Made by a program: the position numbers and the translations under genes. A stretch of DNA of 64,000 bases from a virus, in the IMG/VR virus record IMGVR_UViG_3300004481_000271, positions 44,942 to 108,941 of that record. One strand, 5' to 3'. Of the stretch, positions 1 through 64,000 are shown one piece after another. Under the pieces are notes generated by a model that was not told where the DNA came from, did not search any database, and worked only from the letters and a program-made list of their open reading frames with translations. Position 1 is the first letter of the stretch. Every line of letters begins with the position of its first letter.

Positions 1-771
1 CTTCGAGATCGCGAGGGCCTCGACGTTTCCAGCGGTCCCGCCCCCGGTTCTGTAGTCAACGTCGATCGACCCCTGGGGGATCGCCCCGTTGATCCCGTTC
101 CCAAAGCGGATCGTCGCCCGGTCGTTTTCGTCGACCGTGACCGTGAAGTGCCGATCGCTCGAGGTCGAGGAGAGGAAGTCGTCGACCTGGGAGTAGGTTC
201 CATCGCCGGCGGTGACGTCTGCCGTCGCGTCGAGGTAGGGCGAATCGGAGAGGAGGAACTCCTGATTCGGGAGCCCCGTCGAGGTGAAGGTCTCGGTCGC
301 GTCGAGGGAGTTTTGAACCGTGACGATCGCGGTCGGAGGGTCGGTCCCGGCGGTGATCGTGACGTCGGCGTCGATGACCTGGAAGACGATCGGGTCGGTG
401 ATCTCGAGCGTCCGGAAGGTGTCCCCGATCGCGAAGGTCACGTCCCCGACCGGCGGAGCTCCGAGGGTCACGACGAGCTCGGCCGTCGAGGCGATCGCAC
501 CGTCCGGGGTGTAGCCGAGGAGCTTCGCGAGCCCGAGGAGGGACTTCCGGAGCTGGGCGGTCGTGATCCTCGACTCCCGCGATTGGTTGTCCTGGTAGAA
601 GAGGAGGACGTCCCCGACGTGGGCGTTCAGCTCGAGGAGGATGTTCCCGAAGTTGGCGACGTTGAAGTCGGTCCATTCGGGGAAGGCCCCCCGGACGAGA
701 TTGATCAACCGAGCCCGGAGGGAGTCGAAGTCCTTGTCGGTGTAGTCGACCGATGCCCCGAGGAGTGCCAT
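1..771 (-). CDS. Baseplate J/gp47-like wedge protein (runs off window edge)
   Basis: My translation from ATG 771: MALLGASVDYTDKDFDSLRARL...WTDFNVANFGNILLEL...LLFYQDNQSRE...AKLLGY, typical baseplate J N-terminus; follows gp25-like gene. Confidence 0.88.
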   Translation of the reverse strand, partial: MALLGASVDYTDKDFDSLRARLINLVRGAFPEWTDFNVANFGNILLELNAHVGDVLLFYQDNQSRESRITTAQLRKSLLGLAKLLGYTPDGAIASTAELVVTLGAPPVGDVTFAIGDTFRTLEITDPIVFQVIDADVTITAGTDPPTAIVTVQNSLDATETFTSTGLPNQEFLLSDSPYLDATADVTAGDGTYSQVDDFLSSTSSDRHFTVTVDENDRATIRFGNGINGAIPQGSIDVDYRTGGGTAGNVEALAISK

Positions 772-799
772 CGGCCCGAGTCTACCGCGGGCGGGCGCG

Positions 800-1318
800 T
801 TACTCCAGCGGGACGACGGCCTCGAGCCCTGGGAGGAGGACGGCGTTCCCGGCGGAGTTGCGGTCGACGAGGTCGAACCGGACCCGGATCGCGATCGCGA
901 CCTCGCCGAGTCCCTCGACCTCCTCGGAGTAGATCTCGACTCCGGTCACCCGGACGCGAGGCTCCCAGCGGACGAGAGCCTCGGCGATGTAGATCCTCGC
1001 GAGCTCGCGGGTCGTGTCGTCGTTTGGGGCGTGCCGGAGGAGGTAGAGCTTCGACCCGAACTCGGTCCGCCAGGCAAGCTCGCCCTGGGAGAAGTCCGAG
1101 GCGGCCCTCGTTCCGAGAACCTGGCCGACGCAAGCGGTCACGAGCTTGACCCCGCCGGCGGCGGCCCAGTCGAGCTTCCGGTCCCGCCGGAAGGGGCGAA
1201 GGATACCGTAACCGAAGAGGTCGCCTCCCCCGATGAGCTTCGGCGAGGGCCCGACCTCCGTCGTCCTCGTCGTCGTGGGGAGTCCGCTCGAAACGGGGTA
1301 TGAAGCATCCCGGCTCAT
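800..1318 (-). CDS. Baseplate wedge protein, GPW/gp25 family
   Basis: GELAWRTEFGS and ALVRWEPRVRV motifs; position upstream of J. Confidence 0.88.
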   Translation of the reverse strand: MSRDASYPVSSGLPTTTRTTEVGPSPKLIGGGDLFGYGILRPFRRDRKLDWAAAGGVKLVTACVGQVLGTRAASDFSQGELAWRTEFGSKLYLLRHAPNDDTTRELARIYIAEALVRWEPRVRVTGVEIYSEEVEGLGEVAIAIRVRFDLVDRNSAGNAVLLPGLEAVVPLE

Positions 1319-1770
1319 GTTTCGAGATTACCAGACGGGTCGACGGCGAACACTCGGACCGTGACCGTCGTCCCCGTCGGCCATCCTCCGGTCCGCCGGA
1401 GGGAGAAGCGGAAGCCGTTCGCGATCGCGGTGCGGGTCGAACGGGCGGCGTAGCGGGCGGTAAAGGCGGCCCCGTCGTGAGCGAGCTCCTGGTCGGCGGT
1501 CCTCGATAGGAAGGCGACGACGAGGACCCGCCCAAGCGTGCCGGAGTCGTCGGTGACGTCGAAGACGAGGGCATCCCCGGCTTCGATCTGGGTCCCCTCG
1601 AGCGGCGAGACGAAGGTCACGACAGGAGGAACCTCGTCGAAGAGCGGAACCTCCCGACACGGCGGGATCGCGGCCGGAGTCATGTCGACGGCGACGAGTT
1701 GAACAAGCTCGCCGTCGTCGGGGATCTCGAGCGGAACGATGGTCACTACTTCGAGAGGATAGTCGGCCAT
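1315..1770 (-). CDS. Ig-like virion protein (hypothetical)
   Basis: Beta-rich PPVVTFVSP...VTVRVFAVDPSGN; overlaps next gene by ATGA. Confidence 0.6.
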   Translation of the reverse strand: MADYPLEVVTIVPLEIPDDGELVQLVAVDMTPAAIPPCREVPLFDEVPPVVTFVSPLEGTQIEAGDALVFDVTDDSGTLGRVLVVAFLSRTADQELAHDGAAFTARYAARSTRTAIANGFRFSLRRTGGWPTGTTVTVRVFAVDPSGNLET

Positions 1771-1772
1771 TG

Positions 1773-2765
1773 TCACACCACGAGAGGCGTCGAGGAACCA
1801 TCCCAAAGATCGGCAATGAGAACTTCGTCGAGATAGAGATAGTTGTAGCTATCCCCGGTGTTCGGGTAGGCGCGAGGAACCCCGGGCGCGAAAACCCATC
1901 GGGAAACGCCAAGGTAGCCGGCGACGGTTTTCTCGACGGCAATCGCCGGGATCGCTCGTTCCTTCCCGTCGTACAAGTTGACCTTCCCATGAAGGGGAAA
2001 ATACTGTGAGCCACCATAAGGAAAGTCGAGCTGAGTCCGAAGGAACGACTCGGCTCCTCCCCCGACGTCAGCCCATGTAAATCCGTCCGCAAGCGCCAAG
2101 ACTGAAGGCGTCAGCGCGATATTTCCGAGGAACAATGCAAGGGGGCTTGCCTCTCCGGTTGCCACTTGGCGGAGGTCGTCGAGCTTGCCCCAACCGTTCA
2201 GGTTGTTCGGATTGATGACCTCCCCAATGAAGAACCCATATTCTCCCGCTGGTGATGGAGTATCGTCCGCGGCGACGTGCGTCACGTTGGCAGTCGTACC
2301 GGCAGCGAATACTGACTGGGGGTTATCCTTCGTTCCGGATACGTTGAACGTAGCTTCATCGGTGGCACTCGGGAAGGTATCCGCGCTCCCTCCGGTGAAC
2401 CCCGCCGCCCTGGAATAACCGCCCCACCAATAACCATCGACGTTGGAGTTTTTCGAGTTATACCGCGTGAAGAGAATCTCGCGGTTTCCGTCCGGGTCCT
2501 GCATAACGAACCAGCATTTCGGGCCGCCGAGAGCCTCGAGTCCGACTCCGATTCCGACGTTCGCCGGCGGAGGGTGCGGGTCGCCCGGGTAGACGATGGA
2601 AGACCCCACGACGACGGATCCGAAGACGTCGGAGGTGGCATAGACCCCGTTCGTTCCGGACCCGCTCGCCTTCACCGTCCATCCCGCGGCCTTGAGCGTT
2701 TCCTTGAGCCACCACATGCAGTGGTTTCCGCCGAAGCCGGTCTTGTTCAAGTTGCGATGGAGCAT
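1773..2765 (-). CDS. Putative tail/baseplate-associated receptor-binding protein
   Basis: Gly/aromatic-rich 330 aa within baseplate cluster; visibly lower GC than neighbours; start ATG 2765 after GGAGG. Confidence 0.5.
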   Translation of the reverse strand: MLHRNLNKTGFGGNHCMWWLKETLKAAGWTVKASGSGTNGVYATSDVFGSVVVGSSIVYPGDPHPPPANVGIGVGLEALGGPKCWFVMQDPDGNREILFTRYNSKNSNVDGYWWGGYSRAAGFTGGSADTFPSATDEATFNVSGTKDNPQSVFAAGTTANVTHVAADDTPSPAGEYGFFIGEVINPNNLNGWGKLDDLRQVATGEASPLALFLGNIALTPSVLALADGFTWADVGGGAESFLRTQLDFPYGGSQYFPLHGKVNLYDGKERAIPAIAVEKTVAGYLGVSRWVFAPGVPRAYPNTGDSYNYLYLDEVLIADLWDGSSTPLVV

Positions 2766-2833
2766 CCCGCCCTCCGTCGGCAAGCGTACCGCAAACCTCC
2801 CCCCAAGCCCAGCCCGTAGCGGCGCCAGAGGCA

Positions 2834-2860
2834 CCCCAGGACGTCCGGAAGCTCCGGAGG
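2834..2860 (-). repeat. 27-bp intergenic repeat (26/27 identical to 16162-16188)
   Basis: CCCCAGGACGTCCGGAAGCYCCGGAGG on plus strand. Confidence 0.7.
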
Positions 2861-2924
2861 GTCCGACCTACCGCCTCGAGCTCCTCGGGCCGTCCTGGGG
2901 CATTCTCGCGGGCGTCTCGAGGTC

Positions 2925-3632
2925 CTAGAGCGGGATCGCTGCCCGGACGAGCTCGAGGGCGTCGGCGATCGCTCGGACTTGCTCGGCGGCGGCCCCGATG
3001 TCGTCCCCGAGGTCGCCGAGGGTCGGGATCGGTGGCATCCCGGGAACGAGGGCCCCGAAGGTGTTCAGGAGCTCGATCATGGAGTCGACCGGCCCCGAGC
3101 TCGCTTGGAGATTCGCGAGCTGGGCGGCGAGGGTGTCGGAACCGCAAGCGGCGGCCTGGCGAAGGGCGTCGAGGTTCTCCGACTCGGCGATCTCGACCGC
3201 CCGCTGGATTCGGTCCTCGAAGGCGGCGAGGACCTCGAGGGTCTCGGCGACCCCGTCGAGGTAGGTCGCGACGACCCCTATCAAGTCGAGGACCATCGCG
3301 GGGACGGAGAGCTGGGGGACGAGGGCGGCGAGGTTGGAGACCTTCTCGACGAGCTCGTCGATCGCCTCGAAGAGGGCGGTCGGATCGGTGAGGATTCCGG
3401 GGACGGCGACGATCGCATCCTTGATCGCGATGACCGCCCCGATGATGTCGAAGATCGGGGAGAGCGGCGCCATGGCGGCGGTCGTTTGCGCCATGAGCTG
3501 TTGCGCGAGGGCGAGCGGCGGCGCGTCGATCCCGGGGAGCGAAGCGCAGACCCGCACGCCTCCCGGCATCCGGACGCAGAGCTCGTGGTTCCGAACCTGG
3601 ACCTCGGGGCACTCGATCTCGACCGTGGGCAT
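2925..3632 (-). CDS. Helical hypothetical protein in baseplate cluster
   Basis: Good codon pattern, amphipathic Ala/Leu helices, downstream of spike gene. Confidence 0.7.
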   Translation of the reverse strand: MPTVEIECPEVQVRNHELCVRMPGGVRVCASLPGIDAPPLALAQQLMAQTTAAMAPLSPIFDIIGAVIAIKDAIVAVPGILTDPTALFEAIDELVEKVSNLAALVPQLSVPAMVLDLIGVVATYLDGVAETLEVLAAFEDRIQRAVEIAESENLDALRQAAACGSDTLAAQLANLQASSGPVDSMIELLNTFGALVPGMPPIPTLGDLGDDIGAAAEQVRAIADALELVRAAIPL

Positions 3633-3648
3633 CGGCGGCCCCCTTCCC

Positions 3649-4227
3649 CTAGATCGGCTCGGTCGACGGCGCGACCGGCCTCCCGTTGATCGTGACGTTC
3701 ACCCCCTCGATCGCGACGGTCCCGATCGCGGCGATTCGGATCGACGAGGTCGCGGTGATCGACATCTGTCGCGTGAGACCGTTCAGCTCGACCCCGTCGC
3801 CGGAGACCTTGTCGGAGAGGAGGAGCCCGGGGGTGTCGAGGGAGTCGTCGAGGACGACGAGCCAGCGGTCCGTCTCGAGGACCTTGACCTTCGGTGCGTC
3901 GGCCGGCGACTTCGCGGAGACGCGGGCGTTCAGCCCGGAGGTCCTCCGCGGAGCTCGGAAGCATCCCGGGATGTAGTGGACCTCGTCGACGTCCCCTTGA
4001 TGGAACCAGACCGCGACCTCGGCGCCGACCTCGGGAACGAAGAAGAGCCCGAGGGAACCGGCGCCTCCGCCGACGTTCAGCGGGAGGGCCCATCCCGAGC
4101 TCGGCTCGAGAAGCCCGGGGACGCGAACCTTGACCCGTCCGACCTTCAACGGGTCGGCGTTGTCGGTCACGACCCCGCGGTAAAGGGCGGTGAAGCGCGG
4201 GTCACCGGCGCCGTCGTGCTCGTCCAT
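3649..4227 (-). CDS. Baseplate assembly protein V / gp5-like spike (OB fold)
   Basis: YRGVVTDNADPLKVGRVKVRVP...WA...FFVPEVGAEVAVWFHQGD motif. Confidence 0.92.
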   Translation of the reverse strand: MDEHDGAGDPRFTALYRGVVTDNADPLKVGRVKVRVPGLLEPSSGWALPLNVGGGAGSLGLFFVPEVGAEVAVWFHQGDVDEVHYIPGCFRAPRRTSGLNARVSAKSPADAPKVKVLETDRWLVVLDDSLDTPGLLLSDKVSGDGVELNGLTRQMSITATSSIRIAAIGTVAIEGVNVTINGRPVAPSTEPI

Positions 4228-4228
4228 G

Positions 4229-5683
4229 TTAGGACCCTCCTCCCGAGCTCGGAGTCACGCCTCCGCCTCCCGAGCTCGCCCTCCGGCCCGGTTGCTCTCT
4301 CCTCGAGCTCCGCCTCGGGGGCGACCCCGTCGGCGGGGTGTAGACGACCTCGGTCCTCCTCGTCTCGGGGTCGACCCGCTCGATCCACTCGGCCGGCCGA
4401 GCGTCCCCGTCCCCGTCACGGGTCGCGGTATCCTGGTCTTCCCCATCTTGACGGTTCCGCCGGCCCCGGTTCGCCGGACCCCCGTCGAGGAGCTCGACCC
4501 CTCGAGCGGCCCTCGAGCTCGTCGAATGCCCGCCGTGCCCGTCGGAGATCGCCGAGACCTTCATCCGGTAGCCCCCGGAGTCGAGGGTGTGCTCGACCTC
4601 CTTGACGTAGTAGCGGATCGAGAGCCGTTGTCCGACCCCGTCGAGCTGGAAGACGGTCTTCGCGTAAAACTGGGGGTCCCCGATGACTTCCATGGAGAGC
4701 TTGACCGCCATCTGCCGATGGCGCCGAGCTCGAGCTCGAGCTTGACGGACGGCGGTCGTCGGCGAGGAAGTCGACGTCGGACGGACCTCGTCCTGGGCGA
4801 CGTTCCCCTCGTGAGCGTCCGGCGGCCGGCCGAAGTCTGGGTTCCTCCGGGCGGCCCTCGTTTCGGGATCGATGAGCTCGAAGACCGGCGCGAGCCCCGT
4901 CTCCCCCGAGGCTCGGCTTCCGCCCTCGCCGGAGTCGCCGGCGACGTCCTCTCCCTCGAGGGGGTTCCGGCCGGCGGTCCGGACGCGGGCGGGCCTCGCG
5001 GTGATGTCGTTCTCGACGTTGATCGAGAGGATCTCCCCGACGGTCGGGTCGGTGTAGTAACGGAAGCGCCGGACCGGTTGCTCGTCGGTTCGCCTCGGAT
5101 GGAAGTGCAGCCCATCCCAATCAACGAAGAACTCGAAGCCCTCGTCGGTCGCGAGGCGGCGAAGAAACTGGGCGTCGGTCAAGCGAGCCTGGGAGATCGA
5201 CGGGAGGACCTCCTCGGTGTCCTCGATCTCGACGTCCTCGAAGCCGTTCTCTTGGGCGATCTGTCGGACGACGTCGGACCGCCGGAGGTTCTCGAAGAGC
5301 CTGGTCCGGACGATCCGGTTCATGGTGACGGACCGAGCGCGGGCCTCGATCGAGAGCTGTTGGAAGCCGGAGACCTTCGTGATGACGAGCTCCCGCGGCG
5401 TCGACATCCTCCCGGGGTAGCCCCAGGCGGCCCGGATGACGTTCCCCTTCTTCCAGAGGGGATCGTCGAAGTTGGAGAGGTCGAAGTTGTCGACCGTGAG
5501 CTTCATCGTGTCGGCGGCCCGCTCCGAGTCGGTGAAGGAGAAGGAGAGGACGCGGATCGAGTTGTCCGGCGCCGGCGTCCCCCGGCCGGCGGGGTCGACG
5601 AGGGCGAGGCGGTCCTCGCCGGACTCGGTCTCGACGGTGACCCAGAACTGCGGTTCGGTCCGGATGAAGGGTCGGACACTCAC
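4229..5683 (-). CDS. Baseplate hub / late control D-like protein
   Basis: SDVVRQIAQENG...Q...TDAQFLRRLA...GFEFFV...LHF motifs; position. Confidence 0.88.
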   Translation of the reverse strand: MSVRPFIRTEPQFWVTVETESGEDRLALVDPAGRGTPAPDNSIRVLSFSFTDSERAADTMKLTVDNFDLSNFDDPLWKKGNVIRAAWGYPGRMSTPRELVITKVSGFQQLSIEARARSVTMNRIVRTRLFENLRRSDVVRQIAQENGFEDVEIEDTEEVLPSISQARLTDAQFLRRLATDEGFEFFVDWDGLHFHPRRTDEQPVRRFRYYTDPTVGEILSINVENDITARPARVRTAGRNPLEGEDVAGDSGEGGSRASGETGLAPVFELIDPETRAARRNPDFGRPPDAHEGNVAQDEVRPTSTSSPTTAVRQARARARRHRQMAVKLSMEVIGDPQFYAKTVFQLDGVGQRLSIRYYVKEVEHTLDSGGYRMKVSAISDGHGGHSTSSRAARGVELLDGGPANRGRRNRQDGEDQDTATRDGDGDARPAEWIERVDPETRRTEVVYTPPTGSPPRRSSRREQPGRRASSGGGGVTPSSGGGS

Positions 5684-6027
5684 CCCGAGACCCTCCTCTC
5701 CTCCGAGAAGATCTTCTCCTCGACCGTCCGGAGGGAGGGGATCACGACGATCGAGCCAACCGGGAGCTCGACGGTCGGGTCATGGATCGGCTGGGGTTGG
5801 AAGTCGGCGATGACCCACCATAGCCCGGACGGCCTCGGGAGCCCGCGGAAGTAGCGCCCGGCAAGGCTCCACAGGGTATCCCCGGCCCGGATGACGTGGG
5901 CCCGGTTGTCGGAGAGCTGGGCGAAGGGAAAGGGTTCTCGCTCGACGAGGAAGAGCTCCTTCTCGCCGAGGTCGTCGAAGCGGACGCCGGTCGTGTAGAT
6001 GTACCGCGATCGGGCTCGAGGCGGCAT
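5680..6027 (-). CDS. LysM-domain tail protein
   Basis: HVIRAGDTLWSLAGRYF...LWWVIADF...GSIVVIP. Confidence 0.88.
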   Translation of the reverse strand: MPPRARSRYIYTTGVRFDDLGEKELFLVEREPFPFAQLSDNRAHVIRAGDTLWSLAGRYFRGLPRPSGLWWVIADFQPQPIHDPTVELPVGSIVVIPSLRTVEEKIFSEERRVSG

Positions 6028-6030
6028 CGG

Positions 6031-6600
6031 TCAGCCCTCCTCGGGGAAGGGGTTCGGGCGGAACTTCAAAGCGGCGGGAACGTCGCCCCCTGGAACGTGC
6101 CCGTAGCGGAGGCTCGAGTCGTCCCGGACCTCGGCCGAAGTGATCCGGACGTCGCGGATCTCCTCGATCGCAAGCGTCGCTCTCGAAACCCTCGCTTGCC
6201 CGTACCGGTTGAAGAACTCGTGAGAGAAGCGAACCGCGGTCACGATACAGGTCAAGGAAAGCATCCTCGGCCAGACAAAGAGGATGCGAGGCGGAGCTCC
6301 TCCGGCGATCGTTTCCGCTCCGCCCTTCGGGAAGCAAAGGGACTTGAGAAAGCGCCGCTGTTGCCGCATGAGCTCGAGGTCCGCCGGTGTCATCGCCCGC
6401 CAGAAGAGCTCGACGGAGAAGGACTCGTTCCCGGTGTAGCCGAACTGGAGAGGTTGATGTGAGAGCCCGGGGACGGTGAGCTTCGACCATGAGACCTGGA
6501 TCTCCTCCTCGAGCCGTTCGGGATTGAAGAGGACCCGGAGGGTCTCGTTCGTCTCGAGGTTGGAGATCGTCATCTTCGCGCCGGCCTGCCAGTCGGGCAT
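6031..6600 (-). CDS. Tail tube initiator (contractile injection system tube-like protein)
   Basis: FNPE...VPGLSHQPLQFG...PPRILFVW motifs; between tape measure and LysM genes. Confidence 0.8.
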   Translation of the reverse strand: MPDWQAGAKMTISNLETNETLRVLFNPERLEEEIQVSWSKLTVPGLSHQPLQFGYTGNESFSVELFWRAMTPADLELMRQQRRFLKSLCFPKGGAETIAGGAPPRILFVWPRMLSLTCIVTAVRFSHEFFNRYGQARVSRATLAIEEIRDVRITSAEVRDDSSLRYGHVPGGDVPAALKFRPNPFPEEG

Positions 6601-9267
6601 CTAGTCCTCCACTCCGACCGGGGCGAACTCCCCGGCGGCGGCCGACCGAGCTCCGCCTCGAGTCGCCCGAGCGATCGCCTCGCCGTCGACCTGGACAACG
6701 ATCGGTTGTGCGGCGGCGAGTCGCATCGCGCCGACGGCCTGGCGAAGGGCCTCGCGGTCCCCGCCGGACATCCGGACGGCCTCCGCCATCCGAGCCCCGG
6801 CGGCCTCGCCCCGAGCTCCGGCGACCGAGGGTTGCGCGGCGGCAGCGGTCGGCTCCCCTCGACGAGCTGCCTTCATCGCCTCGCTTCTGGCGCGGAGCTC
6901 CGCTTGCTGCTCTCGGCCGGCAACAAACCCCCCCATCGCTTGCTCGGCCCCGCCCCAGCCGAGGGCCTGGCGGACCGGGGCGGGGACGATCTGCATCATG
7001 CCGAGGATCGCGCGGGAGACGCTCTCGGCGACTCCGAGAACGGCGTCGCGGAACCGATACCAGGCTTCAACCTGTCGGTTGACCCAGCCCTCGACGGCGG
7101 AGAATCCGGCGGCGAGGGTGTCGACGGTCCAGTTGTAGGCGCGGACGAGGGCGGCGAGGACCTCGATCGTGACGCCGATGTAGGACGCGAAGAAGATCAA
7201 GGCGGGGACGAGGAGGTCGACGAAGACTCGCCCGAGCTCGCGGAAGACGGACATCCCCTCGCGCCCCTGCCCCGCGGCCTGTTCCTGCATCCCGAAGGCT
7301 TCGCGGAGGGCGTCGACGAGCCGACCAACCGAAGAGGAGAGAGCATCCCACACGAGCCGGAGGGTCGGGAGCCATTCCTGAAACTGCGAGACCATTCCTT
7401 GTGCGAACTGGACGACGTTCCGAATCCCGTCGACGATGATCACGATCGCTCGGCCGACGACTCGGCCGACCTGCATCCCGACCTCCATGAAGCGTTGCAT
7501 CGGGGTCGATGCTCCGGCCTCCGTCGCCTCCCCGATGAAGCCGAGCTGGCGGCCGAGCTGTTGCAGCGCGCGGACGAGGGCTCGAGCGGCCGGAGCTCCG
7601 GCCGCGAAGGCTTCGTTGAAGCCCTTCCGGATCCCGGAGAAGAAGCGCCGAGCTCGAGCGTAGAGGGCAAAGAGGTTGATGATGAAGGGACGAATCCCTC
7701 GGTTGCTCGCGAGGGAGAGCTCACCGGCGACCGCCTTCGAGAAGCCCCCCCTCGTGAGGAGCTCGCGGAGAGCTCGGAAGCCGAGGGAGACCCTCGCGAA
7801 GACATTCCGGACCCAGTCGCCGATCCCGCCGAGGTTGTAGCGGATCGCCAGCCCGAGGGCGATGAACCCCGAGGCGAGGACGGCGACGGCGGCGACGACC
7901 GGCAAGGTCGCGAGAAGGATCACCCCCATCGTGATCGCCATGATCTTCAAGAACGGGAGGATCAAGGCGACCGAGAAGCCGAGGATCCCGAGCCCTCCCA
8001 TCGCGGTCACGAGGGCACCGATCGCGATGACGATCGCGGCGATCGCGGTCCCTACCTCCTCGGGGACTGCGTTGAAGACCCGGATAAAGAAGTTGAGGAG
8101 GTTCGTCAGGGCGGCGACGAAGGGACGGAAGGCGCGGGCGAACGCCTCGCCGAGGACGACTTGAAGGGTCTGGAGGGTCCCCTGCAAGAGGACCCGTTGA
8201 CCGCGGAAGGTGTCGAGCATCCTCTGGCGAAACTGCTCGGCGGCGCCGTCGGCGTTTCGCATCGTTCCGCGGAGGAAGTCGACAGCCTCGGCCCCGCGAA
8301 CGATCTCGCCCCGAGCGTTCCGCATCCCGGTTGTGAGCTGTTGCGTGATCCCGGTGACCGCCGTCAACCCGAACCGGCCGAAGAGCTCGGAGGCGACGGC
8401 GGCCCGCTCCGCCTCGTTCGGGAACCGCTCGCCGAGGGCGACCCCGGCTTCGCGAACGACGTCGAGGAAGTCGCGGAAGTTGCCCTGGGCATCGGTGACG
8501 TTCACCCCGAGACGTTGCCGGATCTGGTCGGAGTTGCGCGCCATGAAGATCAAGGCGGAGGAGACGGAGCTCGCGGCGACGCTCGCCTCGACACCGGTGT
8601 TCCGGACGAGACCGATCGCGGGGAGCATCTCCTCGAGGGACTGGCCGGTCGCGGCGGCGCCGCGGGAGACCGTTCCGAGGGCGAGGGCGAGCTCGTTGTG
8701 CTGTAGGGCGGTCACGTTCGCGATCCGAAGGAGCCGGTCGGTTGCGTAGCCCGCTTGATCGGCCTGTAGCCCGAAGACGCGGAGGGCGGCTCCGACGCTC
8801 TGGGCGGCGAGGGAGACGTCGATCTGTCCTCCCGCGGCGAGGTCGAGGGCACCCCCGAGAGCTTGCATGGATTGCTGGGCGTCGAAGCCTCGGACGGCGA
8901 GCTCGGCGAGTCCCTGGGCGGCCTCCGTCGGCGAGAACTGGGTCGCGATGCCCGCCTCGATCGCCCGGTCTCGAAGGGCGCGCATGTCGTCGGCCCCCGC
9001 CATGGAAAGCGCGCCGACTCGTGCCATGGTCTGGCCGAACTCGGACGAAGCGTCGGCGAGGTCGAAGGCGCCTCGCAGCGTCCCGACCCCGGTCGCCATG
9101 GTCGCGACCGAAGCTCCGACCCCGAGGGCGGCCGCTTGCATGATACCGCTCGAGAGCCGCGCCCTCGTAGCTTGCCGGTCGAAGGCTCCCCCGACTCGGT
9201 TGATCACCCCCGTCGCCTGGTCGCGGGCGGTGAAAATGTAGCCCATGCCGGCTTGGTTCAAAGCCAT
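6601..9267 (-). CDS. Tail tape measure protein (TP901-type core)
   Basis: 888 aa helical, TQFSPTEAAQGL...LDLAAGG motif, hydrophobic central segments. Confidence 0.93.
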   Translation of the reverse strand: MALNQAGMGYIFTARDQATGVINRVGGAFDRQATRARLSSGIMQAAALGVGASVATMATGVGTLRGAFDLADASSEFGQTMARVGALSMAGADDMRALRDRAIEAGIATQFSPTEAAQGLAELAVRGFDAQQSMQALGGALDLAAGGQIDVSLAAQSVGAALRVFGLQADQAGYATDRLLRIANVTALQHNELALALGTVSRGAAATGQSLEEMLPAIGLVRNTGVEASVAASSVSSALIFMARNSDQIRQRLGVNVTDAQGNFRDFLDVVREAGVALGERFPNEAERAAVASELFGRFGLTAVTGITQQLTTGMRNARGEIVRGAEAVDFLRGTMRNADGAAEQFRQRMLDTFRGQRVLLQGTLQTLQVVLGEAFARAFRPFVAALTNLLNFFIRVFNAVPEEVGTAIAAIVIAIGALVTAMGGLGILGFSVALILPFLKIMAITMGVILLATLPVVAAVAVLASGFIALGLAIRYNLGGIGDWVRNVFARVSLGFRALRELLTRGGFSKAVAGELSLASNRGIRPFIINLFALYARARRFFSGIRKGFNEAFAAGAPAARALVRALQQLGRQLGFIGEATEAGASTPMQRFMEVGMQVGRVVGRAIVIIVDGIRNVVQFAQGMVSQFQEWLPTLRLVWDALSSSVGRLVDALREAFGMQEQAAGQGREGMSVFRELGRVFVDLLVPALIFFASYIGVTIEVLAALVRAYNWTVDTLAAGFSAVEGWVNRQVEAWYRFRDAVLGVAESVSRAILGMMQIVPAPVRQALGWGGAEQAMGGFVAGREQQAELRARSEAMKAARRGEPTAAAAQPSVAGARGEAAGARMAEAVRMSGGDREALRQAVGAMRLAAAQPIVVQVDGEAIARATRGGARSAAAGEFAPVGVED

Positions 9268-9279
9268 GACTCCCCCAGT

Positions 9280-9615
9280 CTACCGCCGGCGGTTCGCCTT
9301 CTCCAGAGCCTTCGCCTCCCGCCGGCGTTGTTCCTCGAGGAAGTCGAGGGCGGCCTCGAGCTCGCCGATCGACATCTCGAGGACGTCCGCCCGGGTGAAC
9401 GAGTAGCCCGAACCCCCGTGAACGGAGTAGCAGAGGGTCCGCGTCGCAGCCCAGACGTCCTCGAGCGGGAGCTCGGGGATCAGTCCGAAGAGGGCGACGG
9501 GTCTTCCTGGCCGGCCAGCGGCAGCGCGGGTCCGCCCCGTCGAGCTCGTCGAGCTCGAGCCCGCCGTCTCTCCGACGGCTTCTTCGGGACAAACATGCGC
9601 TGCAAGTCCAAAGGG
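9280..9615 (-). CDS. Tail chaperone downstream (T-like) frame, probably reached by -1 frameshift
   Basis: -1 frame open from ~9618 to TAG 9280, encoding ...LCYSVHGGSGYSFTRADVLEMSIGELEAALDFLEEQRRRE; in-phase C CCT TTG heptamer at 9609-9615; not in supplied ORF track. Confidence 0.65.
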   Translation of the reverse strand, partial: PFGLAAHVCPEEAVGETAGSSSTSSTGRTRAAAGRPGRPVALFGLIPELPLEDVWAATRTLCYSVHGGSGYSFTRADVLEMSIGELEAALDFLEEQRRREAKALEKANRRR

Positions 9616-10304
9616 AGGTCAATCTCCCACTCGGCCCCGCACGTCGGGCAGTAGACGTCAAAGGCGGTCTCGATCCCGCCGTCGGCGGAGTCCATCTTCT
9701 CGAGGAGGTCCTCGATCTCTCCCATCGACAAGTCGGCGATGAACCGCTCCGTCGCTTCGCCCTTCGCGACCTCTTCGATCTCGAGGACCCTCGCCTTCAT
9801 CGCGGCGACGACGAGGTCGTCCCCCTGGCTCTGGATCGCCTCGAGGGCGCGGAGCTGGTCTCGTCCCTCCATGAGCTTGAAGAAGACCCGCCGACCGTCG
9901 GAGAGCTTCGCCTCGAAGCGGTTCCGGCCGGAGGCGATCGCGACCCTTGACGCCTCCGGGATCGGTCGGACCGGAAGCTCGAGAAGCGGCAGATCCCAGA
10001 CGAACTTGTTCCCGCATTGGGGACACCGAACGTCGAGCTCCTCGGTCTCCCCGTAGGTTGCGACCCGGATCATCAGGAGGGCGAAGATCCGGTCGGCGGC
10101 GAGGACCCTCGTCCAGTCGACGGCGGTCCTCTCGAAGGTGTAGGGCCCGAGCTCGAGGGTCTCGAGCCAGCAAGCCCGAAGGATCGCCTCGGCGGCCTTC
10201 CCGGACCGCATGGCCCTGGCGTCGCCGAGGACGCCGGCCTTCCCGGCGGCGAGGTGTGAGACCCGCCCAGCGAGCCCGGACGGGCATTCGACAATGCGCT
10301 CCAT
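9480..10304 (-). CDS. Tail/baseplate hub assembly chaperone with two CxxC motifs
   Basis: DRIFALLMIRVATYG, CPQCG, CPTCG; between tube and tape measure. Confidence 0.8.
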   Translation of the reverse strand: MERIVECPSGLAGRVSHLAAGKAGVLGDARAMRSGKAAEAILRACWLETLELGPYTFERTAVDWTRVLAADRIFALLMIRVATYGETEELDVRCPQCGNKFVWDLPLLELPVRPIPEASRVAIASGRNRFEAKLSDGRRVFFKLMEGRDQLRALEAIQSQGDDLVVAAMKARVLEIEEVAKGEATERFIADLSMGEIEDLLEKMDSADGGIETAFDVYCPTCGAEWEIDLPLDLQRMFVPKKPSERRRARARRARRGGPALPLAGQEDPSPSSD

Positions 10305-10405
10305 GCTTTCCTTCCCCTGCGAGGGCGACGTCGCCCTCAGCTCCTCGAGAGCCTACCACAGGCGGAGGCGAGGAGGGAGCTCGCGGGCGAGCTCGAGGCG
10401 GGGAC

Positions 10406-10870
10406 CTACTGGATCAGCTCGGGGTAATCGTAGGCGAGGACGACTGTCTCGATGACGTTCTCGTCCGCCTCGTTATCCCAGGACCCGCCGACGAGCCGCT
10501 TCGGCCAAGCGTTGTGCAGGCGCCAGCGGCGGAGGATCGAGCCGTCCCGATCGTACTGGACGACGTCGACCATGCGCTTGTACTCGGCATCGACGAGCCC
10601 CGCGTTCGCGGAGAGGTCCGCGACCTCGAGAAGCCAGTCGTAGAGGTCCCGGTCCTGGGTCGCGCCTCGCTCGAGCGTGATGTCCTCGACGGTCGCACGC
10701 CCCGGGGACTTGTCGGCGATGAGCGTCCCGCCCTCGAAGTGCTCGACCGTCGCGAACTCGATCGCGATGTCGGAGCAAGTCCGGAAGGCGGCCGAGCCGA
10801 GACCGTCGATCTGGACCTGAAACTTGAACCGCTTGTGAAAGCTCCGCGGCGTTCCGATGATTCCGGCCAT
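10406..10870 (-). CDS. Tail tube protein, T4 gp19-like
   Basis: KFQVQIDG...F...EGG...KSPG...ITLERG...LYDW...RWRLHNAWP...IETVVLAY. Confidence 0.95.
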
Positions 10871-10893
10871 GGTGTCCTCTCCTCCCCGCTACG

Positions 10894-13158
10894 CTATGCG
10901 GTCGCGGCCGCGATCTCCTCCTCGAGCTCCCGGGTGTCCTGGGAGAAGCGGAGGATGATGTACTCGGCCGGCTTCTGGGTCGCGAGCCCGATCCTCGCGA
11001 CGAGCTTCCCGGCGAAGACGACCGAGGGCGGGTTGAGCCCCTCCCCGACGTCGACGAAGAAGCTCGTCTGGGGCGACGTCCCGCGGAAGGCGCGGTTCCG
11101 ATACTGGATCAGAAGGAAGGCGACGAGGGTCCGCTCGACCCGGGCTCGGAGCTCCGGGTCGTTGTTCGCGTGGCGTGCGAACTGGATCCCGAGCTTCGCG
11201 GACTGCTCGATGTAGATCACGCCTCGACGCTCGGCGACGCTCGGGAAGTTGCCGTTCGACTTGAGCGTCCGGGAGCCGTCGATGTGGATCGGGAGACCGG
11301 GGCCCGTCGTGATCGGGTTGATCCGCTTCGGGTAGATGAGATCGCGGGTCGGCTCTTGCTTGACGTCGTCGGTCTCGAAGCCGACGACCCCGCGGAGGAT
11401 GCCCCGCTCGACCCCGGCCGGTTGGTCGTAGACCCCGCCCTCGCGAGCTCCGTCCGTCCGGGCGTAGGTCCCGGCGATGTGCCCCGAGGGCGGCACGACG
11501 ATCGTGTCCTCGTTCCCGAAGACGGTCTTGTTCGGGTTCAGGACCTTGACCTGGGGCCAGTAGATTGCCCCGAACTCGGAGAGCTCGAGGAGGGAGGCGG
11601 TCGTCTCGACGTAGGTCACGATCCCGGTCTTGGATTGCCCGGCCGGCGGGTCGAGAACCGCGAAGACCGACCCGTCCCGGGTGTCCTCGCAGTAGGAGAT
11701 CATCCCGTTGTGGACCGCGTTCGTCGGCCGGTCCGGGATCGCGAGGAGGGCGAGGTCGAGGGACTGGTCGAGGACGCGGAGCCCCGTCGGACCCGCCGAG
11801 CTCCCGAGGAAGTCGTTGTCGTCGAGGGACGTCAGCCCGTCATCCCCGCCGGCGAGCGGCCCGTGAGTCGTCGGGGAGTAGGTCGGGGCGAGGTGCCCGC
11901 CGGCCGGCCGGCGTTGCTCGGCCGTCCCCGCGGCGAGGAGGTCCTCGGCGGTGACGAAGTGCGACCCGGTGTCCTCGTCGTTCAGGATCGTCTCGACGTA
12001 GCGATCCCCCGCGTCGTCCATCGTGAGGTTCGGGAAGGTCTCGACGACGATCCCACCGTCGAGGACGGCGAGGTTGAACTCGGACGCCTCGAGGGAGGTC
12101 GCCCTCGAGATCTTGATCGTGAGGTCGTGGGCGAAGGTCCCGTCGTACTTCCCCCAGATCTTGAGGGTGTTGACGGCGGCCCCGCTCGTCCCGGAGTGCG
12201 TCGCGTTGTCGAGCCCGAGCTCGTCGTCCGCGGTCGAGGTCGCATCGACCTGGACCGAGTAGGCGGCGCCCGCGGTGTTCCGGGTGATCCGGACTCGGCC
12301 GGAGTCGTCCGAGACGGTGACGCCGGCGACGGCGGCCTCGACGATCGTCTTGACCTCGGCGACGGTGACGCCTTCGATGTCGGCGACGTTGCCTCCGCCG
12401 GTGTCGGAGAGTCCGGTGAAGCCGAGGGCGGCGAGGGCGGTCCCGCCGAAGGTCGCGAGCTCGGAGTCCGTCCCGCGAAGGTCGGAGGTGATCTTGACCG
12501 CTCCGGCCGAGACCTCGGCGAAGATCCCGGCGGCCTCCGCGTTGATCACCGCGGCGACCTCGAGGGCGGTCGCGGCACCGATCGCGACGAACTCGGCGGT
12601 GTTGAAGGTCACCGTCCGCGCCAACCCCTCGACCTCGAAGGTCAGCGTCCATCCGTCGGTGAGAGCGAAGGGTTGAGTCGCCCCTCCCGTCACCGTCGCG
12701 GCGTCGGCGTTGAAGGTCGCGGCGGTCGGCCCGCCGAGGTCCGTCGTGATCTGAAGGGTGTCCCCCGGCTCGAGGTCGAAGGGTTCGACGATCGACCCCA
12801 GGACGGACCCCTGGGTCGGAGCTCCGGCCGGCGTCTGGATCGTGTAGGACGCGGCGACGGACGTCTTCGTCGCCGGCGTGTTGATGTCGGTGTAGTGGAC
12901 GGTCCGGACGAAGTCGAGGACCTGTCCCCCGTTCTGGAAGAAGCCCTGGACGGCGTGGTAGGCGTCGCCGTCGGCGATCGCGCCCCCGTAGGCGTCGACC
13001 CACTCGTCGAAGCTCGTCGTCCGCGTGAGCTCCCCGACGGGGCCCTTCTCGGTGATCCCGATCATCCCGAGGATGTTGGTCGGGACGCCGAGGATCTGGC
13101 GGACGCGAGGCTCCTCCTCCGTGATGACGACCTTGCTCGCGAGAAGCTCTTTCGACAT
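10894..13158 (-). CDS. Contractile tail sheath protein
   Basis: IGITEKGP, AIYWPQV, VPPSGHIAG, PAG, INPI, GSRTL, RR, GLATQKPAEYI motifs. Confidence 0.96.
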   Translation of the reverse strand: MSKELLASKVVITEEEPRVRQILGVPTNILGMIGITEKGPVGELTRTTSFDEWVDAYGGAIADGDAYHAVQGFFQNGGQVLDFVRTVHYTDINTPATKTSVAASYTIQTPAGAPTQGSVLGSIVEPFDLEPGDTLQITTDLGGPTAATFNADAATVTGGATQPFALTDGWTLTFEVEGLARTVTFNTAEFVAIGAATALEVAAVINAEAAGIFAEVSAGAVKITSDLRGTDSELATFGGTALAALGFTGLSDTGGGNVADIEGVTVAEVKTIVEAAVAGVTVSDDSGRVRITRNTAGAAYSVQVDATSTADDELGLDNATHSGTSGAAVNTLKIWGKYDGTFAHDLTIKISRATSLEASEFNLAVLDGGIVVETFPNLTMDDAGDRYVETILNDEDTGSHFVTAEDLLAAGTAEQRRPAGGHLAPTYSPTTHGPLAGGDDGLTSLDDNDFLGSSAGPTGLRVLDQSLDLALLAIPDRPTNAVHNGMISYCEDTRDGSVFAVLDPPAGQSKTGIVTYVETTASLLELSEFGAIYWPQVKVLNPNKTVFGNEDTIVVPPSGHIAGTYARTDGAREGGVYDQPAGVERGILRGVVGFETDDVKQEPTRDLIYPKRINPITTGPGLPIHIDGSRTLKSNGNFPSVAERRGVIYIEQSAKLGIQFARHANNDPELRARVERTLVAFLLIQYRNRAFRGTSPQTSFFVDVGEGLNPPSVVFAGKLVARIGLATQKPAEYIILRFSQDTRELEEEIAAATA

Positions 13159-13173
13159 TGGTCAGCCCTCCTC

Positions 13174-13602
13174 TTACTCGCCCCGCTTCGCCTTCGCGAC
13201 GGCGGCGGCCTTGCCGTTCTTCTCCGTCGAGGCAGGCGCCTCCGACGGCATGGTTTCCGACGGCGGCGTGGCCTTCGACGGCGCGGCCCTCGGTGTCTGG
13301 CTCCTCGGCTTCGGGTCGGGGACGACCTCGAGCCGGATGTCGCCGGCGGCGCGGAGCCGTTTCACGTCGGGGACCCCGACGATCGCGTCGGGAAGCCCCT
13401 CGAGCCTCTGCCCGGCGAGGAGGGTCAAAGTCCCCGGTGTCCCCTTCCGTTGCTCGAGGACGCCCCGGACACCGGTCTTCGGGTTGAGGTCCGAGGTCCG
13501 GATGACCCGTCGGCGGAAGCCGTAGCGTCCGGAGTAGAACGCGGGATGATCGAGGGAGATGATCTTCCGCCGCTTCGAGACGTTGATGATCGTCGTCGAC
13601 AT
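13174..13602 (-). CDS. Small basic protein upstream of sheath
   Basis: Abuts neighbours; conserved position in such tail operons. Confidence 0.7.
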   Translation of the reverse strand: MSTTIINVSKRRKIISLDHPAFYSGRYGFRRRVIRTSDLNPKTGVRGVLEQRKGTPGTLTLLAGQRLEGLPDAIVGVPDVKRLRAAGDIRLEVVPDPKPRSQTPRAAPSKATPPSETMPSEAPASTEKNGKAAAVAKAKRGE

Positions 13603-14856
13603 TTAGCAGTCTCCTCCTGGGCTCGGACCGACGTCGTAGGTCTCGCCCGTTTGGGTCGTGGTCAGCTCCGTTTCCTCGACCGGTATCACGACGCGGGTCC
13701 CGAGCTCGCCGTCGAAGCCGGCGAGGTCCTCGAGGTCGAAGCCCCGCACGACAACGGTTCCCGAGAAGGATCGCAGGTTGGAGACGTTCGCGCCAGTGGT
13801 GATCTCGAAGTCGCCTCCGTCGGCGAAGTCGAGCTCGTATCGGACGCGCCCCTGGCTCGGGTCGGACGTGTCGCGGTCGAGATAGACGTAGGGGTTCCGG
13901 TCGATGACCTGGGTCGCGAGGGCGAGGAGGTTCACGAGCTCGATCTGGGAGTCGGAAACCCCGGTCACGGTGAAGGTGAGGTCGACGGTGTAGGGCGCCC
14001 GGCGGAGGATGACCTCCCCGTTCGGGAGCTCGAGCTCGACGCTCCCGTTGACCGAGAAGAAGCGGTTCTCCTCGAGGTCCGGTCCGTCGAGCCCGATCCC
14101 TGGGAGCTCGGCGATCTCGACGATCGAGTAGGCGTCCCCGGTTTCCGCGTCGTATTCGGTGTGGGTCGTTGTCGAGACGTTCGGGATGACCTGTTTCCGG
14201 AAGAGCCGAACGAGCTCGCGGACGAGTCGCGTCAAGTGCGCTTCGTCGGCGAGCTGGACCCTCGAGAAGCGATAGGCGTCCTCGAGGACGACCGACTCGC
14301 CAGGGATCGGGACGCCGGCGTCGTCGAGGTTCCGGATCGTGACCGAGACCTTCCCTTCCCCGTAGGCGCGGGAGTAGACGCGGACGTCCGCGACGGGCCC
14401 CTCGGCGACGAGAGCTCCCGAGCTCGTGAGGGAGAGGGTCGAAGCGGTGAGGGAGGCGACCTCCCGCGCCCCGTCATTCGACCCCGAGCCCTCGACGGTG
14501 ACCTTCTGCCCGGCGCGGAAGCCGTCGGCCCGCCAGTCGCCCGAGCTCCTCGCGATCGTGTCCGGCGCCCCGGGAACGAAGGTCAAGACCGCGCCCTGGG
14601 CGAGGCGGACGAGCCCGCCGGAGATCGGCGAGACCGGGGTCCTCGCGACGATCCGGTTCGTCCGGACGACCTGGACGTCGACGGCCGGCTCGTCGTCGAA
14701 GAGAACCTCGACGCTCGGCGGCGCCGGCGGCGTGACCCCGCTCGGGTTCAGGATGAGGGTCGGAAGGCGGAAGCCGTCCCCGTAGATCTGGACCATGGCC
14801 CGGCCGGACGTCGGCCCGCGAGTCGGGACGATGTTGACGACGCTCGGGGCGACCAT
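13603..14856 (-). CDS. Tail terminator-like protein with N-terminal IPT/TIG domain
   Basis: PSVVNIVPTRGPTSG...V.IYGDGF IPT signature; C-terminal PYTVDLTFTVT; position. Confidence 0.7.
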   Translation of the reverse strand: MVAPSVVNIVPTRGPTSGRAMVQIYGDGFRLPTLILNPSGVTPPAPPSVEVLFDDEPAVDVQVVRTNRIVARTPVSPISGGLVRLAQGAVLTFVPGAPDTIARSSGDWRADGFRAGQKVTVEGSGSNDGAREVASLTASTLSLTSSGALVAEGPVADVRVYSRAYGEGKVSVTIRNLDDAGVPIPGESVVLEDAYRFSRVQLADEAHLTRLVRELVRLFRKQVIPNVSTTTHTEYDAETGDAYSIVEIAELPGIGLDGPDLEENRFFSVNGSVELELPNGEVILRRAPYTVDLTFTVTGVSDSQIELVNLLALATQVIDRNPYVYLDRDTSDPSQGRVRYELDFADGGDFEITTGANVSNLRSFSGTVVVRGFDLEDLAGFDGELGTRVVIPVEETELTTTQTGETYDVGPSPGGDC

Positions 14857-14895
14857 GGCCGGAGTCTACCAGAGACCGCCCCCAGGACTCCAGCG

Positions 14896-15585
14896 TCAAA
14901 GGCGGCCGAAGTCCCCGCCGAGGAGGTTCGTCGTCGTCCGGAGAATACGGTCCGGAGCCCCCTTCTTCCGCCGGTCGAAGACCGGCCGAAGGAAGGGGCG
15001 GGGTTTGATCCGGATGATCAAGACCGCGCCCGGCCGAAAGCTCGGGATCGCCCGTCCGGAGGATCTCGTTCCGCCCTCCGGCTTCGCCCCAGGCGCCCGC
15101 CGACGGGAGGCAACCCCGGCCATCCGTCGCAGCATGGCGAAGAAGTAGCCGACCATCTTCGAGGTGATCCGGATGACGATGATCTTCCCCCGCTCGTGAA
15201 CGGCGGCAATGTTCGCGAGTCCGGTCTTCCCCGTGCGCCCGGAAGCTCCCCCGCCTCGCCCTCGAGCCGTCCGGTGAACCCCGCCGAAGTATTCCATCTG
15301 GCGGACCCGCTTGACGCGGACCCCGCCGACGAGGTCTCCATGGTCGATCAACGGCTTGTTGCTCTTCTTCCGGTAGACCGTAAGAGGACGGAGAGCGGCG
15401 AGCTTCTTCCCGCCCGGCGAGCCCTGGCGGATTCCCGTCTTCACGTCCCGGACGAACTCCTCGGCCTCGCGGCGGACGGCTTGGTCGAGAGCTCGGCGAA
15501 AAACCGTCCCTCCCCGATGCCGTCGCAGGATCGCTCGGACCCGCTCCCAGTCGCCCGTCAAGGTGACGCGGACGGAGACGGTCAT
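14896..15585 (-). CDS. Virion morphogenesis (neck/tail completion) protein
   Basis: KPLIDHGDL, NIAAVHERG, IKPRPFLRP motifs; ATG 15585 overlaps upstream stop. Confidence 0.8.
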   Translation of the reverse strand: MTVSVRVTLTGDWERVRAILRRHRGGTVFRRALDQAVRREAEEFVRDVKTGIRQGSPGGKKLAALRPLTVYRKKSNKPLIDHGDLVGGVRVKRVRQMEYFGGVHRTARGRGGGASGRTGKTGLANIAAVHERGKIIVIRITSKMVGYFFAMLRRMAGVASRRRAPGAKPEGGTRSSGRAIPSFRPGAVLIIRIKPRPFLRPVFDRRKKGAPDRILRTTTNLLGGDFGRL

Positions 15586-16106
15586 CGAACCGAGAGCTCC
15601 CGGGTCTCGAAGGTCATCAGGAAGAGGGACCGCTCCCCGCCGAGACCGAGCGATCTCGGTTGCGCTTGCGTGCAGTAGAGCCCCGGCTTCGCGGGGATCG
15701 TCCAGACGAGAGCCCCGTCCGGCTTGTAAACCGCGGCGAGCCGGTCGTTCACCCGAAGGGCGGGGACGAGGTTCGCGTCGAGGAGCCCCTCGGCCTCGAG
15801 CTGGGCGTAGTGAAGGACGAGCCGGACGAGAGCTCGCGGCGAGCGGCCAGTCGCGAACATCTCGAGGGAGTCGAAGGTGTCGTCCTCGAATTGGGCGAGG
15901 AGCCGGACGGTCGACTCGACCCGGCGGACCTCCCCCCGCTCCGAGCTCGTCGCGTCGACCGGCGGCACGACGACCGGCTCCCGAAAGTCGTCGTCGTAGC
16001 CAGCGACGAGAGGGCCCGCCCCGTCCGGGTCTTCCGCAGTTGCGGCGGTGTCGAGCCTCGCGATGTCGACTTGCATCGGGAAGATCAGAGGGACGAGGTA
16101 GGTCAT
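15582..16106 (-). CDS. Head closure/stopper-like protein
   Basis: GYDDDFREP motif, beta-rich, position after adaptor. Confidence 0.65.
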   Translation of the reverse strand: MTYLVPLIFPMQVDIARLDTAATAEDPDGAGPLVAGYDDDFREPVVVPPVDATSSERGEVRRVESTVRLLAQFEDDTFDSLEMFATGRSPRALVRLVLHYAQLEAEGLLDANLVPALRVNDRLAAVYKPDGALVWTIPAKPGLYCTQAQPRSLGLGGERSLFLMTFETRELSVR

Positions 16107-16161
16107 AGGGTGAGCCTACCATGCGAGGAGCTCGACGTCCGCGGCGAAGGGCCCCAGGACG

Positions 16162-16188
16162 CCCCAGGACGTCCGGAAGCCCCGGAGG
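16162..16188 (-). repeat. 27-bp intergenic repeat (copy of 2834-2860)
   Basis: As above; both lie 44-46 nt upstream of a TAnnnT box. Confidence 0.7.
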
Positions 16189-16240
16189 TTCTCGGGTAGC
16201 CGAGGCGGAGCTCCTCGAGCTCCTCGAGCCCTCGAGGGTC

Positions 16241-17227
16241 TCAGACGGCGCGGAGCATCGGAGCTCGCCGGTAGCGGAGGAGGATCTGGTCGATCTCGGG
16301 GTCGCCGGTGTAGAGCCCGACCCCGGCCCGGCCGAGGGAGGCGGCCGAGGGCGCGGCGAACTTGATCGTCTGGTCGCGGGTCTTGAGCTCGGAGACCCGC
16401 CAAGCGGAGGAGCTCGGAACGGTCGGCGACGAAGCCCCCCTCGGCGCGAGCTCGCGAAGGGCGAGGAGGACGCAAGCCCGCCGGATGAGGTCCGGGGTTT
16501 TCCCGCTCGCCGTCCCGTCCGGGTCGGTGTAGCCGAAGGTCCCGGTGATCGCGACGTTCCGCTGGCCCGGCGGCCAGACCTTGATCCCGAGGGCGAAGAG
16601 GTAGAGGTTGTCGAGCGGCTCGAGGAGCTCGATCCTCGGGTTGTCCCGGTCGTCCGGTCGGAGGAGCCCCTCGGAGAGGTGCCGGTTGTAGACGATGAGG
16701 TCGGCAGTCGCGACGACAACGTCGTCGACCGAAACCTCGGTCACTTCGACGATCGGGATGTCCAGGTGGATCGACCGCTTCCCGGTCCCGTCGACGGTGA
16801 AGGTCATCGCCCGAGGCTCGAACCATCGCCCCGTGAACATCTCGATCTTCTGGCTCGCAAGGGCGATCGCGTTGGAAACCCGGGTGTCATCGTAGGGCGG
16901 ATCGGTGACCCCCTCGTCGCGGACGTCTTGGATCGTGGCGTACCGTCCGAGGACCCCCTCCCCGCGGATCGGCTCCGACGCGGTCCCCTCGGCGGCGGTG
17001 ATGGAGTTGTAGAAGGCGAACCGATACCAGTAGGCGGGATCGCCGGCGGCGTCGATGAACTCGTAGAGCGTCGTCCCGGCGACGAGAGGGACCCTCGTCC
17101 CCGGCCCGGTGATCTCGGAGTAGTGCCCCGCCTCGACGGTCGTCGACCGATAGACCTTGATCTCGTCGAATTGCGTCAAGACGTTGGAGAGCTCGTTGAC
17201 GATGACCCGGAGCTTGATGGACGCCAT
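16241..17227 (-). CDS. Head-tail adaptor (gp6-like) with N-terminal Fn3/Ig-like extension
   Basis: YATIQDVRDEG...ASQKIEMFTGRWF...GTFGY...TPDLIRRAC. Confidence 0.78.
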   Translation of the reverse strand: MASIKLRVIVNELSNVLTQFDEIKVYRSTTVEAGHYSEITGPGTRVPLVAGTTLYEFIDAAGDPAYWYRFAFYNSITAAEGTASEPIRGEGVLGRYATIQDVRDEGVTDPPYDDTRVSNAIALASQKIEMFTGRWFEPRAMTFTVDGTGKRSIHLDIPIVEVTEVSVDDVVVATADLIVYNRHLSEGLLRPDDRDNPRIELLEPLDNLYLFALGIKVWPPGQRNVAITGTFGYTDPDGTASGKTPDLIRRACVLLALRELAPRGASSPTVPSSSAWRVSELKTRDQTIKFAAPSAASLGRAGVGLYTGDPEIDQILLRYRRAPMLRAV

Positions 17228-17229
17228 GG

Positions 17230-17676
17230 TCAGACCTCCTCGGCGGAGAGCGGGACGGGGACGAGGTCGAGGGCGGCGACCCCCTCCGGCTTCAAGTCGA
17301 TCGCCCCGAGGGCGAAGGGCGTCGAGGTCCCGGCCTCGGGGATAGCGTCCTCGGCGAGCGGCGCCAGGTCAAGGGCAGCGGCGGCGATCGGGACGAGGTC
17401 GAGGGCCTGGTAGGCTCTGGGAGGCTCGGGGAAGGGCGCCGGCGTCGGCCCCCTCTCCTGGTAGTAGGCGTGGACCGTGTCGCCTGGGAAGGGCGCCTCG
17501 CGCAAGCGGAAGGCGTTCCCGCCGAGCTCGACGGGCCCCTCGTCGCCGTCCCGCTGGACGAGGACCCCGTTGAAGTAGACCCAGAGGGTTCCAGGCCAGT
17601 AGGCGGACGGAGTCGTGAAGTCGACGTTGACCCCGTCGATCGTCCCGCTTGCCTCCGCCAGGACCGGATCGCTCAT
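17230..17676 (-). CDS. Small Ig-like virion protein
   Basis: GTIDGVNVDF...VYFNGVLV...EAPFPGDTV; paralog of 17673-17903. Confidence 0.7.
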   Translation of the reverse strand: MSDPVLAEASGTIDGVNVDFTTPSAYWPGTLWVYFNGVLVQRDGDEGPVELGGNAFRLREAPFPGDTVHAYYQERGPTPAPFPEPPRAYQALDLVPIAAAALDLAPLAEDAIPEAGTSTPFALGAIDLKPEGVAALDLVPVPLSAEEV

Positions 17677-17903
17677 GCCTCGAGATACCTCACCGTCAGG
17701 GTATCACCTGGGAAGGGCGCCTCGCGAGCCTCGATCGTCGTCCCGCCGAGCTCGTCGAAGCCGTCGTCGTCGAGGGAGCGCACGAGAACCCCGTTGACCC
17801 AGAGGCGAACGGTCCCGGTCTGGTAGGGGAGGGAGACGTCGAAGACCCGGTTCGCCCCGTCGATCGCCCCGGCCGGCGCCTCGAGGTGCTCGTCGCCGGT
17901 CAC
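17673..17903 (-). CDS. Small Ig-like virion protein (paralog of 17230-17676)
   Basis: GTG start overlapping upstream stop; GAIDGANRVF...LWVNGVLV...EAPFPGDTL. Confidence 0.7.
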   Translation of the reverse strand: MTGDEHLEAPAGAIDGANRVFDVSLPYQTGTVRLWVNGVLVRSLDDDGFDELGGTTIEAREAPFPGDTLTVRYLEA

Positions 17904-18556
17904 GGTGGAGATCCGGCGTCCCCGCGTTCGCGAGCTCGGGAGAGGATGTCCCGCAGTTGGCGACGTTCGGACGGTAGGAGTTGGAGGTCCTCGAGGGCGC
18001 GGTCGACCATGGCAACGTCCGGCTCGTCCTCGCGGACCTTCGCCGAGACCTTCGTCGGGATTTGCCGGACCTCCCGGATGAAGGTCTCCCGGTCCTGCGC
18101 TCGAGCCTTCTCGAGGGAGGAGAGCTCCGCCTCGTGACGGGCGACATCGCGGTCGAGGACCTCGACGAGCGTCGCGGTCTCCGCCGCCCCAGCCCGCACG
18201 AGGAGGGCGAAGCCGACGGCGGACGAGAGAACGACCCCGCCGACCCCGATCGTCCACCATACCAAGCGAGAGACCCCCGAGACCTTCGGGCGGAGGTCGG
18301 CGATCGCTTCGTCTTGCCGGCCCTGGCGTTCCTTCTCGTCGCAAGGGTGCCCGTGCTCGCCGATGTCGGCAACGTGCGCGTCGATCTTCTGGAGAGCCTC
18401 CCTGGCCTTGTCCCGAGCCTCCCGGGTGTCGCGGGCGACCGGTGGAAGGAGGTCCTCCTTGATCGTCTTGACGTTCTGGTCGACGCGGGCAACCGCGGAC
18501 GTCAGGGCGTGGAGCGCGGAGGTCGGGACCGGGGTGTGTCTTGGGTCAGCGGGCAT
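17900..18556 (-). CDS. Single-TM coiled-coil membrane protein (holin/lysis-associated candidate)
   Basis: Coiled coil - LVWWTIGVGGVVLSSAVGFALLV - coiled coil. Confidence 0.5.
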   Translation of the reverse strand: MPADPRHTPVPTSALHALTSAVARVDQNVKTIKEDLLPPVARDTREARDKAREALQKIDAHVADIGEHGHPCDEKERQGRQDEAIADLRPKVSGVSRLVWWTIGVGGVVLSSAVGFALLVRAGAAETATLVEVLDRDVARHEAELSSLEKARAQDRETFIREVRQIPTKVSAKVREDEPDVAMVDRALEDLQLLPSERRQLRDILSRARERGDAGSPP

Positions 18557-18604
18557 CGGGAACCCCTCCTTTCTCCCTCCCAGAGCGTTCGGTCGCACCG
18601 TTCA

Positions 18605-19495
18605 TCAGATCAGGGACTCGAAGACCGAAGCGACCGCGTCCGCGATCGCGAGCCCATAGGTGGACCGCGCGGCCAGAGGTTGCTCGATCTGGACGCCCCC
18701 TCCCGTCGCGGTCAACCAATTCACGACGTTCTTCGGGTCAGTCCCGGCGTAGGGCCCGGAGGTGACGACCTCGACGTCGAACTCGGCGCCGACGACGTCG
18801 GCGATCGCGTTCGCGACCGCTTGCTTCAGAGCGAGCGTCGCGGCCCCTCCGACCGAGATCGGGTCCTCCCCGTAGCCGTGGAACGAGACCGCATGGGAGA
18901 ACCCCCGCCCCGCGATTGCGGCGAGGAGCGGAAACGAAGCGACGTGAAGCTCCGTCGAGGTGATGTGCCATGCGGCCGCCGCCCCGCCCCCGGTTCGCCA
19001 GCCCTTGCACCGCCAGGCGGAGCACGGCTTCCCGGCGGAGGCGAGGGTTGCGAGAACTCGCTCCGCTTGCTCGTCGGTGTGGTTCTCGACCATCCCACCG
19101 TGCGGGGCGACCGCGACGAGTCCGGAATGGGCGGCGTCCGTCTCGTCGAGCCGCTCGACGAACTCGCCTTGAGCCTCGGCCTGGGCATCGGTGAGATCGG
19201 AGCGCGAGCAGACGGAGTCGCACGTCCCCGACGAGAACGTCGAACCGGCGGAGTCGAGTCGCTTCCGTCCGTCGAGACACATTCGGATCCGACGGTCCGG
19301 TGATTCCTGGCGAAGCTCCGCGACCGTGTAGAGTGCTTTCAGCCCCGTCGTCGGGTGAACGATCCGGACTTGCTGCCCGAGCCCCCGGCCGATCGCGGCG
19401 AGCTTCTCGGGGTCCGCAGAGCAATGCTCGGGGTATCCCATGAGGGCGGCCTGGTTAGCGTAGGCGGTCAAGACGTCGCAAAGGTAGGTGCCCAT
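18605..19495 (-). CDS. Poly-gamma-glutamate hydrolase family protein (PghP/DUF867-like)
   Basis: APHGGMVE, HITST, AVSFHG, NVVN, GGVQIEQ motifs; ATG 19495 after purine-rich leader. Confidence 0.88.
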   Translation of the reverse strand: MGTYLCDVLTAYANQAALMGYPEHCSADPEKLAAIGRGLGQQVRIVHPTTGLKALYTVAELRQESPDRRIRMCLDGRKRLDSAGSTFSSGTCDSVCSRSDLTDAQAEAQGEFVERLDETDAAHSGLVAVAPHGGMVENHTDEQAERVLATLASAGKPCSAWRCKGWRTGGGAAAAWHITSTELHVASFPLLAAIAGRGFSHAVSFHGYGEDPISVGGAATLALKQAVANAIADVVGAEFDVEVVTSGPYAGTDPKNVVNWLTATGGGVQIEQPLAARSTYGLAIADAVASVFESLI

Positions 19496-19533
19496 CGGTT
19501 TCCTCACTTCCCTTTCCCTTCCCCTTCCCCGTT

Positions 19534-20976
19534 CTACTGCCCGGGTTGTCCGGCCAGCTTCCTTCCGGTGTAGCGGAGCTCTGCAAGGTGAACGTGGACA
19601 ACGAGCGTGCAAGTGTCGCCCGCGTGATCCCCGTCCCGGCGAAGCCAGAGCGCCATGAAGTCCTTCGTCGCGTCGAAGTCGCCAGCCGGGATCGCGAAGT
19701 CGACGGCGAAGAGGACGTCGTTCGACCTGGCGGACTCGTCTTCCGTGAATGCGACGCTGTGCTGGTAGCTCGCCGGGAGTGCGTCTCCGGCCGATAGAAG
19801 GCTCCAGTCGAGTTGCCAGCGGACCCCGGTGTTGCCCGGAGTCCCGGCAAATGAGCAGACCGCGCGAAGCGTGAGATCCCCGCCCGTCCGGTTCTGCGGC
19901 GGTCGACAGGTCCAACGAAGGCGACTTTCCCCGGCGGCGGCGAACGTGACGCTCGGGACGTCGTTGTTCGACGACGCGGCGGCGCCTCCTCCTCGGATGC
20001 CCGTGTCGACCGGGAATCCGACGCGGCACGTCCCGACAGAGACGACGTCCGCGCCGGCGAGCTCCAGATCCCCGCGGTGCGTGACGCGAAGTCGCTCGAC
20101 CGTCGATGTCCCGCCGTCCCGGAGCAGAACTCGGAAGTCGGCCTCCGGAGCGGCGGTCGCGGGGTCGGACCATACGAAGTGACACGATCCGACGTCGCGG
20201 AGGACGTCGTCGTCGTCGTTCAGCCGGACGAAGACCCCGGTCCCGAACCCCGCTAGGACTGGCTCACTTGACCTTCGGGTGATCCCGATCAGCGACGTCG
20301 CGGAGGAGTCGTCCGTCGTGAGCTCCCGGACGTCGAGCTTCCGCGCCGGCAAGCCCCCGACGTCGACATCTCCGCCGACGATGACCGCCCCCGAACGGTC
20401 CTCCGACGGGAGTCCGCCGGACGCGGACAAGCCGACGTCGTCGACGTGGAGTCCCGTCGTGCGGGCGATCCTCCCGACGTAGCTCGGAGACCCGCCGGCC
20501 GTCGTCCGGAAGACCGCATAGGACACGGCTCCGGGAAGCGCACCCCATGAAACCCGGTTGAAGTCGACTTCCCCGAGCGTCGCGGCCCCGGTCGAGATCA
20601 ACGTCTCCTCGGACGCGACCGTCTCCCCAGTCGGGGAAAACGCCGTCACGCAGTAGCCCCAGGACGTCGAGCCGGGGGTCCCCTGCGGTGCGACGGTCGG
20701 CGCGGCGGGAGACCCAAGCGGGTTGACGATCATCCCGGCTTCGACCGGGTCGAGCGGGATTCCGTCGTGGGCGGCGACGACTCCGTCGAGGAGCGTTTCG
20801 TCGCCGGCGTCGAGGGGCCCGTCGAACCAGACCCCGACGTTGTCTCCGGCGACGTTCGTGTGGAGGTAGCCCGCGGAGTCGATCCCGGAGCTCGCGACCT
20901 CCTCCTCGAAGGCGTCTGCGGCGAGTCCGTTCGGGAAGTCGCCGGCGAGACTGTAGCTGTACTCGGTCGCGGCCAT
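19534..20976 (-). CDS. Putative virion fibre/decoration protein
   Basis: 480 aa beta-rich; YCVTA..GET...YAVFRT Fn3-like part and ERLRVTHRG fibre-like motif. Confidence 0.55.
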   Translation of the reverse strand: MAATEYSYSLAGDFPNGLAADAFEEEVASSGIDSAGYLHTNVAGDNVGVWFDGPLDAGDETLLDGVVAAHDGIPLDPVEAGMIVNPLGSPAAPTVAPQGTPGSTSWGYCVTAFSPTGETVASEETLISTGAATLGEVDFNRVSWGALPGAVSYAVFRTTAGGSPSYVGRIARTTGLHVDDVGLSASGGLPSEDRSGAVIVGGDVDVGGLPARKLDVRELTTDDSSATSLIGITRRSSEPVLAGFGTGVFVRLNDDDDVLRDVGSCHFVWSDPATAAPEADFRVLLRDGGTSTVERLRVTHRGDLELAGADVVSVGTCRVGFPVDTGIRGGGAAASSNNDVPSVTFAAAGESRLRWTCRPPQNRTGGDLTLRAVCSFAGTPGNTGVRWQLDWSLLSAGDALPASYQHSVAFTEDESARSNDVLFAVDFAIPAGDFDATKDFMALWLRRDGDHAGDTCTLVVHVHLAELRYTGRKLAGQPGQ

Positions 20977-21659
20977 CAGGCGATTCTCCAGAGCGTGACC
21001 CGGATCGACTTGAACGAGACGCTCCCGTTGCCGGACGCCTTCCGGATGTCGAAGTCCACGGTATGAGCCGCCACGGTTGGGAAGGCGACGGACCGCACGC
21101 CAACTAACGGACGCGACCCCCCGACGTATCCAACAGGTCCGATCGTGTTCGCGATCGTCTCCGCGTCGTCGACCTGGGCTCGGCAGTCGGTGACGTTGCC
21201 CGCGTTCGTCGTGTCGAGATCCGCCTGGACCGCAAAGAAGTAGCTCCCCGCCGGAAGGACGGCCGTCGTGTAACGCCATGCCTGTTGGTAGCTCGAAGAC
21301 GACGTCGAGAACGGTGTCGACGTCGAATCGGTCTCGAGGTTCGGCGGGAACCCTGGAACGTAGTCAACGAGATTCCACCCCCCAGCCCCGTCGGACTGAA
21401 GGAGCTTCCCGGTCGGGGCAACCCCGCTTCCGAGGTCCTGGGCGTTGACTTGGTCGGACCCTCCCTTGCTATGCGTCGGAGCGTGAAGGGCGACGGCGCG
21501 CGGGTTGAAGACTCCGACCGAGTCCCGGAGCTTGAATCCTCCGTCGGCGTAGATCAGCTCGCCGGCATGGTCGGGGGTCGACCCCGGAGAGAGCTCGTCG
21601 AACTGGAGTCGTGAGGTCTCCGATTCGGCTCGAGCCCTCTCCGGAGTCGTCGGCATCAT
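20976..21659 (-). CDS. Putative virion fibre-like protein
   Basis: HAPTHSKGGSD and GKLLQSDGAG fibre-type motifs; coupled to neighbours. Confidence 0.55.
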   Translation of the reverse strand: MMPTTPERARAESETSRLQFDELSPGSTPDHAGELIYADGGFKLRDSVGVFNPRAVALHAPTHSKGGSDQVNAQDLGSGVAPTGKLLQSDGAGGWNLVDYVPGFPPNLETDSTSTPFSTSSSSYQQAWRYTTAVLPAGSYFFAVQADLDTTNAGNVTDCRAQVDDAETIANTIGPVGYVGGSRPLVGVRSVAFPTVAAHTVDFDIRKASGNGSVSFKSIRVTLWRIA

Positions 21660-22225
21660 CGAGCCTTGGGGACCGGCTTCGGCTTCGGCTTCGGCTTCCG
21701 CTTCCCCTTGACGGGCGCGGAGGGAGCTTCCTTGGCCTGCCCGGCGTCCTCGGCCTGGCGACGGTTCTTGATCGTGACGCCCGGATGAACCCCGACCGGA
21801 CGAGCTCGCCCTCGACCGTTCGCCCCGTCGTCCTGGGCGGCGACCTCGGCGGCAGCACGGGCCTTCGCGGTCTCGCGGTCGAAGACCCGCTTCGTCACGG
21901 TGACGGCGACCTCGAGGGCCTCGACCTTCCCCCTCGCGGCGTGCGCCTCGCCGAGCTTCGCGGCGGCCGCTTCCTTCGCCCCGTTGACCGCCCGGAGGAG
22001 CCAGGTCTTCGCGAGCTTCGCTTCCTCGAGGTCGAGCTTCCCCTCGTCGACCTCCTTCGAGACGAGCCCGAGAAGCCCCTCGAGGCTCTTCGCGGCGGTC
22101 GCCCATGCGTCCGCCTCCCCGGCCTTCCTCGCCTGGGAGACCCTCCCTTGCTCGAGGACGTCCTCGAGGGCGTTCCCGATCTCGCCTGCCGTCTCCCGCC
22201 TTAGCTCGGCCTTTTCGATCCCCAT
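21656..22225 (-). CDS. Coiled-coil hypothetical protein with basic KP tail
   Basis: Good SD and codon pattern. Confidence 0.7.
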   Translation of the reverse strand: MGIEKAELRRETAGEIGNALEDVLEQGRVSQARKAGEADAWATAAKSLEGLLGLVSKEVDEGKLDLEEAKLAKTWLLRAVNGAKEAAAAKLGEAHAARGKVEALEVAVTVTKRVFDRETAKARAAAEVAAQDDGANGRGRARPVGVHPGVTIKNRRQAEDAGQAKEAPSAPVKGKRKPKPKPKPVPKAR

Positions 22226-22301
22226 CGTTTCGTCCTTCCCCTAGTTACGGTCGAGGGAAGCCGAGCTCGAGCTCGAGCTCGTCTCCTCCCCTACCGGTCG
22301 A

Positions 22302-24083
22302 TCACAGGTTGTAGGGCACGACGCAGAGGACGTCGTTGACCTTCACAACGAACTCGAAGCGGAGCTGCCCATTCGCGAGGGACGTCCCCGGATAGTAGTC
22401 GTTGTTTGCGGTCGAGTTGGCCCCGGGGCGGAGGAGCTCCCCGTTCAGGAAGACGTCATAGGCGGTCAGGAAGGAGCCCGTGCTCATGTCGGGGAGCTGG
22501 GCGTCGAGGTTCGTCCCGCCTCCGACCCCGCCAACATCCGTGTCCGCGGTCGTCGTGCTCGTGACGTTGGCGTAGGTCTTCGTCCCGCGGGCGTTGCCCG
22601 GGTTCTTCGCCTCGATGAGCATCGCGGCGAGGGAGACCTCCCCGTATTCGGTCTCGAGGTCCGACCATTCCTGGGCGGTCTCGGTGAGCTTGAGCGGGAC
22701 ACCGAAGGTCGACCCTCCGCGGTTTCCGTCGTCGAAGAGGAGCTCCGCGGCGGCCTGGACCTCGAGGTCGCCGGCCGTCGACTCGATGAGCCCGTCGGTC
22801 ACCCCGATCGCGATCGGGCGGGTCTTCGAGCTCGCGATCGTTGCCCCCTGGGCGAAGTCGACGAGGGCGGCGTCGATGTCGAGCTCGTCGACGTCGGCGA
22901 AGACCCGAAGCTCGGTCGTCCCGCCGGTCGTCCCCTCGGTGATCCGGAAGAGGCTCGCGTTCAGGAGGTCGCGGATCTCCCAGTAGACCCCGGCGGAGCT
23001 GAGATCGAGGATCGCGTTCGCCGCAAGCTCGACGGGGGTCGTCCCCTGGTTGTCGTAGGCGTTCTGTCGCGTGACGTCGACGGCGCCGGCCTGGTCGACG
23101 AAGGCACCGGTGAGGAAGGCGGTCTCGGGGATTCCGTCGAAGGCGACCCGCCGGATGTAGGAGTAATCGATCGCCTGGCCCGCGATGTCCGCGACGGGGC
23201 ACGCCTCGAGGTCGTCACCGGTCGCGGTCCTCCGAACGAAGGAGATCTGGACCTGTTGGGTCGAGTCGTTGAAGGTGTGCCCGTCGGTGGCGACCTCGGA
23301 CTGGAGAAGCCCCCAGACCCGCCGGTTGTTCGAGGTGACCGGATCGCCCGACGCTTGATCGACGACGAGGACGAGGTTCCGCGGGGTGATCGCGTTCTGC
23401 CCGGTGACCTCGGCGAGGTCGTGGGCGTTGAAGGTCCCGGCCTGGGCGACGACGGCGCCCTCCGTCGTGACCGCACCGACGGCGGCGGTCTCGGTCGGAG
23501 CCTCTCCCCCGGAAACGGAGAGGACAACCCAGTTTGCCCCGGGGACCGACCAATCCCCGGCGAACGCCTCGGCGACACCGCTCGCGTTCGTGTAGGAGAT
23601 CACCGTCGACGAGGTGTAACCGACGATCGGGAAGGTCCCGTTGTTCGCGGGAGTCGTCGCTCCGGTGATCGTGATGGACTTCCCGACCATGTCCGGCGTG
23701 AAGAGCGCGGCGGCGTCGGTGAGAGTCATCGTCGGCGCGGTTCCGCCGATCGTGTCCCCGGTCCCGGAGGCAGCATCGGGGACGGTGACCCCGCCGGCGA
23801 CGATTACCTGGGAACGGAAGAGGAGCCGCTTCTCTTCGATGTCGTCGAGGTCGGAGTTGACGGCGGCGATCCCTCGCTTCTTCGAGTTGTAAGTCGGGAT
23901 GTCGTCGTACCAGTTGCCGGCGACGTCCGCCCAGAGGGCCCGCTTGATCTGCGATCGGAGGGCGTCGAGGTCGTCTTGGATGTTCGCCGCCCCCGACTCG
24001 AGGGTCGCCCCCGCGGTCAGCGAGTCGGTGTAAGCGTCCGAGTTGCGGATCTGGGTGTCCTGGCGAAGGAACGTCCGGGCCAT
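22302..24083 (-). CDS. Large acidic structural protein (hypothetical)
   Basis: 593 aa T/A/G/D-rich; C-terminal VFLNGELL Ig-like module. Confidence 0.7.
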   Translation of the reverse strand: MARTFLRQDTQIRNSDAYTDSLTAGATLESGAANIQDDLDALRSQIKRALWADVAGNWYDDIPTYNSKKRGIAAVNSDLDDIEEKRLLFRSQVIVAGGVTVPDAASGTGDTIGGTAPTMTLTDAAALFTPDMVGKSITITGATTPANNGTFPIVGYTSSTVISYTNASGVAEAFAGDWSVPGANWVVLSVSGGEAPTETAAVGAVTTEGAVVAQAGTFNAHDLAEVTGQNAITPRNLVLVVDQASGDPVTSNNRRVWGLLQSEVATDGHTFNDSTQQVQISFVRRTATGDDLEACPVADIAGQAIDYSYIRRVAFDGIPETAFLTGAFVDQAGAVDVTRQNAYDNQGTTPVELAANAILDLSSAGVYWEIRDLLNASLFRITEGTTGGTTELRVFADVDELDIDAALVDFAQGATIASSKTRPIAIGVTDGLIESTAGDLEVQAAAELLFDDGNRGGSTFGVPLKLTETAQEWSDLETEYGEVSLAAMLIEAKNPGNARGTKTYANVTSTTTADTDVGGVGGGTNLDAQLPDMSTGSFLTAYDVFLNGELLRPGANSTANNDYYPGTSLANGQLRFEFVVKVNDVLCVVPYNL

Positions 24084-24224
24084 GGTCGTTTTCTCCTCTT
24101 CCTTCCCCGGTTGTCGTCGACGTCGCCTTCGAGTCTACAACGGAGGACGGGAAGGTCGCCAGCGTCGCGCGCACGACGAGCGCACGATCAGGGGAGAAAC
24201 GATCTCGGGGGGAACTCGAGGACG

Positions 24225-24845
24225 TCAGCGGGCGCGTCGGACGGCGGAGGCGATCTCGGACTTCTTCATCTTCCCGTCGACCTCGAGACCGAGATCGTCG
24301 GCGAGCTCGAGGAGCTCCTTTTTCGTCATCGCGGCGAGGTCCGGACCCTCGCCCTCCGCGTCCTCCGCGTCCTCCGCGTCCTCCGCCTCCGCTACGGCCT
24401 TCGCCGCAGCCTCGACCCTCGCTTCGAGGGCGATCGGGGTTGGTGCCAGGTCGGCAGCGACCTTCCGGGCGGTCTCGCCCCGGTCGATCTCCTTCGCCTT
24501 CAACCCCGAGAAGGCGGACGGGATGACCTCCCCCTCCTTCTTCGGTGGGGCCGACTTCGTCGGAGACGGCGAGGCGAACATCTCGGCGAGGGCGGCAGCC
24601 TCGGGCCCGCCCATCTTCGCGGCGAGCTCCTTCCGAGCGATCTCACGCCAGGTTGCCTCGGTCTCGACGATCTCGAAGTAGGGCGCCCCGGTTCCCTGGA
24701 CGAGGTCGCGGAGGGCGGCCGTCGCCGAGCTCGGGAGCTCGTACCACTTCCCAGCCTCGAAGATCTGGCCCCCAATGCAGACCCGTTGCGCGAGGGCGCC
24801 CCGCTTCTGACTGTAGGGGGCAAGTCGAACGTAATGCGTGGACAT
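24225..24845 (-). CDS. Protein with C-terminal HeH/Rho-N-like domain
   Basis: DLAAMTKKELLELADDLGLEVDGKMKKSEIA; ATG after GGAG. Confidence 0.72.
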   Translation of the reverse strand: MSTHYVRLAPYSQKRGALAQRVCIGGQIFEAGKWYELPSSATAALRDLVQGTGAPYFEIVETEATWREIARKELAAKMGGPEAAALAEMFASPSPTKSAPPKKEGEVIPSAFSGLKAKEIDRGETARKVAADLAPTPIALEARVEAAAKAVAEAEDAEDAEDAEGEGPDLAAMTKKELLELADDLGLEVDGKMKKSEIASAVRRAR

Positions 24846-24910
24846 AGCTCCTCCGTTCTGCCGGGAACGTATCACGCCCCCAGAGCCTTCCCCTAGAGGT
24901 TACTGCCCGG

Positions 24911-25300
24911 TCAGCCCTTGACCGTCCGGACGGAAGCCGGAGCCGGCGAGAGGAGGACCCTCGCACCGGTGACCGCGTCGGCGCCGGCGAAGGTGAGGGT
25001 CGCGACCCCGGCGGCGAAGGTCGCCTGGACCTCCCCCGCAGCCGGCGCCGAGTAGACGATCGCCTTGACTCCCGTCGAGCCGGCCGTCGTCGCCTCGACC
25101 GCCACGGGGACGCCGGCCCTCGAGAGGGTCACGACGTTCGCGGCGACCGTGAGCTCGGCCGTCCAGTCGGCGAGGGCGCCGGCGAGGTCCCCGAGGTCGT
25201 CCGCGACGTCGCGGAGGGCCTCGGCGATGCTCGGGTCGTCGCCCGAGTGCCCGGGGACGATCCGAAGACCCTCCCCGTACTTCTCTTTGATCGTCGCCAT
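24911..25300 (-). CDS. Putative head decoration protein
   Basis: Small A/V/T-rich ORF downstream of capsid gene. Confidence 0.55.
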   Translation of the reverse strand: MATIKEKYGEGLRIVPGHSGDDPSIAEALRDVADDLGDLAGALADWTAELTVAANVVTLSRAGVPVAVEATTAGSTGVKAIVYSAPAAGEVQATFAAGVATLTFAGADAVTGARVLLSPAPASVRTVKG

Positions 25301-25309
25301 GGAAACCCC

Positions 25310-25642
25310 CTACTCGCCGATCCAGCCGACGACGAGTCCGGTGTGACCGGAGAGGTCCGTCGCGCCGGCAACCTCGGCCCCGGGCGCCCCGTTCGCGGTC
25401 GCGAACGCCTTCAGGCGCGGGACGCCGGAGACGTCGGCGATCTTGAACCACCGGAGGACGGCGCCGTCGTAGTCCGGGACGAAGTCCGAGTGAACGACCG
25501 TGACCCCGTCGGGGAGCGTCGCGGAGACGTCGTACCCCGTCGCGGTGTAGGAGGCGTCGAGGTCGACGTCGACCTTCCCCGCGAGGATCGGAGCCTTCGG
25601 AACCTGCCCGGCGTCGGCCGAGCTGTTGATCGTGATCGCCAT
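25310..25642 (-). CDS. Putative head decoration/cement protein
   Basis: D.SY.A.GY...EVAGATDLS pattern, directly after capsid gene. Confidence 0.6.
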   Translation of the reverse strand: MAITINSSADAGQVPKAPILAGKVDVDLDASYTATGYDVSATLPDGVTVVHSDFVPDYDGAVLRWFKIADVSGVPRLKAFATANGAPGAEVAGATDLSGHTGLVVGWIGE

Positions 25643-25716
25643 CGCTGCATCCTCCTCGTGTGGGCTGGCTCGAGAGCCCGCCCGCTACGGTTCGGCGGTC
25701 GAAAGCCCAAAGGCTA

Positions 25717-26649
25717 TCAGACCGCGCGGACCCCCGTCGCCTTCACGACCGCCGGCTCATGCGCCCACTTGAAGTCGACGCGAGCGGTCACGACGATCAT
25801 GTAGACGCCGGCCGAAATGTCGCGGTCGGTGTCGATCCGGATGTTCCGCCAGATCCCGAAGAGCATGTTCCCCGGGTCCGCCGCGAGGACGACCGTCTCG
25901 TTCGCGCCGACTCCGAGGTCGGTCGGGAAGACGGGAACGCCCATCACGGGGATCCCCTGGAACGGCCGGCTCTCGAGGGCCTGGACCTGCTCGTCGCCGA
26001 GCGGGGTCGCGCGGTCGCCGAGGCTCTCCTGATAGTCGATGTTCGCCTCGTCCGCGGAGAGGAAGCGGAGGCTTCGCTTGTCGCGGCGGAACTCAGAGGG
26101 CATCGTCTTCAGGATGTCCTTCAGGACGCTCCTCTGGAGGGTCGCCCCGCCCCCGAGGACGACGTTCGTCGTCGCCTGGACGATGAAGCCGTTCAGGGTC
26201 TTCAGGAGGTCGTCCGTCGAGGTCGTGTCGCCGTTGAAGGCGAGGTCCTCGAGGTCGAGAGCGATCCGGTCCGCGAGGGTCTGGCGGATCGTCTGCTCGA
26301 AGTTGCCCCGCTCGATCGAGTCCTCGAGGGCCTCGAAGGAGACGTGGGTCTCCGCCTTCACGAGCTGGGCGTCGAGCTCGATCTTCGAGGTGTCCGGCGC
26401 CGACCGCATGGCGAGCGGAAGCGCGGCGGCCTCCGTCCCCTTCCGGAGCGCGCGGGACCCATATCGGATCTTTTCCCGGAGCTCCTTCGGGCTGTTCATG
26501 TCGACCCTCGTCATCATGGGCATGACGACGGACTGGTCGATCGCGAGCTGGATGAACCGGTCGGCCTGTGCGGGCTCGAGGAGACCGCCAGGCGCCAGGT
26601 TCGCCAGCAAGAAGTCCGCCTTCCGAATGACGTCGCGGTTGTCCTGCAT
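25717..26649 (-). CDS. Major capsid protein (HK97 fold, XkdG-like)
   Basis: GGLLEPAQADRFI, LEDSIE, DLEDLAFNGDT, NMLFGIWRNI, TARVDF motifs. Confidence 0.92.
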   Translation of the reverse strand: MQDNRDVIRKADFLLANLAPGGLLEPAQADRFIQLAIDQSVVMPMMTRVDMNSPKELREKIRYGSRALRKGTEAAALPLAMRSAPDTSKIELDAQLVKAETHVSFEALEDSIERGNFEQTIRQTLADRIALDLEDLAFNGDTTSTDDLLKTLNGFIVQATTNVVLGGGATLQRSVLKDILKTMPSEFRRDKRSLRFLSADEANIDYQESLGDRATPLGDEQVQALESRPFQGIPVMGVPVFPTDLGVGANETVVLAADPGNMLFGIWRNIRIDTDRDISAGVYMIVVTARVDFKWAHEPAVVKATGVRAV

Positions 26650-26676
26650 GACTCGTTTCCCTTTCCTGGCGTTCTC

Positions 26677-28062
26677 TCAGAGGACCCAAGGCCCGCCGCG
26701 ATGCGTGCGGTCGGCCCGCGTTCCGTTGCTTCTTCCGGTCGACTCGGTCCGACTCGCGGGAACTTGGGGCGTTCCCGCGATCTCCTCGACCTTCGAGGTG
26801 ACCGCGTCGAGCTTCTTCATGATCCCGGCGAGGAGGTCGTCTCCCTCGCGGACGGGCTTGTCGTCGGGGCCGGAGCCGACGCTTCCCGGACCGCCGTCGG
26901 CGTTCGCCGGCGGGAGCGGTTCGGTCGCGGCGGCCCGCTTCTGGGCGTCCTCGGTCGAAGCGGCCGGAGCCTCCGCCTCTTCGATGATCGAGATCGCCCG
27001 ACGGACGGCGTCGAGGACACGGGCGAGCTTGTCGGCTCCGCCCTTCTCGACGGTCGACTCGAGGGACTTCGAGAGCCCGACGATCTCGTCGCGGATTCGG
27101 ACGAGCTCGGCGGGGTCGGGAGCGTTCGCGATCCGGGTCATCGCCTCGGCGAGGACCTTCAGCTTGTCGCTGGTCTCGGATCCGACCGCGGAGAGCTTCT
27201 CGTCCATCTCCTCGGCAGTGACCTCGACCGCCTCGCCCTCGGCCTTCTCCTCGACGGTCGGCTCCGCGGCCGGCGGGTCGGAGGCGGGAGCCTCGACGGT
27301 GGGAGCGGGAGCGGGGGTCTCGCCTCCGGCCGGAGCTCCGCCCTCGGCCTCCGGCTCCTCGGGGACGTCCGCCTTCGTCTCGGCGGTGGCCTCGAGGGCG
27401 GACGGCGCCGCTCCGGCGGTCGGCTGGGGATACTTCTCGGCGAGGGCGTTCAGCTTGGCGGCGAGCGCCCGGACTTGCGACAACGTCGCGGCGTCGAGCT
27501 CGTCGGACTCGGCGGCGGAGGCGGCGAGGGACATCGCGGTCTCGCCGACCTCCATCAAGCCCTGCGAGACCGGGCCGTCGGCCTTGTCGACCTTCTCGGC
27601 GGTCTTGCTCATGGGCGAAGGATACCGCGAAAGAGCTCCGCGCAACAGATCCGAGATCGCGGTGATCTCCTCCGCGAGCTCGACGGGGACCGGCTCGGCC
27701 GACGACTCGGACGTCTCGCCGGCTTCCTTCACCATGTTGGAGACGGAGACGAGCCGCTCGAGAGCCTCGGTCACGATCCGGAGGAGTCCCTCCTTCACCG
27801 GACCGGGGAGGTCGACCTTCACCACGGCGGAGACGTCCGCCGCGAGGGTTGTCTCGGCGACATCGTTCGTCGCCGTCCTGGTCGGGTCCATGTTCCCTCC
27901 GCGTTGCTTGACGATGAGAAAGCGCCGACGGTTCGCGGCGCGGTCGACGAAGGAGACCTCCTCGACGAGGATGTCCCGAAGCCGAAACTTCGCTTCGTCG
28001 GGAGCTCGCCCCAGGAAGACGAGAGCGGCCTCGAGAGCTCGGTTGAACTTCGCGACGTCCAC
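26677..28062 (-). CDS. Scaffold protein with N-terminal protease-strand motif; likely second internal start at 27891
   Basis: EEVSFVDRAAN motif then acidic A/E/P-rich coiled coil; GGAGGGAAC-ATG at 27891. Confidence 0.75.
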   Translation of the reverse strand: MDVAKFNRALEAALVFLGRAPDEAKFRLRDILVEEVSFVDRAANRRRFLIVKQRGGNMDPTRTATNDVAETTLAADVSAVVKVDLPGPVKEGLLRIVTEALERLVSVSNMVKEAGETSESSAEPVPVELAEEITAISDLLRGALSRYPSPMSKTAEKVDKADGPVSQGLMEVGETAMSLAASAAESDELDAATLSQVRALAAKLNALAEKYPQPTAGAAPSALEATAETKADVPEEPEAEGGAPAGGETPAPAPTVEAPASDPPAAEPTVEEKAEGEAVEVTAEEMDEKLSAVGSETSDKLKVLAEAMTRIANAPDPAELVRIRDEIVGLSKSLESTVEKGGADKLARVLDAVRRAISIIEEAEAPAASTEDAQKRAAATEPLPPANADGGPGSVGSGPDDKPVREGDDLLAGIMKKLDAVTSKVEEIAGTPQVPASRTESTGRSNGTRADRTHRGGPWVL

Positions 28063-28088
28063 GGGAAGGACTATAAACCGATCGCCGG

Positions 28089-31000
28089 TCAGGACGCCAG
28101 CGATTCCCGAAGGGCGGTCCCGCCCATGGAGTAGCCGGTGAAGGCGCCTCGCTTGATCGCCTCCCAAACGTCATCGTTCAGGACGCGGGTCCCGAGAAAC
28201 CACGTCCCGACCGGAAAGGTCTCCTCGCCGTGGGTCTCGCGCACCTTCGCGAGGTAGGTCTCGAGCACGACAACACCATCGACCGCAGCCCCGTTGTGCA
28301 TGACCTTGAAGGTGTCACCCCCGAAGTGTTCCATGTAGCTATGAGCCGCCTTCCGAACCTCGTCGGCGGAGTAGATGTCGCCCTGGGCGTCCGGTTCGTT
28401 GGGGACGAGGACGACGCCGAAGACGTAACGCTCCTCGGGCTCGGAGCCGTCCCGCTTCAAGAGGCGGACCGGCCGCTCCGCTCGGACGATCCGCTTCGAC
28501 GTCTCGGTCCGCTCCTCGAGCTCGCCTGGCCGAAGAAGGAGACGGACGTCCTCCGGCTTCATCGGCGCCCCCTCGAGGAGGTCGATCGCCTGGGCGGGAC
28601 CGAACCATCGAATCCGCTTCGGCGGCCCCTCCTCCCAGAGGAGCTCGAAGGTATGCACGAGGATCGTGTCCCCGACATCGGCGTCGAGCTTGCGGTTCCC
28701 GGTCCGACCGACGAGGACGTAGGGTCTTCCCTCGACCTCGACGACCTCCTTCCACTCCTCGATCTCGGAGCTCGAGATCGGCCCGACGGCACCGACGAAG
28801 TTGTAGACCTCCGGTGATCCCTCGACGGCGTTCCGCTCGGCGACGATCGCTCGGACTTCGCGGACGGCCTTGACCTTCGCCCAGAGGTCTTGCTCGCCCC
28901 CGAGGGAGTAGGTCGAAGCGAGTTGCTTCATCATCGCGCCCTCGGAGCCCGGCTCCTTCGTTGCCCAGGCGATCGCCCGGCGAAGCGCCGACCTCGTCTG
29001 CGCGATCCTCCTCGGGGCGAGGATGACTCGCGTCGCCCTCGAGATCTCCGAGTCGCGGAAGAACCGCTCGAGGGCCCGACGGCGTTCGCCCTGGGGCCGA
29101 CCGGCGAGGGAGTCCCCGCCCGAGTAGAGGAGATCGAAGACGACGAAGCGGAGGTCCTCGTCGTCGACGGGCTTGTCGACGCGGAAGCGGGAGAGCTCGC
29201 GGCGCGGAAGGAAGGAACCCTCCTCGTCGACGGCCATGATCTCGCCGTCGAGGATGAAGCTCCCCCCGACCGCCTCGAGCTCGCCGGCGAGCCCGCGGAG
29301 GTTCGGCGCGATGTCCCGCTGGGTGTCTTCGGTGTAGACGAGGACCCCGCCCTCGCGGACGTCCTCGTCGACGTTCGCTTCCCACTTCTCCGCGATCGCG
29401 CGGAAGCCGTTCAGCTTGGGCTCGACCTGGACGCCGGCCCGGACGAGTTGGTCAGTGAAGACCTGGCGAGCCGCTTCGTCCGGGTCGGTGAACTCGTTCG
29501 TCGCCCTGGGCGCCGGCTTCATCGGTTGGAAGAGCGCCGGCGGCCGAAGCTCGAGCCGCTCGCCCCCCTTGTCGTCTCCGTCCTCGACCTCCTTCGGATT
29601 CCAGACCTGGGTCCCGTCCTCCCGGACGCGGTGTCGCTTCGCGATCCCAGCCTCGGAGAGGGACCGCTCCGTCCCGGTCGGGAGCTCCTCGCCCTCGAGC
29701 TCGATCGTGTGCCAGTGGCGAACGTCCCGCCCGGGGACGGTCTGGACCGGGAGGCTCGTCTCGAGCTCGTCCCGGACGCGGTGTCGATGATCCCGACCGG
29801 CGGCCGGTTCGGTGAAGCCCTCGCCGAGGGTCTCGGGGAGGGCGTGGACGTGGCCGTCGCCTCGAGCCTTCTCCTCGGGAACCGCCCTTGCCGGCGTCCC
29901 GCCCGGCGAGAATTGCCAGAGGTCCGAGCCGGCTTCCTCGGCGACGAGGGAGAAGAGCCCCCGGAGCTTCTCGCCCCGGAAGCGGACCCGCTTGAACGTC
30001 CGACCGTCCTCGAGGAGCTCGGCCCGACCGCGGTCGACGAGCTCGACCGCCGAGGCGGTCGCCTTCGTCTCGTTCATCGGGACCCCGCCGACCTTCGCCC
30101 CAGGCGGGACGTCGCCCTCGAAGCCGAGGAGCTCCTTCCCGGCGTCGAGGAGGACGGCGCCGATGACCTCCTCGCCGGAGAGCGGGTCCTTCTGGAGCTG
30201 GAAGTCGTAGACCCCGCCCCCTGGCTTCTCGATCGCGAGGTGCCAGATCTGCCGGCTCGGCGCGGCCCGGATGACGGTCTGGCCCTTCCACCATTGCCAG
30301 GCGAGGGAGAAGTCGACGCGGGCGGCCTGTTTCTCGAGCTCGCCGAGCTCGCCCTCCTCCGGGTCGTAGGCTTCGACGAGGACCTTCCGCTCGACCCGTC
30401 GGAACTCGTTATTTTCGACGACGACGTTCTCCGAGGTGAAGATCCGCTCGGCGACGAGGGCGTCGCGGACCTCCCGGGCCTCCCGCTCGGAGTCGGCCTC
30501 CCAGAAGCGAAACTCCCGCGGCGTGGCTTCCATGAGAGACCGCGGCATCCCGGATTGACCGAGCGGAGGCATGGACCGCGTTCGGACGGACCGGCGGTCG
30601 AGGACGGACGGGAGGACGTCCTTCGCGAAGCCGGTCGTCCAGAAGGTCTCGCTCGGCCCGTGGCCGGCGTCGTCGGGAGCGGGCGCGTCCCCTCCCTGGA
30701 GAAGCCGGAAGGTGAGCCGGCCGGCGAAGTCGGAGCCGGTGAGAAAGTATTCATGGGCGGCCGGCTTCTGAAGCCCCCATTCGACCTTCGGCCTTGCGAC
30801 CTCGACGTAGACCCCCGGCTCGTTCCGCGTCGCCCCGACGTCCCCCGGCTCGACGACGGCGTCGCCGAGCTCGAGCCACTCGATCGGCTGCCTCGACTTC
30901 GGAGTCGCGAAGAGCCTCGCGGGAAGGATCATCGGCTTTGTGTAGCGGGAGCCTTCGACGTTGAAGGCGGCGGCGATCTTCCGCCCATCGGCGACGGTCG

Positions 31001-33143
31001 AGACCTCGGGGACGGCGCCGGCCTTCTGAAGAGCGATCGTCCAGCCGACGAGGTAGTCCGGATCGACCTTCATCCGGAGGTCGGCGTGAAGCGTCCGGCC
31101 GCGGAAGTGAAACTGGAGAACAGCAAGGACCGGCCCCGGCTTCGCCGGCCAGTCGAGCATCGGGTCGTCTTGCTTCGCGACGTCCGCCATCTCCTTCAAG
31201 GCGCGGTCCTCGTGGGGGACGAGAACGAGATCGTAGAGGGCGACGTGGTTCGTATAGGGCCCGCCGGCCGGTTCGTGGAGGAACTGGACCCGCCTCGAGA
31301 GCCGAGGCTCGAGGGCCCGCCCCAGGCGAAACTTGATCGCGTGAAGGGTCTCCTCGTCGAAGGGACCGCGGATCAGGATGTCGATGTCGTTCTCGCTCCG
31401 GCCAGCGGCGCAGATCGAGCCGACGAGGTAGACCGCCGGCATCCGGATCGACATCGGCTTCGAGAGCTGGGCGAGGACCTCCTCGAGCGCGGCGGGGTCG
31501 TCGGCGTTCGCGCGTTCCCCGCTCGGGTGAATCGGCGCCGTCTTCCCCTCCCCGTCGGGGAGGGCCTTCCCAAGGGCGGCGAGCTCGGACTCGGTGATCG
31601 GACGGCCCGGCCCCTCGAGCTCCTCGGTTCCGAATGTCTCGCCGGAAAGGAAGCGGACCGTCTCCTCGGCGAGAGCGTCGACCTCGACGGTCTGGACGCC
31701 TCGACGGCCGAGCTCGGCGAGGAGGAAGGCATGGGCGTTGATGACGTCCTCCCGCGTGACCCCCTCGGCGCGGGTCACGTCGGACTCGGCGAAGGACCGC
31801 TCGAAGATCCGATGAAGTTGACGATCGAGCTCGACGAGCTCGGCCGGTGTCGCCCGCCGGAGCTCGTTCGGAGACGGGTCGGCGATGAAACCGTGAGCCC
31901 CCCGGCGGGCGGCCTGGCGGAGGACCTCGTCGATCGACATCTGTCGGGACTTCACGACGTCCCGGTCGAAGTCGACCGAACTCCCGAAGCGGCGCCCCAG
32001 CGGCGGGCGGCGGAGCTCGAGCGGCGGGTCGAAGATCACGACGACCTCGAGGGGGAGATACCAGAGCCCCGACTCGGTCGAGAACTCCCGGGCGGTGAAG
32101 TCGTCGAGGGACTCCTTCTGCTCGTCGGAGAGATCCGCCATGGTCTCGACCGCGACCGGATCGGCCTGGGCGACGACCGCCCAGACGAGGGACTTCCCGA
32201 CCCCCTGGGGGGCGACCTCGTTCACGAGGGCCTGGGGCTTGCCGATCCGCCCGACCCGGCGACGCCTCGAGAGGAGAGCGGCCGGCTTCCCATCGCGGAG
32301 CCGCTCGACGATGAACCCCGGATCGGGGACTTTCAAGGCGGGGAGAACCCCCTTCGGGGGCTCGGCTTGCCAGACGACGGCGGGAACGGCCCCGGAGAGC
32401 CGGCCGGCGAGAACGGCGACGGCGAGCTCCTCGACAGGTCCGCACTGGGCGATCGACGCGAGGGCGGGGTCGAGGTCGGCGAGCTTCGCGACGTCCTCGG
32501 CCCCGTCGAGGACGTAGGTCACGCGGGCGGCGACCGACCCCAGGGGAGGGCGAGCCGGCGGCGGAGCATTCGTCGCGAGCTCGGAAGCGGGCGGCGCCGG
32601 CGGGGTCTCCCGGAGGTCCGGCGACCCCATGGCTTCCCAGAGCTCCGCCCCGTCGAGGGAGCGGAGGACGAGCTCCCCGAGGGCGAGCTTGTGACCGTGG
32701 GCCCCGTCGAAGGCGGTCGACGTCGCGAGGAGCTCGTGAAGGTGATCGCCCCCCTCGTCGGTGATGAGCTCGACCCCCTCGCCGAGGACGAGGACGTGAC
32801 GATGAACCGACCCGTCCCCGACGGCGACGTCGGCCCCGTTGCTCGTCTCGAGCCCGTGAGCGTGCGGCCCGTCCTCGGAGGTTGCCAGGACGGCGCCGGC
32901 CTCGAGGTGGACCTCGCCCCCTCCGTCTGGGTCGAAGATCGAGATCGGCGCGGGGAGGCGGAAGAGGTGCCGATGAAGCCCGTCGAGCTTCGTCGTCCCG
33001 GTCTCCCGCTCGAGGTTGTGAACGTGAACCCCGGCCTCGGCCGAGCCGGCGGGGAGCCCCTTCGCGAGCTCGGCGCGATTCCCCTCGAGGGTGTCGGCGG
33101 CCTTCGCCAGGGCGGCCTCGAGGCGGTCTTCGATCGTCATCAT
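28089..33143 (-). CDS. Multidomain polyprotein: HxH modules, nucleotidyltransferase, two LigD phosphoesterase-like domains, ATP-dependent DNA ligase, XkdF-like prohead protease
   Basis: YLVGS-x9-DID; QFH-x6-HADLR; EPKLNGFR, LDGEI, FVVFDLL, EGAMMK, WAKVK; C-terminal VFGVVLVP..PDAQGD...VMH...GTW...GAFTGYSMGG; ATG 33143 after GGAGG. Confidence 0.88.
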   Translation of the reverse strand: MMTIEDRLEAALAKAADTLEGNRAELAKGLPAGSAEAGVHVHNLERETGTTKLDGLHRHLFRLPAPISIFDPDGGGEVHLEAGAVLATSEDGPHAHGLETSNGADVAVGDGSVHRHVLVLGEGVELITDEGGDHLHELLATSTAFDGAHGHKLALGELVLRSLDGAELWEAMGSPDLRETPPAPPASELATNAPPPARPPLGSVAARVTYVLDGAEDVAKLADLDPALASIAQCGPVEELAVAVLAGRLSGAVPAVVWQAEPPKGVLPALKVPDPGFIVERLRDGKPAALLSRRRRVGRIGKPQALVNEVAPQGVGKSLVWAVVAQADPVAVETMADLSDEQKESLDDFTAREFSTESGLWYLPLEVVVIFDPPLELRRPPLGRRFGSSVDFDRDVVKSRQMSIDEVLRQAARRGAHGFIADPSPNELRRATPAELVELDRQLHRIFERSFAESDVTRAEGVTREDVINAHAFLLAELGRRGVQTVEVDALAEETVRFLSGETFGTEELEGPGRPITESELAALGKALPDGEGKTAPIHPSGERANADDPAALEEVLAQLSKPMSIRMPAVYLVGSICAAGRSENDIDILIRGPFDEETLHAIKFRLGRALEPRLSRRVQFLHEPAGGPYTNHVALYDLVLVPHEDRALKEMADVAKQDDPMLDWPAKPGPVLAVLQFHFRGRTLHADLRMKVDPDYLVGWTIALQKAGAVPEVSTVADGRKIAAAFNVEGSRYTKPMILPARLFATPKSRQPIEWLELGDAVVEPGDVGATRNEPGVYVEVARPKVEWGLQKPAAHEYFLTGSDFAGRLTFRLLQGGDAPAPDDAGHGPSETFWTTGFAKDVLPSVLDRRSVRTRSMPPLGQSGMPRSLMEATPREFRFWEADSEREAREVRDALVAERIFTSENVVVENNEFRRVERKVLVEAYDPEEGELGELEKQAARVDFSLAWQWWKGQTVIRAAPSRQIWHLAIEKPGGGVYDFQLQKDPLSGEEVIGAVLLDAGKELLGFEGDVPPGAKVGGVPMNETKATASAVELVDRGRAELLEDGRTFKRVRFRGEKLRGLFSLVAEEAGSDLWQFSPGGTPARAVPEEKARGDGHVHALPETLGEGFTEPAAGRDHRHRVRDELETSLPVQTVPGRDVRHWHTIELEGEELPTGTERSLSEAGIAKRHRVREDGTQVWNPKEVEDGDDKGGERLELRPPALFQPMKPAPRATNEFTDPDEAARQVFTDQLVRAGVQVEPKLNGFRAIAEKWEANVDEDVREGGVLVYTEDTQRDIAPNLRGLAGELEAVGGSFILDGEIMAVDEEGSFLPRRELSRFRVDKPVDDEDLRFVVFDLLYSGGDSLAGRPQGERRRALERFFRDSEISRATRVILAPRRIAQTRSALRRAIAWATKEPGSEGAMMKQLASTYSLGGEQDLWAKVKAVREVRAIVAERNAVEGSPEVYNFVGAVGPISSSEIEEWKEVVEVEGRPYVLVGRTGNRKLDADVGDTILVHTFELLWEEGPPKRIRWFGPAQAIDLLEGAPMKPEDVRLLLRPGELEERTETSKRIVRAERPVRLLKRDGSEPEERYVFGVVLVPNEPDAQGDIYSADEVRKAAHSYMEHFGGDTFKVMHNGAAVDGVVVLETYLAKVRETHGEETFPVGTWFLGTRVLNDDVWEAIKRGAFTGYSMGGTALRESLAS

Positions 33144-33144
33144 G

Positions 33145-33477
33145 TCAGCCCTCCGCGGTCCAGCCTCGTTCGGCGGGCGGAGGTTCCCAGGACTCCCCGT
33201 CGAGCTCCGCGCGGACAGCCCTCGGAAGGAGGTCGAGGGCCTTCGTCGACGAGTAGCCCGCCTCGGTCCGAAGCCGGATGAACCAATCATAGGCGAGATC
33301 CGTCCGGCGTTTCACTTCGGCATCCGTCGGCGAGACCCCTCGGAGGAGCACGATCGCAGAACGGCGGCGGTCCTCCTCGAAGGTCTCGGCGACGACCCGG
33401 GTGATCCGGGTGACGATCTGCCGGACCCGCTCCGGGTCACCGTTCGCGAGCTCGCGGAGGACGTCGGTCTTCTCCAT
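33145..33477 (-). CDS. Hypothetical helical protein in head operon
   Basis: SD, tight spacing with neighbours. Confidence 0.7.
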   Translation of the reverse strand: MEKTDVLRELANGDPERVRQIVTRITRVVAETFEEDRRRSAIVLLRGVSPTDAEVKRRTDLAYDWFIRLRTEAGYSSTKALDLLPRAVRAELDGESWEPPPAERGWTAEG

Positions 33478-33492
33478 GGTTCCTTCCCCTTC

Positions 33493-34782
33493 TCAGACCG
33501 GGATCGTCGTGCATCGGCAAAGCCCGTGAGCGGGCGGGACCATGGTTCCGCCGGCCTCGCGAACGGACGTCAGCTCCCGGAAGGTGCCCCTCTCGTCGTT
33601 TCGTCCGGCGGCAGATTCGCGCACGACAGCGACCGGAGTCGTCGGCCCCTCTCCTCGAGGCGAGACGTAGATCGTCCCGCCGACCCGAAGACCCTCGGGC
33701 GACGTCGTCCCGCCGACGACCCGATACCACGGGAACTCGTTCACCCCGGCCTCTGGGTCCGGGTTCGCGGACGCTCGAGCGTAGCGGGCGAGCTGGGGCT
33801 CGACGGCGAAGACCTGGCCATGAAGGAACTGGCAGATCTGGCAAGTCCGGCCGTCGAGGAACGCCTCCCATTGGTAGTATTGGAAGCCCGCCTCGCGGTA
33901 GCCGGAGAGGGAGCCGAAGCTCCTCGACCGGGAGGTCGTCGCGGAGGCGACGACCCGGTAATACCACTCGGAGCGGCCGGAGACTCGGTCGCGGAGGGCG
34001 GCGGTCAAGTCGCGTCCGATGTCGACCCGCCCGAGCCCCTCGCGAACCCCGCTCGAAATGATCGCCCGAGCGTCGCGGGACCACATGGCGCCCCGGTGTC
34101 GATATTCGTTCGTGACGAACGTCAGTCCGTCCCGACCGATCCGGCGGGCGATCGCCTCGGCGCCGGCGGAGAGGGTCCGCGAGACCCCTGGACCGCCGGC
34201 AACGAGGGAGGCGGCGCCGGTCGCCATGGCGGCGGCCTCGAGGGTTGCAGTCGCCTCGGCGACGTAGGCTGCATCGGACGGGATCTCGGCGACAAGCTCG
34301 GCGACCCCGTCGATCGCTTCGTTGAGCTCGGCGGCCGACATCGCCGGCCAAGGGCGCCGGCCGAGGGTTGCGAGAGCTTGTCGGACCGCCTCCCGCTCCG
34401 CCGGCGTCGCGACGGAAACAAGCCCTTGTTGGAGCTGCTCGACGGCAACGGCGAACCCCGTCCGCGTGAGAGGGTTCGGCGGCGCCTTCGCGACGGCGAT
34501 CCGGTCGACGGCGATCGGCCAGAGCCAGGCGCCCGAGCGGGTCTGGATCACGCCTTGGAGGACGAAGGCGACCCCATCGCCGGCCTTGGCGAGCTCGCGA
34601 GCTCGCTTCTCGACCGCCTCGGCGGAGAGCTCGCGGACGAGCTCGCCCAGGTAGGGCGAGAAGGCGGCAAGGGCGAGGTGAGACGCGCACCCCAGGGGAC
34701 CGGGAGGGTCGGCGAAGAGGACGTCCCTCGAGCTCGCCACCGTCCGCCACGGCGGACCGTAGACGGCGAGCTCCTCGGTCAC
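33493..34782 (-). CDS. Head morphogenesis protein (MuF / SPP1 gp7-like)
   Basis: QWEAFLDGRTCQICQFLHG and PPAHGLCRCT motifs; GTG 34782 overlaps upstream stop. Confidence 0.9.
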   Translation of the reverse strand: MTEELAVYGPPWRTVASSRDVLFADPPGPLGCASHLALAAFSPYLGELVRELSAEAVEKRARELAKAGDGVAFVLQGVIQTRSGAWLWPIAVDRIAVAKAPPNPLTRTGFAVAVEQLQQGLVSVATPAEREAVRQALATLGRRPWPAMSAAELNEAIDGVAELVAEIPSDAAYVAEATATLEAAAMATGAASLVAGGPGVSRTLSAGAEAIARRIGRDGLTFVTNEYRHRGAMWSRDARAIISSGVREGLGRVDIGRDLTAALRDRVSGRSEWYYRVVASATTSRSRSFGSLSGYREAGFQYYQWEAFLDGRTCQICQFLHGQVFAVEPQLARYARASANPDPEAGVNEFPWYRVVGGTTSPEGLRVGGTIYVSPRGEGPTTPVAVVRESAAGRNDERGTFRELTSVREAGGTMVPPAHGLCRCTTIPV

Positions 34783-35234
34783 CGTGCCCGCTCCCCGGCC
34801 CACTTCCCGCCGGTCGTCCGGACGATCGCAACGTCCGCGCCGGCAAGGGCGAGGGCGGTCACGCGAAAGGCGACGTCGTGTCCCTCGGTCGCGACCTCGT
34901 AGATCGCCCCGGAGCCGAGAGCCCCTGTCGAGGCGAGCTCCCGCCACTTCCGGCCCCCGGCGTTGTTCGGATAGGGCGTCGCGACGAGCGGGGTGATCGT
35001 GACCGTCCCGCCAGCGTGCGGCGCCCCCGCCGTCGTCTCGAAGTCGACGACGAGCCGAACCGTGTCCCATTCCCTCGCGTCGAGCGTGACGTCGTCGGCG
35101 ACGACCCCGGCGGTGATCTCGCCGGCGGAGAGGTTGTCCGGTGTCCAGGCGGCGGCGTCTTGGATTCCGAGATCATCGCGGACGACGACCGTCGCGTCCT
35201 GGGAGTAGAGCCTTCGCTTCGTCGGGCCTGTCAT
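34779..35234 (-). CDS. Hypothetical beta-rich protein
   Basis: Abuts portal stop and overlaps MuF start. Confidence 0.7.
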   Translation of the reverse strand: MTGPTKRRLYSQDATVVVRDDLGIQDAAAWTPDNLSAGEITAGVVADDVTLDAREWDTVRLVVDFETTAGAPHAGGTVTITPLVATPYPNNAGGRKWRELASTGALGSGAIYEVATEGHDVAFRVTALALAGADVAIVRTTGGKWAGERAR

Positions 35235-37136
35235 CTATTCCTCCTCGAGGAGGTCCGCCCCGTGAAGCCCCGCCGCTTCGTCGAGGGCGGCCCGTGCCGC
35301 TCGAGCGGCGGCGTCGGGGACCTCTCCCGCGGCCTCCTCGAGGGCGTTGTTACGGGCGGCCTGGGCGGCGCCAGCGGCGGAGAGGGAGCGGAGCTCTTCC
35401 TCGACCCCTGGACGCCAGTCGGTCCCCTTGTCGGAGCTCGAGCTCGCCCCCTTCGTCTCGTCCTCCGGAGGGCGGAAGCCGGCGAGCGTGAGCTGGATCG
35501 GTTGCTTCGCCCAGGGGACGTCGAGGGAGTCGAGGTCCATCCCGATCACGTCGGAGGAGAGCTCTCTCGCTTCGTTCGGGGTCACGACCCCGACCTTTGC
35601 CAGGTCGACGATGATCGCGGCGACCTTCTCCGGGTCCCTCGTCGAGGGCCCAAGGCTCCGGTAGGTCCAGAGGGTGATCCCGAGAGCGGGGAGGATCGTC
35701 CGGTTGAACCAAGCATCGAACTCCCGCCGCTCCGGCTCGAAGATCTGCTCGTCGGCGAAGCGAAGGGAAGCGTCGGCAGTCGCCCGGTTGAAGTCGCGGA
35801 CGTCCCCGCGAAGAAGTCGCGGCAGGCGAAAGGAGCTCCCGATCTTGTCGATGTTCCGCTCGTCGTAGGCTTGGAAGAGGGCGTCCCCTTGCTGGACGTC
35901 GACGAGCTTCTCGAACTTGAGAGTCGGAATCTCCCTCGGTGACAGCGGGTCAGCGTCCGCGTCGTCGGCCTCGATCACGAGGATCGAATGGAAGTTGCCG
36001 CGCCCCTTGATGTTGTCGCGGAGGTAGGTCTGGATCTGGTCGACCGAATCGGAGGAGAGCCTCCCGCCGGAGACGAGAAGGGCGAGCGGAGGAACCGCCT
36101 TGTTGTCGAAGTAGGTGTAATTGACCTCGTCGGCAGCCCTCGAGCCGAGGACGGAGAGGAGATTCCCGATCCATCGCGGGACCCCGTAAGCCTCCCCCGT
36201 CCGATGGATCCGAAAGTGAACGAGCTCCGTCGCCGGAGCTTCATCGTTCCGGCCAAGGGTTGCAGCCTTGAAGGCGGCGAGGGTCGGATAGACCTCTCCG
36301 GTCTTCTGGGAAACGACTCTGGGGTCGCCGAACTCCTTGAACCAAACGAGCTTCCGCCCGACGGCCTGGACGTAGCGGCGGAAGAAGCGAGGTTGACGAA
36401 CGACCTCGAAGCCGAGCCCGACCTGGACCTTCTCCTCGACGAGGACCGGCTCCTCGTCGATCGGTGTGCAACGGACGTGCGTCGGTGGAACGACAACGAA
36501 GCGGGCGAGCCGGCCGGCCCGATCGCGAAGGACCTCCCAGTAGGCGTTGCCGCAGATCTCCCGGTCCTGGCGGGTCTGTCGCTTCAAGGTGTCGAAGGAC
36601 CCCGTCGGGGAGACCGCGTCGAGGAAGGCAGAGAGCTTCGCCTTCTCGATCCGTTGGAGGCTCTTCAGTTGCTCGAGCTTCTTCTCGACCTCCTCGTCCG
36701 ACGGCATGAGGGCGAGTGGGTCGAGGGCGAGCTCGCCCTCCGCCGGCGGAGCCCCCTCTTCCCCAAGACGGGAAGTCGCGTCGGCGAGCCTCGCCTCGGC
36801 GCGACGGAACCGCTCGACCCAGATCGCATCGCGGACCTTCTCGAAGGAGTCGTCGGCGTTCAGGTCGATTCGGGGAGCGAACCGGTAGCCGAGCCCGTCG
36901 ATGTTCGTAACGTAGGCGGCGACGTTCTGGTTTAGAGCGGAGCTGTTCTCCCAGAGTCGGAAGAGCGTCCCGGGGTCGTAGCTCGGCTCGACGACCCCGG
37001 AGCCGCTGAAGAGCGCCCCGAGTTGCTCGTCCTCGGTGCCCTGGATCGATCGCGGGATGACGAGGTCGGAACCGAGGACCTCGGCTTTCAACGTGCGCCG
37101 GCGTCCGCTCCTCTTCGTCTCGCGATCGTCCGCCAT
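35235..37136 (-). CDS. Portal protein, PBSX family
   Basis: GNAYWEVLRD, ELVHF, YGVPRW, YFDNKAVP, FRLP..L.G...FNRATA, TPNEAR. Confidence 0.95.
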   Translation of the reverse strand: MADDRETKRSGRRRTLKAEVLGSDLVIPRSIQGTEDEQLGALFSGSGVVEPSYDPGTLFRLWENSSALNQNVAAYVTNIDGLGYRFAPRIDLNADDSFEKVRDAIWVERFRRAEARLADATSRLGEEGAPPAEGELALDPLALMPSDEEVEKKLEQLKSLQRIEKAKLSAFLDAVSPTGSFDTLKRQTRQDREICGNAYWEVLRDRAGRLARFVVVPPTHVRCTPIDEEPVLVEEKVQVGLGFEVVRQPRFFRRYVQAVGRKLVWFKEFGDPRVVSQKTGEVYPTLAAFKAATLGRNDEAPATELVHFRIHRTGEAYGVPRWIGNLLSVLGSRAADEVNYTYFDNKAVPPLALLVSGGRLSSDSVDQIQTYLRDNIKGRGNFHSILVIEADDADADPLSPREIPTLKFEKLVDVQQGDALFQAYDERNIDKIGSSFRLPRLLRGDVRDFNRATADASLRFADEQIFEPERREFDAWFNRTILPALGITLWTYRSLGPSTRDPEKVAAIIVDLAKVGVVTPNEARELSSDVIGMDLDSLDVPWAKQPIQLTLAGFRPPEDETKGASSSSDKGTDWRPGVEEELRSLSAAGAAQAARNNALEEAAGEVPDAAARAARAALDEAAGLHGADLLEEE

Positions 37137-37175
37137 GCGCGAAGGCTACCACGACGGGAGGGACGGAGGCGAGCC

Positions 37176-37856
37176 CTACCGCGGGAGATAGAGCTCGCGG
37201 AGCTCGGCCCGGTCCGAGTCGGTGAGGCGGCCGGCGGGGAGCTCGCTCTCCTCGGCAGAGAGCGTCCGCCGGTTCATCAGCGAGCCCGTCCAGTCGTCGT
37301 GGGCAAGCCCGGCGGCGTGACCGAGCTCGTGAAGGAGAACGCGGAAGAGCGTCGCGTCGTCGGGGACGTTCCGGACGACAACCGTCGCGGCAGTCGCCCG
37401 GCCGTCCCCTCGAAGCCGATGTCGGCACTCCCCGGGAGGGTCGCCGAGCTCGGCGGCGGCCCCAAGAACGAGGGAGACGTCGACGACCCCTTCGCGCCCC
37501 CGGTCGAGGGTGAAGAGCTCGAAGCCGACCTGGGAGTTGAAGTCGGCGACGGCGGCCTCGACGACTCGAAGCTCCTCGGCCGGCGGCGTCCCGTTCTCGC
37601 CCTCTCCATGAAAGACCCGGACGGCGAGCGGGACAGCCTCCCGCGGCCAGCGGAGCTCGAGAGCGTCCGCACAAGTCGCCGGCTCCTCGCCCTCGAGGTC
37701 GTCGACGTAGACCGCCCGGTCGCCGATCCGGCAGATCCGCAGGAGCCCCGGCTCGTCGTGCGTCGTGACCCCGTAGACGATGAGAACCGCGGCGGCGACC
37801 CCGATCGTCAGGAAGACGACAACCCCGACGACCCATCCGACCCAGCGGCGTTGCAT
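37176..37856 (-). CDS. Membrane-anchored matrixin-like zinc metallopeptidase (metzincin)
   Basis: N-terminal TM; HELGHAAGLAH plus SLM Met-turn; ATG 37856 after GGAGG. Confidence 0.85.
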   Translation of the reverse strand: MQRRWVGWVVGVVVFLTIGVAAAVLIVYGVTTHDEPGLLRICRIGDRAVYVDDLEGEEPATCADALELRWPREAVPLAVRVFHGEGENGTPPAEELRVVEAAVADFNSQVGFELFTLDRGREGVVDVSLVLGAAAELGDPPGECRHRLRGDGRATAATVVVRNVPDDATLFRVLLHELGHAAGLAHDDWTGSLMNRRTLSAEESELPAGRLTDSDRAELRELYLPR

Positions 37857-38194
37857 GATTCGCCCTCCTCCTCCTCGCAAGACTGCCCAGCGAGAGCGGC
37901 AGCCCTCGCCTTCGCGGCGATCTTCGCGAGCTCCTCGGGACCCCCGACCGCGTCGGCGAGCTTCGCGAGCTTCGCTTGAAGCTCGGCGTTCGCCTTCTCG
38001 GCGGCGTCGGCGAGCCCCTGGGCAAAGCGGATCGCCTGGGCGGGGTTCAAGACAACGTGGTCGAGCATCCGTCCGAAGCGGACGGCGACTTGACCCGGAG
38101 CGGTCCCGATGTTGATGTCGATCGACCGCGACGGCGCCGACGGCGCAGCCTTCCCGTTCCGCGGCCGCTTCCCTGGCTTCCTTGGCTTCTTCAC
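37808..38194 (-). CDS. Hypothetical protein
   Basis: GTG overlapping upstream stop; coding-like codons. Confidence 0.6.
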   Translation of the reverse strand: MKKPRKPGKRPRNGKAAPSAPSRSIDINIGTAPGQVAVRFGRMLDHVVLNPAQAIRFAQGLADAAEKANAELQAKLAKLADAVGGPEELAKIAAKARAAALAGQSCEEEEGESCNAAGSDGSSGLSSS

Positions 38195-38472
38195 CCCGAG
38201 CTCCTTCCCCTTGGAACCTCTTCGAGCGTCGGCTCGTCGCCTCGACCGGCGGTCTCTTCCTCCTCCTCGACGACGACCTCCGGCTCCGGCCGGACGTAGC
38301 GGGCTCGGACGGCGGCCTCGCACCGGTCGGAGCACGCATCGAACCGCCCCCAGCCGAGAACCTCGACGAACCGCCAGGGCGGCGGAAGGACGACGACCCT
38401 CTCCGGACGATCGACCGGGATCGCCCTGGGGCAGGCGTCGCAAACGATCCGAGATTCCGTCCGGTCGACCAT
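38191..38472 (-). CDS. Small putative zinc-finger protein
   Basis: CDAC...CSDRC. Confidence 0.6.
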   Translation of the reverse strand: MVDRTESRIVCDACPRAIPVDRPERVVVLPPPWRFVEVLGWGRFDACSDRCEAAVRARYVRPEPEVVVEEEEETAGRGDEPTLEEVPRGRSSG

Positions 38473-38506
38473 GGCGCCTCGAGTCTACTCTCCGACCGCG
38501 GTCGAT

Positions 38507-40108
38507 CTAAACCCCGATGATCTTCGCGCCCCCTCGCCCCGAGCTCCGACGAGCTCTTCGGTCTCGACGGGCGGAGTAGAGGCGGGCGGCCTCCCGGGCG
38601 ATCCACGACGCCATGAGGCGGTCGCCCGTATGTGTCCCGGGGTCGTAGGACACCATCTCAGCGATCCATTCCCCGACCTGGGAACCGACGGCGCGAGTCC
38701 CCGCCTCGCACGGGATCGCCCACTTCCCGACGGCGAGCTCGGCGGCGAGAGACTCGACCCCATACTCGGCAGAGAGCTTGTTTCGTCCGGTCGTGAAGGA
38801 ACGGACGCGGAGACCCGGAGCCCGTTCCCGGACCCACTGAAGGAGGAAGTCCTGGGCGGCGTTGTTCTCGACGATGACGATCGATCGGAACCGCTCGTGA
38901 ACGGAGACGACCCGGTCGATGATCTCGGGCCCGGCCCATCGGCCGGCCTGGACCTCGAGGACCTGGCGAACCTCGTCCGGCCGGACGAGGATCGTGAAGA
39001 GGGCGGTCAGGTCGGCCGACTCCTTCCTCGAGACGGCGAGGTCGACTCCGGTCACAACGAGAACCCCCTCGGGGAGCCCGCCGAGGCGGGCGACGGCGTC
39101 GGTGAAGTTGAGCTCCTCGGCGAGCTCGGGGAGCTTCTCGGGGATCTCCTCGAGGCTCCGGATCGTCGGGAGCCCCTCACCGTTCGCGAGGCACGTCTCG
39201 ATCCACTCCCGCTTGAACCGTGCGGACTCCTCGTCGCGGGGTTGGCATAGCATCTGGCGAGCGAACTCGATCGGTCCGAGGATCTCGTTCCGCGTTCGCT
39301 CGATCCGCTCGAGGTTCCATCGCTCCGGCCAGAGCGGGACACCGTCGGCGTTGACGACGGGATACCGCTTCGCCCACCACCCCGACCGCTCGAGAGAATG
39401 CGCCATGTCGTCCGGGTGCCAGGCGTTCGATAGGAAGACGACCCAAGCGCCCTCGGCGAGCCGCGGGAAGGCGGAGGCGCGGATCCATTCCTCCGTCTTC
39501 TCCCGCTGGTACTTCGTCCGGGTGTTGATCTCCGTCAAGACGTCGTCGATCACGAGCCCGTCAAGGCGGGCGCCTTGGATCGTTCCGCCCTCCGGAGAGT
39601 AGGCTTGAACCGACGGGTCCTTGATTCCGTGCGGCCGCTCGATCTCGATCGCGTTGTCCGTCCAGAGGGTCCCCTTCCTGAGTCCGGGGAAGACGTCTCG
39701 GACGACCCGGTTCTCGATGATGTGCCCCTGGATCGCTCGGATGATCTTCTTCGCCTGCCCCTGAGTCGCGGAAAGGATCGCGTATCGACGCCGGACGTCC
39801 TGGCCAAGAAGCCAGAGGATGCGGACGATCGCGAGCTGTTGGGTCTTCCCCGACTCCGGGAACGTCCAGATCACCGCGAGGAGGTTCTCCTCGATCGTGT
39901 CGTGCCATTCGACTTGGAAATCTTGAACCTCGATCGGGTGTCCGGTCTCCTCTTCGCGAAGGACGAGCTCGCAGAACGTCGGGCAGTCGTGACGCGCGAG
40001 CTCGACGAGGGACGCATAGGCGAGCCTCGCGGTGTCAACGAGCGGACTCGCCTCGACCCGCCGATGGAGGAACCGAAGATCCGCCGTCTTATCTCCGGAG
40101 AAGGTCAT
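38507..40108 (-). CDS. terL: Terminase large subunit
   Basis: Q motif, Walker A PESGKT, Walker B LVIDD, nuclease TGVDLA...D, ENNAAQ, HTGDRLMA. Confidence 0.95.
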   Translation of the reverse strand: MTFSGDKTADLRFLHRRVEASPLVDTARLAYASLVELARHDCPTFCELVLREEETGHPIEVQDFQVEWHDTIEENLLAVIWTFPESGKTQQLAIVRILWLLGQDVRRRYAILSATQGQAKKIIRAIQGHIIENRVVRDVFPGLRKGTLWTDNAIEIERPHGIKDPSVQAYSPEGGTIQGARLDGLVIDDVLTEINTRTKYQREKTEEWIRASAFPRLAEGAWVVFLSNAWHPDDMAHSLERSGWWAKRYPVVNADGVPLWPERWNLERIERTRNEILGPIEFARQMLCQPRDEESARFKREWIETCLANGEGLPTIRSLEEIPEKLPELAEELNFTDAVARLGGLPEGVLVVTGVDLAVSRKESADLTALFTILVRPDEVRQVLEVQAGRWAGPEIIDRVVSVHERFRSIVIVENNAAQDFLLQWVRERAPGLRVRSFTTGRNKLSAEYGVESLAAELAVGKWAIPCEAGTRAVGSQVGEWIAEMVSYDPGTHTGDRLMASWIAREAARLYSARRDRRARRSSGRGGAKIIGV

Positions 40109-40442
40109 CGACGATCATCCTATCAGACCCGAGCCGCCATGCTGCAAGGTCGGCCTCGCCCTCGGGGCCGACTCGCCGAACGAGGAGCTCGGAGAAGTCC
40201 GGATCGCCCCCCCATCGGGCGAAGCCGAGCTCGGCGAGGACCGCCCGGACGAAACCGACGAGGACCTCGAGGCGGGCGGCGGCGTCGCCCTCGACGAGGA
40301 TCTCCCCGATGAAGACGGTCGCCCCATCGTGTCGCTCGTATCGCCCGACCTTCCCGCCGACGATCTGGGGCCAGCGGCGGCGAAGCTCGGCGAAGGCACT
40401 CCCCACCCCAGGCTCGAGGTCGCCGTGCCCGAGCTTCGTCAT
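40089..40442 (-). CDS. Hypothetical protein with C-terminal WRLG motif
   Basis: ELLVRRVGPEGEADLAAWRLG; ATGA coupling. Confidence 0.65.
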   Translation of the reverse strand: MTKLGHGDLEPGVGSAFAELRRRWPQIVGGKVGRYERHDGATVFIGEILVEGDAAARLEVLVGFVRAVLAELGFARWGGDPDFSELLVRRVGPEGEADLAAWRLGSDRMIVDDLLRR

Positions 40443-40948
40443 GCTCCGCCGAGCCGCCATGATGCCTCGAGGAGGTCGCCCTCGGCGCCCCGCGGCCGGA
40501 CGAGGACCTCGAGGTCGGCCCGGACAAGGTGACCCAAGGCAACGAGCTCGCCCCGGACCCGCTCGCCGAGCTCGTCGAGGTCGACCCCGACGGCGGTCTC
40601 GAGGACGGCGACCGGCCGACCGACGGCGCGTCCGCCTCGGATGACGGCGGCGATCCCTCCGATCGGCTCGCCCTCGACGCGGACCTCGACGACCCCCTCG
40701 AGCTCGCCGAGGACATCGGCGATCGGACGGGAGGTGTCGACCCAGCGTCCCGAGCTCCGGACGAGCTCTCGGCGGTCGGCGCCGTGGACCGGAGCGTCGA
40801 GGACGACGAGCCGGTCACCGTCCCGGAGGTCCGAGCTCGCGGCGGGCGTCGGGAGCTCCTCACCGTCCGGCCAGACGAAGTCACGCCCTTCGCCCTCGAG
40901 GAGGAGCCGACCGTTCAGGTAGACGAGCTCGGTCCGTCTTCGGGTCAT
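40439..40948 (-). CDS. Hypothetical protein with C-terminal WRLGG motif
   Basis: EVLVRPRGAEGDLLEASWRLGG; ATGA coupling. Confidence 0.65.
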   Translation of the reverse strand: MTRRRTELVYLNGRLLLEGEGRDFVWPDGEELPTPAASSDLRDGDRLVVLDAPVHGADRRELVRSSGRWVDTSRPIADVLGELEGVVEVRVEGEPIGGIAAVIRGGRAVGRPVAVLETAVGVDLDELGERVRGELVALGHLVRADLEVLVRPRGAEGDLLEASWRLGGA

Positions 40949-41220
40949 CGGTCGCCCTCCTCGAGGACCTCGGCAACGAGGACCTCGCGGTCGACCCGGA
41001 AGGTCCTCGAGACCCCGACGACCTGGGAACCCCCGGCCGGCGGCCGGTCGCCCTCGGAGGCGAGGACGACCCGGACGACCCCGCCTCCCCGACCTCCGAC
41101 CTCGCGGACGAGGACCTCGAGCTCGACGCCTCCGACGAGGAGGACCTCGAGGAGCCCCTTCACGGCAGCCCTGGGGGTCTCCGCCTCGAGGAGGTAGGTC
41201 GCCTCGACCTGGGTCTTCAT
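40945..41220 (-). CDS. Hypothetical protein
   Basis: Coupled to both neighbours. Confidence 0.6.
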   Translation of the reverse strand: MKTQVEATYLLEAETPRAAVKGLLEVLLVGGVELEVLVREVGGRGGGVVRVVLASEGDRPPAGGSQVVGVSRTFRVDREVLVAEVLEEGDR

Positions 41221-41612
41221 CGACCGCCCCCAAGTCGCCAGGCGGCCTCGAGGGCGTCGCCCTCGGGGCCCGGCGGGCGGACGAGAACCTCGAGGGCGAT
41301 CCCGACGGAGAGGAGCCCTCCGAGGGAGCGGCGGACGGTCTCCTCGACGGCGACGCGGAGCTCGTCCGACGGCGAAGCGGCCTCGACGAGGACCGCGATG
41401 GTCCCGCCTCCCCGAACGGCGCCGGTCACGCGGTAGACCCCGGGGACGGCCCGAGCTCGAGCCTCGAGGTCCTCGAGGGTCGGCGACCGGAGGTCCTCGC
41501 GGAGGACGCGGGCGACGCGGGCGGCGAGGAAGTCCGCCGGCTCCCCCGGCCCGGGGACGAGCCCGACGAGGGCGGCGGAGCGGCGGAGGGACGCGAGGGC
41601 CTTCGGCTTCAT
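41217..41612 (-). CDS. Hypothetical protein with C-terminal WRLGG motif
   Basis: EVLVRPPGPEGDALEAAWRLGG. Confidence 0.65.
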   Translation of the reverse strand: MKPKALASLRRSAALVGLVPGPGEPADFLAARVARVLREDLRSPTLEDLEARARAVPGVYRVTGAVRGGGTIAVLVEAASPSDELRVAVEETVRRSLGGLLSVGIALEVLVRPPGPEGDALEAAWRLGGGR

Positions 41613-41723
41613 CGCCTTCGTTACTACTCGATCGCGATGGAGGCGGCCAGAAGCCCCCAGGACGCCCCGGAGGGCGGGGGGCTCGGAGGTAGGGGAGAAG
41701 CCGGGGCGGACGTCCTGGGCGGA

Positions 41724-42437
41724 CTAGGCGGCGAGGAAGCGGGAGATCTGGGTCGGAGCGAACCGGCGCCCGTTCCGGGAAACGAGCCCGCGGGTCTCGA
41801 GCTCCTCGGCGGTCGCCCGGTAGGAAAGCCCAGCGGCGCGGAGCTCGCGGGCGACGCGGACGACCTCGAGCTCCTCGGGGACCTCGACGAGGGTCTTCCC
41901 ATCGGCGGCGAGGCGGTAGCCGTAGGGGACGGAGCCGACGAGCTCGCCCCGAGCCTTCTTCACCGCGAGGGCGGCCTTCGTCCGGGAGCGGATCATCGCC
42001 CGCTCATACTCGGCGAAGGCGTCAACGAGCCGGCGGAGGAGGAGCCCGGAGGGGTCGTCGGCGTCGCCGTCGGTCCCCTCGCCGGCGGCGGAGACGACCC
42101 GGGCACCGGAGCGGGCGGCGAGCCGCTCGGTCATCGCGGCCTCGACGACGTCGCGGGCGAGGCGGTCCCGCTTCGCGACGAGGAGGACGTTCGCCTCGAG
42201 GTCGACAACGGCGCCGAGGGCGGCGAGGAGCCCCGGGCGGTCGGCGGCGGGGGTCGCCCCGGAGACCCCGAGGTCCTCGAAGACGGCGACGAGCTCGGCG
42301 CCGTGGGCGGCCGCCCAAGCCTCGAGGGCGGCCCGCTGGGCGTCCGGCCCGAGGTTCTGGTCCTCGGTTGAAACCCGGATGTAGCCGACGACGACGGCGG
42401 CGGCGAGGGTCTTGACGGCGGCGTTGACGGTCTTCAT
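41724..42437 (-). CDS. Serine recombinase (resolvase/invertase catalytic domain plus short recombinase-type DNA-binding domain)
   Basis: GYIRVSTEDQ, D.GVSG, RPGL, DRLAR, AEYER..I..RT, PYGY. Confidence 0.93.
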   Translation of the reverse strand: MKTVNAAVKTLAAAVVVGYIRVSTEDQNLGPDAQRAALEAWAAAHGAELVAVFEDLGVSGATPAADRPGLLAALGAVVDLEANVLLVAKRDRLARDVVEAAMTERLAARSGARVVSAAGEGTDGDADDPSGLLLRRLVDAFAEYERAMIRSRTKAALAVKKARGELVGSVPYGYRLAADGKTLVEVPEELEVVRVARELRAAGLSYRATAEELETRGLVSRNGRRFAPTQISRFLAA

Positions 42438-42456
42438 TGTCCTTCCCCTTCCCTTC

Positions 42457-42666
42457 TTACTCGGCCTCGACGGCGGCGGCGGCGGCGGTCATCGCGAGGC
42501 AGGCGGCGATCGCGTCGTCCCCGTAGAGGACCCCGGTCTTCGCGACGGTGAAGGCGAGGTCGGCGGGGACGCCGGCGGTGACGAGCTCGAGGGCGGCGAT
42601 CGCGTCGTCGCTGAAGAGGAGGTTGTCGTCGGTGATCGTCAGGGTCTCGGTCGTCGTCTCGGTCAT
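42457..42666 (-). CDS. Small acidic protein with internal duplication
   Basis: LLFSDDAIAA / VLYGDDAIAA repeat; first gene after promoter copy 1. Confidence 0.65.
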   Translation of the reverse strand: MTETTTETLTITDDNLLFSDDAIAALELVTAGVPADLAFTVAKTGVLYGDDAIAACLAMTAAAAAVEAE

Positions 42667-42690
42667 CGTGTCCTCCGTCCTCATGTCTCT

Positions 42691-42752
42691 GTTATACGGT
42701 CCCGCCGGGGACCGGTCAAGAGAAAAACGACATCGGGGCGAAAAAAAGATCT
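42691..42752 (-). promoter_or_regulatory. Repeated sigma70-type promoter, copy 1
   Basis: TTGACC-17-TATAAC with upstream T-tracts. Confidence 0.85.
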
Positions 42753-42777
42753 CCGAGGGGGTCTTCTCGGCCGGAGC

Positions 42778-42993
42778 CTACTCGTCGCCGGCGTCCGGGT
42801 CCTCGGACCCGTCGCCGATCCCCTCGTTCGCGAGCTCCGCCTCGAAAGCGGCGCGGCACTCGGGGCACATGCCGTGCGTGATGACGAGCCCCGGAGTCGG
42901 CTCGCCCTCGACCCAAGACCCGCCCCGAAGGAAGCGGCCGCACCATGAACACCGCTTCTCGAGGTCGTCGTCCTGGTAGGACGGGATCGTCAT
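42778..42993 (-). CDS. Small zinc-finger protein
   Basis: CSWC...THGMCPEC. Confidence 0.7.
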   Translation of the reverse strand: MTIPSYQDDDLEKRCSWCGRFLRGGSWVEGEPTPGLVITHGMCPECRAAFEAELANEGIGDGSEDPDAGDE

Positions 42994-43039
42994 CGGCCGT
43001 TCCCTCCGGCCCCCCGAAGGGGGCCCGTTGTCCTCGTCT

Positions 43040-43369
43040 CTACCGCCCCCTCGGTCCGCGGCGGATAGCGGGGACGATCCCATATCCGATGTCGCGGGCG
43101 TCGATGACGGTCGAAGCGATGTAGCCGTCGTCGAGGAGCTCGTCGAGGACGGCGTCGAAGCCGTCAACGTCGATACCCCAATGGGCGGCGACGGTCGCGA
43201 GGTAGGCTTCAGTCGGCTCGGCAGTCGCGACCGTCGTCTCGTTCAAGACGCGAGTCCGAAACCAGGCGGCCAAGTCGGCGGCCCCAGTGGAGACCCCGGC
43301 GGCCTCGAGCTCGGCGCGGCGGCGGGCGGCGGCGGCATTGTGTCGGGCTTCCTTCGTCGTCGTGGTCAT
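43040..43369 (-). CDS. Hypothetical early protein
   Basis: MTTTTK start after GGGAG, downstream of promoter copy 2. Confidence 0.65.
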   Translation of the reverse strand: MTTTTKEARHNAAAARRRAELEAAGVSTGAADLAAWFRTRVLNETTVATAEPTEAYLATVAAHWGIDVDGFDAVLDELLDDGYIASTVIDARDIGYGIVPAIRRGPRGR

Positions 43370-43393
43370 CGTGTTCTCCCTTGCCATGATTCT

Positions 43394-43454
43394 GTTATCA
43401 CATACCCAAGGAGACCGGTCAAGAGAAAAACGACATCGGGGCGAAAAAAGATCT
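43394..43454 (-). promoter_or_regulatory. Repeated sigma70-type promoter, copy 2
   Basis: TTGACC-17-GATAAC with the same upstream block. Confidence 0.8.
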
Positions 43455-43670
43455 CCCGGGCAGTCTCCCCGCCGAGGAGCTCTGCCGGAGGAGCCCGAGA
43501 AGCCCCCCCAGGACTGCCCGGAAGCTCGAGACTGGGAGGAGAGGTCGGACGGCGAGCTCGAGAAGCTCCTCGAGGCGGTGAGCACCTTGGGTGCCCCCCT
43601 GAAACGACAAAGCCCTCGAGCCGGAGCTCGAGGGCGTCGAAGACGACGGCCGGCCGGAGCCGGCCCCGGA

Positions 43671-44087
43671 CTAGAGGCTCGCCTCGAGCTTCCTCGCCTC
43701 GAGCTCGCACCGCTTCGAGCCCTCGAAGTCCCCGAGGCGGGCGAGGTCGACCGCGACCCGGCGACATTCGGCGACCCGGGGGTCGCTCTGGACGTTCGCC
43801 CGAAGGGTATCGGTGGCGAGCCGGCGGATCATCCCCGCCATCTTCGCGACGGCCTCGGGGGACGAGTCCCGGACGTGGCTCCAATCCCAGAGCATGTCGA
43901 GGACCGCCGCGGTCTTCGGCCCGCGGAGGGAGCCGAAGCCGTCCCCGAGCTCGCGGACGCGAACCTGGGTCCGCGCGGGGAGCGCGATCTCGCTCGAGTA
44001 GTGAAGGGCGGCGACGACGATCTTCCAGTCGTCGACGATCGCGAGAAGAGCGGAGGCAACGGCCACGGTCAGCGTCGAAGCGTTCAT
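43671..44087 (-). CDS. Hypothetical helical protein
   Basis: Coding-like codons, coupled to 44084-44269. Confidence 0.65.
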   Translation of the reverse strand: MNASTLTVAVASALLAIVDDWKIVVAALHYSSEIALPARTQVRVRELGDGFGSLRGPKTAAVLDMLWDWSHVRDSSPEAVAKMAGMIRRLATDTLRANVQSDPRVAECRRVAVDLARLGDFEGSKRCELEARKLEASL

Positions 44088-44269
44088 CGGAGACTCCCTT
44101 CCTCGCGGACGGCGAGGATAACGCGGGCGGTCTGGACGGCGCCGGTGAGCTCGACCGGGGTCGAGGTCCCGCCGACCGGCCAGAGGGCGACGAGGAGCGC
44201 GAGCTTCGCGGCAACGAGGAGCCCCCTCGTCGTCGTCCGCGTCCCCGTCCCGATTTCCGTCCGCCTCAT
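44084..44269 (-). CDS. Small hydrophobic protein
   Basis: ATG 6 nt after -10 of promoter copy 3. Confidence 0.45.
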   Translation of the reverse strand: MRRTEIGTGTRTTTRGLLVAAKLALLVALWPVGGTSTPVELTGAVQTARVILAVREEGSLR

Positions 44270-44275
44270 GCTTCT

Positions 44276-44401
44276 GTTATACGGACTCCCCGGAGACCGT
44301 GCAAGAGAAAAACGACACCGCCCGAAAAAAAGATCCCGACCGGGCGATCTCCCGTCGGCCCGGACGTCGCAATTCCCAGTGTTTTATCGGGTCAAGTCGA
44401 C
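44276..44401 (-). promoter_or_regulatory. Repeated promoter copy 3 plus 34-bp upstream box
   Basis: TTGCAC-17-TATAAC; box 44368-44401 identical to 50571-50604. Confidence 0.8.
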
Positions 44402-44425
44402 TTCGAGGTAGAAAGATCTCTTCCG

Positions 44426-44870
44426 CTACCGCCGCCCCGATCGAGGCGGCCACGGGACGAAGGAGTCGGCCTTCTCGAGGACCCCCGAGGCGGCAGCGAT
44501 GATGTAGGCGCGGGCGCCGGCGAAGAGGAGCCGGACGTCCCCGGCGAAGATCTCGACCCGCCCGAAGCGACCGAGGTCGAGAACCCCAGCCCAGGACCCG
44601 TCGGGGAGCCTACTCGCGACGAGGACCGCTTCGCCGGCGAAGCGGACGCGGAGCCCGTCCCGCTTCGGCGAGCCATGAAGCGAACCGACGGAGCTCCCGA
44701 GAAGGGTCGAGCCCTCGACCTTGCAGATCGGCGAGGCGGCGGAGCCGGCTCCGGACCCGTCCGACCGGCCGGCCGGAGACGCGGGAGATCTCCTCGGCGG
44801 AGACGACGAAGGTCGTCGACGTCGAGCTCGAGCCGTCGACCCGGAGGGCGACGACCGGCCCATTCGTCAC
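44426..44870 (-). pseudogene. Apparent frameshifted hypothetical gene
   Basis: Coding-like codon pattern switches from the 44610-44870 frame to the 44426 frame near 44720. Confidence 0.35.
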
Positions 44871-45085
44871 CGTCCGCCCCAGGCTCCCAACGTCGCCATG
44901 AAGAGGAGCGTCGAAGGGTCGCAAGCTACCGCGGCGGTCCCGCGGAGCTCCGCCTCGGAGGACCTTGTCGCCTCGCAATCGAGGCAGACGGGATCGCCCC
45001 CGAAGCGGGAGGAGACGATCGCGAACGTATCGGATGAAGCCCCGCAGTCGGAGCAAAGGACGAGACGAGACCGGTCGATCCCCAT
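44867..45085 (-). CDS. Small zinc-finger protein
   Basis: CSDC...CLDC. Confidence 0.6.
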   Translation of the reverse strand: MGIDRSRLVLCSDCGASSDTFAIVSSRFGGDPVCLDCEATRSSEAELRGTAAVACDPSTLLFMATLGAWGGR

Positions 45086-45096
45086 GGTCGAACCCC

Positions 45097-45657
45097 CTAG
45101 TCCCCGGAGCCGTCGGGCCCGGGGTCGGCGTAGGTTGGAACGAGACGAGCTTCGAGAACCCCGAGGGCGAGGAGCTTCGTGCGAAGGCAAGGTCGACACG
45201 TCTTCATGCCGGCGATCTCCTCGAGGTCGTCCGCGTTGATCGGCCCGCAAGCGGGGCATTCCCAATGCGTCCCGATCTGGCGAGCCCCCGGCGTCCGCTC
45301 GTTCGGTGCGAATCGCTCGAGGATCGTCCGGCATTCGTCCGCGAAGGACAAGACCCCGGCGTTCTCGGCGCGGCCCCGGAGCTCCCGAAGTGCGCGGACG
45401 AGATCACGACGGGAGCGAGAGATCTCCCTCGCCACCTTCGCGATCTGGTCGCGGTCGGCGGCGAGCTCCTTCGTCCTGGCGACGGTCCGATCGTGGCGCC
45501 CCTCGAGGTCGACCGCGGAGCGAACGATCCCCTCGAGCTCGGCGACGACATCGTCGAGCCCGCATTTGCAACCCTCGCCCTCGAAGCATCGGGACTCGTG
45601 CTCGGAGTGACCTCGGAGCGCAACGACGAGCTCCGGCAGTCGACCGAGCCCGGTCAT
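45097..45657 (-). CDS. Coiled-coil protein with C-terminal zinc ribbon
   Basis: CPAC...CRPC. Confidence 0.65.
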   Translation of the reverse strand: MTGLGRLPELVVALRGHSEHESRCFEGEGCKCGLDDVVAELEGIVRSAVDLEGRHDRTVARTKELAADRDQIAKVAREISRSRRDLVRALRELRGRAENAGVLSFADECRTILERFAPNERTPGARQIGTHWECPACGPINADDLEEIAGMKTCRPCLRTKLLALGVLEARLVPTYADPGPDGSGD

Positions 45658-45857
45658 CGACGCCAGCCCTTCTCGGTCGCAACGAGCTCGACGGCGGCGT
45701 CGGCGTCCACGGCATCGAAGCCAAGGTCGACGACGAAGAGCTCCCGGTCGAGAACGAGCTCGTCGAGGACGAAGGCCCCCCGAAAGTGCTGGACCATGGT
45801 CCGAAACTGGACCGAGTCCCTCGGGGCGTATCGTGCGACTTCCATCGCGGCACACAT
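45654..45857 (-). CDS. Hypothetical protein
   Basis: Coupled to downstream gene. Confidence 0.5.
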   Translation of the reverse strand: MCAAMEVARYAPRDSVQFRTMVQHFRGAFVLDELVLDRELFVVDLGFDAVDADAAVELVATEKGWRR

Positions 45858-45891
45858 GGAGATCTCCTCGTCGCGATCCTACCACGACAGA

Positions 45892-46386
45892 TCAGGAGGA
45901 TCTCCTCCGACGAGCTCGCCGGCCCCGCGGACGGGCAACCCCGAGGGTTGCAAGGGCGAGCGGGTCGAGCTCCTCCCAGCGGAAGCCGAGCTCGAGGACG
46001 GCGCGGACCTCGACCTGGCACATGGACGCGAAGACCGCGTCGGATGAGAAGGACCCGGGGGGAGGCGACGACCGAGTCGCCTCGAGGCGACGGACGGCGT
46101 CCTCGCCTTGCCAGGCGCGACGAGCCTCCGAGGCGATGTGCTCGGCGGCGTCCCGCGGGTCGTCGAAGTAGGGAAGCGGGCGAAGCTCCCCGAGAACGAG
46201 CCGGGCGTCGTAGGCGTCGCGCGGATAGACGCGGACGTGCCCCTTCCCGGAGTAGTAAGCGACAGTATGGAACCGCTCGACCGGCCACTCTTCCGCCCAG
46301 AGGATGATCACCGCGGGCGGTCGTGGGGACGGCTCGGCCGGCGGTCTCGGCGCCGGAGCTTCACGTCCTGGGGTTCGGTAGGTCAT
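45892..46386 (-). CDS. Hypothetical protein
   Basis: ATGA coupling, SD. Confidence 0.6.
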   Translation of the reverse strand: MTYRTPGREAPAPRPPAEPSPRPPAVIILWAEEWPVERFHTVAYYSGKGHVRVYPRDAYDARLVLGELRPLPYFDDPRDAAEHIASEARRAWQGEDAVRRLEATRSSPPPGSFSSDAVFASMCQVEVRAVLELGFRWEELDPLALATLGVARPRGRRARRRRSS

Positions 46387-46880
46387 CGGGTCCTCCTCTC
46401 GAGACGGTCGAGCCGGAGCTCGAGGTCGTCGAGGCGACGGACGAGCCCTCGGAGGGACGCGCCCAGGGCGAAGACCTCGTCCACGGCGAGGACCGCCGTC
46501 CGGACGAGCTCGGCGAGGTGAAGGACCGAGAGCTTCTGGCTCGCGAGGCTCGAGAAGCTCCCCTCGGGGACGACTTCCTCGAGGCGGCGGACGACCTCTT
46601 CGTCGCCGAGGCGACGGGCGGCGTCACCGACGAGGACTTCCTCGACGAGCCAGGCGCCCCCGGTCGGCGGCGCCGGCCGCGGGAGCTCCCAGCCGCAAGC
46701 CCCGCAAGCGACCCCGGCCCGGACGTTCCGGCCGGCGAGGCGGTCGGTCGAGAAGGAGAGAGCCTTCCCGTCGCCGCAAGCGGGGCAGGATGGCCAGTCG
46801 ACCCCGACCCCGGCCCGGCGGCCGGACTCCTCGGCGGCCTCCCAGAGGGCGAGCCAGAGCTCCGTGTTCGCGTCGGTCAC
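46383..46880 (-). CDS. Zinc-ribbon plus coiled-coil protein
   Basis: CPAC...CGAC; GTGA coupling. Confidence 0.65.
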   Translation of the reverse strand: MTDANTELWLALWEAAEESGRRAGVGVDWPSCPACGDGKALSFSTDRLAGRNVRAGVACGACGWELPRPAPPTGGAWLVEEVLVGDAARRLGDEEVVRRLEEVVPEGSFSSLASQKLSVLHLAELVRTAVLAVDEVFALGASLRGLVRRLDDLELRLDRLERRTR

Positions 46881-47359
46881 GGCGGGACGCTCCCGTCGTC
46901 GTCCGGAGGCGGGAGGTCGAGGTCGTCGACCCCAAGGGAGGCGACCCGTCGCCGGAGGGCGAGAACCTCCTCGGCGAGGAGGACGGCGAGCTCGCGGGCG
47001 GGGTGAGTCCAGCTCCGCGAGAAGCGCCCGACCCCGAGGGCGCCGCGGAGGGTCCAGAAGACCTCGAGGAGCTCCTCCTCGAGCGGGGAGGGCGGGAGGA
47101 GGACGGCCGGCCAAACGTCGAGGGGGAGGAGCTCCCAGCCGTCGGAGCGGGCGGTCTCGCCCCCGCCGGCGTCGGCCGGCGTCGCCCAGGGGACGGCGTC
47201 GAGGCGGACGACCGGACGGAAGCGGTCGTCGACGTCGACGACCGTCGCCCCGGACCCCCCGACGGCCCGGGGGACCCCGAGGCGGTCGAGGGCCTCGACG
47301 CGGACGCGGACGCGGTCCCCAGCTTGCGGGACGTAGAGACGGAAGGGGTCAGCCTTCAT
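46877..47359 (-). CDS. Hypothetical protein, possible SH3/KOW-like domain
   Basis: PQAGDRVRV...G..GATVVDV pattern. Confidence 0.55.
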   Translation of the reverse strand: MKADPFRLYVPQAGDRVRVRVEALDRLGVPRAVGGSGATVVDVDDRFRPVVRLDAVPWATPADAGGGETARSDGWELLPLDVWPAVLLPPSPLEEELLEVFWTLRGALGVGRFSRSWTHPARELAVLLAEEVLALRRRVASLGVDDLDLPPPDDDGSVPP

Positions 47360-47672
47360 CGTCCTCGAGCTCCATCGCAACGGAGCGGTGGAGGACCTCG
47401 TCGACGGCGAGCCCGAGCTCGCGGACCTCGAGCTCCTCGCCCGGACGGAGGACGGGCGGGCGGGCGGCCTCGACCTCGCGAACGAAGTCGAAGACGGACC
47501 CCCGACCGAAGCCGTCGCCGAAGTCGAGCTCGGCGAGGACAACCCCGGAGCGTCCGCCTCGGAGGACGGCGACGACGACCCGGACCTCCTCGAGCGGGTC
47601 CGCGAGGTCGCGAACGAGCCGCTCGAGACGGCGCCGCTTCCCGGGGTCCAGGTCGACAACCTTCCCGGTCAT
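47349..47672 (-). CDS. Hypothetical protein
   Basis: ATGA coupling. Confidence 0.6.
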   Translation of the reverse strand: MTGKVVDLDPGKRRRLERLVRDLADPLEEVRVVVAVLRGGRSGVVLAELDFGDGFGRGSVFDFVREVEAARPPVLRPGEELEVRELGLAVDEVLHRSVAMELEDDEG

Positions 47673-48316
47673 AGCCCGAGCTCCTCGAAGATCCTCGCCG
47701 AGGTTGCGAGGGCGAGGGCGAGCTCGCGGATCTCCCGCGCCGCCTCGCCGAAGCTACGGGTCGCGATCTCCCGATAGACCCGCTCCCCCAGACGACGGGA
47801 TGCCAGGGCGAGAGACTCCGTCCGCGCGGCGGTCGGAGTCGTAGGCGGAGGGGCGGGAGGAGGAGGAGGAGGAGGAGGAGGAGCGGGCTCCTCGGCGAAG
47901 TCGAGCTCGGCCTGGGGACCGATCGGCAGGGAAGCCGGTCGCTCGATCGCCCCCTCGAGCTTCGTCTTGACCCGAGACCCGTCGCCTCTGTTCTCGCGGC
48001 GACGCGAACGGTCGACGTGGACCCCGAGGTTCGTCGCCGTCCACTTCGCGTGAGCCTTCGGAAGTCCGGAGTCGAGCCGAGCGATCTCCCCCCGCCGAAC
48101 GAGCTCGGCGAGGAGCTTCCGGATCTTCTGGTCGTGGCGCTTCGCGAGCTTCACGTCGGAGACGTAATCTTGCGCCCCCCAGGTCAACGCAAGGCGCCGG
48201 GCGACGTCCTGGGTCGTGGCGAACGCCGTCGGGTTCTCCGGCGTCCGGTCTTCGACCGAGATCTCGACGACGGCCTTCCGGAGGTCGTCGAGCTCGGTCC
48301 ATCCCTTCCGAGTCAT
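47669..48316 (-). CDS. Putative winged-helix protein with poly-Pro linker
   Basis: TTQDVARRL...IRKLLAELVRRGEI; PPPPPPPP tract. Confidence 0.55.
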   Translation of the reverse strand: MTRKGWTELDDLRKAVVEISVEDRTPENPTAFATTQDVARRLALTWGAQDYVSDVKLAKRHDQKIRKLLAELVRRGEIARLDSGLPKAHAKWTATNLGVHVDRSRRRENRGDGSRVKTKLEGAIERPASLPIGPQAELDFAEEPAPPPPPPPPPAPPPTTPTAARTESLALASRRLGERVYREIATRSFGEAAREIRELALALATSARIFEELGL

Positions 48317-48780
48317 GGGTCCTTCCCCTTTCCGTTGTCCTCGACGCGGACGAGCTCCGCCTCGAGCCAGACGGCACCGTCGACCGCCGGACCGGAATCG
48401 GCGGCGTCGAGCTCGAGGAGCGGGAGGGCCTCGCCAGCGAGAGCGAAGACGATCGTCCTCACGCCCCGACAGTCGCGGTCGAAGAGGTCGACGCGGAGCC
48501 AGCGGGAGCCGACGAGCCGCTCGGCGAGCGGCGGACGTCCGCGGACGTGCGCGGTCCGGAGCTCGAGGCGGCGGCCGTCGTAGCGGAGCCGCGCCCCGGC
48601 AACGGACGGCGGACCTCCGAGGCGGGCGATCGAGTCGGCGGCCTCGAGCCCGTCCTCGTCGTCGGCGACGGCAAGGCGGAACCTGTACCCCGGGAGGAAG
48701 TCGGCCTCGAGCCCTTCCATCGCCAGCATTCGGCGGGCGGTCTCGTCGAGGGCGCGGGCGACGTTCTCCTTCTCGGCCAC
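48313..48780 (-). CDS. Hypothetical protein with ARLGG motif
   Basis: GTG 6 nt after CAGTAAC motif. Confidence 0.6.
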   Translation of the reverse strand: MAEKENVARALDETARRMLAMEGLEADFLPGYRFRLAVADDEDGLEAADSIARLGGPPSVAGARLRYDGRRLELRTAHVRGRPPLAERLVGSRWLRVDLFDRDCRGVRTIVFALAGEALPLLELDAADSGPAVDGAVWLEAELVRVEDNGKGKDP

Positions 48781-48852
48781 GGTTTCGTTACTGCTCGCCG
48801 GCGGGGAAGACGTCGCCCTCGAGGAGGAGCCCCGAGGGCGGCGAGGCGGAAG

Positions 48853-49590
48853 CTACTTCACGAGGGCGGCGCGGGCGATCTCGGTCTGCTTCTCGCCCTT
48901 GTAGGTCGAATGCGACTTGACGGTCCCGCGGATCCGAACCTCGTCGCCCTTCCCGATCGGGACCTCACCGTTCCCGGCGGGAGCGGTCTTCCAGAGCCCG
49001 ACACCGGTCGTCTTCCAGACGATCGCGTTCCCGTCGGCGTCGCGGAACTTGTAGAGCGTGACCGTCGTCGTCCCGAAGCCCGAATAGGAGTTGATCGCCC
49101 AGGAAAAGGTCGCCTCGAGGCGGACGTCGAAGACCCTCCGCTCGCCCTCGGTCCCGACGAAGTCGGAGGCGGCGGCGCGGGAAGCACGGTCCTGGCGACG
49201 GATCTCGTCGAGCTCGGCGAAGGTGACCGGCCCGTGCCCCTGGCTCTCGCACCATGCCCGTTGACGCTCGAGGGCGGCCTCGGCCCGCTTCTCGGCGGCG
49301 GCCTGGCGACGGCCGGCGGCGAGCTCGCGACGACGCTCCGCCTTCGCGAAGTCGACGACGGGGACGAGATCGACGAGCCCGGCAGTCTTCGCGCCGTTGC
49401 ACTCGTAGCAGATCCCGCCGTCGGGGAACCAGTGACCGCGCCCCTCGCCCCCGCACCGTGGGCAGGCGAGGGAGACTGCGACGGCCGGACCGTCGACGGT
49501 CTCGCGGATCGAGACCCCGCGGTCGACGAGGTAGGCGATCGCGGCGGCGATCGTGTTCAGGGAGAGCCGCTTCGTCGTCTTCGTTCCCAT
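48853..49590 (-). CDS. Zinc-finger plus OB-fold nucleic-acid-binding protein
   Basis: CPRCGGEG...CYECNG; FVG..GER...DADGN..VWK...GDEVRIRGTVK.H..YKG..QT. Confidence 0.75.
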   Translation of the reverse strand: MGTKTTKRLSLNTIAAAIAYLVDRGVSIRETVDGPAVAVSLACPRCGGEGRGHWFPDGGICYECNGAKTAGLVDLVPVVDFAKAERRRELAAGRRQAAAEKRAEAALERQRAWCESQGHGPVTFAELDEIRRQDRASRAAASDFVGTEGERRVFDVRLEATFSWAINSYSGFGTTTVTLYKFRDADGNAIVWKTTGVGLWKTAPAGNGEVPIGKGDEVRIRGTVKSHSTYKGEKQTEIARAALVK

Positions 49591-49614
49591 CGTGTCCTCC
49601 GTCCTCATGTCTCT

Positions 49615-49674
49615 GTTATACGGTCTCCCTGGGGACCGGTCAAGAGGAAAACGACATCGGGGCGAAAAAAGATC
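49615..49674 (-). promoter_or_regulatory. Repeated sigma70-type promoter, copy 4
   Basis: TTGACC-17-TATAAC; leader identical to copy 1. Confidence 0.85.
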
Positions 49675-49687
49675 GAGAGGGAGATCT

Positions 49688-49981
49688 CTAGGCGGGGACG
49701 GCGGCGAGGAGCTCGTCGGCGAGCTCGTCCCCGACGAAGAAGGCGAGCGTCCCGCGGTTCGCGTCGTTCGCGGGGAAGTGATGGACCCCGGTCACGATCC
49801 CGTTGCGGGTCGTCCGGACGTAGGCGTAGCGGCGGCCGCCGGAGCCGACGACGATCTCCGCCGTCTTCCGGAAGACGGTCTCGAAGGGAGCATAGGCGGG
49901 CGAGACCCGCTCCGTCTCGGTCTGCTCGATCACGATCCCGGTCTCGGTCCTGGTCACGGTCGCCTCGGTCGTCGTCTTCAT
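49688..49981 (-). CDS. Hypothetical early protein
   Basis: MKTTT start after GGAGGAG. Confidence 0.65.
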   Translation of the reverse strand: MKTTTEATVTRTETGIVIEQTETERVSPAYAPFETVFRKTAEIVVGSGGRRYAYVRTTRNGIVTGVHHFPANDANRGTLAFFVGDELADELLAAVPA

Positions 49982-50062
49982 CGTCTCCTCCTCCTCGAGC
50001 CCTTCGGCCCGCGGAGACCCTCGAGGAGCTCGAGGACCTCCGCCGGCCGAAGCCGGCCCGCA

Positions 50063-50461
50063 CTAGGCGGCGACGGCCTTCGACCCGCCAGCAAGCCAAA
50101 CCTGGACGAGCTTCTTCGCGTCCGCGATCGTGCGCGCCGGGGCCATGCCGTCGATCGCTTCCCAGGGCGAGAAGGACTCGGTCTTGACGTCGACGCGGTA
50201 ACCCTTCCCGCGACCGGCCCGGCCGTCGATCCGGAAGGAGATCTTGCCGGCGTGCGAGCGGCCGGAGACGTCGGAGAAGGACGCGAGGACGCGCCCAACG
50301 AGGATCGCGGGCGCGACCCGCTCCCAGGAAACCGCCCGGGAGGAGCGGAAGGAGGAGGAGTTGACGACAGAGGAGAGGGTGTTGAAGACGACGGCGGCGA
50401 TGATGGCGTCCATGATGACCTCCGGGCCGGCGGGGTTGGTTTCGTTTTCCGTCCGGCTCAT
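50063..50461 (-). CDS. Hypothetical early protein (alternative start 50413)
   Basis: ATG 6 nt after -10 of promoter copy 5. Confidence 0.6.
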   Translation of the reverse strand: MSRTENETNPAGPEVIMDAIIAAVVFNTLSSVVNSSSFRSSRAVSWERVAPAILVGRVLASFSDVSGRSHAGKISFRIDGRAGRGKGYRVDVKTESFSPWEAIDGMAPARTIADAKKLVQVWLAGGSKAVAA

Positions 50462-50467
50462 GTCTCT

Positions 50468-50604
50468 GTTATACGACCTCCCCGGAGACCGCGCAAGAGA
50501 AAAACGACACCGCCCGAAAAAAAGATCCCGACCGAGCGATCTCCATCCTCGAGGGCGAGGTCGCGAACGCCGCAATTCCCAGTGTTTTATCGGGTCAAGT
50601 CGAC
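50468..50604 (-). promoter_or_regulatory. Repeated promoter copy 5 plus 34-bp upstream box
   Basis: TTGCGC-17-TATAAC; near-copy of 44276-44401. Confidence 0.8.
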
Positions 50605-50616
50605 GTCAGGCGGAGG

Positions 50617-51126
50617 TCATCCAAGAGATCGCGCCTTCCCATGAAGACGAGGGCGGGCGGCGTTCTTTTCGTTCTTTCGATCGACCTCGGCGCCGAGGTC
50701 GACCCCAAGGCGGGAGGCGGCCCGGAGGGTCTCGGCGAAGGTGAGCTCGAGGGCGATCACAGCGTCGGTCCGGTTGTTGTGTCGCCAGTATTCGATCGCC
50801 TTGCAGACGTAGGAAACGATCGGCCATAGGACGACCTCGACGGGAGCGAAGGGGAGCCCCTCGAGGTCCCCAGGACGCGGGACGAAGTCGCGGACGTGCC
50901 AGCCCTCGCCGAGCCCCTCGAGGACGTGCAGAAGCCGGATCGCGAAGTCGGCGAGCTCCTCCTCGAGCGGGTCCTCTCCGGAGCCTCGGACGAAGTCGAC
51001 GAGCTCGTCGAGCTCGGTCAAGGCGATCGCGAGCTTCCCGGGGAGGTTCTCCCAGGACGGGTCATCGAAGCCGTTCGCGCGGACGATCTCGAGGATCGTC
51101 TGGGCGCGGTCCTTCCATTCGGTCAT
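50617..51126 (-). CDS. MazG-like NTP pyrophosphohydrolase
   Basis: ELDE...EEELADFAIR...K.EKN..RP..HGK. Confidence 0.8.
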   Translation of the reverse strand: MTEWKDRAQTILEIVRANGFDDPSWENLPGKLAIALTELDELVDFVRGSGEDPLEEELADFAIRLLHVLEGLGEGWHVRDFVPRPGDLEGLPFAPVEVVLWPIVSYVCKAIEYWRHNNRTDAVIALELTFAETLRAASRLGVDLGAEVDRKNEKNAARPRLHGKARSLG

Positions 51127-51545
51127 TCGGTCCTCCGTCGATAGACGGCGAGGGCGGTCCGTCCTCGCCGGAGAGCATGAGAGCAAGCCTCGCCGAGCTT
51201 CTCGGCGCCGGCGGCGCGGACATAGCCGGCGGCGACGTCGAGCTCCCCGAGGGCGAAGTCGAAGGCGTCGGCGAGCTCCTCGACGGCGTCAACGGCGGCG
51301 GCGGTCTCCGACGGCGTCCGAGCTCGACGGTAGGCGGCGACGGCGACCCCTTCCTCGGGGTCGAAGCGAAGCTCGACCTCGACAAGCCCCTCGCCGGTGA
51401 GCTCCTCGAGGACGTCGACGACGTCACGCGGGGAGGCGGCGGGGTATCGCCCCCGGGCCTTGTTGCGGACGACCCGCCCGAGCTCCCAGCGACGGGAGAG
51501 CCGGTCGAGAAGATCGCTCCGGAGAAACAACCTCGGGACGGTCAT
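51123..51545 (-). CDS. Hypothetical protein (possible winged helix)
   Basis: DVVDVLEELTGEGLVE pattern; ATGA coupling. Confidence 0.55.
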   Translation of the reverse strand: MTVPRLFLRSDLLDRLSRRWELGRVVRNKARGRYPAASPRDVVDVLEELTGEGLVEVELRFDPEEGVAVAAYRRARTPSETAAAVDAVEELADAFDFALGELDVAAGYVRAAGAEKLGEACSHALRRGRTALAVYRRRTE

Positions 51546-51757
51546 CCGCGCCTCCGCACCCCTGGCGGGACCTCGTGCCCCTCGGCGCGGAGTCCTTCCT
51601 TCCATCGCTCCATGGTCGGCCCGAGGAGCCGCTCCCAGCGTTCAAACTCCGCTCGCCGGCGGGCGAGCTCCCGGCGCCCCTCGACGAGCTCGACGGCGAC
51701 GAGGACCCCCGAGACGGCGGCGAAGAAGGCGACGAAGAGGGCGAAGGCGAAGGTCAT
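51542..51757 (-). CDS. Small membrane protein
   Basis: N-terminal TM MTFAFALFVAFFAAVSGVLVAV. Confidence 0.6.
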   Translation of the reverse strand: MTFAFALFVAFFAAVSGVLVAVELVEGRRELARRRAEFERWERLLGPTMERWKEGLRAEGHEVPPGVRRRG

Positions 51758-51966
51758 CGCTCCCGGTCCTCGAGGAGCCTCGCGAGCTCGCCGTCGACGA
51801 GGGCGAAGGCGAGGGCGCCGACGACGATCGCCCCGGCCAAGGTGTCCGCGAGGGAGTCGAGCCAGCGGAAGAGAAAGAAGGCGCCGACGGCGGCACCGAC
51901 GGCGAGGAGCTTCCTGGCAAGAAGCCGGCCGAGGCGAGCCCCCGCTTCCTCGAGCGGATCGGTCAT
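51754..51966 (-). CDS. Small two-TM membrane protein
   Basis: Two hydrophobic segments. Confidence 0.6.
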   Translation of the reverse strand: MTDPLEEAGARLGRLLARKLLAVGAAVGAFFLFRWLDSLADTLAGAIVVGALAFALVDGELARLLEDRER

Positions 51967-52157
51967 CGGCCGACGAGCTCCTTCCATCCGACAACCTCGC
52001 CGAGGACCTCGACGACGAACCGGTCGATCTCGTCGGAGTCCATCCCCTCGGCGCGGAGCTCGAAGTCGATCGCCTCGGCGCCGGCGGAGTCGCCCAGGAC
52101 GACGACCCGCTCGACCCGTTCCCGGAGCTCGAGGAGCTCCCGCTTCAACGTCATCAC
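51963..52157 (-). CDS. Hypothetical protein
   Basis: GGAGG SD; follows CAGTAAC motif. Confidence 0.55.
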   Translation of the reverse strand: MMTLKRELLELRERVERVVVLGDSAGAEAIDFELRAEGMDSDEIDRFVVEVLGEVVGWKELVGR

Positions 52158-52188
52158 GACCTCCGCCCCTCGTTACTGCTCGTCCCGA

Positions 52189-52851
52189 TCACCGGCAGAC
52201 CCAGAGGACGGCGGCGGTCGCCCGGCCGTCGCCGAGCTCGAGCTCCTCGCCGAGGTCCTCCTCGACGCGGACGACGTCGCCGAAGAAGTCGCGAAGGACC
52301 GTCTCGAGCTTCCGCTCGCCCTGGCGGCCTCGAGGGAGGAAGCCCCTCGGCTCCTCGGGGAGGTTCGCGACGAGGACCCCGCCCGGCCGGAGAGCTCCGC
52401 GGATCTCGCCGAGGGTCTCGCGGAGACGGGCGAGGCTCGTCTGGACGTTCAGGACGTTCGACGCGAGGACGACGTCGTAAGGGTCCTCGAAGGTGTCGAC
52501 GAGGACCTCGTCCTCGAGGGCGTCGAGGTAGGACTTCGCTCGGGAGCGAACCGCGGGGCTCGGACTCTCGAGGTCGGCCGGCGAGCTCGGGACGTCGTAG
52601 CCGTCGACGCGGTAGCCCAGGCGGAGGAGGGCCCGGACTTGAAGAGCGGCGGCGCCGGCGCCGAAGTCGAGGAGCCGCTCCTTCCCCGGCCGGAGGTGCC
52701 GGACGACGTAGCGGGCAACGACCGGCCCCCTTCCATCGCGGAGAGCCCGGAGGGCAACGTCCGCCCAGGACTCGCCCTCGCGGGGAGCGGGGAGTCCGAT
52801 CCCGAGGCGGAAGGTCCGCGCCATGGCGGCGAGCTCGTCATCGCGGGTCAT
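52189..52851 (-). CDS. Class I SAM-dependent methyltransferase
   Basis: LLDFGAG, VDGYD, YDVVLASNVLNV, LRPGG. Confidence 0.85.
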   Translation of the reverse strand: MTRDDELAAMARTFRLGIGLPAPREGESWADVALRALRDGRGPVVARYVVRHLRPGKERLLDFGAGAAALQVRALLRLGYRVDGYDVPSSPADLESPSPAVRSRAKSYLDALEDEVLVDTFEDPYDVVLASNVLNVQTSLARLRETLGEIRGALRPGGVLVANLPEEPRGFLPRGRQGERKLETVLRDFFGDVVRVEEDLGEELELGDGRATAAVLWVCR

Positions 52852-52861
52852 CGCCTCGAGC

Positions 52862-53146
52862 CTACCCATCCCCGGCCTCGGAGACGATCTCCGCGGCGAG
52901 CTCGTGACCGAGGGTCCAGAGAAGGGACCGCGCCCCGTGGGCCTCGAGCCCCTCGACGACGAGGAAGCGGGCGCCGGCGACCTCGAGGGCGACGTCGACC
53001 CGGTGGACCCCGAGGGCGGTCCGTCCCCGGTCGATCTGGACGACCCGCCGGTCCCCTCCGAGGCGGAGGGCGGCGACGGCGTCCGGCGGAAGGAGGTCCT
53101 CGAGGCGGAGGCGACCGAGGCGGAGCCCGCGGACGAGGTCGGTCAC
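52862..53146 (-). CDS. RLG-motif small protein
   Basis: LLPPDAVAALRLGG. Confidence 0.7.
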   Translation of the reverse strand: MTDLVRGLRLGRLRLEDLLPPDAVAALRLGGDRRVVQIDRGRTALGVHRVDVALEVAGARFLVVEGLEAHGARSLLWTLGHELAAEIVSEAGDG

Positions 53147-53568
53147 CGCTCGAGCTCCGCGTCGACGACGTCGTCGAAGGCAACGAGGACGACGGTCCCC
53201 TCCTCGATCCCGACGACCGGCAGGGAGAGCCGGTCGGCGAGGGCCTCGGAGATGTTCGTGTCGACGTCGCCGGCGTCCGTCGAAGCCTCGCCGAAGACGG
53301 CGACGCGAACGGCCGGCTCGAGCTCGAGCTCGAACTCGAAGGGGCGACCGATCTGGACGAGCTCCCAACGGTAGACCGTTCCGACGCGGAAGACCTCGTC
53401 CTGGGTCACGAGGACGACGAGATCGGGCGGAGGTCCGAGACGGACCGCGGACGCGAGCTCCGGAGGTAGGAGGGCAAGAAGGGCCTCGGCGACGTCGATC
53501 GTCGGTTCCGCGAGGCGGTTCTCGGCGGCGGCGATGATCGGACGGAGGAGCTCGACGAGGTCGGTCAT
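53143..53568 (-). CDS. RLG-motif small protein
   Basis: LLPPELASAVRLGP. Confidence 0.72.
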   Translation of the reverse strand: MTDLVELLRPIIAAAENRLAEPTIDVAEALLALLPPELASAVRLGPPPDLVVLVTQDEVFRVGTVYRWELVQIGRPFEFELELEPAVRVAVFGEASTDAGDVDTNISEALADRLSLPVVGIEEGTVVLVAFDDVVDAELER

Positions 53569-54032
53569 CGCGGCCTCCCGAGGTCGGTCGAGACGGCGAG
53601 GACCTCCTCGACGGGGAAGTCGAAGCGGAGGACCCCGGGAAGCCCGTCGTCAACGACGACGGCGCCGAGCCGAAGGTCGAGGACGAAGCCCGGCCGGCGG
53701 AGCGGACCTCGCCCGGCCGGACCGAAGCCCGGGAGCTCCCGCTCGGCCCGGTCCTCGAAGAAGCGAAGGCGAGCTCGCCGGACGCGGGCGACGACCGAGA
53801 GGGCAGGAAGCGCGGAGTCAACCGTCCGGCCCTTCGGAGTCGCCCGGTGTCGCGCGATGTCAACCCGGAGGACGGCGTCCCGGTCGACGAAGCGGATCGA
53901 CTCCGCCTCCCGGGTGATCCAGCCGAGGCGAGATCTCGCGTCGAGGGCGGCGAGCTCGTCGGCGTCCTCGGCGAGGAGGACGGCGGCGGTGTCGGCCCAC
54001 TCGAAGACGAGGTCGCGGAAGGCGCGGGTCAT
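53565..54032 (-). CDS. RLG-motif small protein (reduced motif)
   Basis: ELAALDARSRLGW. Confidence 0.65.
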   Translation of the reverse strand: MTRAFRDLVFEWADTAAVLLAEDADELAALDARSRLGWITREAESIRFVDRDAVLRVDIARHRATPKGRTVDSALPALSVVARVRRARLRFFEDRAERELPGFGPAGRGPLRRPGFVLDLRLGAVVVDDGLPGVLRFDFPVEEVLAVSTDLGRPR

Positions 54033-54286
54033 CGGCGGACCTCCTTCGCCCAGCGGACGACCGACCGGGGAGGCGTCCCCCCGAGCCCGGGGTCAACCCC
54101 GACCGTCGCGACGGAGTCCCCGTCGACCCAGAGCTCGAAGACCCGAACCCCTGGCTCGAAGGCGGACGGCCAGCCCCCATCGAAGCCGTAGCCGGCCCCA
54201 AGGCGGAGCTTCGCGGCGAGGTCCGGGGAGAGAAGCTCGCGGGCGAGGAGCTCCGCGACGACCCTCTCCGGAGTCGGCCCGATCAT
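54029..54286 (-). CDS. RLG-motif small protein
   Basis: LLSPDLAAKLRLGA. Confidence 0.7.
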   Translation of the reverse strand: MIGPTPERVVAELLARELLSPDLAAKLRLGAGYGFDGGWPSAFEPGVRVFELWVDGDSVATVGVDPGLGGTPPRSVVRWAKEVRR

Positions 54287-54567
54287 CGGCCGACCCTCGC
54301 AGCGTGAAGGACCTCGCGCCGGTCCCGCCATTCGACGACGTCGACGCGGGCGGCGGCAACCCCGATCTCGGCGACGGCCCCCTCGTCGACCCAGAGCTCC
54401 CAGGTCTCCCGGTAGCCCCCGCGAGTCGGCTCCCAGCGTCGCCTCGCGGCGAGCTCGAAGCGGTAGGGCGCCCCGAGCCGGAGGCGGGCTTCGACCTCCG
54501 ACCGGAGGACCCCGCAAGCGAGGAGCTCCTCGAGGAGCTGGGCGGCGCGGGCGACCTCGAGGCTCAT
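54283..54567 (-). CDS. RLG-motif small protein
   Basis: VLRSEVEARLRLGA. Confidence 0.7.
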   Translation of the reverse strand: MSLEVARAAQLLEELLACGVLRSEVEARLRLGAPYRFELAARRRWEPTRGGYRETWELWVDEGAVAEIGVAAARVDVVEWRDRREVLHAARVGR

Positions 54568-55010
54568 GGAGCGCCCCTCCCCTCGCCGAGAACAACGCGA
54601 GCCGAGCGGGTCCGCCATGCCCAGGACACGACCCGCCCCTGAATCTTCGGGGCGGAGAGCTCGAGGCGGAGGACGAAGGTCGGCCGGCGGACGCGGGACT
54701 CGGCGCCGGTCCACCAGATCGAGCCCCCCTCGGCAACGTAGACGAGCTCGGCGAGGGCGCGGCCCTCCTCGAGGAAGGCGGCGAGCGGAGCGATAGGAGC
54801 CCCGGTGCCCCGAAGCGACCCGCGGAAGAGGAAGTCGAGACGACCGTTGCGGAAGCCAAGATCCCAGAGCTCCGTCCTGGGAGCCTCGCCGAGGCGGAAG
54901 CGGGCGTCGGCGGCGTCGAGGTCCTCCTCCTCGAGGGCGAGGAAGAGAAGGACCGCCCTCGAGACCTCGGTCCCCTCGAACGTGATGAAGGTGGCCGTCG
55001 GCCCGGTCAT
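54564..55010 (-). CDS. RLG-motif small protein (reduced motif)
   Basis: DLDAADARFRLGE. Confidence 0.65.
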   Translation of the reverse strand: MTGPTATFITFEGTEVSRAVLLFLALEEEDLDAADARFRLGEAPRTELWDLGFRNGRLDFLFRGSLRGTGAPIAPLAAFLEEGRALAELVYVAEGGSIWWTGAESRVRRPTFVLRLELSAPKIQGRVVSWAWRTRSARVVLGEGRGAP

Positions 55011-55426
55011 CGCCCCCTCCACGGAGGACCCGCCCAGAACTCCCCGAGCCCGAGCCCTCGGGAGGCGAGGGAGAGAAGGGCGAAGCTCCTCGACCCGACC
55101 CCCTCCCCAACGAGGACCCGCTCGCCGGAGCAGAGGACGACGAGGACCTCCCAGACGTGCGGGACGGACGTCCGCTCCCGGCGGAGCTCGACGGCGCCTC
55201 CGAGCCGGACCGTCGAGGCGAGCTCGGGCGGGAGGAGGGAGAGGAACGCCTCGGCGGCCTGGCTCGGGTTCGGCCCGGGAGCCTCGCCGCAGTAGAAACC
55301 GACCTCGGCCTCGACGACGCCGCGGACGGCCCGGCGGAGCTCGAGGTCGAAGGGAAGGAGAAGCCGGCCCCCTCCGGCGGTCGTCGCGTCCTCCCTCGCA
55401 TCGACCCGGCGGTCCTCCTCGGCCAC
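55007..55426 (-). CDS. RLG-motif small protein
   Basis: LLPPELASTVRLGG; GTG after GGGAGG. Confidence 0.7.
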   Translation of the reverse strand: MAEEDRRVDAREDATTAGGGRLLLPFDLELRRAVRGVVEAEVGFYCGEAPGPNPSQAAEAFLSLLPPELASTVRLGGAVELRRERTSVPHVWEVLVVLCSGERVLVGEGVGSRSFALLSLASRGLGLGEFWAGPPWRGR

Positions 55427-55459
55427 GACGGCGACCTCCCTCCCTCCTGTTACTGCCCG

Positions 55460-56240
55460 GTCGGTCCGGCCCAAGGCGGACGTCCGACCCGAGCCCGCGG
55501 GAGCCGGACTCCGCCCGTCGGGGCCCTCGAGGTGGACCCCCAAACGCCCCCGCCCCTCCCGTCCCCAAACGCCCCTTCCGACGGAGCCCAAAACGCAAAG
55601 GTCCCGCCGTTGACCCCTCCCCGAGCCGGACGTCCGACGCGGGAGCTCCTCCCCCGACCCCGGGAGGAACCTCGCCCTCCGCCCCTCCCCGAGACGACCC
55701 GCCGAAGGCGCCTCGGCCCTGCCGCCCCGCGCGCCCCGGCCCTCGCCAAACCCCCTCGAGGACTCCCAGCGCGGAGCTCCTCAACCTTGCCGGGCCGGAC
55801 GTCCGACTCGGCGCGGGCCCCTGCGACAACCTGGACCTCGAGGCGACGCGGGAGGACCCCCTTCCCCGGTGTCGCCCCGCGGCGCGGGAGGACCCCCCAC
55901 AAGCCCCCGGGAGGTGTCGCCCCGCGAAGGCGCGAGTTGCAGACCGATGGAGGGGGAGGCGGGCCCGGCCCGGGCGCCCCGGCGCCCGGAGCGGCGGCCC
56001 CCGGGGGGCCAGCGGCGGCGGCGACCCCGGGCCCCGGAGCGGGCGCCCGGCTCGGGTCGGCCCCTCGCCGAGGGCGGCAACGAGAGCCTCGAGGCCCTCG
56101 AGGGCGCGGGCGGGGAGCTCCTCGAGGACGTCGACGGGGAGCTCCTCGAGGTCGCCCTCGGCGGCGCCGGTGAACGCCCCCGGCGTAACGACCCGTCCGT
56201 CCCGTAACGCTTGCGGTGTCTCGGTCGGTGTCTCGCAACG
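55460..56240. repeat. Non-coding gap with clustered short direct repeats (candidate pac/terminus/origin)
   Basis: GGACGTCCGAC x3, CCCCAAACGCCCC x2, CGCGGGAGGACCCC x2, GGTGTCGCCCCGCG x2, GGGGAGCTCCTCGAGG x2. Confidence 0.6.
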
Positions 56241-56242
56241 TA

Positions 56243-57061
56243 TCAGTGGAGCTTCGCGGGGTCGGCGGGGACCTCGACGAGGTCGACGGCGTCGGGGACG
56301 AGCCCCCGCTTCCGGGCGCGGGCGAGGGCCCTCGAGGCGAGCTCGATCGTCCGGGCGGCGTCCTCGAGCCCCATGTTCCGGACGTCGACGCCGACGATCT
56401 CGGTCGGCTCGCCGAGGATGATCCGCTCCATCTCGAGGTTGATCTTCGCGGCCTCGGCGGCGTTCCGGGTGAGGTAGGCGAGGGTCGAGACGAACCGCGT
56501 GACCTGGGCGGGCTCGAGCTTCACCGCGCCGGTCCGGAGCTTCGTCTCGAGCTCGCGGGACTTCTCGATCCCGGCGGAGAGGAGCCTCGCGGTCGCGGAC
56601 ATCAGGGCGACGGTGTTCGCCCGGGAGAGCTTCACCATGGACGCCTCTGCCTCGCGGGCGGCGACGGCGTCGTCCTTCGCCAACATCCGGGCGGCCTCGA
56701 CCCCGGTCGTCCGGAGCCCGGCGAGCGGCGGCCCGGCGAGGTCCTCGCCGGCGTCCGCGCCTCCGGAGTCGGACGTCCCCGGCGGGAGCCCGGCCTCGGC
56801 CGAGCCGGCGAGGTAGACGGCGGCCTGGCGACGGGAGCGGGCGAGGAGACGCTCCTCGTCGAGAACGTCCCTGATTGCGGGCAGTTGGCGGGACGGCCAG
56901 CCCTCGTGCCAGGCCCGGCGGGCGGTCCCGCGCGCCACCCCGGCGGCGCGCCCAGCACGGCTCACATTGCCTGGATGTTCGCGGAACTGCGCGAGGAGGG
57001 CTTCGTAAGTGCTCCGTCCGACGAGCGAATCGGACCCCTTGCCGTTGCGGTACTTTCCCAT
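56243..57061 (-). CDS. HTH protein, probable terminase small subunit
   Basis: N-terminal HTH (NVSRAGRAAGVARGTARRAW..GW), helical core, LERxxxGEPTE-like end (MERIILGEPTE). Confidence 0.6.
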   Translation of the reverse strand: MGKYRNGKGSDSLVGRSTYEALLAQFREHPGNVSRAGRAAGVARGTARRAWHEGWPSRQLPAIRDVLDEERLLARSRRQAAVYLAGSAEAGLPPGTSDSGGADAGEDLAGPPLAGLRTTGVEAARMLAKDDAVAAREAEASMVKLSRANTVALMSATARLLSAGIEKSRELETKLRTGAVKLEPAQVTRFVSTLAYLTRNAAEAAKINLEMERIILGEPTEIVGVDVRNMGLEDAARTIELASRALARARKRGLVPDAVDLVEVPADPAKLH

Positions 57062-57358
57062 GGTGACCTCTTCGGCGAAGTGTAGCGTTATCGGACAGGC
57101 TAACGCAAGCCCGGCTCCGGCATCCGTGGGTCATCCTGGGGCGGGACCGGGCCTTCTAGGCGGCGGGCACGGTGGGCCCGGGGTTCCGGAGGGGGTTGGG
57201 CCTCCGGGCCTTAGAGGGCCCTTCTAGGGGCAGGGCGAGGGGGGTTGGTCTGGGAGAGGGTTGGGAGATAGGGGAGGAGCTTGGGGGAGAGGGAGGGGCG
57301 GGAGGGGCGGCGCGGCGGTGTTTTCTTCCCCCGGGAGGGACGGCGCGGCGCGGGCGGG

Positions 57359-57784
57359 TCATGGGCTGGGTTCGCCGGAGGGGGACGGTGGGAGAAGCCA
57401 GCGGGGAGGGGCGAGGGTCCATGGGGCGGGGAGCTCGGCGAGGGGGAGGCGGAGGGTCGAGGCGAGGAGGAAGAGGCGGGGACGCTGGACGACTCGGCGG
57501 GTCTCGGCGTAGGCGAGGGGGAGGACGAGCTCGAGGAGGACGTCCGACTCGGCGGCGGCGAGGAAGGTCAAGGCGGAGCCCGGACCGTAGGTGAAGCGGT
57601 GGAGCTCGAGGGTCTCGGAGGTAGGCTGGAAGGAAGTCGGGCGGGCACGGAGGACGAGAACGAAACCGGCGAGCTCGCCCCCGAGACGGACGAGGGTCTC
57701 GAGGTCGGGAGGGAGGAGGGCGAGGAGACTGTCGGCGAGGATGTCCGGAGGCGAGTCGAGCTCGAAGGGGCGGCCGGCGGTCAT
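57359..57784 (-). CDS. RLG-motif small protein
   Basis: LLPPDLETLVRLGG. Confidence 0.72.
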   Translation of the reverse strand: MTAGRPFELDSPPDILADSLLALLPPDLETLVRLGGELAGFVLVLRARPTSFQPTSETLELHRFTYGPGSALTFLAAAESDVLLELVLPLAYAETRRVVQRPRLFLLASTLRLPLAELPAPWTLAPPRWLLPPSPSGEPSP

Positions 57785-58185
57785 CGCTTCCCCGGCGACG
57801 GAGGCGGCGGGAGTATCCAGAGGGGGCCAGCGGAGTAGACCTCGGCGGCGGGGAGGTCGAGAGCCAGGGCGAGGGCGACGGTCTCGGCGCGGGCGACGGC
57901 GTCGTCGACGGTGTCGAGGCGGCGGCGGCGGAGGACGGCGAGGACGTCCGCCCCGAGGAGCGGGACGTCTTCGTCCCCGGCGGCCGGAAGGGTAGGTCGG
58001 ACGAGCTCGAGGGCGATGTCGGAGCCCCGGCGTGGGGACTCCCAGCGGGCGGGCGAGGTCCAGAGGACGAGGAAGAGGCAGTCGACTCCCCTTCCCCCGC
58101 CGAGACGGAGGCGGGCGGCGAGAGCCGCGTCTCGGCGGGCGACGACCTCGAGGAACCGGTCGAGAGGTGAGTCGCCGGCGGTCAT
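57781..58185 (-). CDS. RLG-motif small protein (reduced motif)
   Basis: DAALAARLRLGG. Confidence 0.68.
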   Translation of the reverse strand: MTAGDSPLDRFLEVVARRDAALAARLRLGGGRGVDCLFLVLWTSPARWESPRRGSDIALELVRPTLPAAGDEDVPLLGADVLAVLRRRRLDTVDDAVARAETVALALALDLPAAEVYSAGPLWILPPPPSPGKR

Positions 58186-58601
58186 CGCCTCCCCCGAGTC
58201 GCTCCGTCGGCGGGGTCGAGAAGCGGGAGGCGGAGGGCGAGAGCCGCTTCGGAGACGCTCGAGAGGGCGGCGACGCGGACGGCGAGGGCGAGGACGGCGT
58301 CCTTCGGCTCGAGGTGACTCAGGGCGGCCCCGAGTAGCCCGTCCGGGATGTAGCCGTCGACGTCGGCGGCGAGGACGGCGAGCTCGAGGACGTCTTCGAC
58401 GAGGACGTCCGCCTCGAGGGAGCGGGGTCGCCTCGCCCCCTCGGGACCGAAGACGGGAGGGAAGCGGACGAGAGCGACGGTCGGCGTCCCCCTCGGCCGA
58501 CGCTCGACTCGGAGGGCGAGACCGCTCCGACGGGCGCCCCCGAGACGGAGCTCGGCCTCGAGATCGGCCGGAAGGAGGGCGAGAAGCTCGTCGGCGGTCA
58601 T
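58182..58601 (-). CDS. RLG-motif small protein
   Basis: LLPADLEAELRLGG. Confidence 0.72.
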   Translation of the reverse strand: MTADELLALLPADLEAELRLGGARRSGLALRVERRPRGTPTVALVRFPPVFGPEGARRPRSLEADVLVEDVLELAVLAADVDGYIPDGLLGAALSHLEPKDAVLALAVRVAALSSVSEAALALRLPLLDPADGATRGRR

Positions 58602-59068
58602 CGCCTCCCCCGCGTCGGCGTCGCGACGCATCGGGCGTTAGGGTGCGAGGGAGGGAAGACGAGATCCCGCCTCGGCGCCCCGGGCGGGACGATCCAACCG
58701 GGCGCCTCGAGGGTCGCGTCGAAGTCGGGGAACTCGGCGAGCGGAAGGGCGAGCGCCTCCGCCAGACGGCGGAGGGGAGGGAGGGGGACGGTCCTCGACC
58801 TCCTCCGGCGGACCGGGACTTCGGCGATGACCTCGAGACCGCCCTCGAGGAGCTCGTCGAGCTGGGGCGGGGAGGCGCGAAGGCGAAGAACCTCGAGACG
58901 AGCGTCCGGCCCGTTGGTCCGGAGGACGAGCACGAGACCGCTCGCCTCGCCGGCGAGCCGAATCTCCGCCCGAACCTCGGGAGGGAGAAACGCGAGGAGC
59001 TCCTCCGAGGGGGTTCCCCGGGAGGGTTCCCATATGGAAAGCGCGCGAGGGTCTTCCTCGTCGGTCAC
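58598..59068 (-). CDS. RLG-motif small protein
   Basis: FLPPEVRAEIRLAG; GTG 6 nt after CAGTAAC. Confidence 0.7.
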   Translation of the reverse strand: MTDEEDPRALSIWEPSRGTPSEELLAFLPPEVRAEIRLAGEASGLVLVLRTNGPDARLEVLRLRASPPQLDELLEGGLEVIAEVPVRRRRSRTVPLPPLRRLAEALALPLAEFPDFDATLEAPGWIVPPGAPRRDLVFPPSHPNARCVATPTRGRR

Positions 59069-59075
59069 GCCACCG

Positions 59076-59375
59076 TTACTGCTCGAGGAGGTCCTCGGCG
59101 GGGACTGAGTAGAAGGCGGCAAGCTCGAGGCGGACGGCGTCGTCCCGGAGGTCGGCCCCCTCGAGGACGGCGGACATCCTGGCGAGGAGAAGCCGGAGCC
59201 GCTCGTCCGGCCAGCGGGCGAGGATCTCGAGCCGCTTCGCCTCGAGCTCGGACGCGAGTCCATCGAGCTTGGCGACGAGGGCCTCGGCGCGGTCGTGCTT
59301 GTCCGGCGGGACGGAGCCTCGCCGAAGTGCAAGGCGAGCGGCCTCGACAAGGGCGGAGTGTCGTCGGCTCGGCAT
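59076..59375 (-). CDS. Hypothetical helical protein
   Basis: Purine-rich SD; coding-like codons. Confidence 0.65.
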   Translation of the reverse strand: MPSRRHSALVEAARLALRRGSVPPDKHDRAEALVAKLDGLASELEAKRLEILARWPDERLRLLLARMSAVLEGADLRDDAVRLELAAFYSVPAEDLLEQ

Positions 59376-59485
59376 CGATCCTTCCCCTTTCTTCCCAGAG
59401 ACGTCGGAGAGAGGTTCGATCGGACGCCTATCGACAGGGAAGGAGATCCCTCCCCGAGGGCGAACGTCCGGCGAAGGACCGCCGG

Positions 59486-59710
59486 TCAGCCCTTCCCGTT
59501 GTTAACGAGGGCGGTCACGACCTCGGCGAGCTCGTCAACGTCCCGGCGGAGGGCGACAACCTGGGGAGGGATCTCGTCCAGTCGCCCGAGGGAAGTCGCG
59601 ACGGACATCACGGCTTCCCCCTGAGAGACGAGAAGCCGACGATGTTCCCGGAGCTCGGCGAGGATGTCTCCGAGAATGTCGAGCGTTGTCCGCGTCTTAT
59701 CGTCTGGCAT
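59486..59710 (-). CDS. Small coiled-coil protein
   Basis: Heptad pattern. Confidence 0.55.
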   Translation of the reverse strand: MPDDKTRTTLDILGDILAELREHRRLLVSQGEAVMSVATSLGRLDEIPPQVVALRRDVDELAEVVTALVNNGKG

Positions 59711-59801
59711 CCCGCCACGACCTCGCACCCCATCCGAAGTCTAGCAGACCTCTCCGACTTCCGTCTCCGGCGCAAAGCCAGAGCTCGAGCCGGCGGGAGG
59801 T

Positions 59802-59999
59802 TCATCGCCGGCTTCGCTCGCCAAAGGGATCCCGAACTTCGGCAACGACCTCGGCGACGACCTCCTCGGAGAGGGCGCGGTATCGCTCGGGGTCGGCGGC
59901 GAAGGCAGCGCGGACGAGCTCCTCGTCGCCCGGGAGCATCCGGCCGAGCTTCCCCCGCCGGCGGGCCCCGCGAACCTTCCCCCAGTCGATCTCGGTCAT
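59802..59999 (-). CDS. Hypothetical protein
   Basis: ATGA coupling, GGAGG. Confidence 0.55.
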   Translation of the reverse strand: MTEIDWGKVRGARRRGKLGRMLPGDEELVRAAFAADPERYRALSEEVVAEVVAEVRDPFGERSRR

Positions 60000-60349
60000 C
60001 CGGACCTCCGGTCGACCCAGTCCGGCGCCCTCGGCCATGGGCGAGCCTCGACATCCCAGCCCAGGACGCGGGCGGCGGCCTCGATCGTCCGGACGGTGAG
60101 CCCGTAGACGCACGTCCCGAGCGGGACGAAGCGGTCGCCGAAGGGCGGCGCCCAGAGCCGGACGGCGGTCTCGAAGGACTTCGAGGACGGCCAGCGGTCG
60201 AAGGCGAGCCGCCAGAAGCCCGGGAAGGCGCCGAGACGGGCGAGGGCCTCGACCTCGCCGGAGTCGGTGACCTCGGAGACGACGGCGAGGAGCTCCTCGG
60301 CGGCGGCGTCCGCCTCCCGGCCGGCGAAGCGGACGTCGAGCTTCAACAT
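59996..60349 (-). CDS. RLG-motif small protein (reduced motif)
   Basis: EELL...EVEALARLGA...AARVLGW. Confidence 0.65.
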   Translation of the reverse strand: MLKLDVRFAGREADAAAEELLAVVSEVTDSGEVEALARLGAFPGFWRLAFDRWPSSKSFETAVRLWAPPFGDRFVPLGTCVYGLTVRTIEAAARVLGWDVEARPWPRAPDWVDRRSG

Positions 60350-60660
60350 AGCGTCCGCACCCGTAGGAGCTCGGAGAGCCGGCGGCCGAGGCGGGCGTCG
60401 AGAACGGCGACGCGGTCGCCGAGCTTCCACGGCTCGGCGCCGGAGACGTCGACCGTCCGGGCCTCGAGGAGGAGCTTCGACGGCTCGCCATCGAGGTGCA
60501 GGGCGAGGCGGACGACCCGAGGACGGCGAGGGTTGAAGTCGGCCCGGAGCCGGAGCGGCGGGAGGTCGAGAAGCCGAAGGGCTCCCTCGTCCTCCGACGG
60601 GAGGAGGGAGAGGAGCCCGTCGACCGTCGGCGGGACCGTTGCGAGCGTCCGGGTCACCAT
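60343..60660 (-). CDS. RLG-motif small protein (variant)
   Basis: LLPSEDEGALRLLD. Confidence 0.65.
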   Translation of the reverse strand: MVTRTLATVPPTVDGLLSLLPSEDEGALRLLDLPPLRLRADFNPRRPRVVRLALHLDGEPSKLLLEARTVDVSGAEPWKLGDRVAVLDARLGRRLSELLRVRTLC

Positions 60661-61007
60661 GGTCCGATCCCGTGCGCGAAGGTCTGCCCCTCCTCGCGGG
60701 TTGTCGAAAGGAGCGGGAGCTCGAGGGCGTCGGAGGCGATCAAGGCGTCGTCCCCGGTCGCCCCCTCGATCCGGACGAGCTGGACGATCGCGGCGACGAC
60801 GGCGTCCGGGATCTCGTTCGGCCGTTCGCCGAGGACGTCCTCGCGGAGCTCGGCGGGGAGCCGGACGACCTCGAGCCAGTGCGCGCCGGCGTCGCCCCTC
60901 TGGACCCGGAGGGCGAGCCCGTTCGCCCGGCCTCCGAGGCGGACCTCGGCCTCGAGCTCGGGCGGGAGAGCGAAGCGGGCGAGGATCTCCTCGACGACGT
61001 CGGTCAT
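60654..61007 (-). CDS. RLG-motif small protein
   Basis: ALPPELEAEVRLGG. Confidence 0.72.
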   Translation of the reverse strand: MTDVVEEILARFALPPELEAEVRLGGRANGLALRVQRGDAGAHWLEVVRLPAELREDVLGERPNEIPDAVVAAIVQLVRIEGATGDDALIASDALELPLLSTTREEGQTFAHGIGPW

Positions 61008-61360
61008 CGCGTCCCCCAGCCCGCGAGGGCGAGGTCCTCGGCGGTCGGCCTCCGCCACGCCTCGAAGGGCGGGACCTCTCCCTCGACACGGTCGAAGTCG
61101 AGGACCTCGAAGGGGTTGCTCGGGTCAACCCACCATTGCAGCCGGCGCCCCTCCTCGGAGTCGTCCGCCCATCGGTCCGGCGGCCCGACCTTGATCTCCG
61201 TCGCGCATGAGCTCCCAACGATGACGACCCCGACCCGACGAGCTCGCCCGGGCCAGCGACGCTCGAAGATCCGGAGCTTCGTCCCCCGCGGCGGGACGAA
61301 GAAGTCGCCGAGGCGGCGGGCGGCGGTCGCCTGGGCGGCGGTCTTCTCCTCGCGGGTCAA
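61004..61360 (-). CDS. RLG-motif small protein (SH3-like subfamily)
   Basis: AARRLGDFFVPPRGTKLRI. Confidence 0.62.
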   Translation of the reverse strand: MTREEKTAAQATAARRLGDFFVPPRGTKLRIFERRWPGRARRVGVVIVGSSCATEIKVGPPDRWADDSEEGRRLQWWVDPSNPFEVLDFDRVEGEVPPFEAWRRPTAEDLALAGWGTR

Positions 61361-61722
61361 GACTTCCTCCGCCGGAGACGGGCGACGCGGAGGGCCCCCT
61401 CGGCAAGCCTCGGCCAGTTGTCGAAGGGAAGCGCCGAGGCGGGGACCTCGAGGACCTCGAGGTCGCCCGGCACGGCGACGAGTCGGACGGGAGGATGTTC
61501 GACCCCGACCTTCCGGGCGTTCGCGGAGAGGACGGCGCCGACCCCTTCCTCGAGGTCGAGCTCGACCTCGAGGCGGTCGCGGCCGAAGTCAACAACGACC
61601 CCGAGAACGAACTCGCCATCCGGACCCGTTGCAGCGATGAAGCGGACGCGCGTCCCCGGCGGAGGGAGGGCGGGGTCGCCGAGGCGGAGGGCGGCGTTGA
61701 TCCGCCGGAGCTCGTCGGTCAC
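61357..61722 (-). CDS. RLG-motif small protein (SH3-like subfamily)
   Basis: NAALRLGDPALPPPGTRVRF. Confidence 0.65.
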   Translation of the reverse strand: MTDELRRINAALRLGDPALPPPGTRVRFIAATGPDGEFVLGVVVDFGRDRLEVELDLEEGVGAVLSANARKVGVEHPPVRLVAVPGDLEVLEVPASALPFDNWPRLAEGALRVARLRRRKS

Positions 61723-62171
61723 CGGAGCCTCCGAGGGCGCCAGGACGGCGGGAGCGGCGGGTCCTGGGGAAGCCGGACCTCCGCCGGCCGGAGCTCCCAG
61801 AGCTTCGGGCGTTCCGAGCTGTCGCCCGGCGGGTCTTCGGTGAGCCATTGGGTCCGCGGCCGGAGTCCGACGGCTCGAAGGGCGTCGACGACGGCGCGGC
61901 GGAGCTCGAGGGCGTCGTTCCACTCATAGCCGAGGGCCTCGACCTTCTCGCCGGCGGGGACCTGGACGAGAGGGAAGGACCCGAGTCCGGGGAGCTTGAT
62001 CCAGAGCCGGAGCTCGCAGCGGGCGCCCCCGCCCTCGAGGAGCCAGGTCGCGAAGACCTCCCCCTCCTCGACCCCGAGGCAGAGGACGGCGGCGACGTCC
62101 GGACGGAGGACCTCGAGGACGAGGTCGAGGATGTGGCGGTCGCCGGCGGTCGGCGGACGGGTCTCGATCAT
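61719..62171 (-). CDS. RLG-motif small protein (variant)
   Basis: VLRPDVAAVLCLGV; ATG 7 nt after CAGTAAC. Confidence 0.65.
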   Translation of the reverse strand: MIETRPPTAGDRHILDLVLEVLRPDVAAVLCLGVEEGEVFATWLLEGGGARCELRLWIKLPGLGSFPLVQVPAGEKVEALGYEWNDALELRRAVVDALRAVGLRPRTQWLTEDPPGDSSERPKLWELRPAEVRLPQDPPLPPSWRPRRLR

Positions 62172-62179
62172 CCCCTCCG

Positions 62180-62767
62180 TTACTGCTCGCGGGAGTCGAG
62201 GATGTCCTCGAGGATCCGCTCGGGCGGGAGGACCTCCCGGACGATGTCGGCGACGGCGCGGGAGGCGGCCCGTCCGTCGTTCAGGATACGACAGCACGCC
62301 TCGATGGAGTAGGAAGCCCGACTCGTCGCCTCGAGGCGGTTCCCCACCTTCACCGCGCCGGCGAGGAGGATCGCCTGGGTCACCGCTTCCCGAAGTCGGG
62401 AGTGACGTCCGAGGACGCGGGCATCGGTCCGAAGGATCGGCTCGGCGGCGAGGATCGCCTCGCCGGTCTCGCCCTGGGCGAGGCGGTCGACGAACCGCTC
62501 GACGGTCGTGTAGGTTCCCGGCGGGAGGGCGAGGACCTCGAGGCAGCGACCGAGAACGGCGCCGACGGCCCGGAGGAGGGCGGTCTCCCGGCCGGCGGCG
62601 GAGGCGAGCTCGACGAGGAGGGCGGCATCGCCGGACTTCTCGAGGGATCGGCGGAGCCCCCCGGGCGACCGGAGGAGGACCCCTTCCTCGCCGGCGGCGG
62701 TGAGCTCGAGCCCGCGGAGACGGACGAGGGTCTTCAAGGCGACGAGGTTCTCGAGCTCGAGGGTCAT
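62180..62767 (-). CDS. Hypothetical helical protein
   Basis: ATGA coupling; coding-like codons. Confidence 0.65.
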   Translation of the reverse strand: MTLELENLVALKTLVRLRGLELTAAGEEGVLLRSPGGLRRSLEKSGDAALLVELASAAGRETALLRAVGAVLGRCLEVLALPPGTYTTVERFVDRLAQGETGEAILAAEPILRTDARVLGRHSRLREAVTQAILLAGAVKVGNRLEATSRASYSIEACCRILNDGRAASRAVADIVREVLPPERILEDILDSREQ

Positions 62768-63219
62768 CGGCGCCTCCGTCGGCCCCGGTAGGAGGGCGTC
62801 CGTCGAAGCGGCCGGAGCTCGAAGGGCCCCGAGGGAGGCGAGTCCGGAAGCTCGCCCCTCGCCGGCGAAGGGGGACGGAGGAAGCGAGGCTCGCGGCGAA
62901 TGCGCCAGCCGAGGGACTCGGCGGCGTCGGCAAGGAGCGGCGTCCGGTCCCGGGAGACTCGCCCAAGGAGGAGCTTCCCGAGCCCGGCCCGAACCTCGAC
63001 GAGGACCCCAGGCGCCCCGTAAGACCCCGACTCGAGCTCCCCGAGGACGAGCTCGAGCTCGCCCCCGAGGCGGGCGGCGGCCTCGGCCGATTCGGGAAGG
63101 AGCTCGAGGAGCCAGTCGGCAACGTCGGCGACCGCTTCCTCGGCGCGGGCGACTCGGTCACCGTGGACGACGGCGGTCCGGCGGGCGGCGGTGTCGACGG
63201 CGACGTCGAGGTCGATCAT
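62764..63219 (-). CDS. RLG-motif small protein
   Basis: LLPESAEAAARLGG. Confidence 0.72.
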   Translation of the reverse strand: MIDLDVAVDTAARRTAVVHGDRVARAEEAVADVADWLLELLPESAEAAARLGGELELVLGELESGSYGAPGVLVEVRAGLGKLLLGRVSRDRTPLLADAAESLGWRIRREPRFLRPPSPARGELPDSPPSGPFELRPLRRTPSYRGRRRRR

Positions 63220-63578
63220 ATGATCCCCTCGTCGCCCAGCCCATCGAGCCGGCGGGTCGATCGGTGTTCCCGTTTCCAGCCCCGGACCTTCGCGAACTCG
63301 AAGAGCTCCCTCGGGATCTTCCCCCGCTTCCATACCCCGACCCGGCGCCATTCCGCGGAGGCGCCCTCGACGAGAACCCAGATCTCGAGAGCGTTCGGAC
63401 GGGAGGCGAAGATCCGGACGACCATCCGGATCGACGCCCCGGCCCCGAGGCGGAGGGCGGCGGCCTCGGAGGGCGGGAGGGAGGCGAGGACGCGGTCGAG
63501 CGGCGGGACCTTGCTCGGGGTCGGGAGCTTCCCGACCCCGCGGCGTCGAGGGCCTCCCGGCGTTCGCCAGTAGGTCAC
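63216..63578 (-). CDS. RLG-motif small protein
   Basis: SLPPSEAAALRLGA. Confidence 0.7.
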   Translation of the reverse strand: MTYWRTPGGPRRRGVGKLPTPSKVPPLDRVLASLPPSEAAALRLGAGASIRMVVRIFASRPNALEIWVLVEGASAEWRRVGVWKRGKIPRELFEFAKVRGWKREHRSTRRLDGLGDEGII

Positions 63579-63931
63579 GACTCGGCCCTCCGCGGAGGGA
63601 AGACGACCCGCCCCTCCGGGAGGCTCGAGCTCGTCGCGGGGTTGTTCCATTGGGCGAGGGCGACGGCGGTGTCGAGGTGTAGCCCGACGACGGCGAGATC
63701 GTAGACCTTCCACCCGAGGGCCTCGCCACCGTCGACGAAGGGTCCGAGGTCGTAGGCGTCCGCCTTCACGATCCCGACGTCGTAACGGTCGAGCTCGCCG
63801 GCGACCTTCGCCTTGACGATCCGGTAGACCCCGGAGCCAAGGAGGACGACCTCGAGGGAGCCCCCGAGGCGGGCGACGGCGTCGAGGCGAGGCGGGAGCC
63901 GACGGAGGACCTCGTGAACGTCCGGCCGCAT
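63575..63931 (-). CDS. RLG-motif small protein
   Basis: RLPPRLDAVARLGG. Confidence 0.72.
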   Translation of the reverse strand: MRPDVHEVLRRLPPRLDAVARLGGSLEVVLLGSGVYRIVKAKVAGELDRYDVGIVKADAYDLGPFVDGGEALGWKVYDLAVVGLHLDTAVALAQWNNPATSSSLPEGRVVFPPRRAES

Positions 63932-64000
63932 GAGGGCGCCCCGGTGCGCCCCCTCATGCCCGACGAGGAGGAGACACGGCTCGCCCTTCCCGGCGAGCTC

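Follow-up and report, generated by a model that had tools for sequence, protein, structure and literature searches.

Polyvalent proteins of phages and conjugative elements are predicted to be packaged and injected with the DNA (Iyer et al. 2017, PMC5512222). The general concept is already published, and the gene product examined here, a polyprotein encoded in a window of 64,000 nt (positions 44,942 to 108,941 of IMG/VR record IMGVR_UViG_3300004481_000271, a phage genome of 108.9 kb), is a cargo-and-anchor variant of these proteins. As in the proteins described in PMC5512222, many unrelated enzyme domains lie on one very long chain, the gene is found among portal, terminase and head genes, Pol-beta nucleotidyltransferases (NTases) and DNA methylases belong to the domain repertoire, and a peptidase domain is present, which in polyvalent proteins is thought to process them and, when assemblin-like, is always C-terminal, as XkdF is here. 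However, XkdF, LigD, ASCH and DNA ligase cargo are unmentioned in PMC5512222, and XkdF is held by the same group to be unrelated to the assemblin/SH superfamily (PMC7824862). The peptidase of the polyprotein is, moreover, the phage's own and sole head protease and of another peptidase family, and a docking partner (an N-terminal motif of the scaffold) is predicted for it. Phage enzymes packaged in the head and ejected include P1 DarB, T4 Alt and internal proteins, and the N4 virion RNA polymerase (PMC5512222); P1 DarB, T4 Alt and the N4 polymerase are head-carried enzymes acting before phage gene expression, which for the polyprotein is a proposal only, and they use other targeting signals.

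Canonical XkdF protease-scaffold proteins (PF14550), such as Bacillus PBP180 ORF10 and Lactococcus phage 28201 gp33, combine a motif, a protease and a coiled-coil scaffold in one chain of ~350 aa. Common to these proteins and the system described here are the protease domain, in which a His and a Ser are conserved, the place of the gene, with portal (or MuF) on one side and capsid on the other, and the VSxVDxAAN..FLxxK motif, but here the protease ends an enzyme array of 1684 aa, and motif and scaffold form a separate downstream protein. A split form that has no cargo is represented by gp003/gp004 of Pseudomonas phage PAK_P5. Smaller enzyme-XkdF fusions, of which no description was found in the literature searched, are Arthrobacter phage Laroye gp18 (a 2H phosphoesterase plus XkdF, annotated 'RNA ligase') and the Dam-methylase-XkdF proteins of Myxococcus, Corallococcus and Archangium prophages. 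Like the polyprotein, these have a nucleic-acid enzyme N-terminal to XkdF and are encoded in the head module, but they have one cargo domain each and no ligase or phosphoesterase (PE) domain.

Bacterial LigD is an NHEJ enzyme with polymerase, phosphoesterase and ligase domains that works with Ku. The polyprotein likewise joins a PE fold to an ATP-dependent ligase on a single chain, domain order is variable in both, and its first PE domain (PE1) has the Gln, His, His, Asp and Arg of the Mn site. It differs in having an MNT-type NTase of ~100 aa where LigD has an AEP primase-polymerase (for the latter Pfam gave no match anywhere in the polyprotein at E<=1), in that the PE domain is duplicated, one copy being degenerate, in that His84 and Tyr88 are replaced in PE1, and in its ligase, which is nearer to the archaeal/eukaryotic Lig1 type (2e-25) than to Mycobacterium tuberculosis LigD (1vs0, 1.6e-11). 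There is also no Ku in the phage, PF02735 finding no match in the 108.9 kb genome, though the host may supply one. Hence the 'Ku-free LigD-like kit' proposed in an earlier sequence-only reading of this locus is LigD-like only in part, with PE folds and an ATP-dependent ligase but neither primase-polymerase nor Ku. No earlier description came up in literature searches that paired XkdF with ligase or LigD with phage virions, or that looked for a packaged ligase, and we know of no case of a DNA ligase or 3'-phosphoesterase in a phage virion.

We lean, with moderate confidence, towards the view that the polyprotein is a 'polyvalent' head protein, in which an enzyme array is fused to the phage's own XkdF protease, packaged, and delivered with the DNA for end repair. 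The features on which this view is based are listed in Table 1.

Table 1. Features of the polyprotein and head operon. Positions are those of the window; polyprotein residues are numbered in the 1733-aa P0001 frame (opened to 33290).
Feature	Position	Strand	Details
Major capsid protein, HK97 fold	25717..26649	(-)	
Scaffold-like protein	26677..28062	(-)	461 aa, GTG start; position kept in 30+ loci
Docking motif of scaffold-like protein	27901..27999	(-)	aa 22-54, around RLRDILVEEVSFVDRAANRRRFLIVK
Polyprotein gene	28089..33143	(-)	1684 aa from ATG at 33143
XkdF-type prohead serine protease domain	28092..28463	(-)	aa 1610-1733
OB-like region	28491..28844	(-)	aa 1483-1600, conserved in 52 relatives
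ATP-dependent DNA ligase NTase domain and N-terminal lead-in	28845..29615	(-)	aa 1226-1482
Second HxH module	29691..29873	(-)	aa 1140-1200, three HxH motifs
PE2, second LigD-PE fold	29883..30320	(-)	aa 991-1136
Conserved helical linker	30327..30614	(-)	aa 893-988, MPPLGxSxMP motif
PE1, LigD 3'-phosphoesterase fold	30618..31145	(-)	aa 716-891
Minimal Pol-beta-superfamily NTase	31176..31493	(-)	aa 600-705
Conserved helical domain	31521..31916	(-)	aa 459-590
ASCH/PUA-like beta-barrel domain	31950..32360	(-)	aa 311-447
N-terminal HxH module	32646..33038	(-)	aa 85-215, six G-x-H-x-H-x-L motifs at aa 89-200
MuF-domain head protein	33493..35070	(-)	
Portal protein	35235..37136	(-)	
Terminase large subunit	38507..40108	(-)	

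The gene order is portal, orf151, MuF, polyprotein, scaffold-like ORF and major capsid protein, which places the polyprotein in the protease slot of the head operon, as had been claimed from the sequence, and the synteny of portal, MuF, polyprotein, scaffold-like ORF and major capsid protein is kept in >30 loci. XkdF and the ligase are each present in a single copy in a scan of the 108.9 kb genome, and no member of the prohead protease families S78, ClpP or S77 was found there; the XkdF domain is the genome's sole recognisable prohead protease. The host of this uncultured phage (109 kb) is probably a myxobacterium. From the N- to the C-terminus, the array of the polyprotein (predicted mass 185 kDa) runs from the ASCH/PUA-like domain through the minimal NTase, PE1, the degenerate PE2 and the ATP-dependent DNA ligase with its OB-like region to the C-terminal XkdF domain, and each module named in the sequence-only reading was recovered in its place by Pfam, fold matches or motifs.

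On the minus strand, the frame runs uninterrupted between 33290 and its stop codon at 28089-28091. The database places the gene start at 33143, and the 49 open codons ahead of it look non-coding. This open stretch 5' of the real start is the sole oddity, with nothing else in its favour, that would suit an assembly chimera or a decaying pseudogene, an explanation that has practically no chance of being right and that is already refuted by conservation. The 1684-aa ORF is real and not a chimera, because 37 loci of IMG/VR, and MAG contigs as well, show the same architecture; at E<=1e-30 the polyprotein is matched by 575 proteins, each the representative of a cluster formed at 50% identity, and its codon usage is that of the adjoining genes (GC3 0.89, neighbours alike).

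An overlap of 79 nt between the scaffold-like ORF and the polyprotein gene would follow from a TTG start at 28167, but the GTG at 28062, past the polyprotein stop, is the likelier start. A programmed -1 frameshift joining the two was considered and rejected. The ORF carrying the motif lies downstream at an offset of 2 mod 3 in 81 of 97 loci, an offset accounted for by stop and start codons that overlap as ATGA, a conserved arrangement downstream of a GGAGG site. Within the phage family of the polyprotein the frames differ and separate start codons are present, which also speaks against a frameshift.

A survey for the ligase-XkdF architecture, which had been suggested as a check, found relatives of the polyprotein in 37 viral contigs in IMG/VR and no member of the family in cultured phage collections. 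The usual annotation is only 'hypothetical protein', 'DNA methylase' or 'nucleotidyltransferase'. Domain order differs between relatives, some contain inteins, some have 2H phosphoesterase or RNA-ligase domains, and in some the ligase or PE2 is lost, which counts against packaging and delivery for end repair. Among 25 long relatives scanned, the additional domains were a D12 adenine methylase (14/25), a C5 methylase (3/25), and a Tad3 Thoeris inhibitor domain and an AdoMet decarboxylase domain in one relative each; these additions fit a cargo acting early against host defence. The set of NTase, ligase, OB and two PE domains also occurs without XkdF, in the archaeal virus ANMV-1 and at three loci (L034, L035 and L037). 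The ANMV-1 ORF (KP703175, 3200-5800, annotated ATP-dependent DNA ligase) has homologous NTase, ligase, OB, PE1, linker and PE2 segments and shares 32.5 % identity with the polyprotein over 452 aa (E 8e-44) but, in contrast to it, has no XkdF and another domain order and lies outside the head module. That the enzyme set moves as a unit between loci argues that its enzymes work together; that sets lacking XkdF exist means that the enzymes can do without a capsid, which again counts against the favoured view.

Both HxH modules of the sequence-only reading are present, the motifs of the second lying at aa 1147-1194. The N-terminal module, modelled with low to moderate pLDDT, is found only in some relatives, and the second in 8 of 21 close relatives. 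A resemblance of the HxH module to YmaF was set aside as a lead only, the Atlas match (0.79-0.80) lying below a level that shuffled sequences also reach. Of the segments that had been left as unknown domains, one can now be assigned from its fold (pLDDT about 90), a sequence-level search having given no match: the ASCH/PUA-like domain matches 6kir (Z 9.5, rmsd 3.2, 112 aligned) and 5guq (Z 9.3, rmsd 3.3, 120 aligned) in VIA, with lower PUA-like fold matches to YqfB, EVE and YTH, and it is the putative nucleic-acid-binding domain of the polyprotein. Fold comparison of the helical domain at aa 459-590 gave no assignable fold. Pfam and PHROGs searches with single segments found no match for the N-terminal region, the NTase, PE1 or PE2, and a search of the BFVD viral folds produced a single unnamed match and nothing informative.

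The NTase has the signature G624-S625-x9-D635-I-D637 and a third carboxylate, D687; all 56 relatives compared retain D635 and D637, and 52 of the 56 retain D687. The Pol-beta-like signature reported earlier is kept together with the third carboxylate, but the domain appears to be of the ~100-aa MNT type and is not a polymerase. Its fold match in VIA is middling (MNT antitoxin 8xeo, Z 5.8, rmsd 3.2, 72 aligned), and NTases of the MNT type modify proteins in toxin-antitoxin systems, which leaves its part in DNA repair a conjecture and counts against the favoured view.

The two PE domains were recognised by their folds. PE1 matches 3p4h over aa 720-891 with Z 13.0 (rmsd 1.9, 113 aligned) and has the metal-site residues Q726, H728, H735, D737 and R739, the His/His/Asp being found in 53 of 54 relatives and the Arg in 52 of 54. 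In P. aeruginosa LigD, the essential PE residues, which we take from the work of the Shuman laboratory to be His42, His48, Asp50, Arg52, His84 and Tyr88, are matched in PE1 for the first four of the six, with Q801 and W805 in place of His84 and Tyr88; this mapping is from motif register and fold superposition, not from a residue-level structural alignment. PE1 is, to judge from its sequence, an active-looking LigD-type 3'-phosphoesterase, in agreement with the intact domain proposed before. Against the favoured view count the Gln and Trp at the phosphate-contacting His84 and Tyr88 positions, and the fact that Pfam LigD_N (PF13298) matches neither PE1 nor PE2, nor anything else in the phage genome. 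PE2 has the better fold score (3p43, aa 991-1132, Z 15.2, rmsd 2.3, 120 aligned) and a degenerate metal/phosphate site, with VYDFQ for HYDFR and most LigD PE residues gone in a phmmer alignment, as the sequence-only reading had supposed, and it has invariant residues of its own (Q999, R1008, N1073, T1078 and S1080). A duplication recognisable from sequence was not borne out (hhalign probability 0.25), and PE1 and PE2 are linked by their folds only. A phmmer search of PE1 alone against the PDB gave chance matches only, to aIF1A.

The ligase assignment held. Pfam recognises aa 1285-1474 at 5e-20, and a profile search against the PDB finds 3gde at 2e-25, with motifs I (K1292-L-N-G), III (E1350), IIIa (F1385-D1386), IV (E1450-G..K1455) and V (K1472-x-K1474) aligned to archaeal ligases. 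The catalytic residues are conserved, K1292 in 46, E1350 in 48 and K1455 in 48 of 52 relatives. Motif I, however, is KxNG and not the usual KxDG, with Asn in 43 of 52 members, which counts against packaging for repair. The OB-like tail described earlier was confirmed as a conserved region; its RWFGP is in register with ligase motif VI (LRFPR), and the alignment of its 118 aa to residues 513-565 of 3rr5, though in register, is not significant. A requirement of the ligase is ATP, or adenylylation ahead of packaging, and this too counts against the favoured view.

The C-terminal XkdF domain was found by Pfam at 5e-27 (aa 1617-1727, 94.8 bits against a cut-off of 24, and 100.7 bits in the genome scan), as predicted. 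Its putative catalytic residues are H1665 (52 of 52 relatives) and S1721 (51 of 52), its nearest counterparts are myxobacterial XkdF domains (50-54 % identity), and a sequence search found no solved XkdF structure. The scaffold-like protein is acidic and Ala/Glu-rich with a basic C-terminus, and at nearly every locus its N-terminal motif is conserved and follows closely on XkdF; the same motif is found in cis, N-terminal to XkdF, in Firmicute phages. This motif is the predicted docking site of the XkdF domain. The modelled complex has ipSAE 0.80 (0.80, 0.82 and 0.74 in three runs, with at least 92 % of contacts common to the runs and partner pLDDT at least 60), and the best of three controls has ipSAE 0.00. 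Of 80 solved complexes, 58 attain the mark applied, as do 2 of 110 mismatched pairs, counts that are only a rough calibration here because the prediction used the analysis's own alignments. The predicted interface is between residues 22-54 of the scaffold-like protein and XkdF residues 1716-1732, S1721 included. Since motif and XkdF form one chain in canonical proteins, the docking score may stem from two parts of a split fold complementing each other.

The predicted docking offers a concrete route for loading the polyprotein into procapsids. If XkdF binds the scaffold motif, which lies in cis with XkdF in simpler phages, the whole 185 kDa polyprotein would be co-assembled, and the enzymes are most likely fused to the protease so as to be loaded into the capsid. 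During maturation the protease would cut both scaffold and polyprotein, the latter having conserved hydrophobic-x-Lys sites at several of its domain borders; cuts are expected after K706, K890, K1218, K1258 and K1612 of the polyprotein and after K52 of the scaffold. The freed enzymes may remain in the head and pass to the next host with the DNA. There, 3'-phosphate or 3'-ribonucleotide blocks would be removed and nicks or breaks sealed, and this sealing of the incoming genome would precede phage gene expression as part of a first-strike counter-defence. As a rule, a prohead protease and its scaffold are broken down and leave the head before the DNA is packaged, and the cargo could be lost likewise, which counts against delivery. 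The fuller account, in which an ancestral XkdF protease-scaffold was split, docking loads the cargo, and ligase and 3'-phosphoesterase are carried in the virion and mend the genome after injection, is put forward only tentatively; in it, docking may have the further effect of completing the active site of the protease or of positioning it.

It is rather unlikely that the enzymes are loaded and not delivered, acting inside the head in nick sealing or end trimming, or forming no more than a bulky internal scaffold that the protease degrades and the capsid expels before DNA packaging or in the course of it. The position in the head operon and the docking prediction fit this equally well, prohead proteases and scaffolds generally leave the capsid, and the conserved hydrophobic-x-Lys sites at several domain borders of the polyprotein fit extensive cleavage; but in a pure scaffold the catalytic residues of four enzymes would not have been retained in some 50 relatives, the methylase and Tad3 domains of relatives would be meaningful only in the host cytoplasm, and there is no ATP supply inside a filled capsid. 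The fusion could also serve expression and not packaging: late in infection the protease would set the enzymes free in the cytoplasm to process or repair replicating phage DNA, which is what the kit homologues lacking XkdF in ANMV-1 and at the three loci must do. We regard this as quite improbable, since dozens of diverged phages have kept XkdF at the extreme C-terminus and the gene in the head module, since the docking prediction has the domain bind the scaffold-like protein, and since, being the sole candidate head protease in the genome, it must enter procapsids.

A cargo acting on RNA or signalling nucleotides would be engaged, for example, in mending tRNAs that anticodon nucleases of the host have cut, in degradation of cyclic or 2',3'-cyclic-phosphate nucleotides, or in AMPylation of host proteins by the MNT-like NTase. 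The ASCH fold includes the RNA-acting ZmASCH and YqfB, MNT-type NTases modify proteins (PDB titles; PMC5512222), and some relatives, as noted, have 2H phosphoesterase or RNA-ligase domains. Nevertheless, this is very unlikely, as the ligase is closest to replicative DNA ligases (3gde), a Pfam scan of the polyprotein found no polynucleotide 5'-kinase domain, which classical RNA repair needs, and the commonest domain added in relatives is a DNA methylase.

If, as we favour, the enzymes reach the next host, they would constitute a protein-level answer to nucleases that requires no gene expression, a cut genome being healed and resealed on arrival. It would then be the first phage system for DNA break repair to be delivered by the virion, and DNA repair would join the known first-strike repertoire, in a family whose relatives carry methylases and a Thoeris inhibitor domain. 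The pairing of XkdF with its motif would amount to a simple and transferable rule by which foreign proteins could be loaded into capsids with the HK97 fold.

The polyprotein frame (minus strand) is open from 33290 to a stop at 28089–28091 and has a GC3 of 0.89, similar to that of the adjacent genes. The opening 49 codons, rich in Arg, Ser and Pro, have a non-coding appearance; the start used by the database gene call, and shared by the closest homologues, is at 33143 and gives a protein of 1684 aa. The sequence-only reading, that one ORF in the protease slot of the head operon combines a prohead protease with enzyme domains, was confirmed by Pfam matches for XkdF and ligase and by predicted folds for the minimal Pol-beta-type nucleotidyltransferase (NTase) and two LigD-type 3'-phosphoesterase-fold domains (PE1 and PE2). 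The position also held, as the gene lies between the MuF gene and the scaffold-like and capsid genes in more than 30 related loci, across which the head-gene order is conserved.

Polyprotein domains (aa, numbered from the start of the 1733-aa open frame) and other features of the window (nt)
Feature	Position	Strand	Basis or context
HxH module	32646–33038	minus	six motifs, at aa 89–200
ASCH/PUA-like fold	aa 311–447		predicted fold; Z 9.3–9.5 to ZmASCH, EOLA1; lower to YqfB, EVE, YTH
NTase	aa 614–689		predicted fold, MNT-type minimal nucleotidyltransferases; middling Z 5.8
PE1	aa 720–891		predicted fold, LigD PE; Z 13.0 (3p4h; rmsd 1.9, 113 aligned)
PE2	aa 991–1132		predicted fold, archaeal/Pseudomonas LigD phosphoesterases; Z 15.2 (3p43; rmsd 2.3, 120 aligned)
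HxH module	29691–29873	minus	three motifs, at aa 1147–1194
ATP-dependent DNA ligase adenylation domain	aa 1285–1474		PF01068, 5e-20
XkdF	aa 1617–1727		PF14550, 5e-27
Serine recombinase	41217–42437	minus
Terminase large subunit	38507–40108	minus	head-gene order
Zinc metalloprotease	37176–38606	minus	between terminase and portal
Portal	35235–37136	minus	3' of terminase
151-aa ORF		minus	between portal and MuF genes
MuF protein	33493–35070	minus	directly before polyprotein
Scaffold-like protein, acidic, 461 aa	26677–28062	minus	directly after polyprotein
Scaffold motif	27901–27999	minus	N-terminus of scaffold-like protein
HK97-fold major capsid protein	25717–26649	minus	after scaffold-like gene
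Structural-module ORF	18605–20185	minus	C-terminal match to phrog_4175, 1.3e-23

The source IMG/VR virus record (108,941 bp; the window is bases 44942–108941) is rated complete by CheckV, has a G+C content of approximately 69 % and is of the myovirus type, with tail sheath, tape measure and baseplate hub genes. The small, apparently membrane-anchored metalloprotease, which contains HELGHAAGLAHD and matches Pfam Peptidase_M10 (9e-07), is in an unusual location for such a gene, and its true start is probably near the Met at codon 250. In the serine recombinase the resolvase domain is complete, but the Recombinase domain is represented by its first half only, followed by a stop (41724–41726) beyond which the frame is open for 169 further codons that are not recombinase-looking. 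The gene may be an integrase that was truncated or damaged. The structural-module ORF, matching a family annotated as poly-gamma-glutamate hydrolase, may encode a virion-associated depolymerase.

Two AlphaFold models, made with a 21-sequence alignment, span aa 60–1150. The ASCH/PUA-like fold is predicted for a conserved domain earlier listed as "unknown", the top seven Foldseek matches of PE2 are all LigD PE entries, and the NTase bears the Pol-beta signature G-S-x9-D-x-D and a third Asp. The ligase-region profile matched archaeal DNA ligases (2e-25) with motifs I (K-x-N-G), III, IIIa, IV and V aligned, and the OB-like tail is in register with motif VI in a non-significant alignment. The HxH modules, built of units of three G-x-H-x-H-x-L motifs and gained or lost as blocks among relatives, may be metal-binding, and their YmaF-like match gives only a weak lead.

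When residue conservation was scored across approximately 50 relatives, the NTase Asp pair was present in 56/56, PE1 H728, H735 and D737 in 53/54, PE1 Q726 and R739 in 52/54, XkdF H1665 in 52/52 and S1721 in 51/52, and ligase K1292, E1350, E1450, K1455, K1472 and K1474 in nearly all members bearing the domain. By motif register, PE1 has Q801 and W805 at the positions of LigD PE His84 and Tyr88, both reportedly found essential by the Shuman laboratory. PE2 is degenerate, as had been proposed, with VYDFQ in place of the LigD HYDFR and most catalytic positions missing; since it keeps invariant residues of its own, a role in binding appears likelier than catalysis.

No full-length relative was found in cultured phages; the best match was an 866-aa "ligase" of the archaeal virus ANMV-1 (KP703175, 3200–5800). 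As this protein also holds the NTase and both PE folds, together with the ligase and OB regions but no XkdF, it represents the enzyme kit in free-standing form. It is annotated as DNA ligase only. Further relatives were found in 37 IMG/VR loci, Myxococcales MAG contigs and one Bathyarchaeia contig, and 575 of the 1.84 billion representative proteins searched matched at E≤1e-30. Architectures vary, some lacking the ligase adenylation domain or PE2 and a few having a changed domain order. Among 25 long relatives scanned, added domains include a D12 adenine methylase (14/25), a C5 methylase (3/25), a 2H phosphoesterase (2/25), inteins (Hint and LAGLIDADG) in a few and, in one member each, a Tad3 Thoeris inhibitor and an AdoMet decarboxylase. 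Single members carry an RNA ligase or metallo-beta-lactamase-fold domain. A full-length relative matches at both ends of JACPVI010000063.1 (105,832 bp), a Myxococcales MAG contig binned as bacterial, which is probably a genome from this phage family rather than chromosome. The XkdF domains nearest to this one (50–54 % identity) end Dam-like methylase fusion proteins, at the C-terminus, in prophages of Myxococcus, Corallococcus and Archangium. Taken with the G+C content, this makes a myxobacterial host probable.

A single XkdF domain is present in the genome, and S78, ClpP and S77 proteases were not found in it; hence, the polyprotein bears the sole recognisable head protease. The scaffold-like protein begins with a motif around RL-D-I-L-VEEVS-x-VDRAAN-RRFL-VK, located directly downstream of XkdF in almost all related loci, including 73 of 80 genome loci, and in the window and loci L002–L123 XkdF is always paired with a motif of the form VSxVDxAAN..FLxxK. 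In Firmicute phages, canonical XkdF proteins contain the motif themselves, on the N-terminal side of the protease domain and with a coiled-coil scaffold after it, while in myxobacterial, Pseudomonas and polyprotein-family phages it starts the next protein. The two genes overlap as ATGA, preceded by a GGAGG site, in myxobacterial prophages, and in Pseudomonas phage PAK_P5 the XkdF protein is bare (138 aa) and the protein after it combines motif and scaffold. The label "DNA methyltransferase" given to this bare XkdF (gp003; NC_022966, 2919–3335), and repeated across many Pseudomonas phage records, probably spread from methylase–XkdF fusions sharing phrog_1530.

Complex prediction for XkdF (aa 1596–1733) with scaffold residues 1–70 gave an ipSAE of 0.80, the best of three controls scoring 0.00; the mark applied was reached by 58/80 solved complexes and 2/110 mismatched pairs, counts that are only rough here because the alignments were self-made. 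Three runs had at least 92 % of contacts in common and a partner pLDDT of at least 60, and placed motif residues 22–54 on the last XkdF strand, contacting S1721. The predicted complex supports binding of the motif by XkdF, though because the two form one chain elsewhere, the score may come from a split fold being complemented. Conserved Lys residues following hydrophobic residues at domain borders (K706, K890, K1218, K1258 and K1612, and scaffold K52) are a lead to candidate cleavage sites.

The proposed LigD-like kit stands in part: the PE fold and ligase are both present, no AEP polymerase domain was found in the polyprotein and, as claimed, no Ku was found in the genome. Polyvalent proteins, long multi-enzyme proteins of phage head modules or conjugative elements, carry a processing peptidase, which in its assemblin-like form is C-terminal in all cases, and their packaging and injection have been predicted (Iyer et al. 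2017, PMC5512222). That study does not mention XkdF or LigD-type phosphoesterase, ASCH or DNA ligase cargo, and the same group considers XkdF unrelated to the assemblin superfamily (PMC7824862). Hence, the polyprotein is of a known kind, but its cargo and its anchor, XkdF, make it a new variant. That it is a carrier is plausible, now with a specific predicted docking mechanism, in which it would be loaded into the head by XkdF docking on the scaffold motif; we infer that the enzymes would then be delivered into the host, where they may repair nuclease damage.

Follow-up and report, generated by a model that had tools for sequence, protein, structure and literature searches.

The ASFV MGF360/505, poxvirus ankyrin/PRANC and Bcl-2-like families are duplicated arrays in the terminal or variable arms of eukaryotic DNA viruses, where they act in host range or immune evasion, and PRANC proteins follow an F-box-like design that joins a constant module to a variable binder. 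Homogeneous polyimmunity loci have been described for SUKH (SMI1/KNR4) proteins (Zhang et al. 2012, PMC3482391), and Bacillus phage G was found to carry roughly 35 copies of a zinc ribbon (Iyer et al. 2021, PMC7824862). The locus compared here lies in a phage record of 108,941 bp (G000; CheckV completeness 100%), of which the window, the whole stretch of 64,000 nucleotides that was analysed, is the terminal part. The host is probably a member of the Myxococcota. About 10 kb of this 109-kb phage consist of 16–18 diverged tandem copies of one small protein, placed in the hypervariable accessory arm that separates the terminase gene from the replication genes. With a probability of roughly 0.5, the array stems from the lineage-specific expansion of a single new small protein domain and is kept as a diversified binder repertoire, in which the shared motif would mainly be the fold nucleus. 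Its features are given below with positions in the window, strand and, where available, the leave-one-out profile score (LOO).

52189..52869, minus: SAM-dependent methyltransferase, adjoins the array downstream
52862..53146, minus: family member, 94 aa, LPPDAVAALRLGG; LOO 22.3 bits
53143..53568, minus: family member, 141 aa, very acidic (net −19), LPPELASAVRLG; metagenomic orthologue P0005
53565..54032, minus: doubtful member, 155 aa, helix-RLG only; LOO −4.6 bits
54029..54286, minus: family member, 85 aa, LSPDLAAKLRLG; nearest paralogue is its neighbour 54283; LOO 22.4 bits
54283..54567, minus: family member, 94 aa, LRSEVEARLRLG; LOO 16.4 bits
54564..55010, minus: doubtful member, 148 aa, helix-RLG only; LOO 0.0 bits
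55007..55426, minus: family member, 139 aa from GTG 55426, LPPELASTVRLGG; orthologue P0010
55427..56242, minus: non-coding stretch, 816 bp, with three CGGACGTCCG palindromes; divides the array
56243..57061, minus: HTH-like protein, 272 aa, inside the array; conserved in the arrays of all three phages
57359..57784, minus: family member, 141 aa, AlphaFold model m2ba0803d6920
57781..58185, minus: family member, 134 aa, without LP; 46% identity over 127 aa to L091 15840-16232; LOO 23.7 bits
58182..58601, minus: family member, 139 aa; 44% identity over 138 aa to L091 11509-11976
58598..59068, minus: family member, 156 aa, LPPEVRAEIRLAG; GCAGTAAC precedes the start
59076..59375, minus: unrelated gene within the array, 99 aa
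59486..59728, minus: unrelated gene within the array, 80 aa
59996..60349, minus: family member, 117 aa, helix-RLG without LP; LOO 20.3 bits; orthologue P0017
60343..60660, minus: family member, 105 aa, LPSEDEGALRLL; LOO 14.8 bits
60654..61007, minus: family member, 117 aa, LPPELEAEVRLGG
61004..61360, minus: sister subtype, 118 aa, N-terminal helix-RLGD, P-P-x-G, then a beta-rich part
61357..61722, minus: sister subtype, 121 aa; full-length 35–36% identity to L091 4975-5298 and 7317-7628
61719..62171, minus: family member, 150 aa, LRPDVAAVLCLG; 38.5% identity over 122 aa to L091 293-781
62180..62767, minus: unrelated gene within the array, 195 aa
62764..63219, minus: family member, 151 aa; orthologue P0007
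63216..63578, minus: family member, 120 aa, basic (net +13); LOO 35.7 bits
63575..64000, minus: family member truncated by the contig end, modelled from ATG 63931 (md96c2b8268fb)

The first-pass annotation had listed nine open reading frames with the exact spacing LP-x7-RLG, and all nine are present where it had placed them. Composition predicts 0.05 such motifs in the array proteins (at most 1 in 2000 shuffles), and RLG stands within the first 60 residues of 18 of 25 array-region proteins, compared with 2.1 on average and at most 8 in shuffled sequences. Six-frame translation of the full 109-kb genome added a single LP-x7-RLG in an unlikely frame. Conservation at the protein level was likewise borne out, as identity among the nine copies in the five invariant codons was 100% at positions 1 and 2 but 52% at position 3, and so was the chaining of genes, with 15 junctions formed by ATGA, GTGA or TTGA overlaps. 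High G+C does create many spurious long reading frames here, and the start positions of some are uncertain, but there is a negligible chance that genes and motif are an artefact of a repeated DNA element or of base composition (73% G+C). That reading is already contradicted by GC3, which tracks the called frames, by start-stop overlaps with Shine-Dalgarno sequences, by the codon conservation, by orthologues in metagenomes and two other phages, and by the motif count; the motif is confirmed as real.

The genes are translationally coupled in a few operons around the conserved HTH-like gene and a repeat-rich non-coding stretch. The GTG start of 55007 is preceded by a AGGAGGGAGGGAGG Shine-Dalgarno sequence and a GCAGTAAC motif. 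Two common traits are by-products of this arrangement, namely the 'MT' start, which comes from the ATGAcc overlap, and the Arg/Gly-rich C-terminal ends, which come from the Shine-Dalgarno sequence of the next gene. An extension of the array past the window edge had been suggested; the last gene is indeed truncated there, but the edge is the end of the contig, and a profile search of the opposite contig end and the rest of the genome found no further members.

Leave-one-out profiles reduced the array of about 20 members proposed earlier, placing 16 of the 20 reading frames in one family. The marginal 61004 and 61357 (5.1 and 3.4 bits) belong to a sister subtype that has full-length orthologues in a different phage, and 53565 and 54564, which have only helix-RLG in common with the family, are unsupported. 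Pairwise BLAST connects members at up to 36% identity over full length, and the closest paralogues are often adjacent (e.g. 54029/54283 and 57359/57781). The copies also repeatedly show another conserved block, A-x-x-L-G-[W/L], and a Trp at the C-terminus; once the motif is removed, homology is detected only inside subgroups. The copies span about 85–155 aa, net charges from −19 to +13 and pI values of 4.1–11.7. When 55 copies from the three phages were anchored on the motif, conservation fell on L-12, L-9, P-8 and P-7, on hydrophobic residues at −5 and −1, on A/S at −3 (90%) and on R (98%), L (100%), G and G/A; seven of nine conserved motif positions are hydrophobic, small, Pro or Gly. Across 55–64 copies of the three phages Arg is 94–98% and Leu 100% invariant, while the remainder has diverged too far for BLAST to detect, with identity elsewhere under 25%.

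The family had been called unrecognised, and it has no Pfam, PHROG, PADLOC or PDB match. Only 22 clusters among 1.84 billion representative proteins matched, all of them the phage's own or metagenomic, and the family was found neither in five myxobacterial genome bins nor in bacterial proteins in general. Two related phages also carry such arrays and keep the motif, G001 with about 11 copies and L091 with at least 30 copies in 20 kb, and the array-bearing phages measure 109–128 kb at about 70% G+C. All three arrays contain one conserved HTH-like gene, whose product has no Pfam or PHROG match and whose G001 orthologue is 48% identical and lies outside the filtered set of reciprocal best hits. 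That set comprises 80 pairs between G000 and G001 (median 56% identity, genome positions 12–85 kb), none of them at 40–64 kb of the window. Because several paralogues have full-length orthologues at 35–46% identity in L091, distinct copies appear to be maintained. Orthologues of 63575 carry an N-terminal CPECG zinc ribbon.

Two independent AlphaFold models (pLDDT 74.9 and 74.6) gave the same order of elements. The domain is predicted to run from helix 1 through LP, helix 2 and the RLGG turn into a beta meander of three or four strands, followed by the A-x-x-L-G-W/L helix and a final strand. In these models L-P-x7-R-L-G-G would mainly be a fold nucleus, with a hairpin of helices packing against the sheet and a glycine turn leading into strand 1, and the conserved positions are mostly core, small or turn residues. 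The motif region is the most confident part of both models (pLDDT 88–93), which may reflect conservation alone. A constant N-proximal element with a fast-diverging remainder had been proposed and holds, whereas a free docking peptide ahead of a separate variable domain does not, as AlphaFold places the element within a single folded domain at pLDDT of about 90. The A-x-h-RLG helix-to-strand junction also occurs in the phage's terminase and Rossmann methyltransferase. The invariance of the Arg exceeds the usual need of a turn motif, and a common partner may read it. With a best Z of only 4.8, the modelled family matches no known fold. The top match of model 2, the periplasmic (extracytoplasmic) domain of FtsH (PDB 4m8a; Z 4.8, rmsd 2.5 Å, 61 residues), which is also among the matches listed for model 1 (Z 3.5), scores in the range of chance arrangements. 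Both are small sandwiches of helix, beta meander, helix and strand, but sequence similarity is absent, the array proteins are cytoplasmic, and the model's first helix falls outside the aligned range.

G000 and G001 also encode another small family, unrelated in other respects, whose members carry A-x-W-R-L-G(G) at the extreme C-terminus without a following strand. A-x-W-R-L-G is invariant in its seven proteins, RLGG stands 0–4 residues before the stop in five of the seven, and the profile match with the array family is limited to 10–13 columns (E 0.006). A pure fold-nucleus reading leaves this element unexplained, and circular permutation gained no support as its explanation. The recurrence of the element and the lack of support for circular permutation favour the alternative, the adaptor library of the first-pass annotation, that helix-RLGG is a shared surface by which all copies, and the family with WRLGG at its C-terminus, dock onto a single hub of phage or host, with the variable part picking targets, as do the near-invariant Arg and Leu amid divergence and the HTH-like gene inside all three arrays. 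We regard this as doubtful, since in the predicted fold the element is an integral and largely hydrophobic component rather than an exposed peptide, the junction sequence recurs in unrelated phage enzymes and no hub was identified. The suggested resemblance to the F-box start LxxLPxE failed, as Pfam F-box models gave no match at E up to 1 and just one helix follows LP; F-box or Skp1-like logic is not known from bacteria. RLGG could instead mark a cleavage site, an N-terminal capsid-loading signal of the kind that targets T4 internal proteins, a double-glycine leader or an end like the RLRGG of ubiquitin-like proteins, and the products would then be matured, packaged or conjugated. Its place near the stop in the second family, as in ubiquitin-like precursors, fits this idea, as do the varying length of the pre-motif segment (R at residue 13 to 130), a folded part that in the models starts right after GG, and a large polyvalent protein of the phage, associated with the capsid and bearing an S78 protease domain. 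It is nevertheless improbable, as the complete genome encodes no C39, C48/Ulp1 or JAB peptidases, both helices are modelled as packed in the domain, the part after GG is 55–118 aa long with its own conserved blocks rather than a short core peptide, and the array lies far from the head genes, near methyltransferase and regulator-like genes. A double-glycine leader, whose hydrophobic register is −4, −7 and −12, was rejected, the hydrophobic residues here standing at −3, −5, −9, −13 and −16 from the would-be cut. The capsid-loading or cleavage tag of the first-pass annotation thus found no support, with these peptidases missing and the motif 13–130 residues from the N-terminus.

Myxococcota are rich in exchanged polymorphic toxins, and a probable host among them would suit copies acting as immunity proteins that shield the infected myxobacterial cell from the toxins of its neighbours, like tandem SUKH arrays. 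Immunity loci built as homogeneous tandem arrays of small alpha+beta proteins have been described (PMC3482391), and SUKH proteins start with helix, LP, helix, GG and strand, exactly the stretch that hhalign pairs. This match has a probability of only 0.08% over 15 columns, Pfam immunity and SUKH models gave no match at E up to 1, and SUKH membership was rejected on both counts; no SUKH chain is among the fold matches listed for the models. No toxin gene was seen beside the array, and the absence of the family from the myxobacterial bins and from bacterial proteins generally also speaks against immunity, leaving it little chance.

For the diversified binder repertoire, the 16 clear copies and two of the sister subtype would have arisen from one new domain by tandem duplication, the surface outside the fold nucleus diverging freely, and part of the repertoire may have been kept as distinct paralogue lineages since before the phages diverged. 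Each copy would act as a small binder or inhibitor aimed at a separate target, either in the host or in competing elements, and the set may serve to take over the host, to counter its defences or to give immunity-like protection; none of the copies was linked to a target, defence system or toxin. Of the library idea put forward earlier, translationally coupled arrays of an unrecognised family stand and a many-target library is plausible, but not a docking motif apart from a variable domain.

With the SUKH loci the array shares tandem alpha+beta proteins of about 130 aa, the start helix-LP-helix-GG-strand and many variants of one binder scaffold, whereas it is phage-borne, has no toxin neighbour and belongs to a family absent from bacterial genomes. 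The multigene families of eukaryotic DNA viruses are likewise duplication-made arrays of diverged copies in a variable arm, but a host-range role is known for them only, and the phage array has a bacterial host, a single small domain and no F-box. The zinc-ribbon expansion of Bacillus phage G also comprises tens of diverged tandem copies of a small uncharacterised protein in a single phage clade, and such expansions lie in an accessory region near the genome or contig end and keep few invariant residues. The family has no sequence or fold relation to it, and unlike in large-phage expansions, the phages are not jumbo (109–128 kb), the element is an N-proximal helix-LP-helix-RLGG, and some paralogue lineages are conserved across phages.

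All nine exact LP-x7-RLG motifs reported in the first-pass annotation were recovered in place, each in a minus-strand open reading frame, compared with 0.05 predicted from composition, and 2000 shuffles never yielded more than one. Six-frame translation of the whole genome added just one further exact motif, which lies in an implausible frame. The genes are indeed chained by overlaps, with 15 junctions consisting of ATGA, GTGA or TTGA, and a GGAGG-like Shine-Dalgarno sequence precedes each of them. Conservation at the protein level, which had also been proposed, is borne out by five invariant codons: their positions 1 and 2 are identical in all copies and position 3 reaches only 52%, and therefore selection acts on the protein. 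Some shared features are trivial, as the common MT start of the copies arises from the ATGAcc overlap and the richness of their C-terminal ends in Arg and Gly reflects the ribosome-binding site of the next gene. The suggestion that the array continues past the window edge holds in so far as the last member is cut there, but this edge is the end of the contig, and no member lies at the other contig end. A family profile run over the rest of the genome, the other contig end included, found no further member.

Judged by sequence comparison, the array proteins are real paralogues that share more than a common motif. Pairwise BLAST aligned 57359 (members are named by the window start of their open reading frame) with 58598 at 36% identity over 119 residues and with 57781 at 32% identity over 144 residues, and gave many more links among members. 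When everything through RLG was removed, similarity above shuffled level persisted just within the subgroups 57359/57781/58598, 58182/60654 and 62764/63575; 54029 and 54283, trimmed in the same way, fell slightly below the shuffled-control level. In a leave-one-out test, profiles of 63 copies drawn from three phages recovered 59996, 57781, 60343, 61719, 54029, 54283, 52862 and 63216 at 13.9–35.7 bits and rejected 53565 (−4.6 bits) and 54564 (0.0 bits). Marginal in these profiles were 61004 and 61357, which form a sister subtype with helix-RLGD, P-P-x-G and a beta-rich part. Based on the BLAST, leave-one-out and orthologue results, the family of about 20 proteins first proposed comes to 16 members and two of the sister subtype (61004 and 61357), whereas two (53565 and 54564) are doubtful. 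Orthologues of 63575 (the metagenomic protein P0009 and positions 6205–6687 of L091, a related metagenome contig) have an N-terminal CPECG zinc ribbon that is absent here, where the gene is cut by the contig end. Net charge among the copies ranges from −19 to +13; they are not uniform DNA mimics. A search for longer, fused forms of family members gave none, which is weak evidence.

A signature was derived from 55 motif-anchored copies, with positions numbered from the arginine. Upstream, it consists of L at −12, L at −9, P at −8 and −7, E/D at −6 and a hydrophobic residue at −5, followed by A/S at −3 (90%), a hydrophobic residue at −1, R (98%), L (100%), G (78%) and G/A (71%). Core, small or turn residues occupy seven of the nine conserved positions, in keeping with a packed helical hairpin that closes with a glycine turn. 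Also widespread among the copies are a C-terminal tryptophan and, in the later helix, a further block, A-x-x-L-G-W/L. Two AlphaFold models were built from paralogue alignments (model 1, 57359, pLDDT 74.9; model 2, 63575, pLDDT 74.6), and both agree in a predicted order of helix, LP, helix, RLGG, three- or four-stranded meander, helix and last strand, with the highest confidence (88–93) at the motif region.

No known family or fold matches an array protein. The family had not been recognised at first reading, and scans of all members against Pfam, PHROGs and PADLOC likewise gave no match. Comparison of the profile with PDB sequences returned only SCO1997 at noise level (E 0.34), Foldseek searches of PDB and BFVD gave nothing at E up to 0.001, and the ESM Atlas gave no usable lead for two members. 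In a wide VIA-align search, the best Z was 4.4 for model 1 and 4.8 for model 2, the latter with the FtsH periplasmic domain (rmsd 2.5 Å, 61 residues) and within the range of chance arrangements.

Several named families were compared with the array proteins. The resemblance to F-box proteins that the first-pass annotation had pointed out was not upheld, as hmmscan of all 20 open reading frames found no match to PF00646 or PF12937 in Pfam, even with E values up to 1 allowed, and the helix architecture is wrong: in place of a three-helix module of about 45 amino acids after LP, both models show one 8-residue helix, the RLGG turn and a beta strand. The host is probably bacterial, and bacteria are not known to have SCF ligases, to which the F-box partner Skp1 belongs. 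For SUKH/SMI1_KNR4, members had no Pfam match, and PF09346 was absent from the six frames of the genome while it matched control genomes. Aligning 38 family sequences with 12 myxobacterial SMI1_KNR4 domains in hhalign gave a probability of 0.08% and an E of 0.62 over 15 columns, covering the LP...GG stretch only. SUKH chains were not among the 50 matches listed per model (pLDDT only about 75; best Z of 4.4 and 4.8 with other folds), and no toxin domains were found among the array-region genes scanned.

Double-glycine leaders end in GG and have hydrophobic residues at −4, −7 and −12. A leader of this type, as in bacteriocin, Nif11 and NHLP precursors, does not agree with the array proteins, in which hydrophobic residues are conserved at −3, −5, −9, −13 and −16 from the second glycine. 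The C39 peptidase (PF03412), matched in seven control genomes, was not found in this one, and instead of a short hypervariable core 55–118 residues follow the motif, predicted to be folded and containing conserved blocks. As a model for the array family, ubiquitin-like modifiers with a C-terminal LRLRGG were discarded, since the array motif is N-proximal and both models differ from a beta-grasp fold; JAB (PF14464) and C48/Ulp-type (PF02902) peptidases for their maturation were not found in the genome. T4-type capsid targeting sequences are short, sit at the very N-terminus and are cut off by the prohead protease; the array motif starts 5–120 residues from the N-terminus and is modelled inside the fold.

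The virus record is a single contig of 108,941 bp, of which the window is the last 64 kb, with a G+C content of about 70% and nearly all genes on the minus strand. It is a tailed phage, encoding a portal, a large terminase, a minor tail/tape-measure protein, a GPD-type baseplate hub and a polyvalent protein of 1,740 amino acids with ligase and S78 protease domains. The host is probably a myxobacterium, because the capsid protein is 46–50% identical to sequences in Archangium, Myxococcus, Polyangiaceae and other Myxococcota genome bins; one of these matches sits within a 419-kb contig. The record stops inside gene 63575–64000 and a minus-strand open reading frame at genome positions 2–1264 runs off the opposite end, so the assembly break probably lies inside the variable arm, despite a CheckV completeness of 100%.

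A profile search of 1.84 billion representative proteins returned 22 clusters, all of them the phage's own proteins or metagenomic relatives, and no named bacterial protein was among them. Two related phages carry arrays of their own:

G001: complete related phage, 108,577 bp, portal 65% identical to that of the genome under study (G000), about 11 array copies
L091: third lineage, part of a 127.6-kb metagenome contig, at least 30 copies within the 20 kb examined

G000 and G001 share 80 reciprocal best hits with a median identity of 56%. The exact motif is kept in six G001 copies, whose sequence is otherwise hardly recognisable. No array copies occur in more distant relatives (portal 45% identical), and in five genome bins of Myxococcota that contain related capsid genes the family was not matched among the 150 of 178–395 candidates scored per genome. 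Viral-contig searches with single members, the first metagenome search with an HTH-like protein from the array and the first genome-contig search with a capsid alignment gave no matches, and a preprint on viruses of myxobacteria is silent on families of this kind. The family consists of at least 10 diverged tandem paralogues per phage and is confined to one phage clade; copy numbers are 16–18 (G000), about 11 (G001) and at least 30 (L091). For four members, orthologues were found across phages:

58182: orthologue with 44% identity over 138 amino acids
57781: orthologue with 46% identity over 127 amino acids
61719: orthologue with 38.5% identity over 122 amino acids
61357: full-length orthologue with 35% identity over 112 amino acids

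Given these clear orthologues, part of the diversity predates the split of the phages and distinct copies have been maintained. The closest paralogues are frequently neighbours in the array, which is the mark of tandem duplication.

Synteny between G000 and G001 covers the replication genes through the terminase and ends at window 40–64 kb, where reciprocal best hits are lacking. An HTH-like protein of 272 amino acids (window 56243–57061), its HTH-like segment at the N-terminus and its C-terminal half helical, is encoded within the array in all three phages, the G001 orthologue being 48% identical. It has no Pfam or PHROG match and may be an array regulator, a replication initiator or a small terminase. 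Next to its gene lies the following feature:

Window 55427–56242: non-coding stretch of 816 bp, 78% G+C, downstream of the HTH-like gene, with three CGGACGTCCG palindromes

The corresponding non-coding stretches of about 700–800 bp carry phage-specific repeats, namely four tandem iterons of about 20 bp in G001 and other repeats in L091, and the stretch looks like an origin or operator region. In addition, the minus strand has six copies of the 8-mer GCAGTAAC, compared with 0.14 expected:

Window 52172–52179, minus strand: GCAGTAAC
Window 55449–55456, minus strand: GCAGTAAC
Window 59075–59082, minus strand: GCAGTAAC
Window 62179–62186, minus strand: GCAGTAAC
Window 48787–48794, minus strand: GCAGTAAC
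Window 24899–24906, minus strand: GCAGTAAC

Four of the six head sub-operons in or adjoining the array, where each lies 6–30 nt ahead of a Shine-Dalgarno sequence and start codon, and three copies include the TAA stop of the preceding gene. The 8-mer may serve as a promoter, as a site of processing or as a coupling element that marks sub-operons. Scanning of the array for RNA and DNA features gave no Rfam family and no sigma-70-like promoter, and terminator-like sites were at background level. A SAM methyltransferase gene comes after the array.

Elsewhere in the window, a promoter-like unit of about 102 nt was observed in five copies (42666, 43369, 44251, 49590 and 50443; window 42666–50544), 61–92% identical to the reference copy and none of them inside the array. 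A serine recombinase open reading frame at window 41724–42437 (Resolvase domain, E 5e-36) covers just positions 1–49 of the 102-position Pfam Recombinase domain and then ends, which makes it a short recombinase or else a large serine integrase that is truncated or frameshifted.

The best-supported reading is that a new small domain has undergone lineage-specific expansion in a hypervariable accessory arm. The LP-x7-RLGG signature would be mainly the nucleus of the fold and the variable surfaces its working part, from which a repertoire of small binders or inhibitors would follow. Putative roles in host takeover, counter-defence or immunity-like functions are suggested by the location, by the operon coupling, by the fact that distinct paralogue lineages have been retained and by analogy with expanded families of other viruses.

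The motif also has to be seen together with a second small family, in which A-x-W-R-L-G(G) at the extreme C-terminus is the sole invariant feature:

Window 40089–40460, minus strand: second family, one of three tandem genes
Window 40439–40945, minus strand: second family, one of three tandem genes
Window 41217–41612, minus strand: second family, one of three tandem genes
Genome 5257–6060: second family, further G000 member
G001 80917–81393: second family
G001 89476–89784: second family
G001 89781–90224: second family

Of the seven proteins, five have the element 0–4 residues ahead of the stop; in the remaining two the distance is 5 and 11 residues. One member had a sub-threshold Baseplate_J match (E 0.0045). 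Comparison of the profiles of both families matched only those 10–13 motif columns (E 0.006), and a circular permutation linking them was rejected, as the permuted profile matched nothing beyond the motif. Helix-(A/S)-x-h-R-L-G-G might then be a portable signal read by one phage or host factor, either as a docking site or for ubiquitin-like processing or conjugation at RLGG. The almost invariant arginine among the array copies would speak for this, as would the position of the element, N-proximal in about 60 array proteins and C-terminal in the second family with its invariant A-x-W-R-L-G. However, the same A-x-h-RLG helix-to-strand junction is present in the terminase and in a Rossmann methyltransferase, and it may just be a favoured connector in this proteome. 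A shared signal is considered unlikely, and less likely than the lineage-specific expansion. If RLGG did prove to be one, this would amount to a novel form of phage tagging and define a new tag-based phage system in myxobacteria.

As for the lineage-specific expansion, paralogue expansions of such size are rare among phages, and these phages of 109–128 kb spend roughly a tenth of the genome or more on one uncharacterised domain, whose signature they retain while all else turns over. If the copies are inhibitors, they would be untapped probes for myxobacterial defence, kin discrimination or core machinery, and the family would supply a defined, testable gene set to the poorly explored biology of myxophages. 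No relative of the family was detected among known families. Phages are already known to carry expanded tandem sets of small uncharacterised proteins: Bacillus phage G has roughly 35 zinc-ribbon copies, called 'unprecedented' in a review of jumbo phages (PMC7824862). The array resembles this expansion in that many copies of one small protein are found in a phage; unlike the jumbo phage G, the phages carrying the array are non-jumbo (109–128 kb), have a high G+C content and probably infect Myxococcota.
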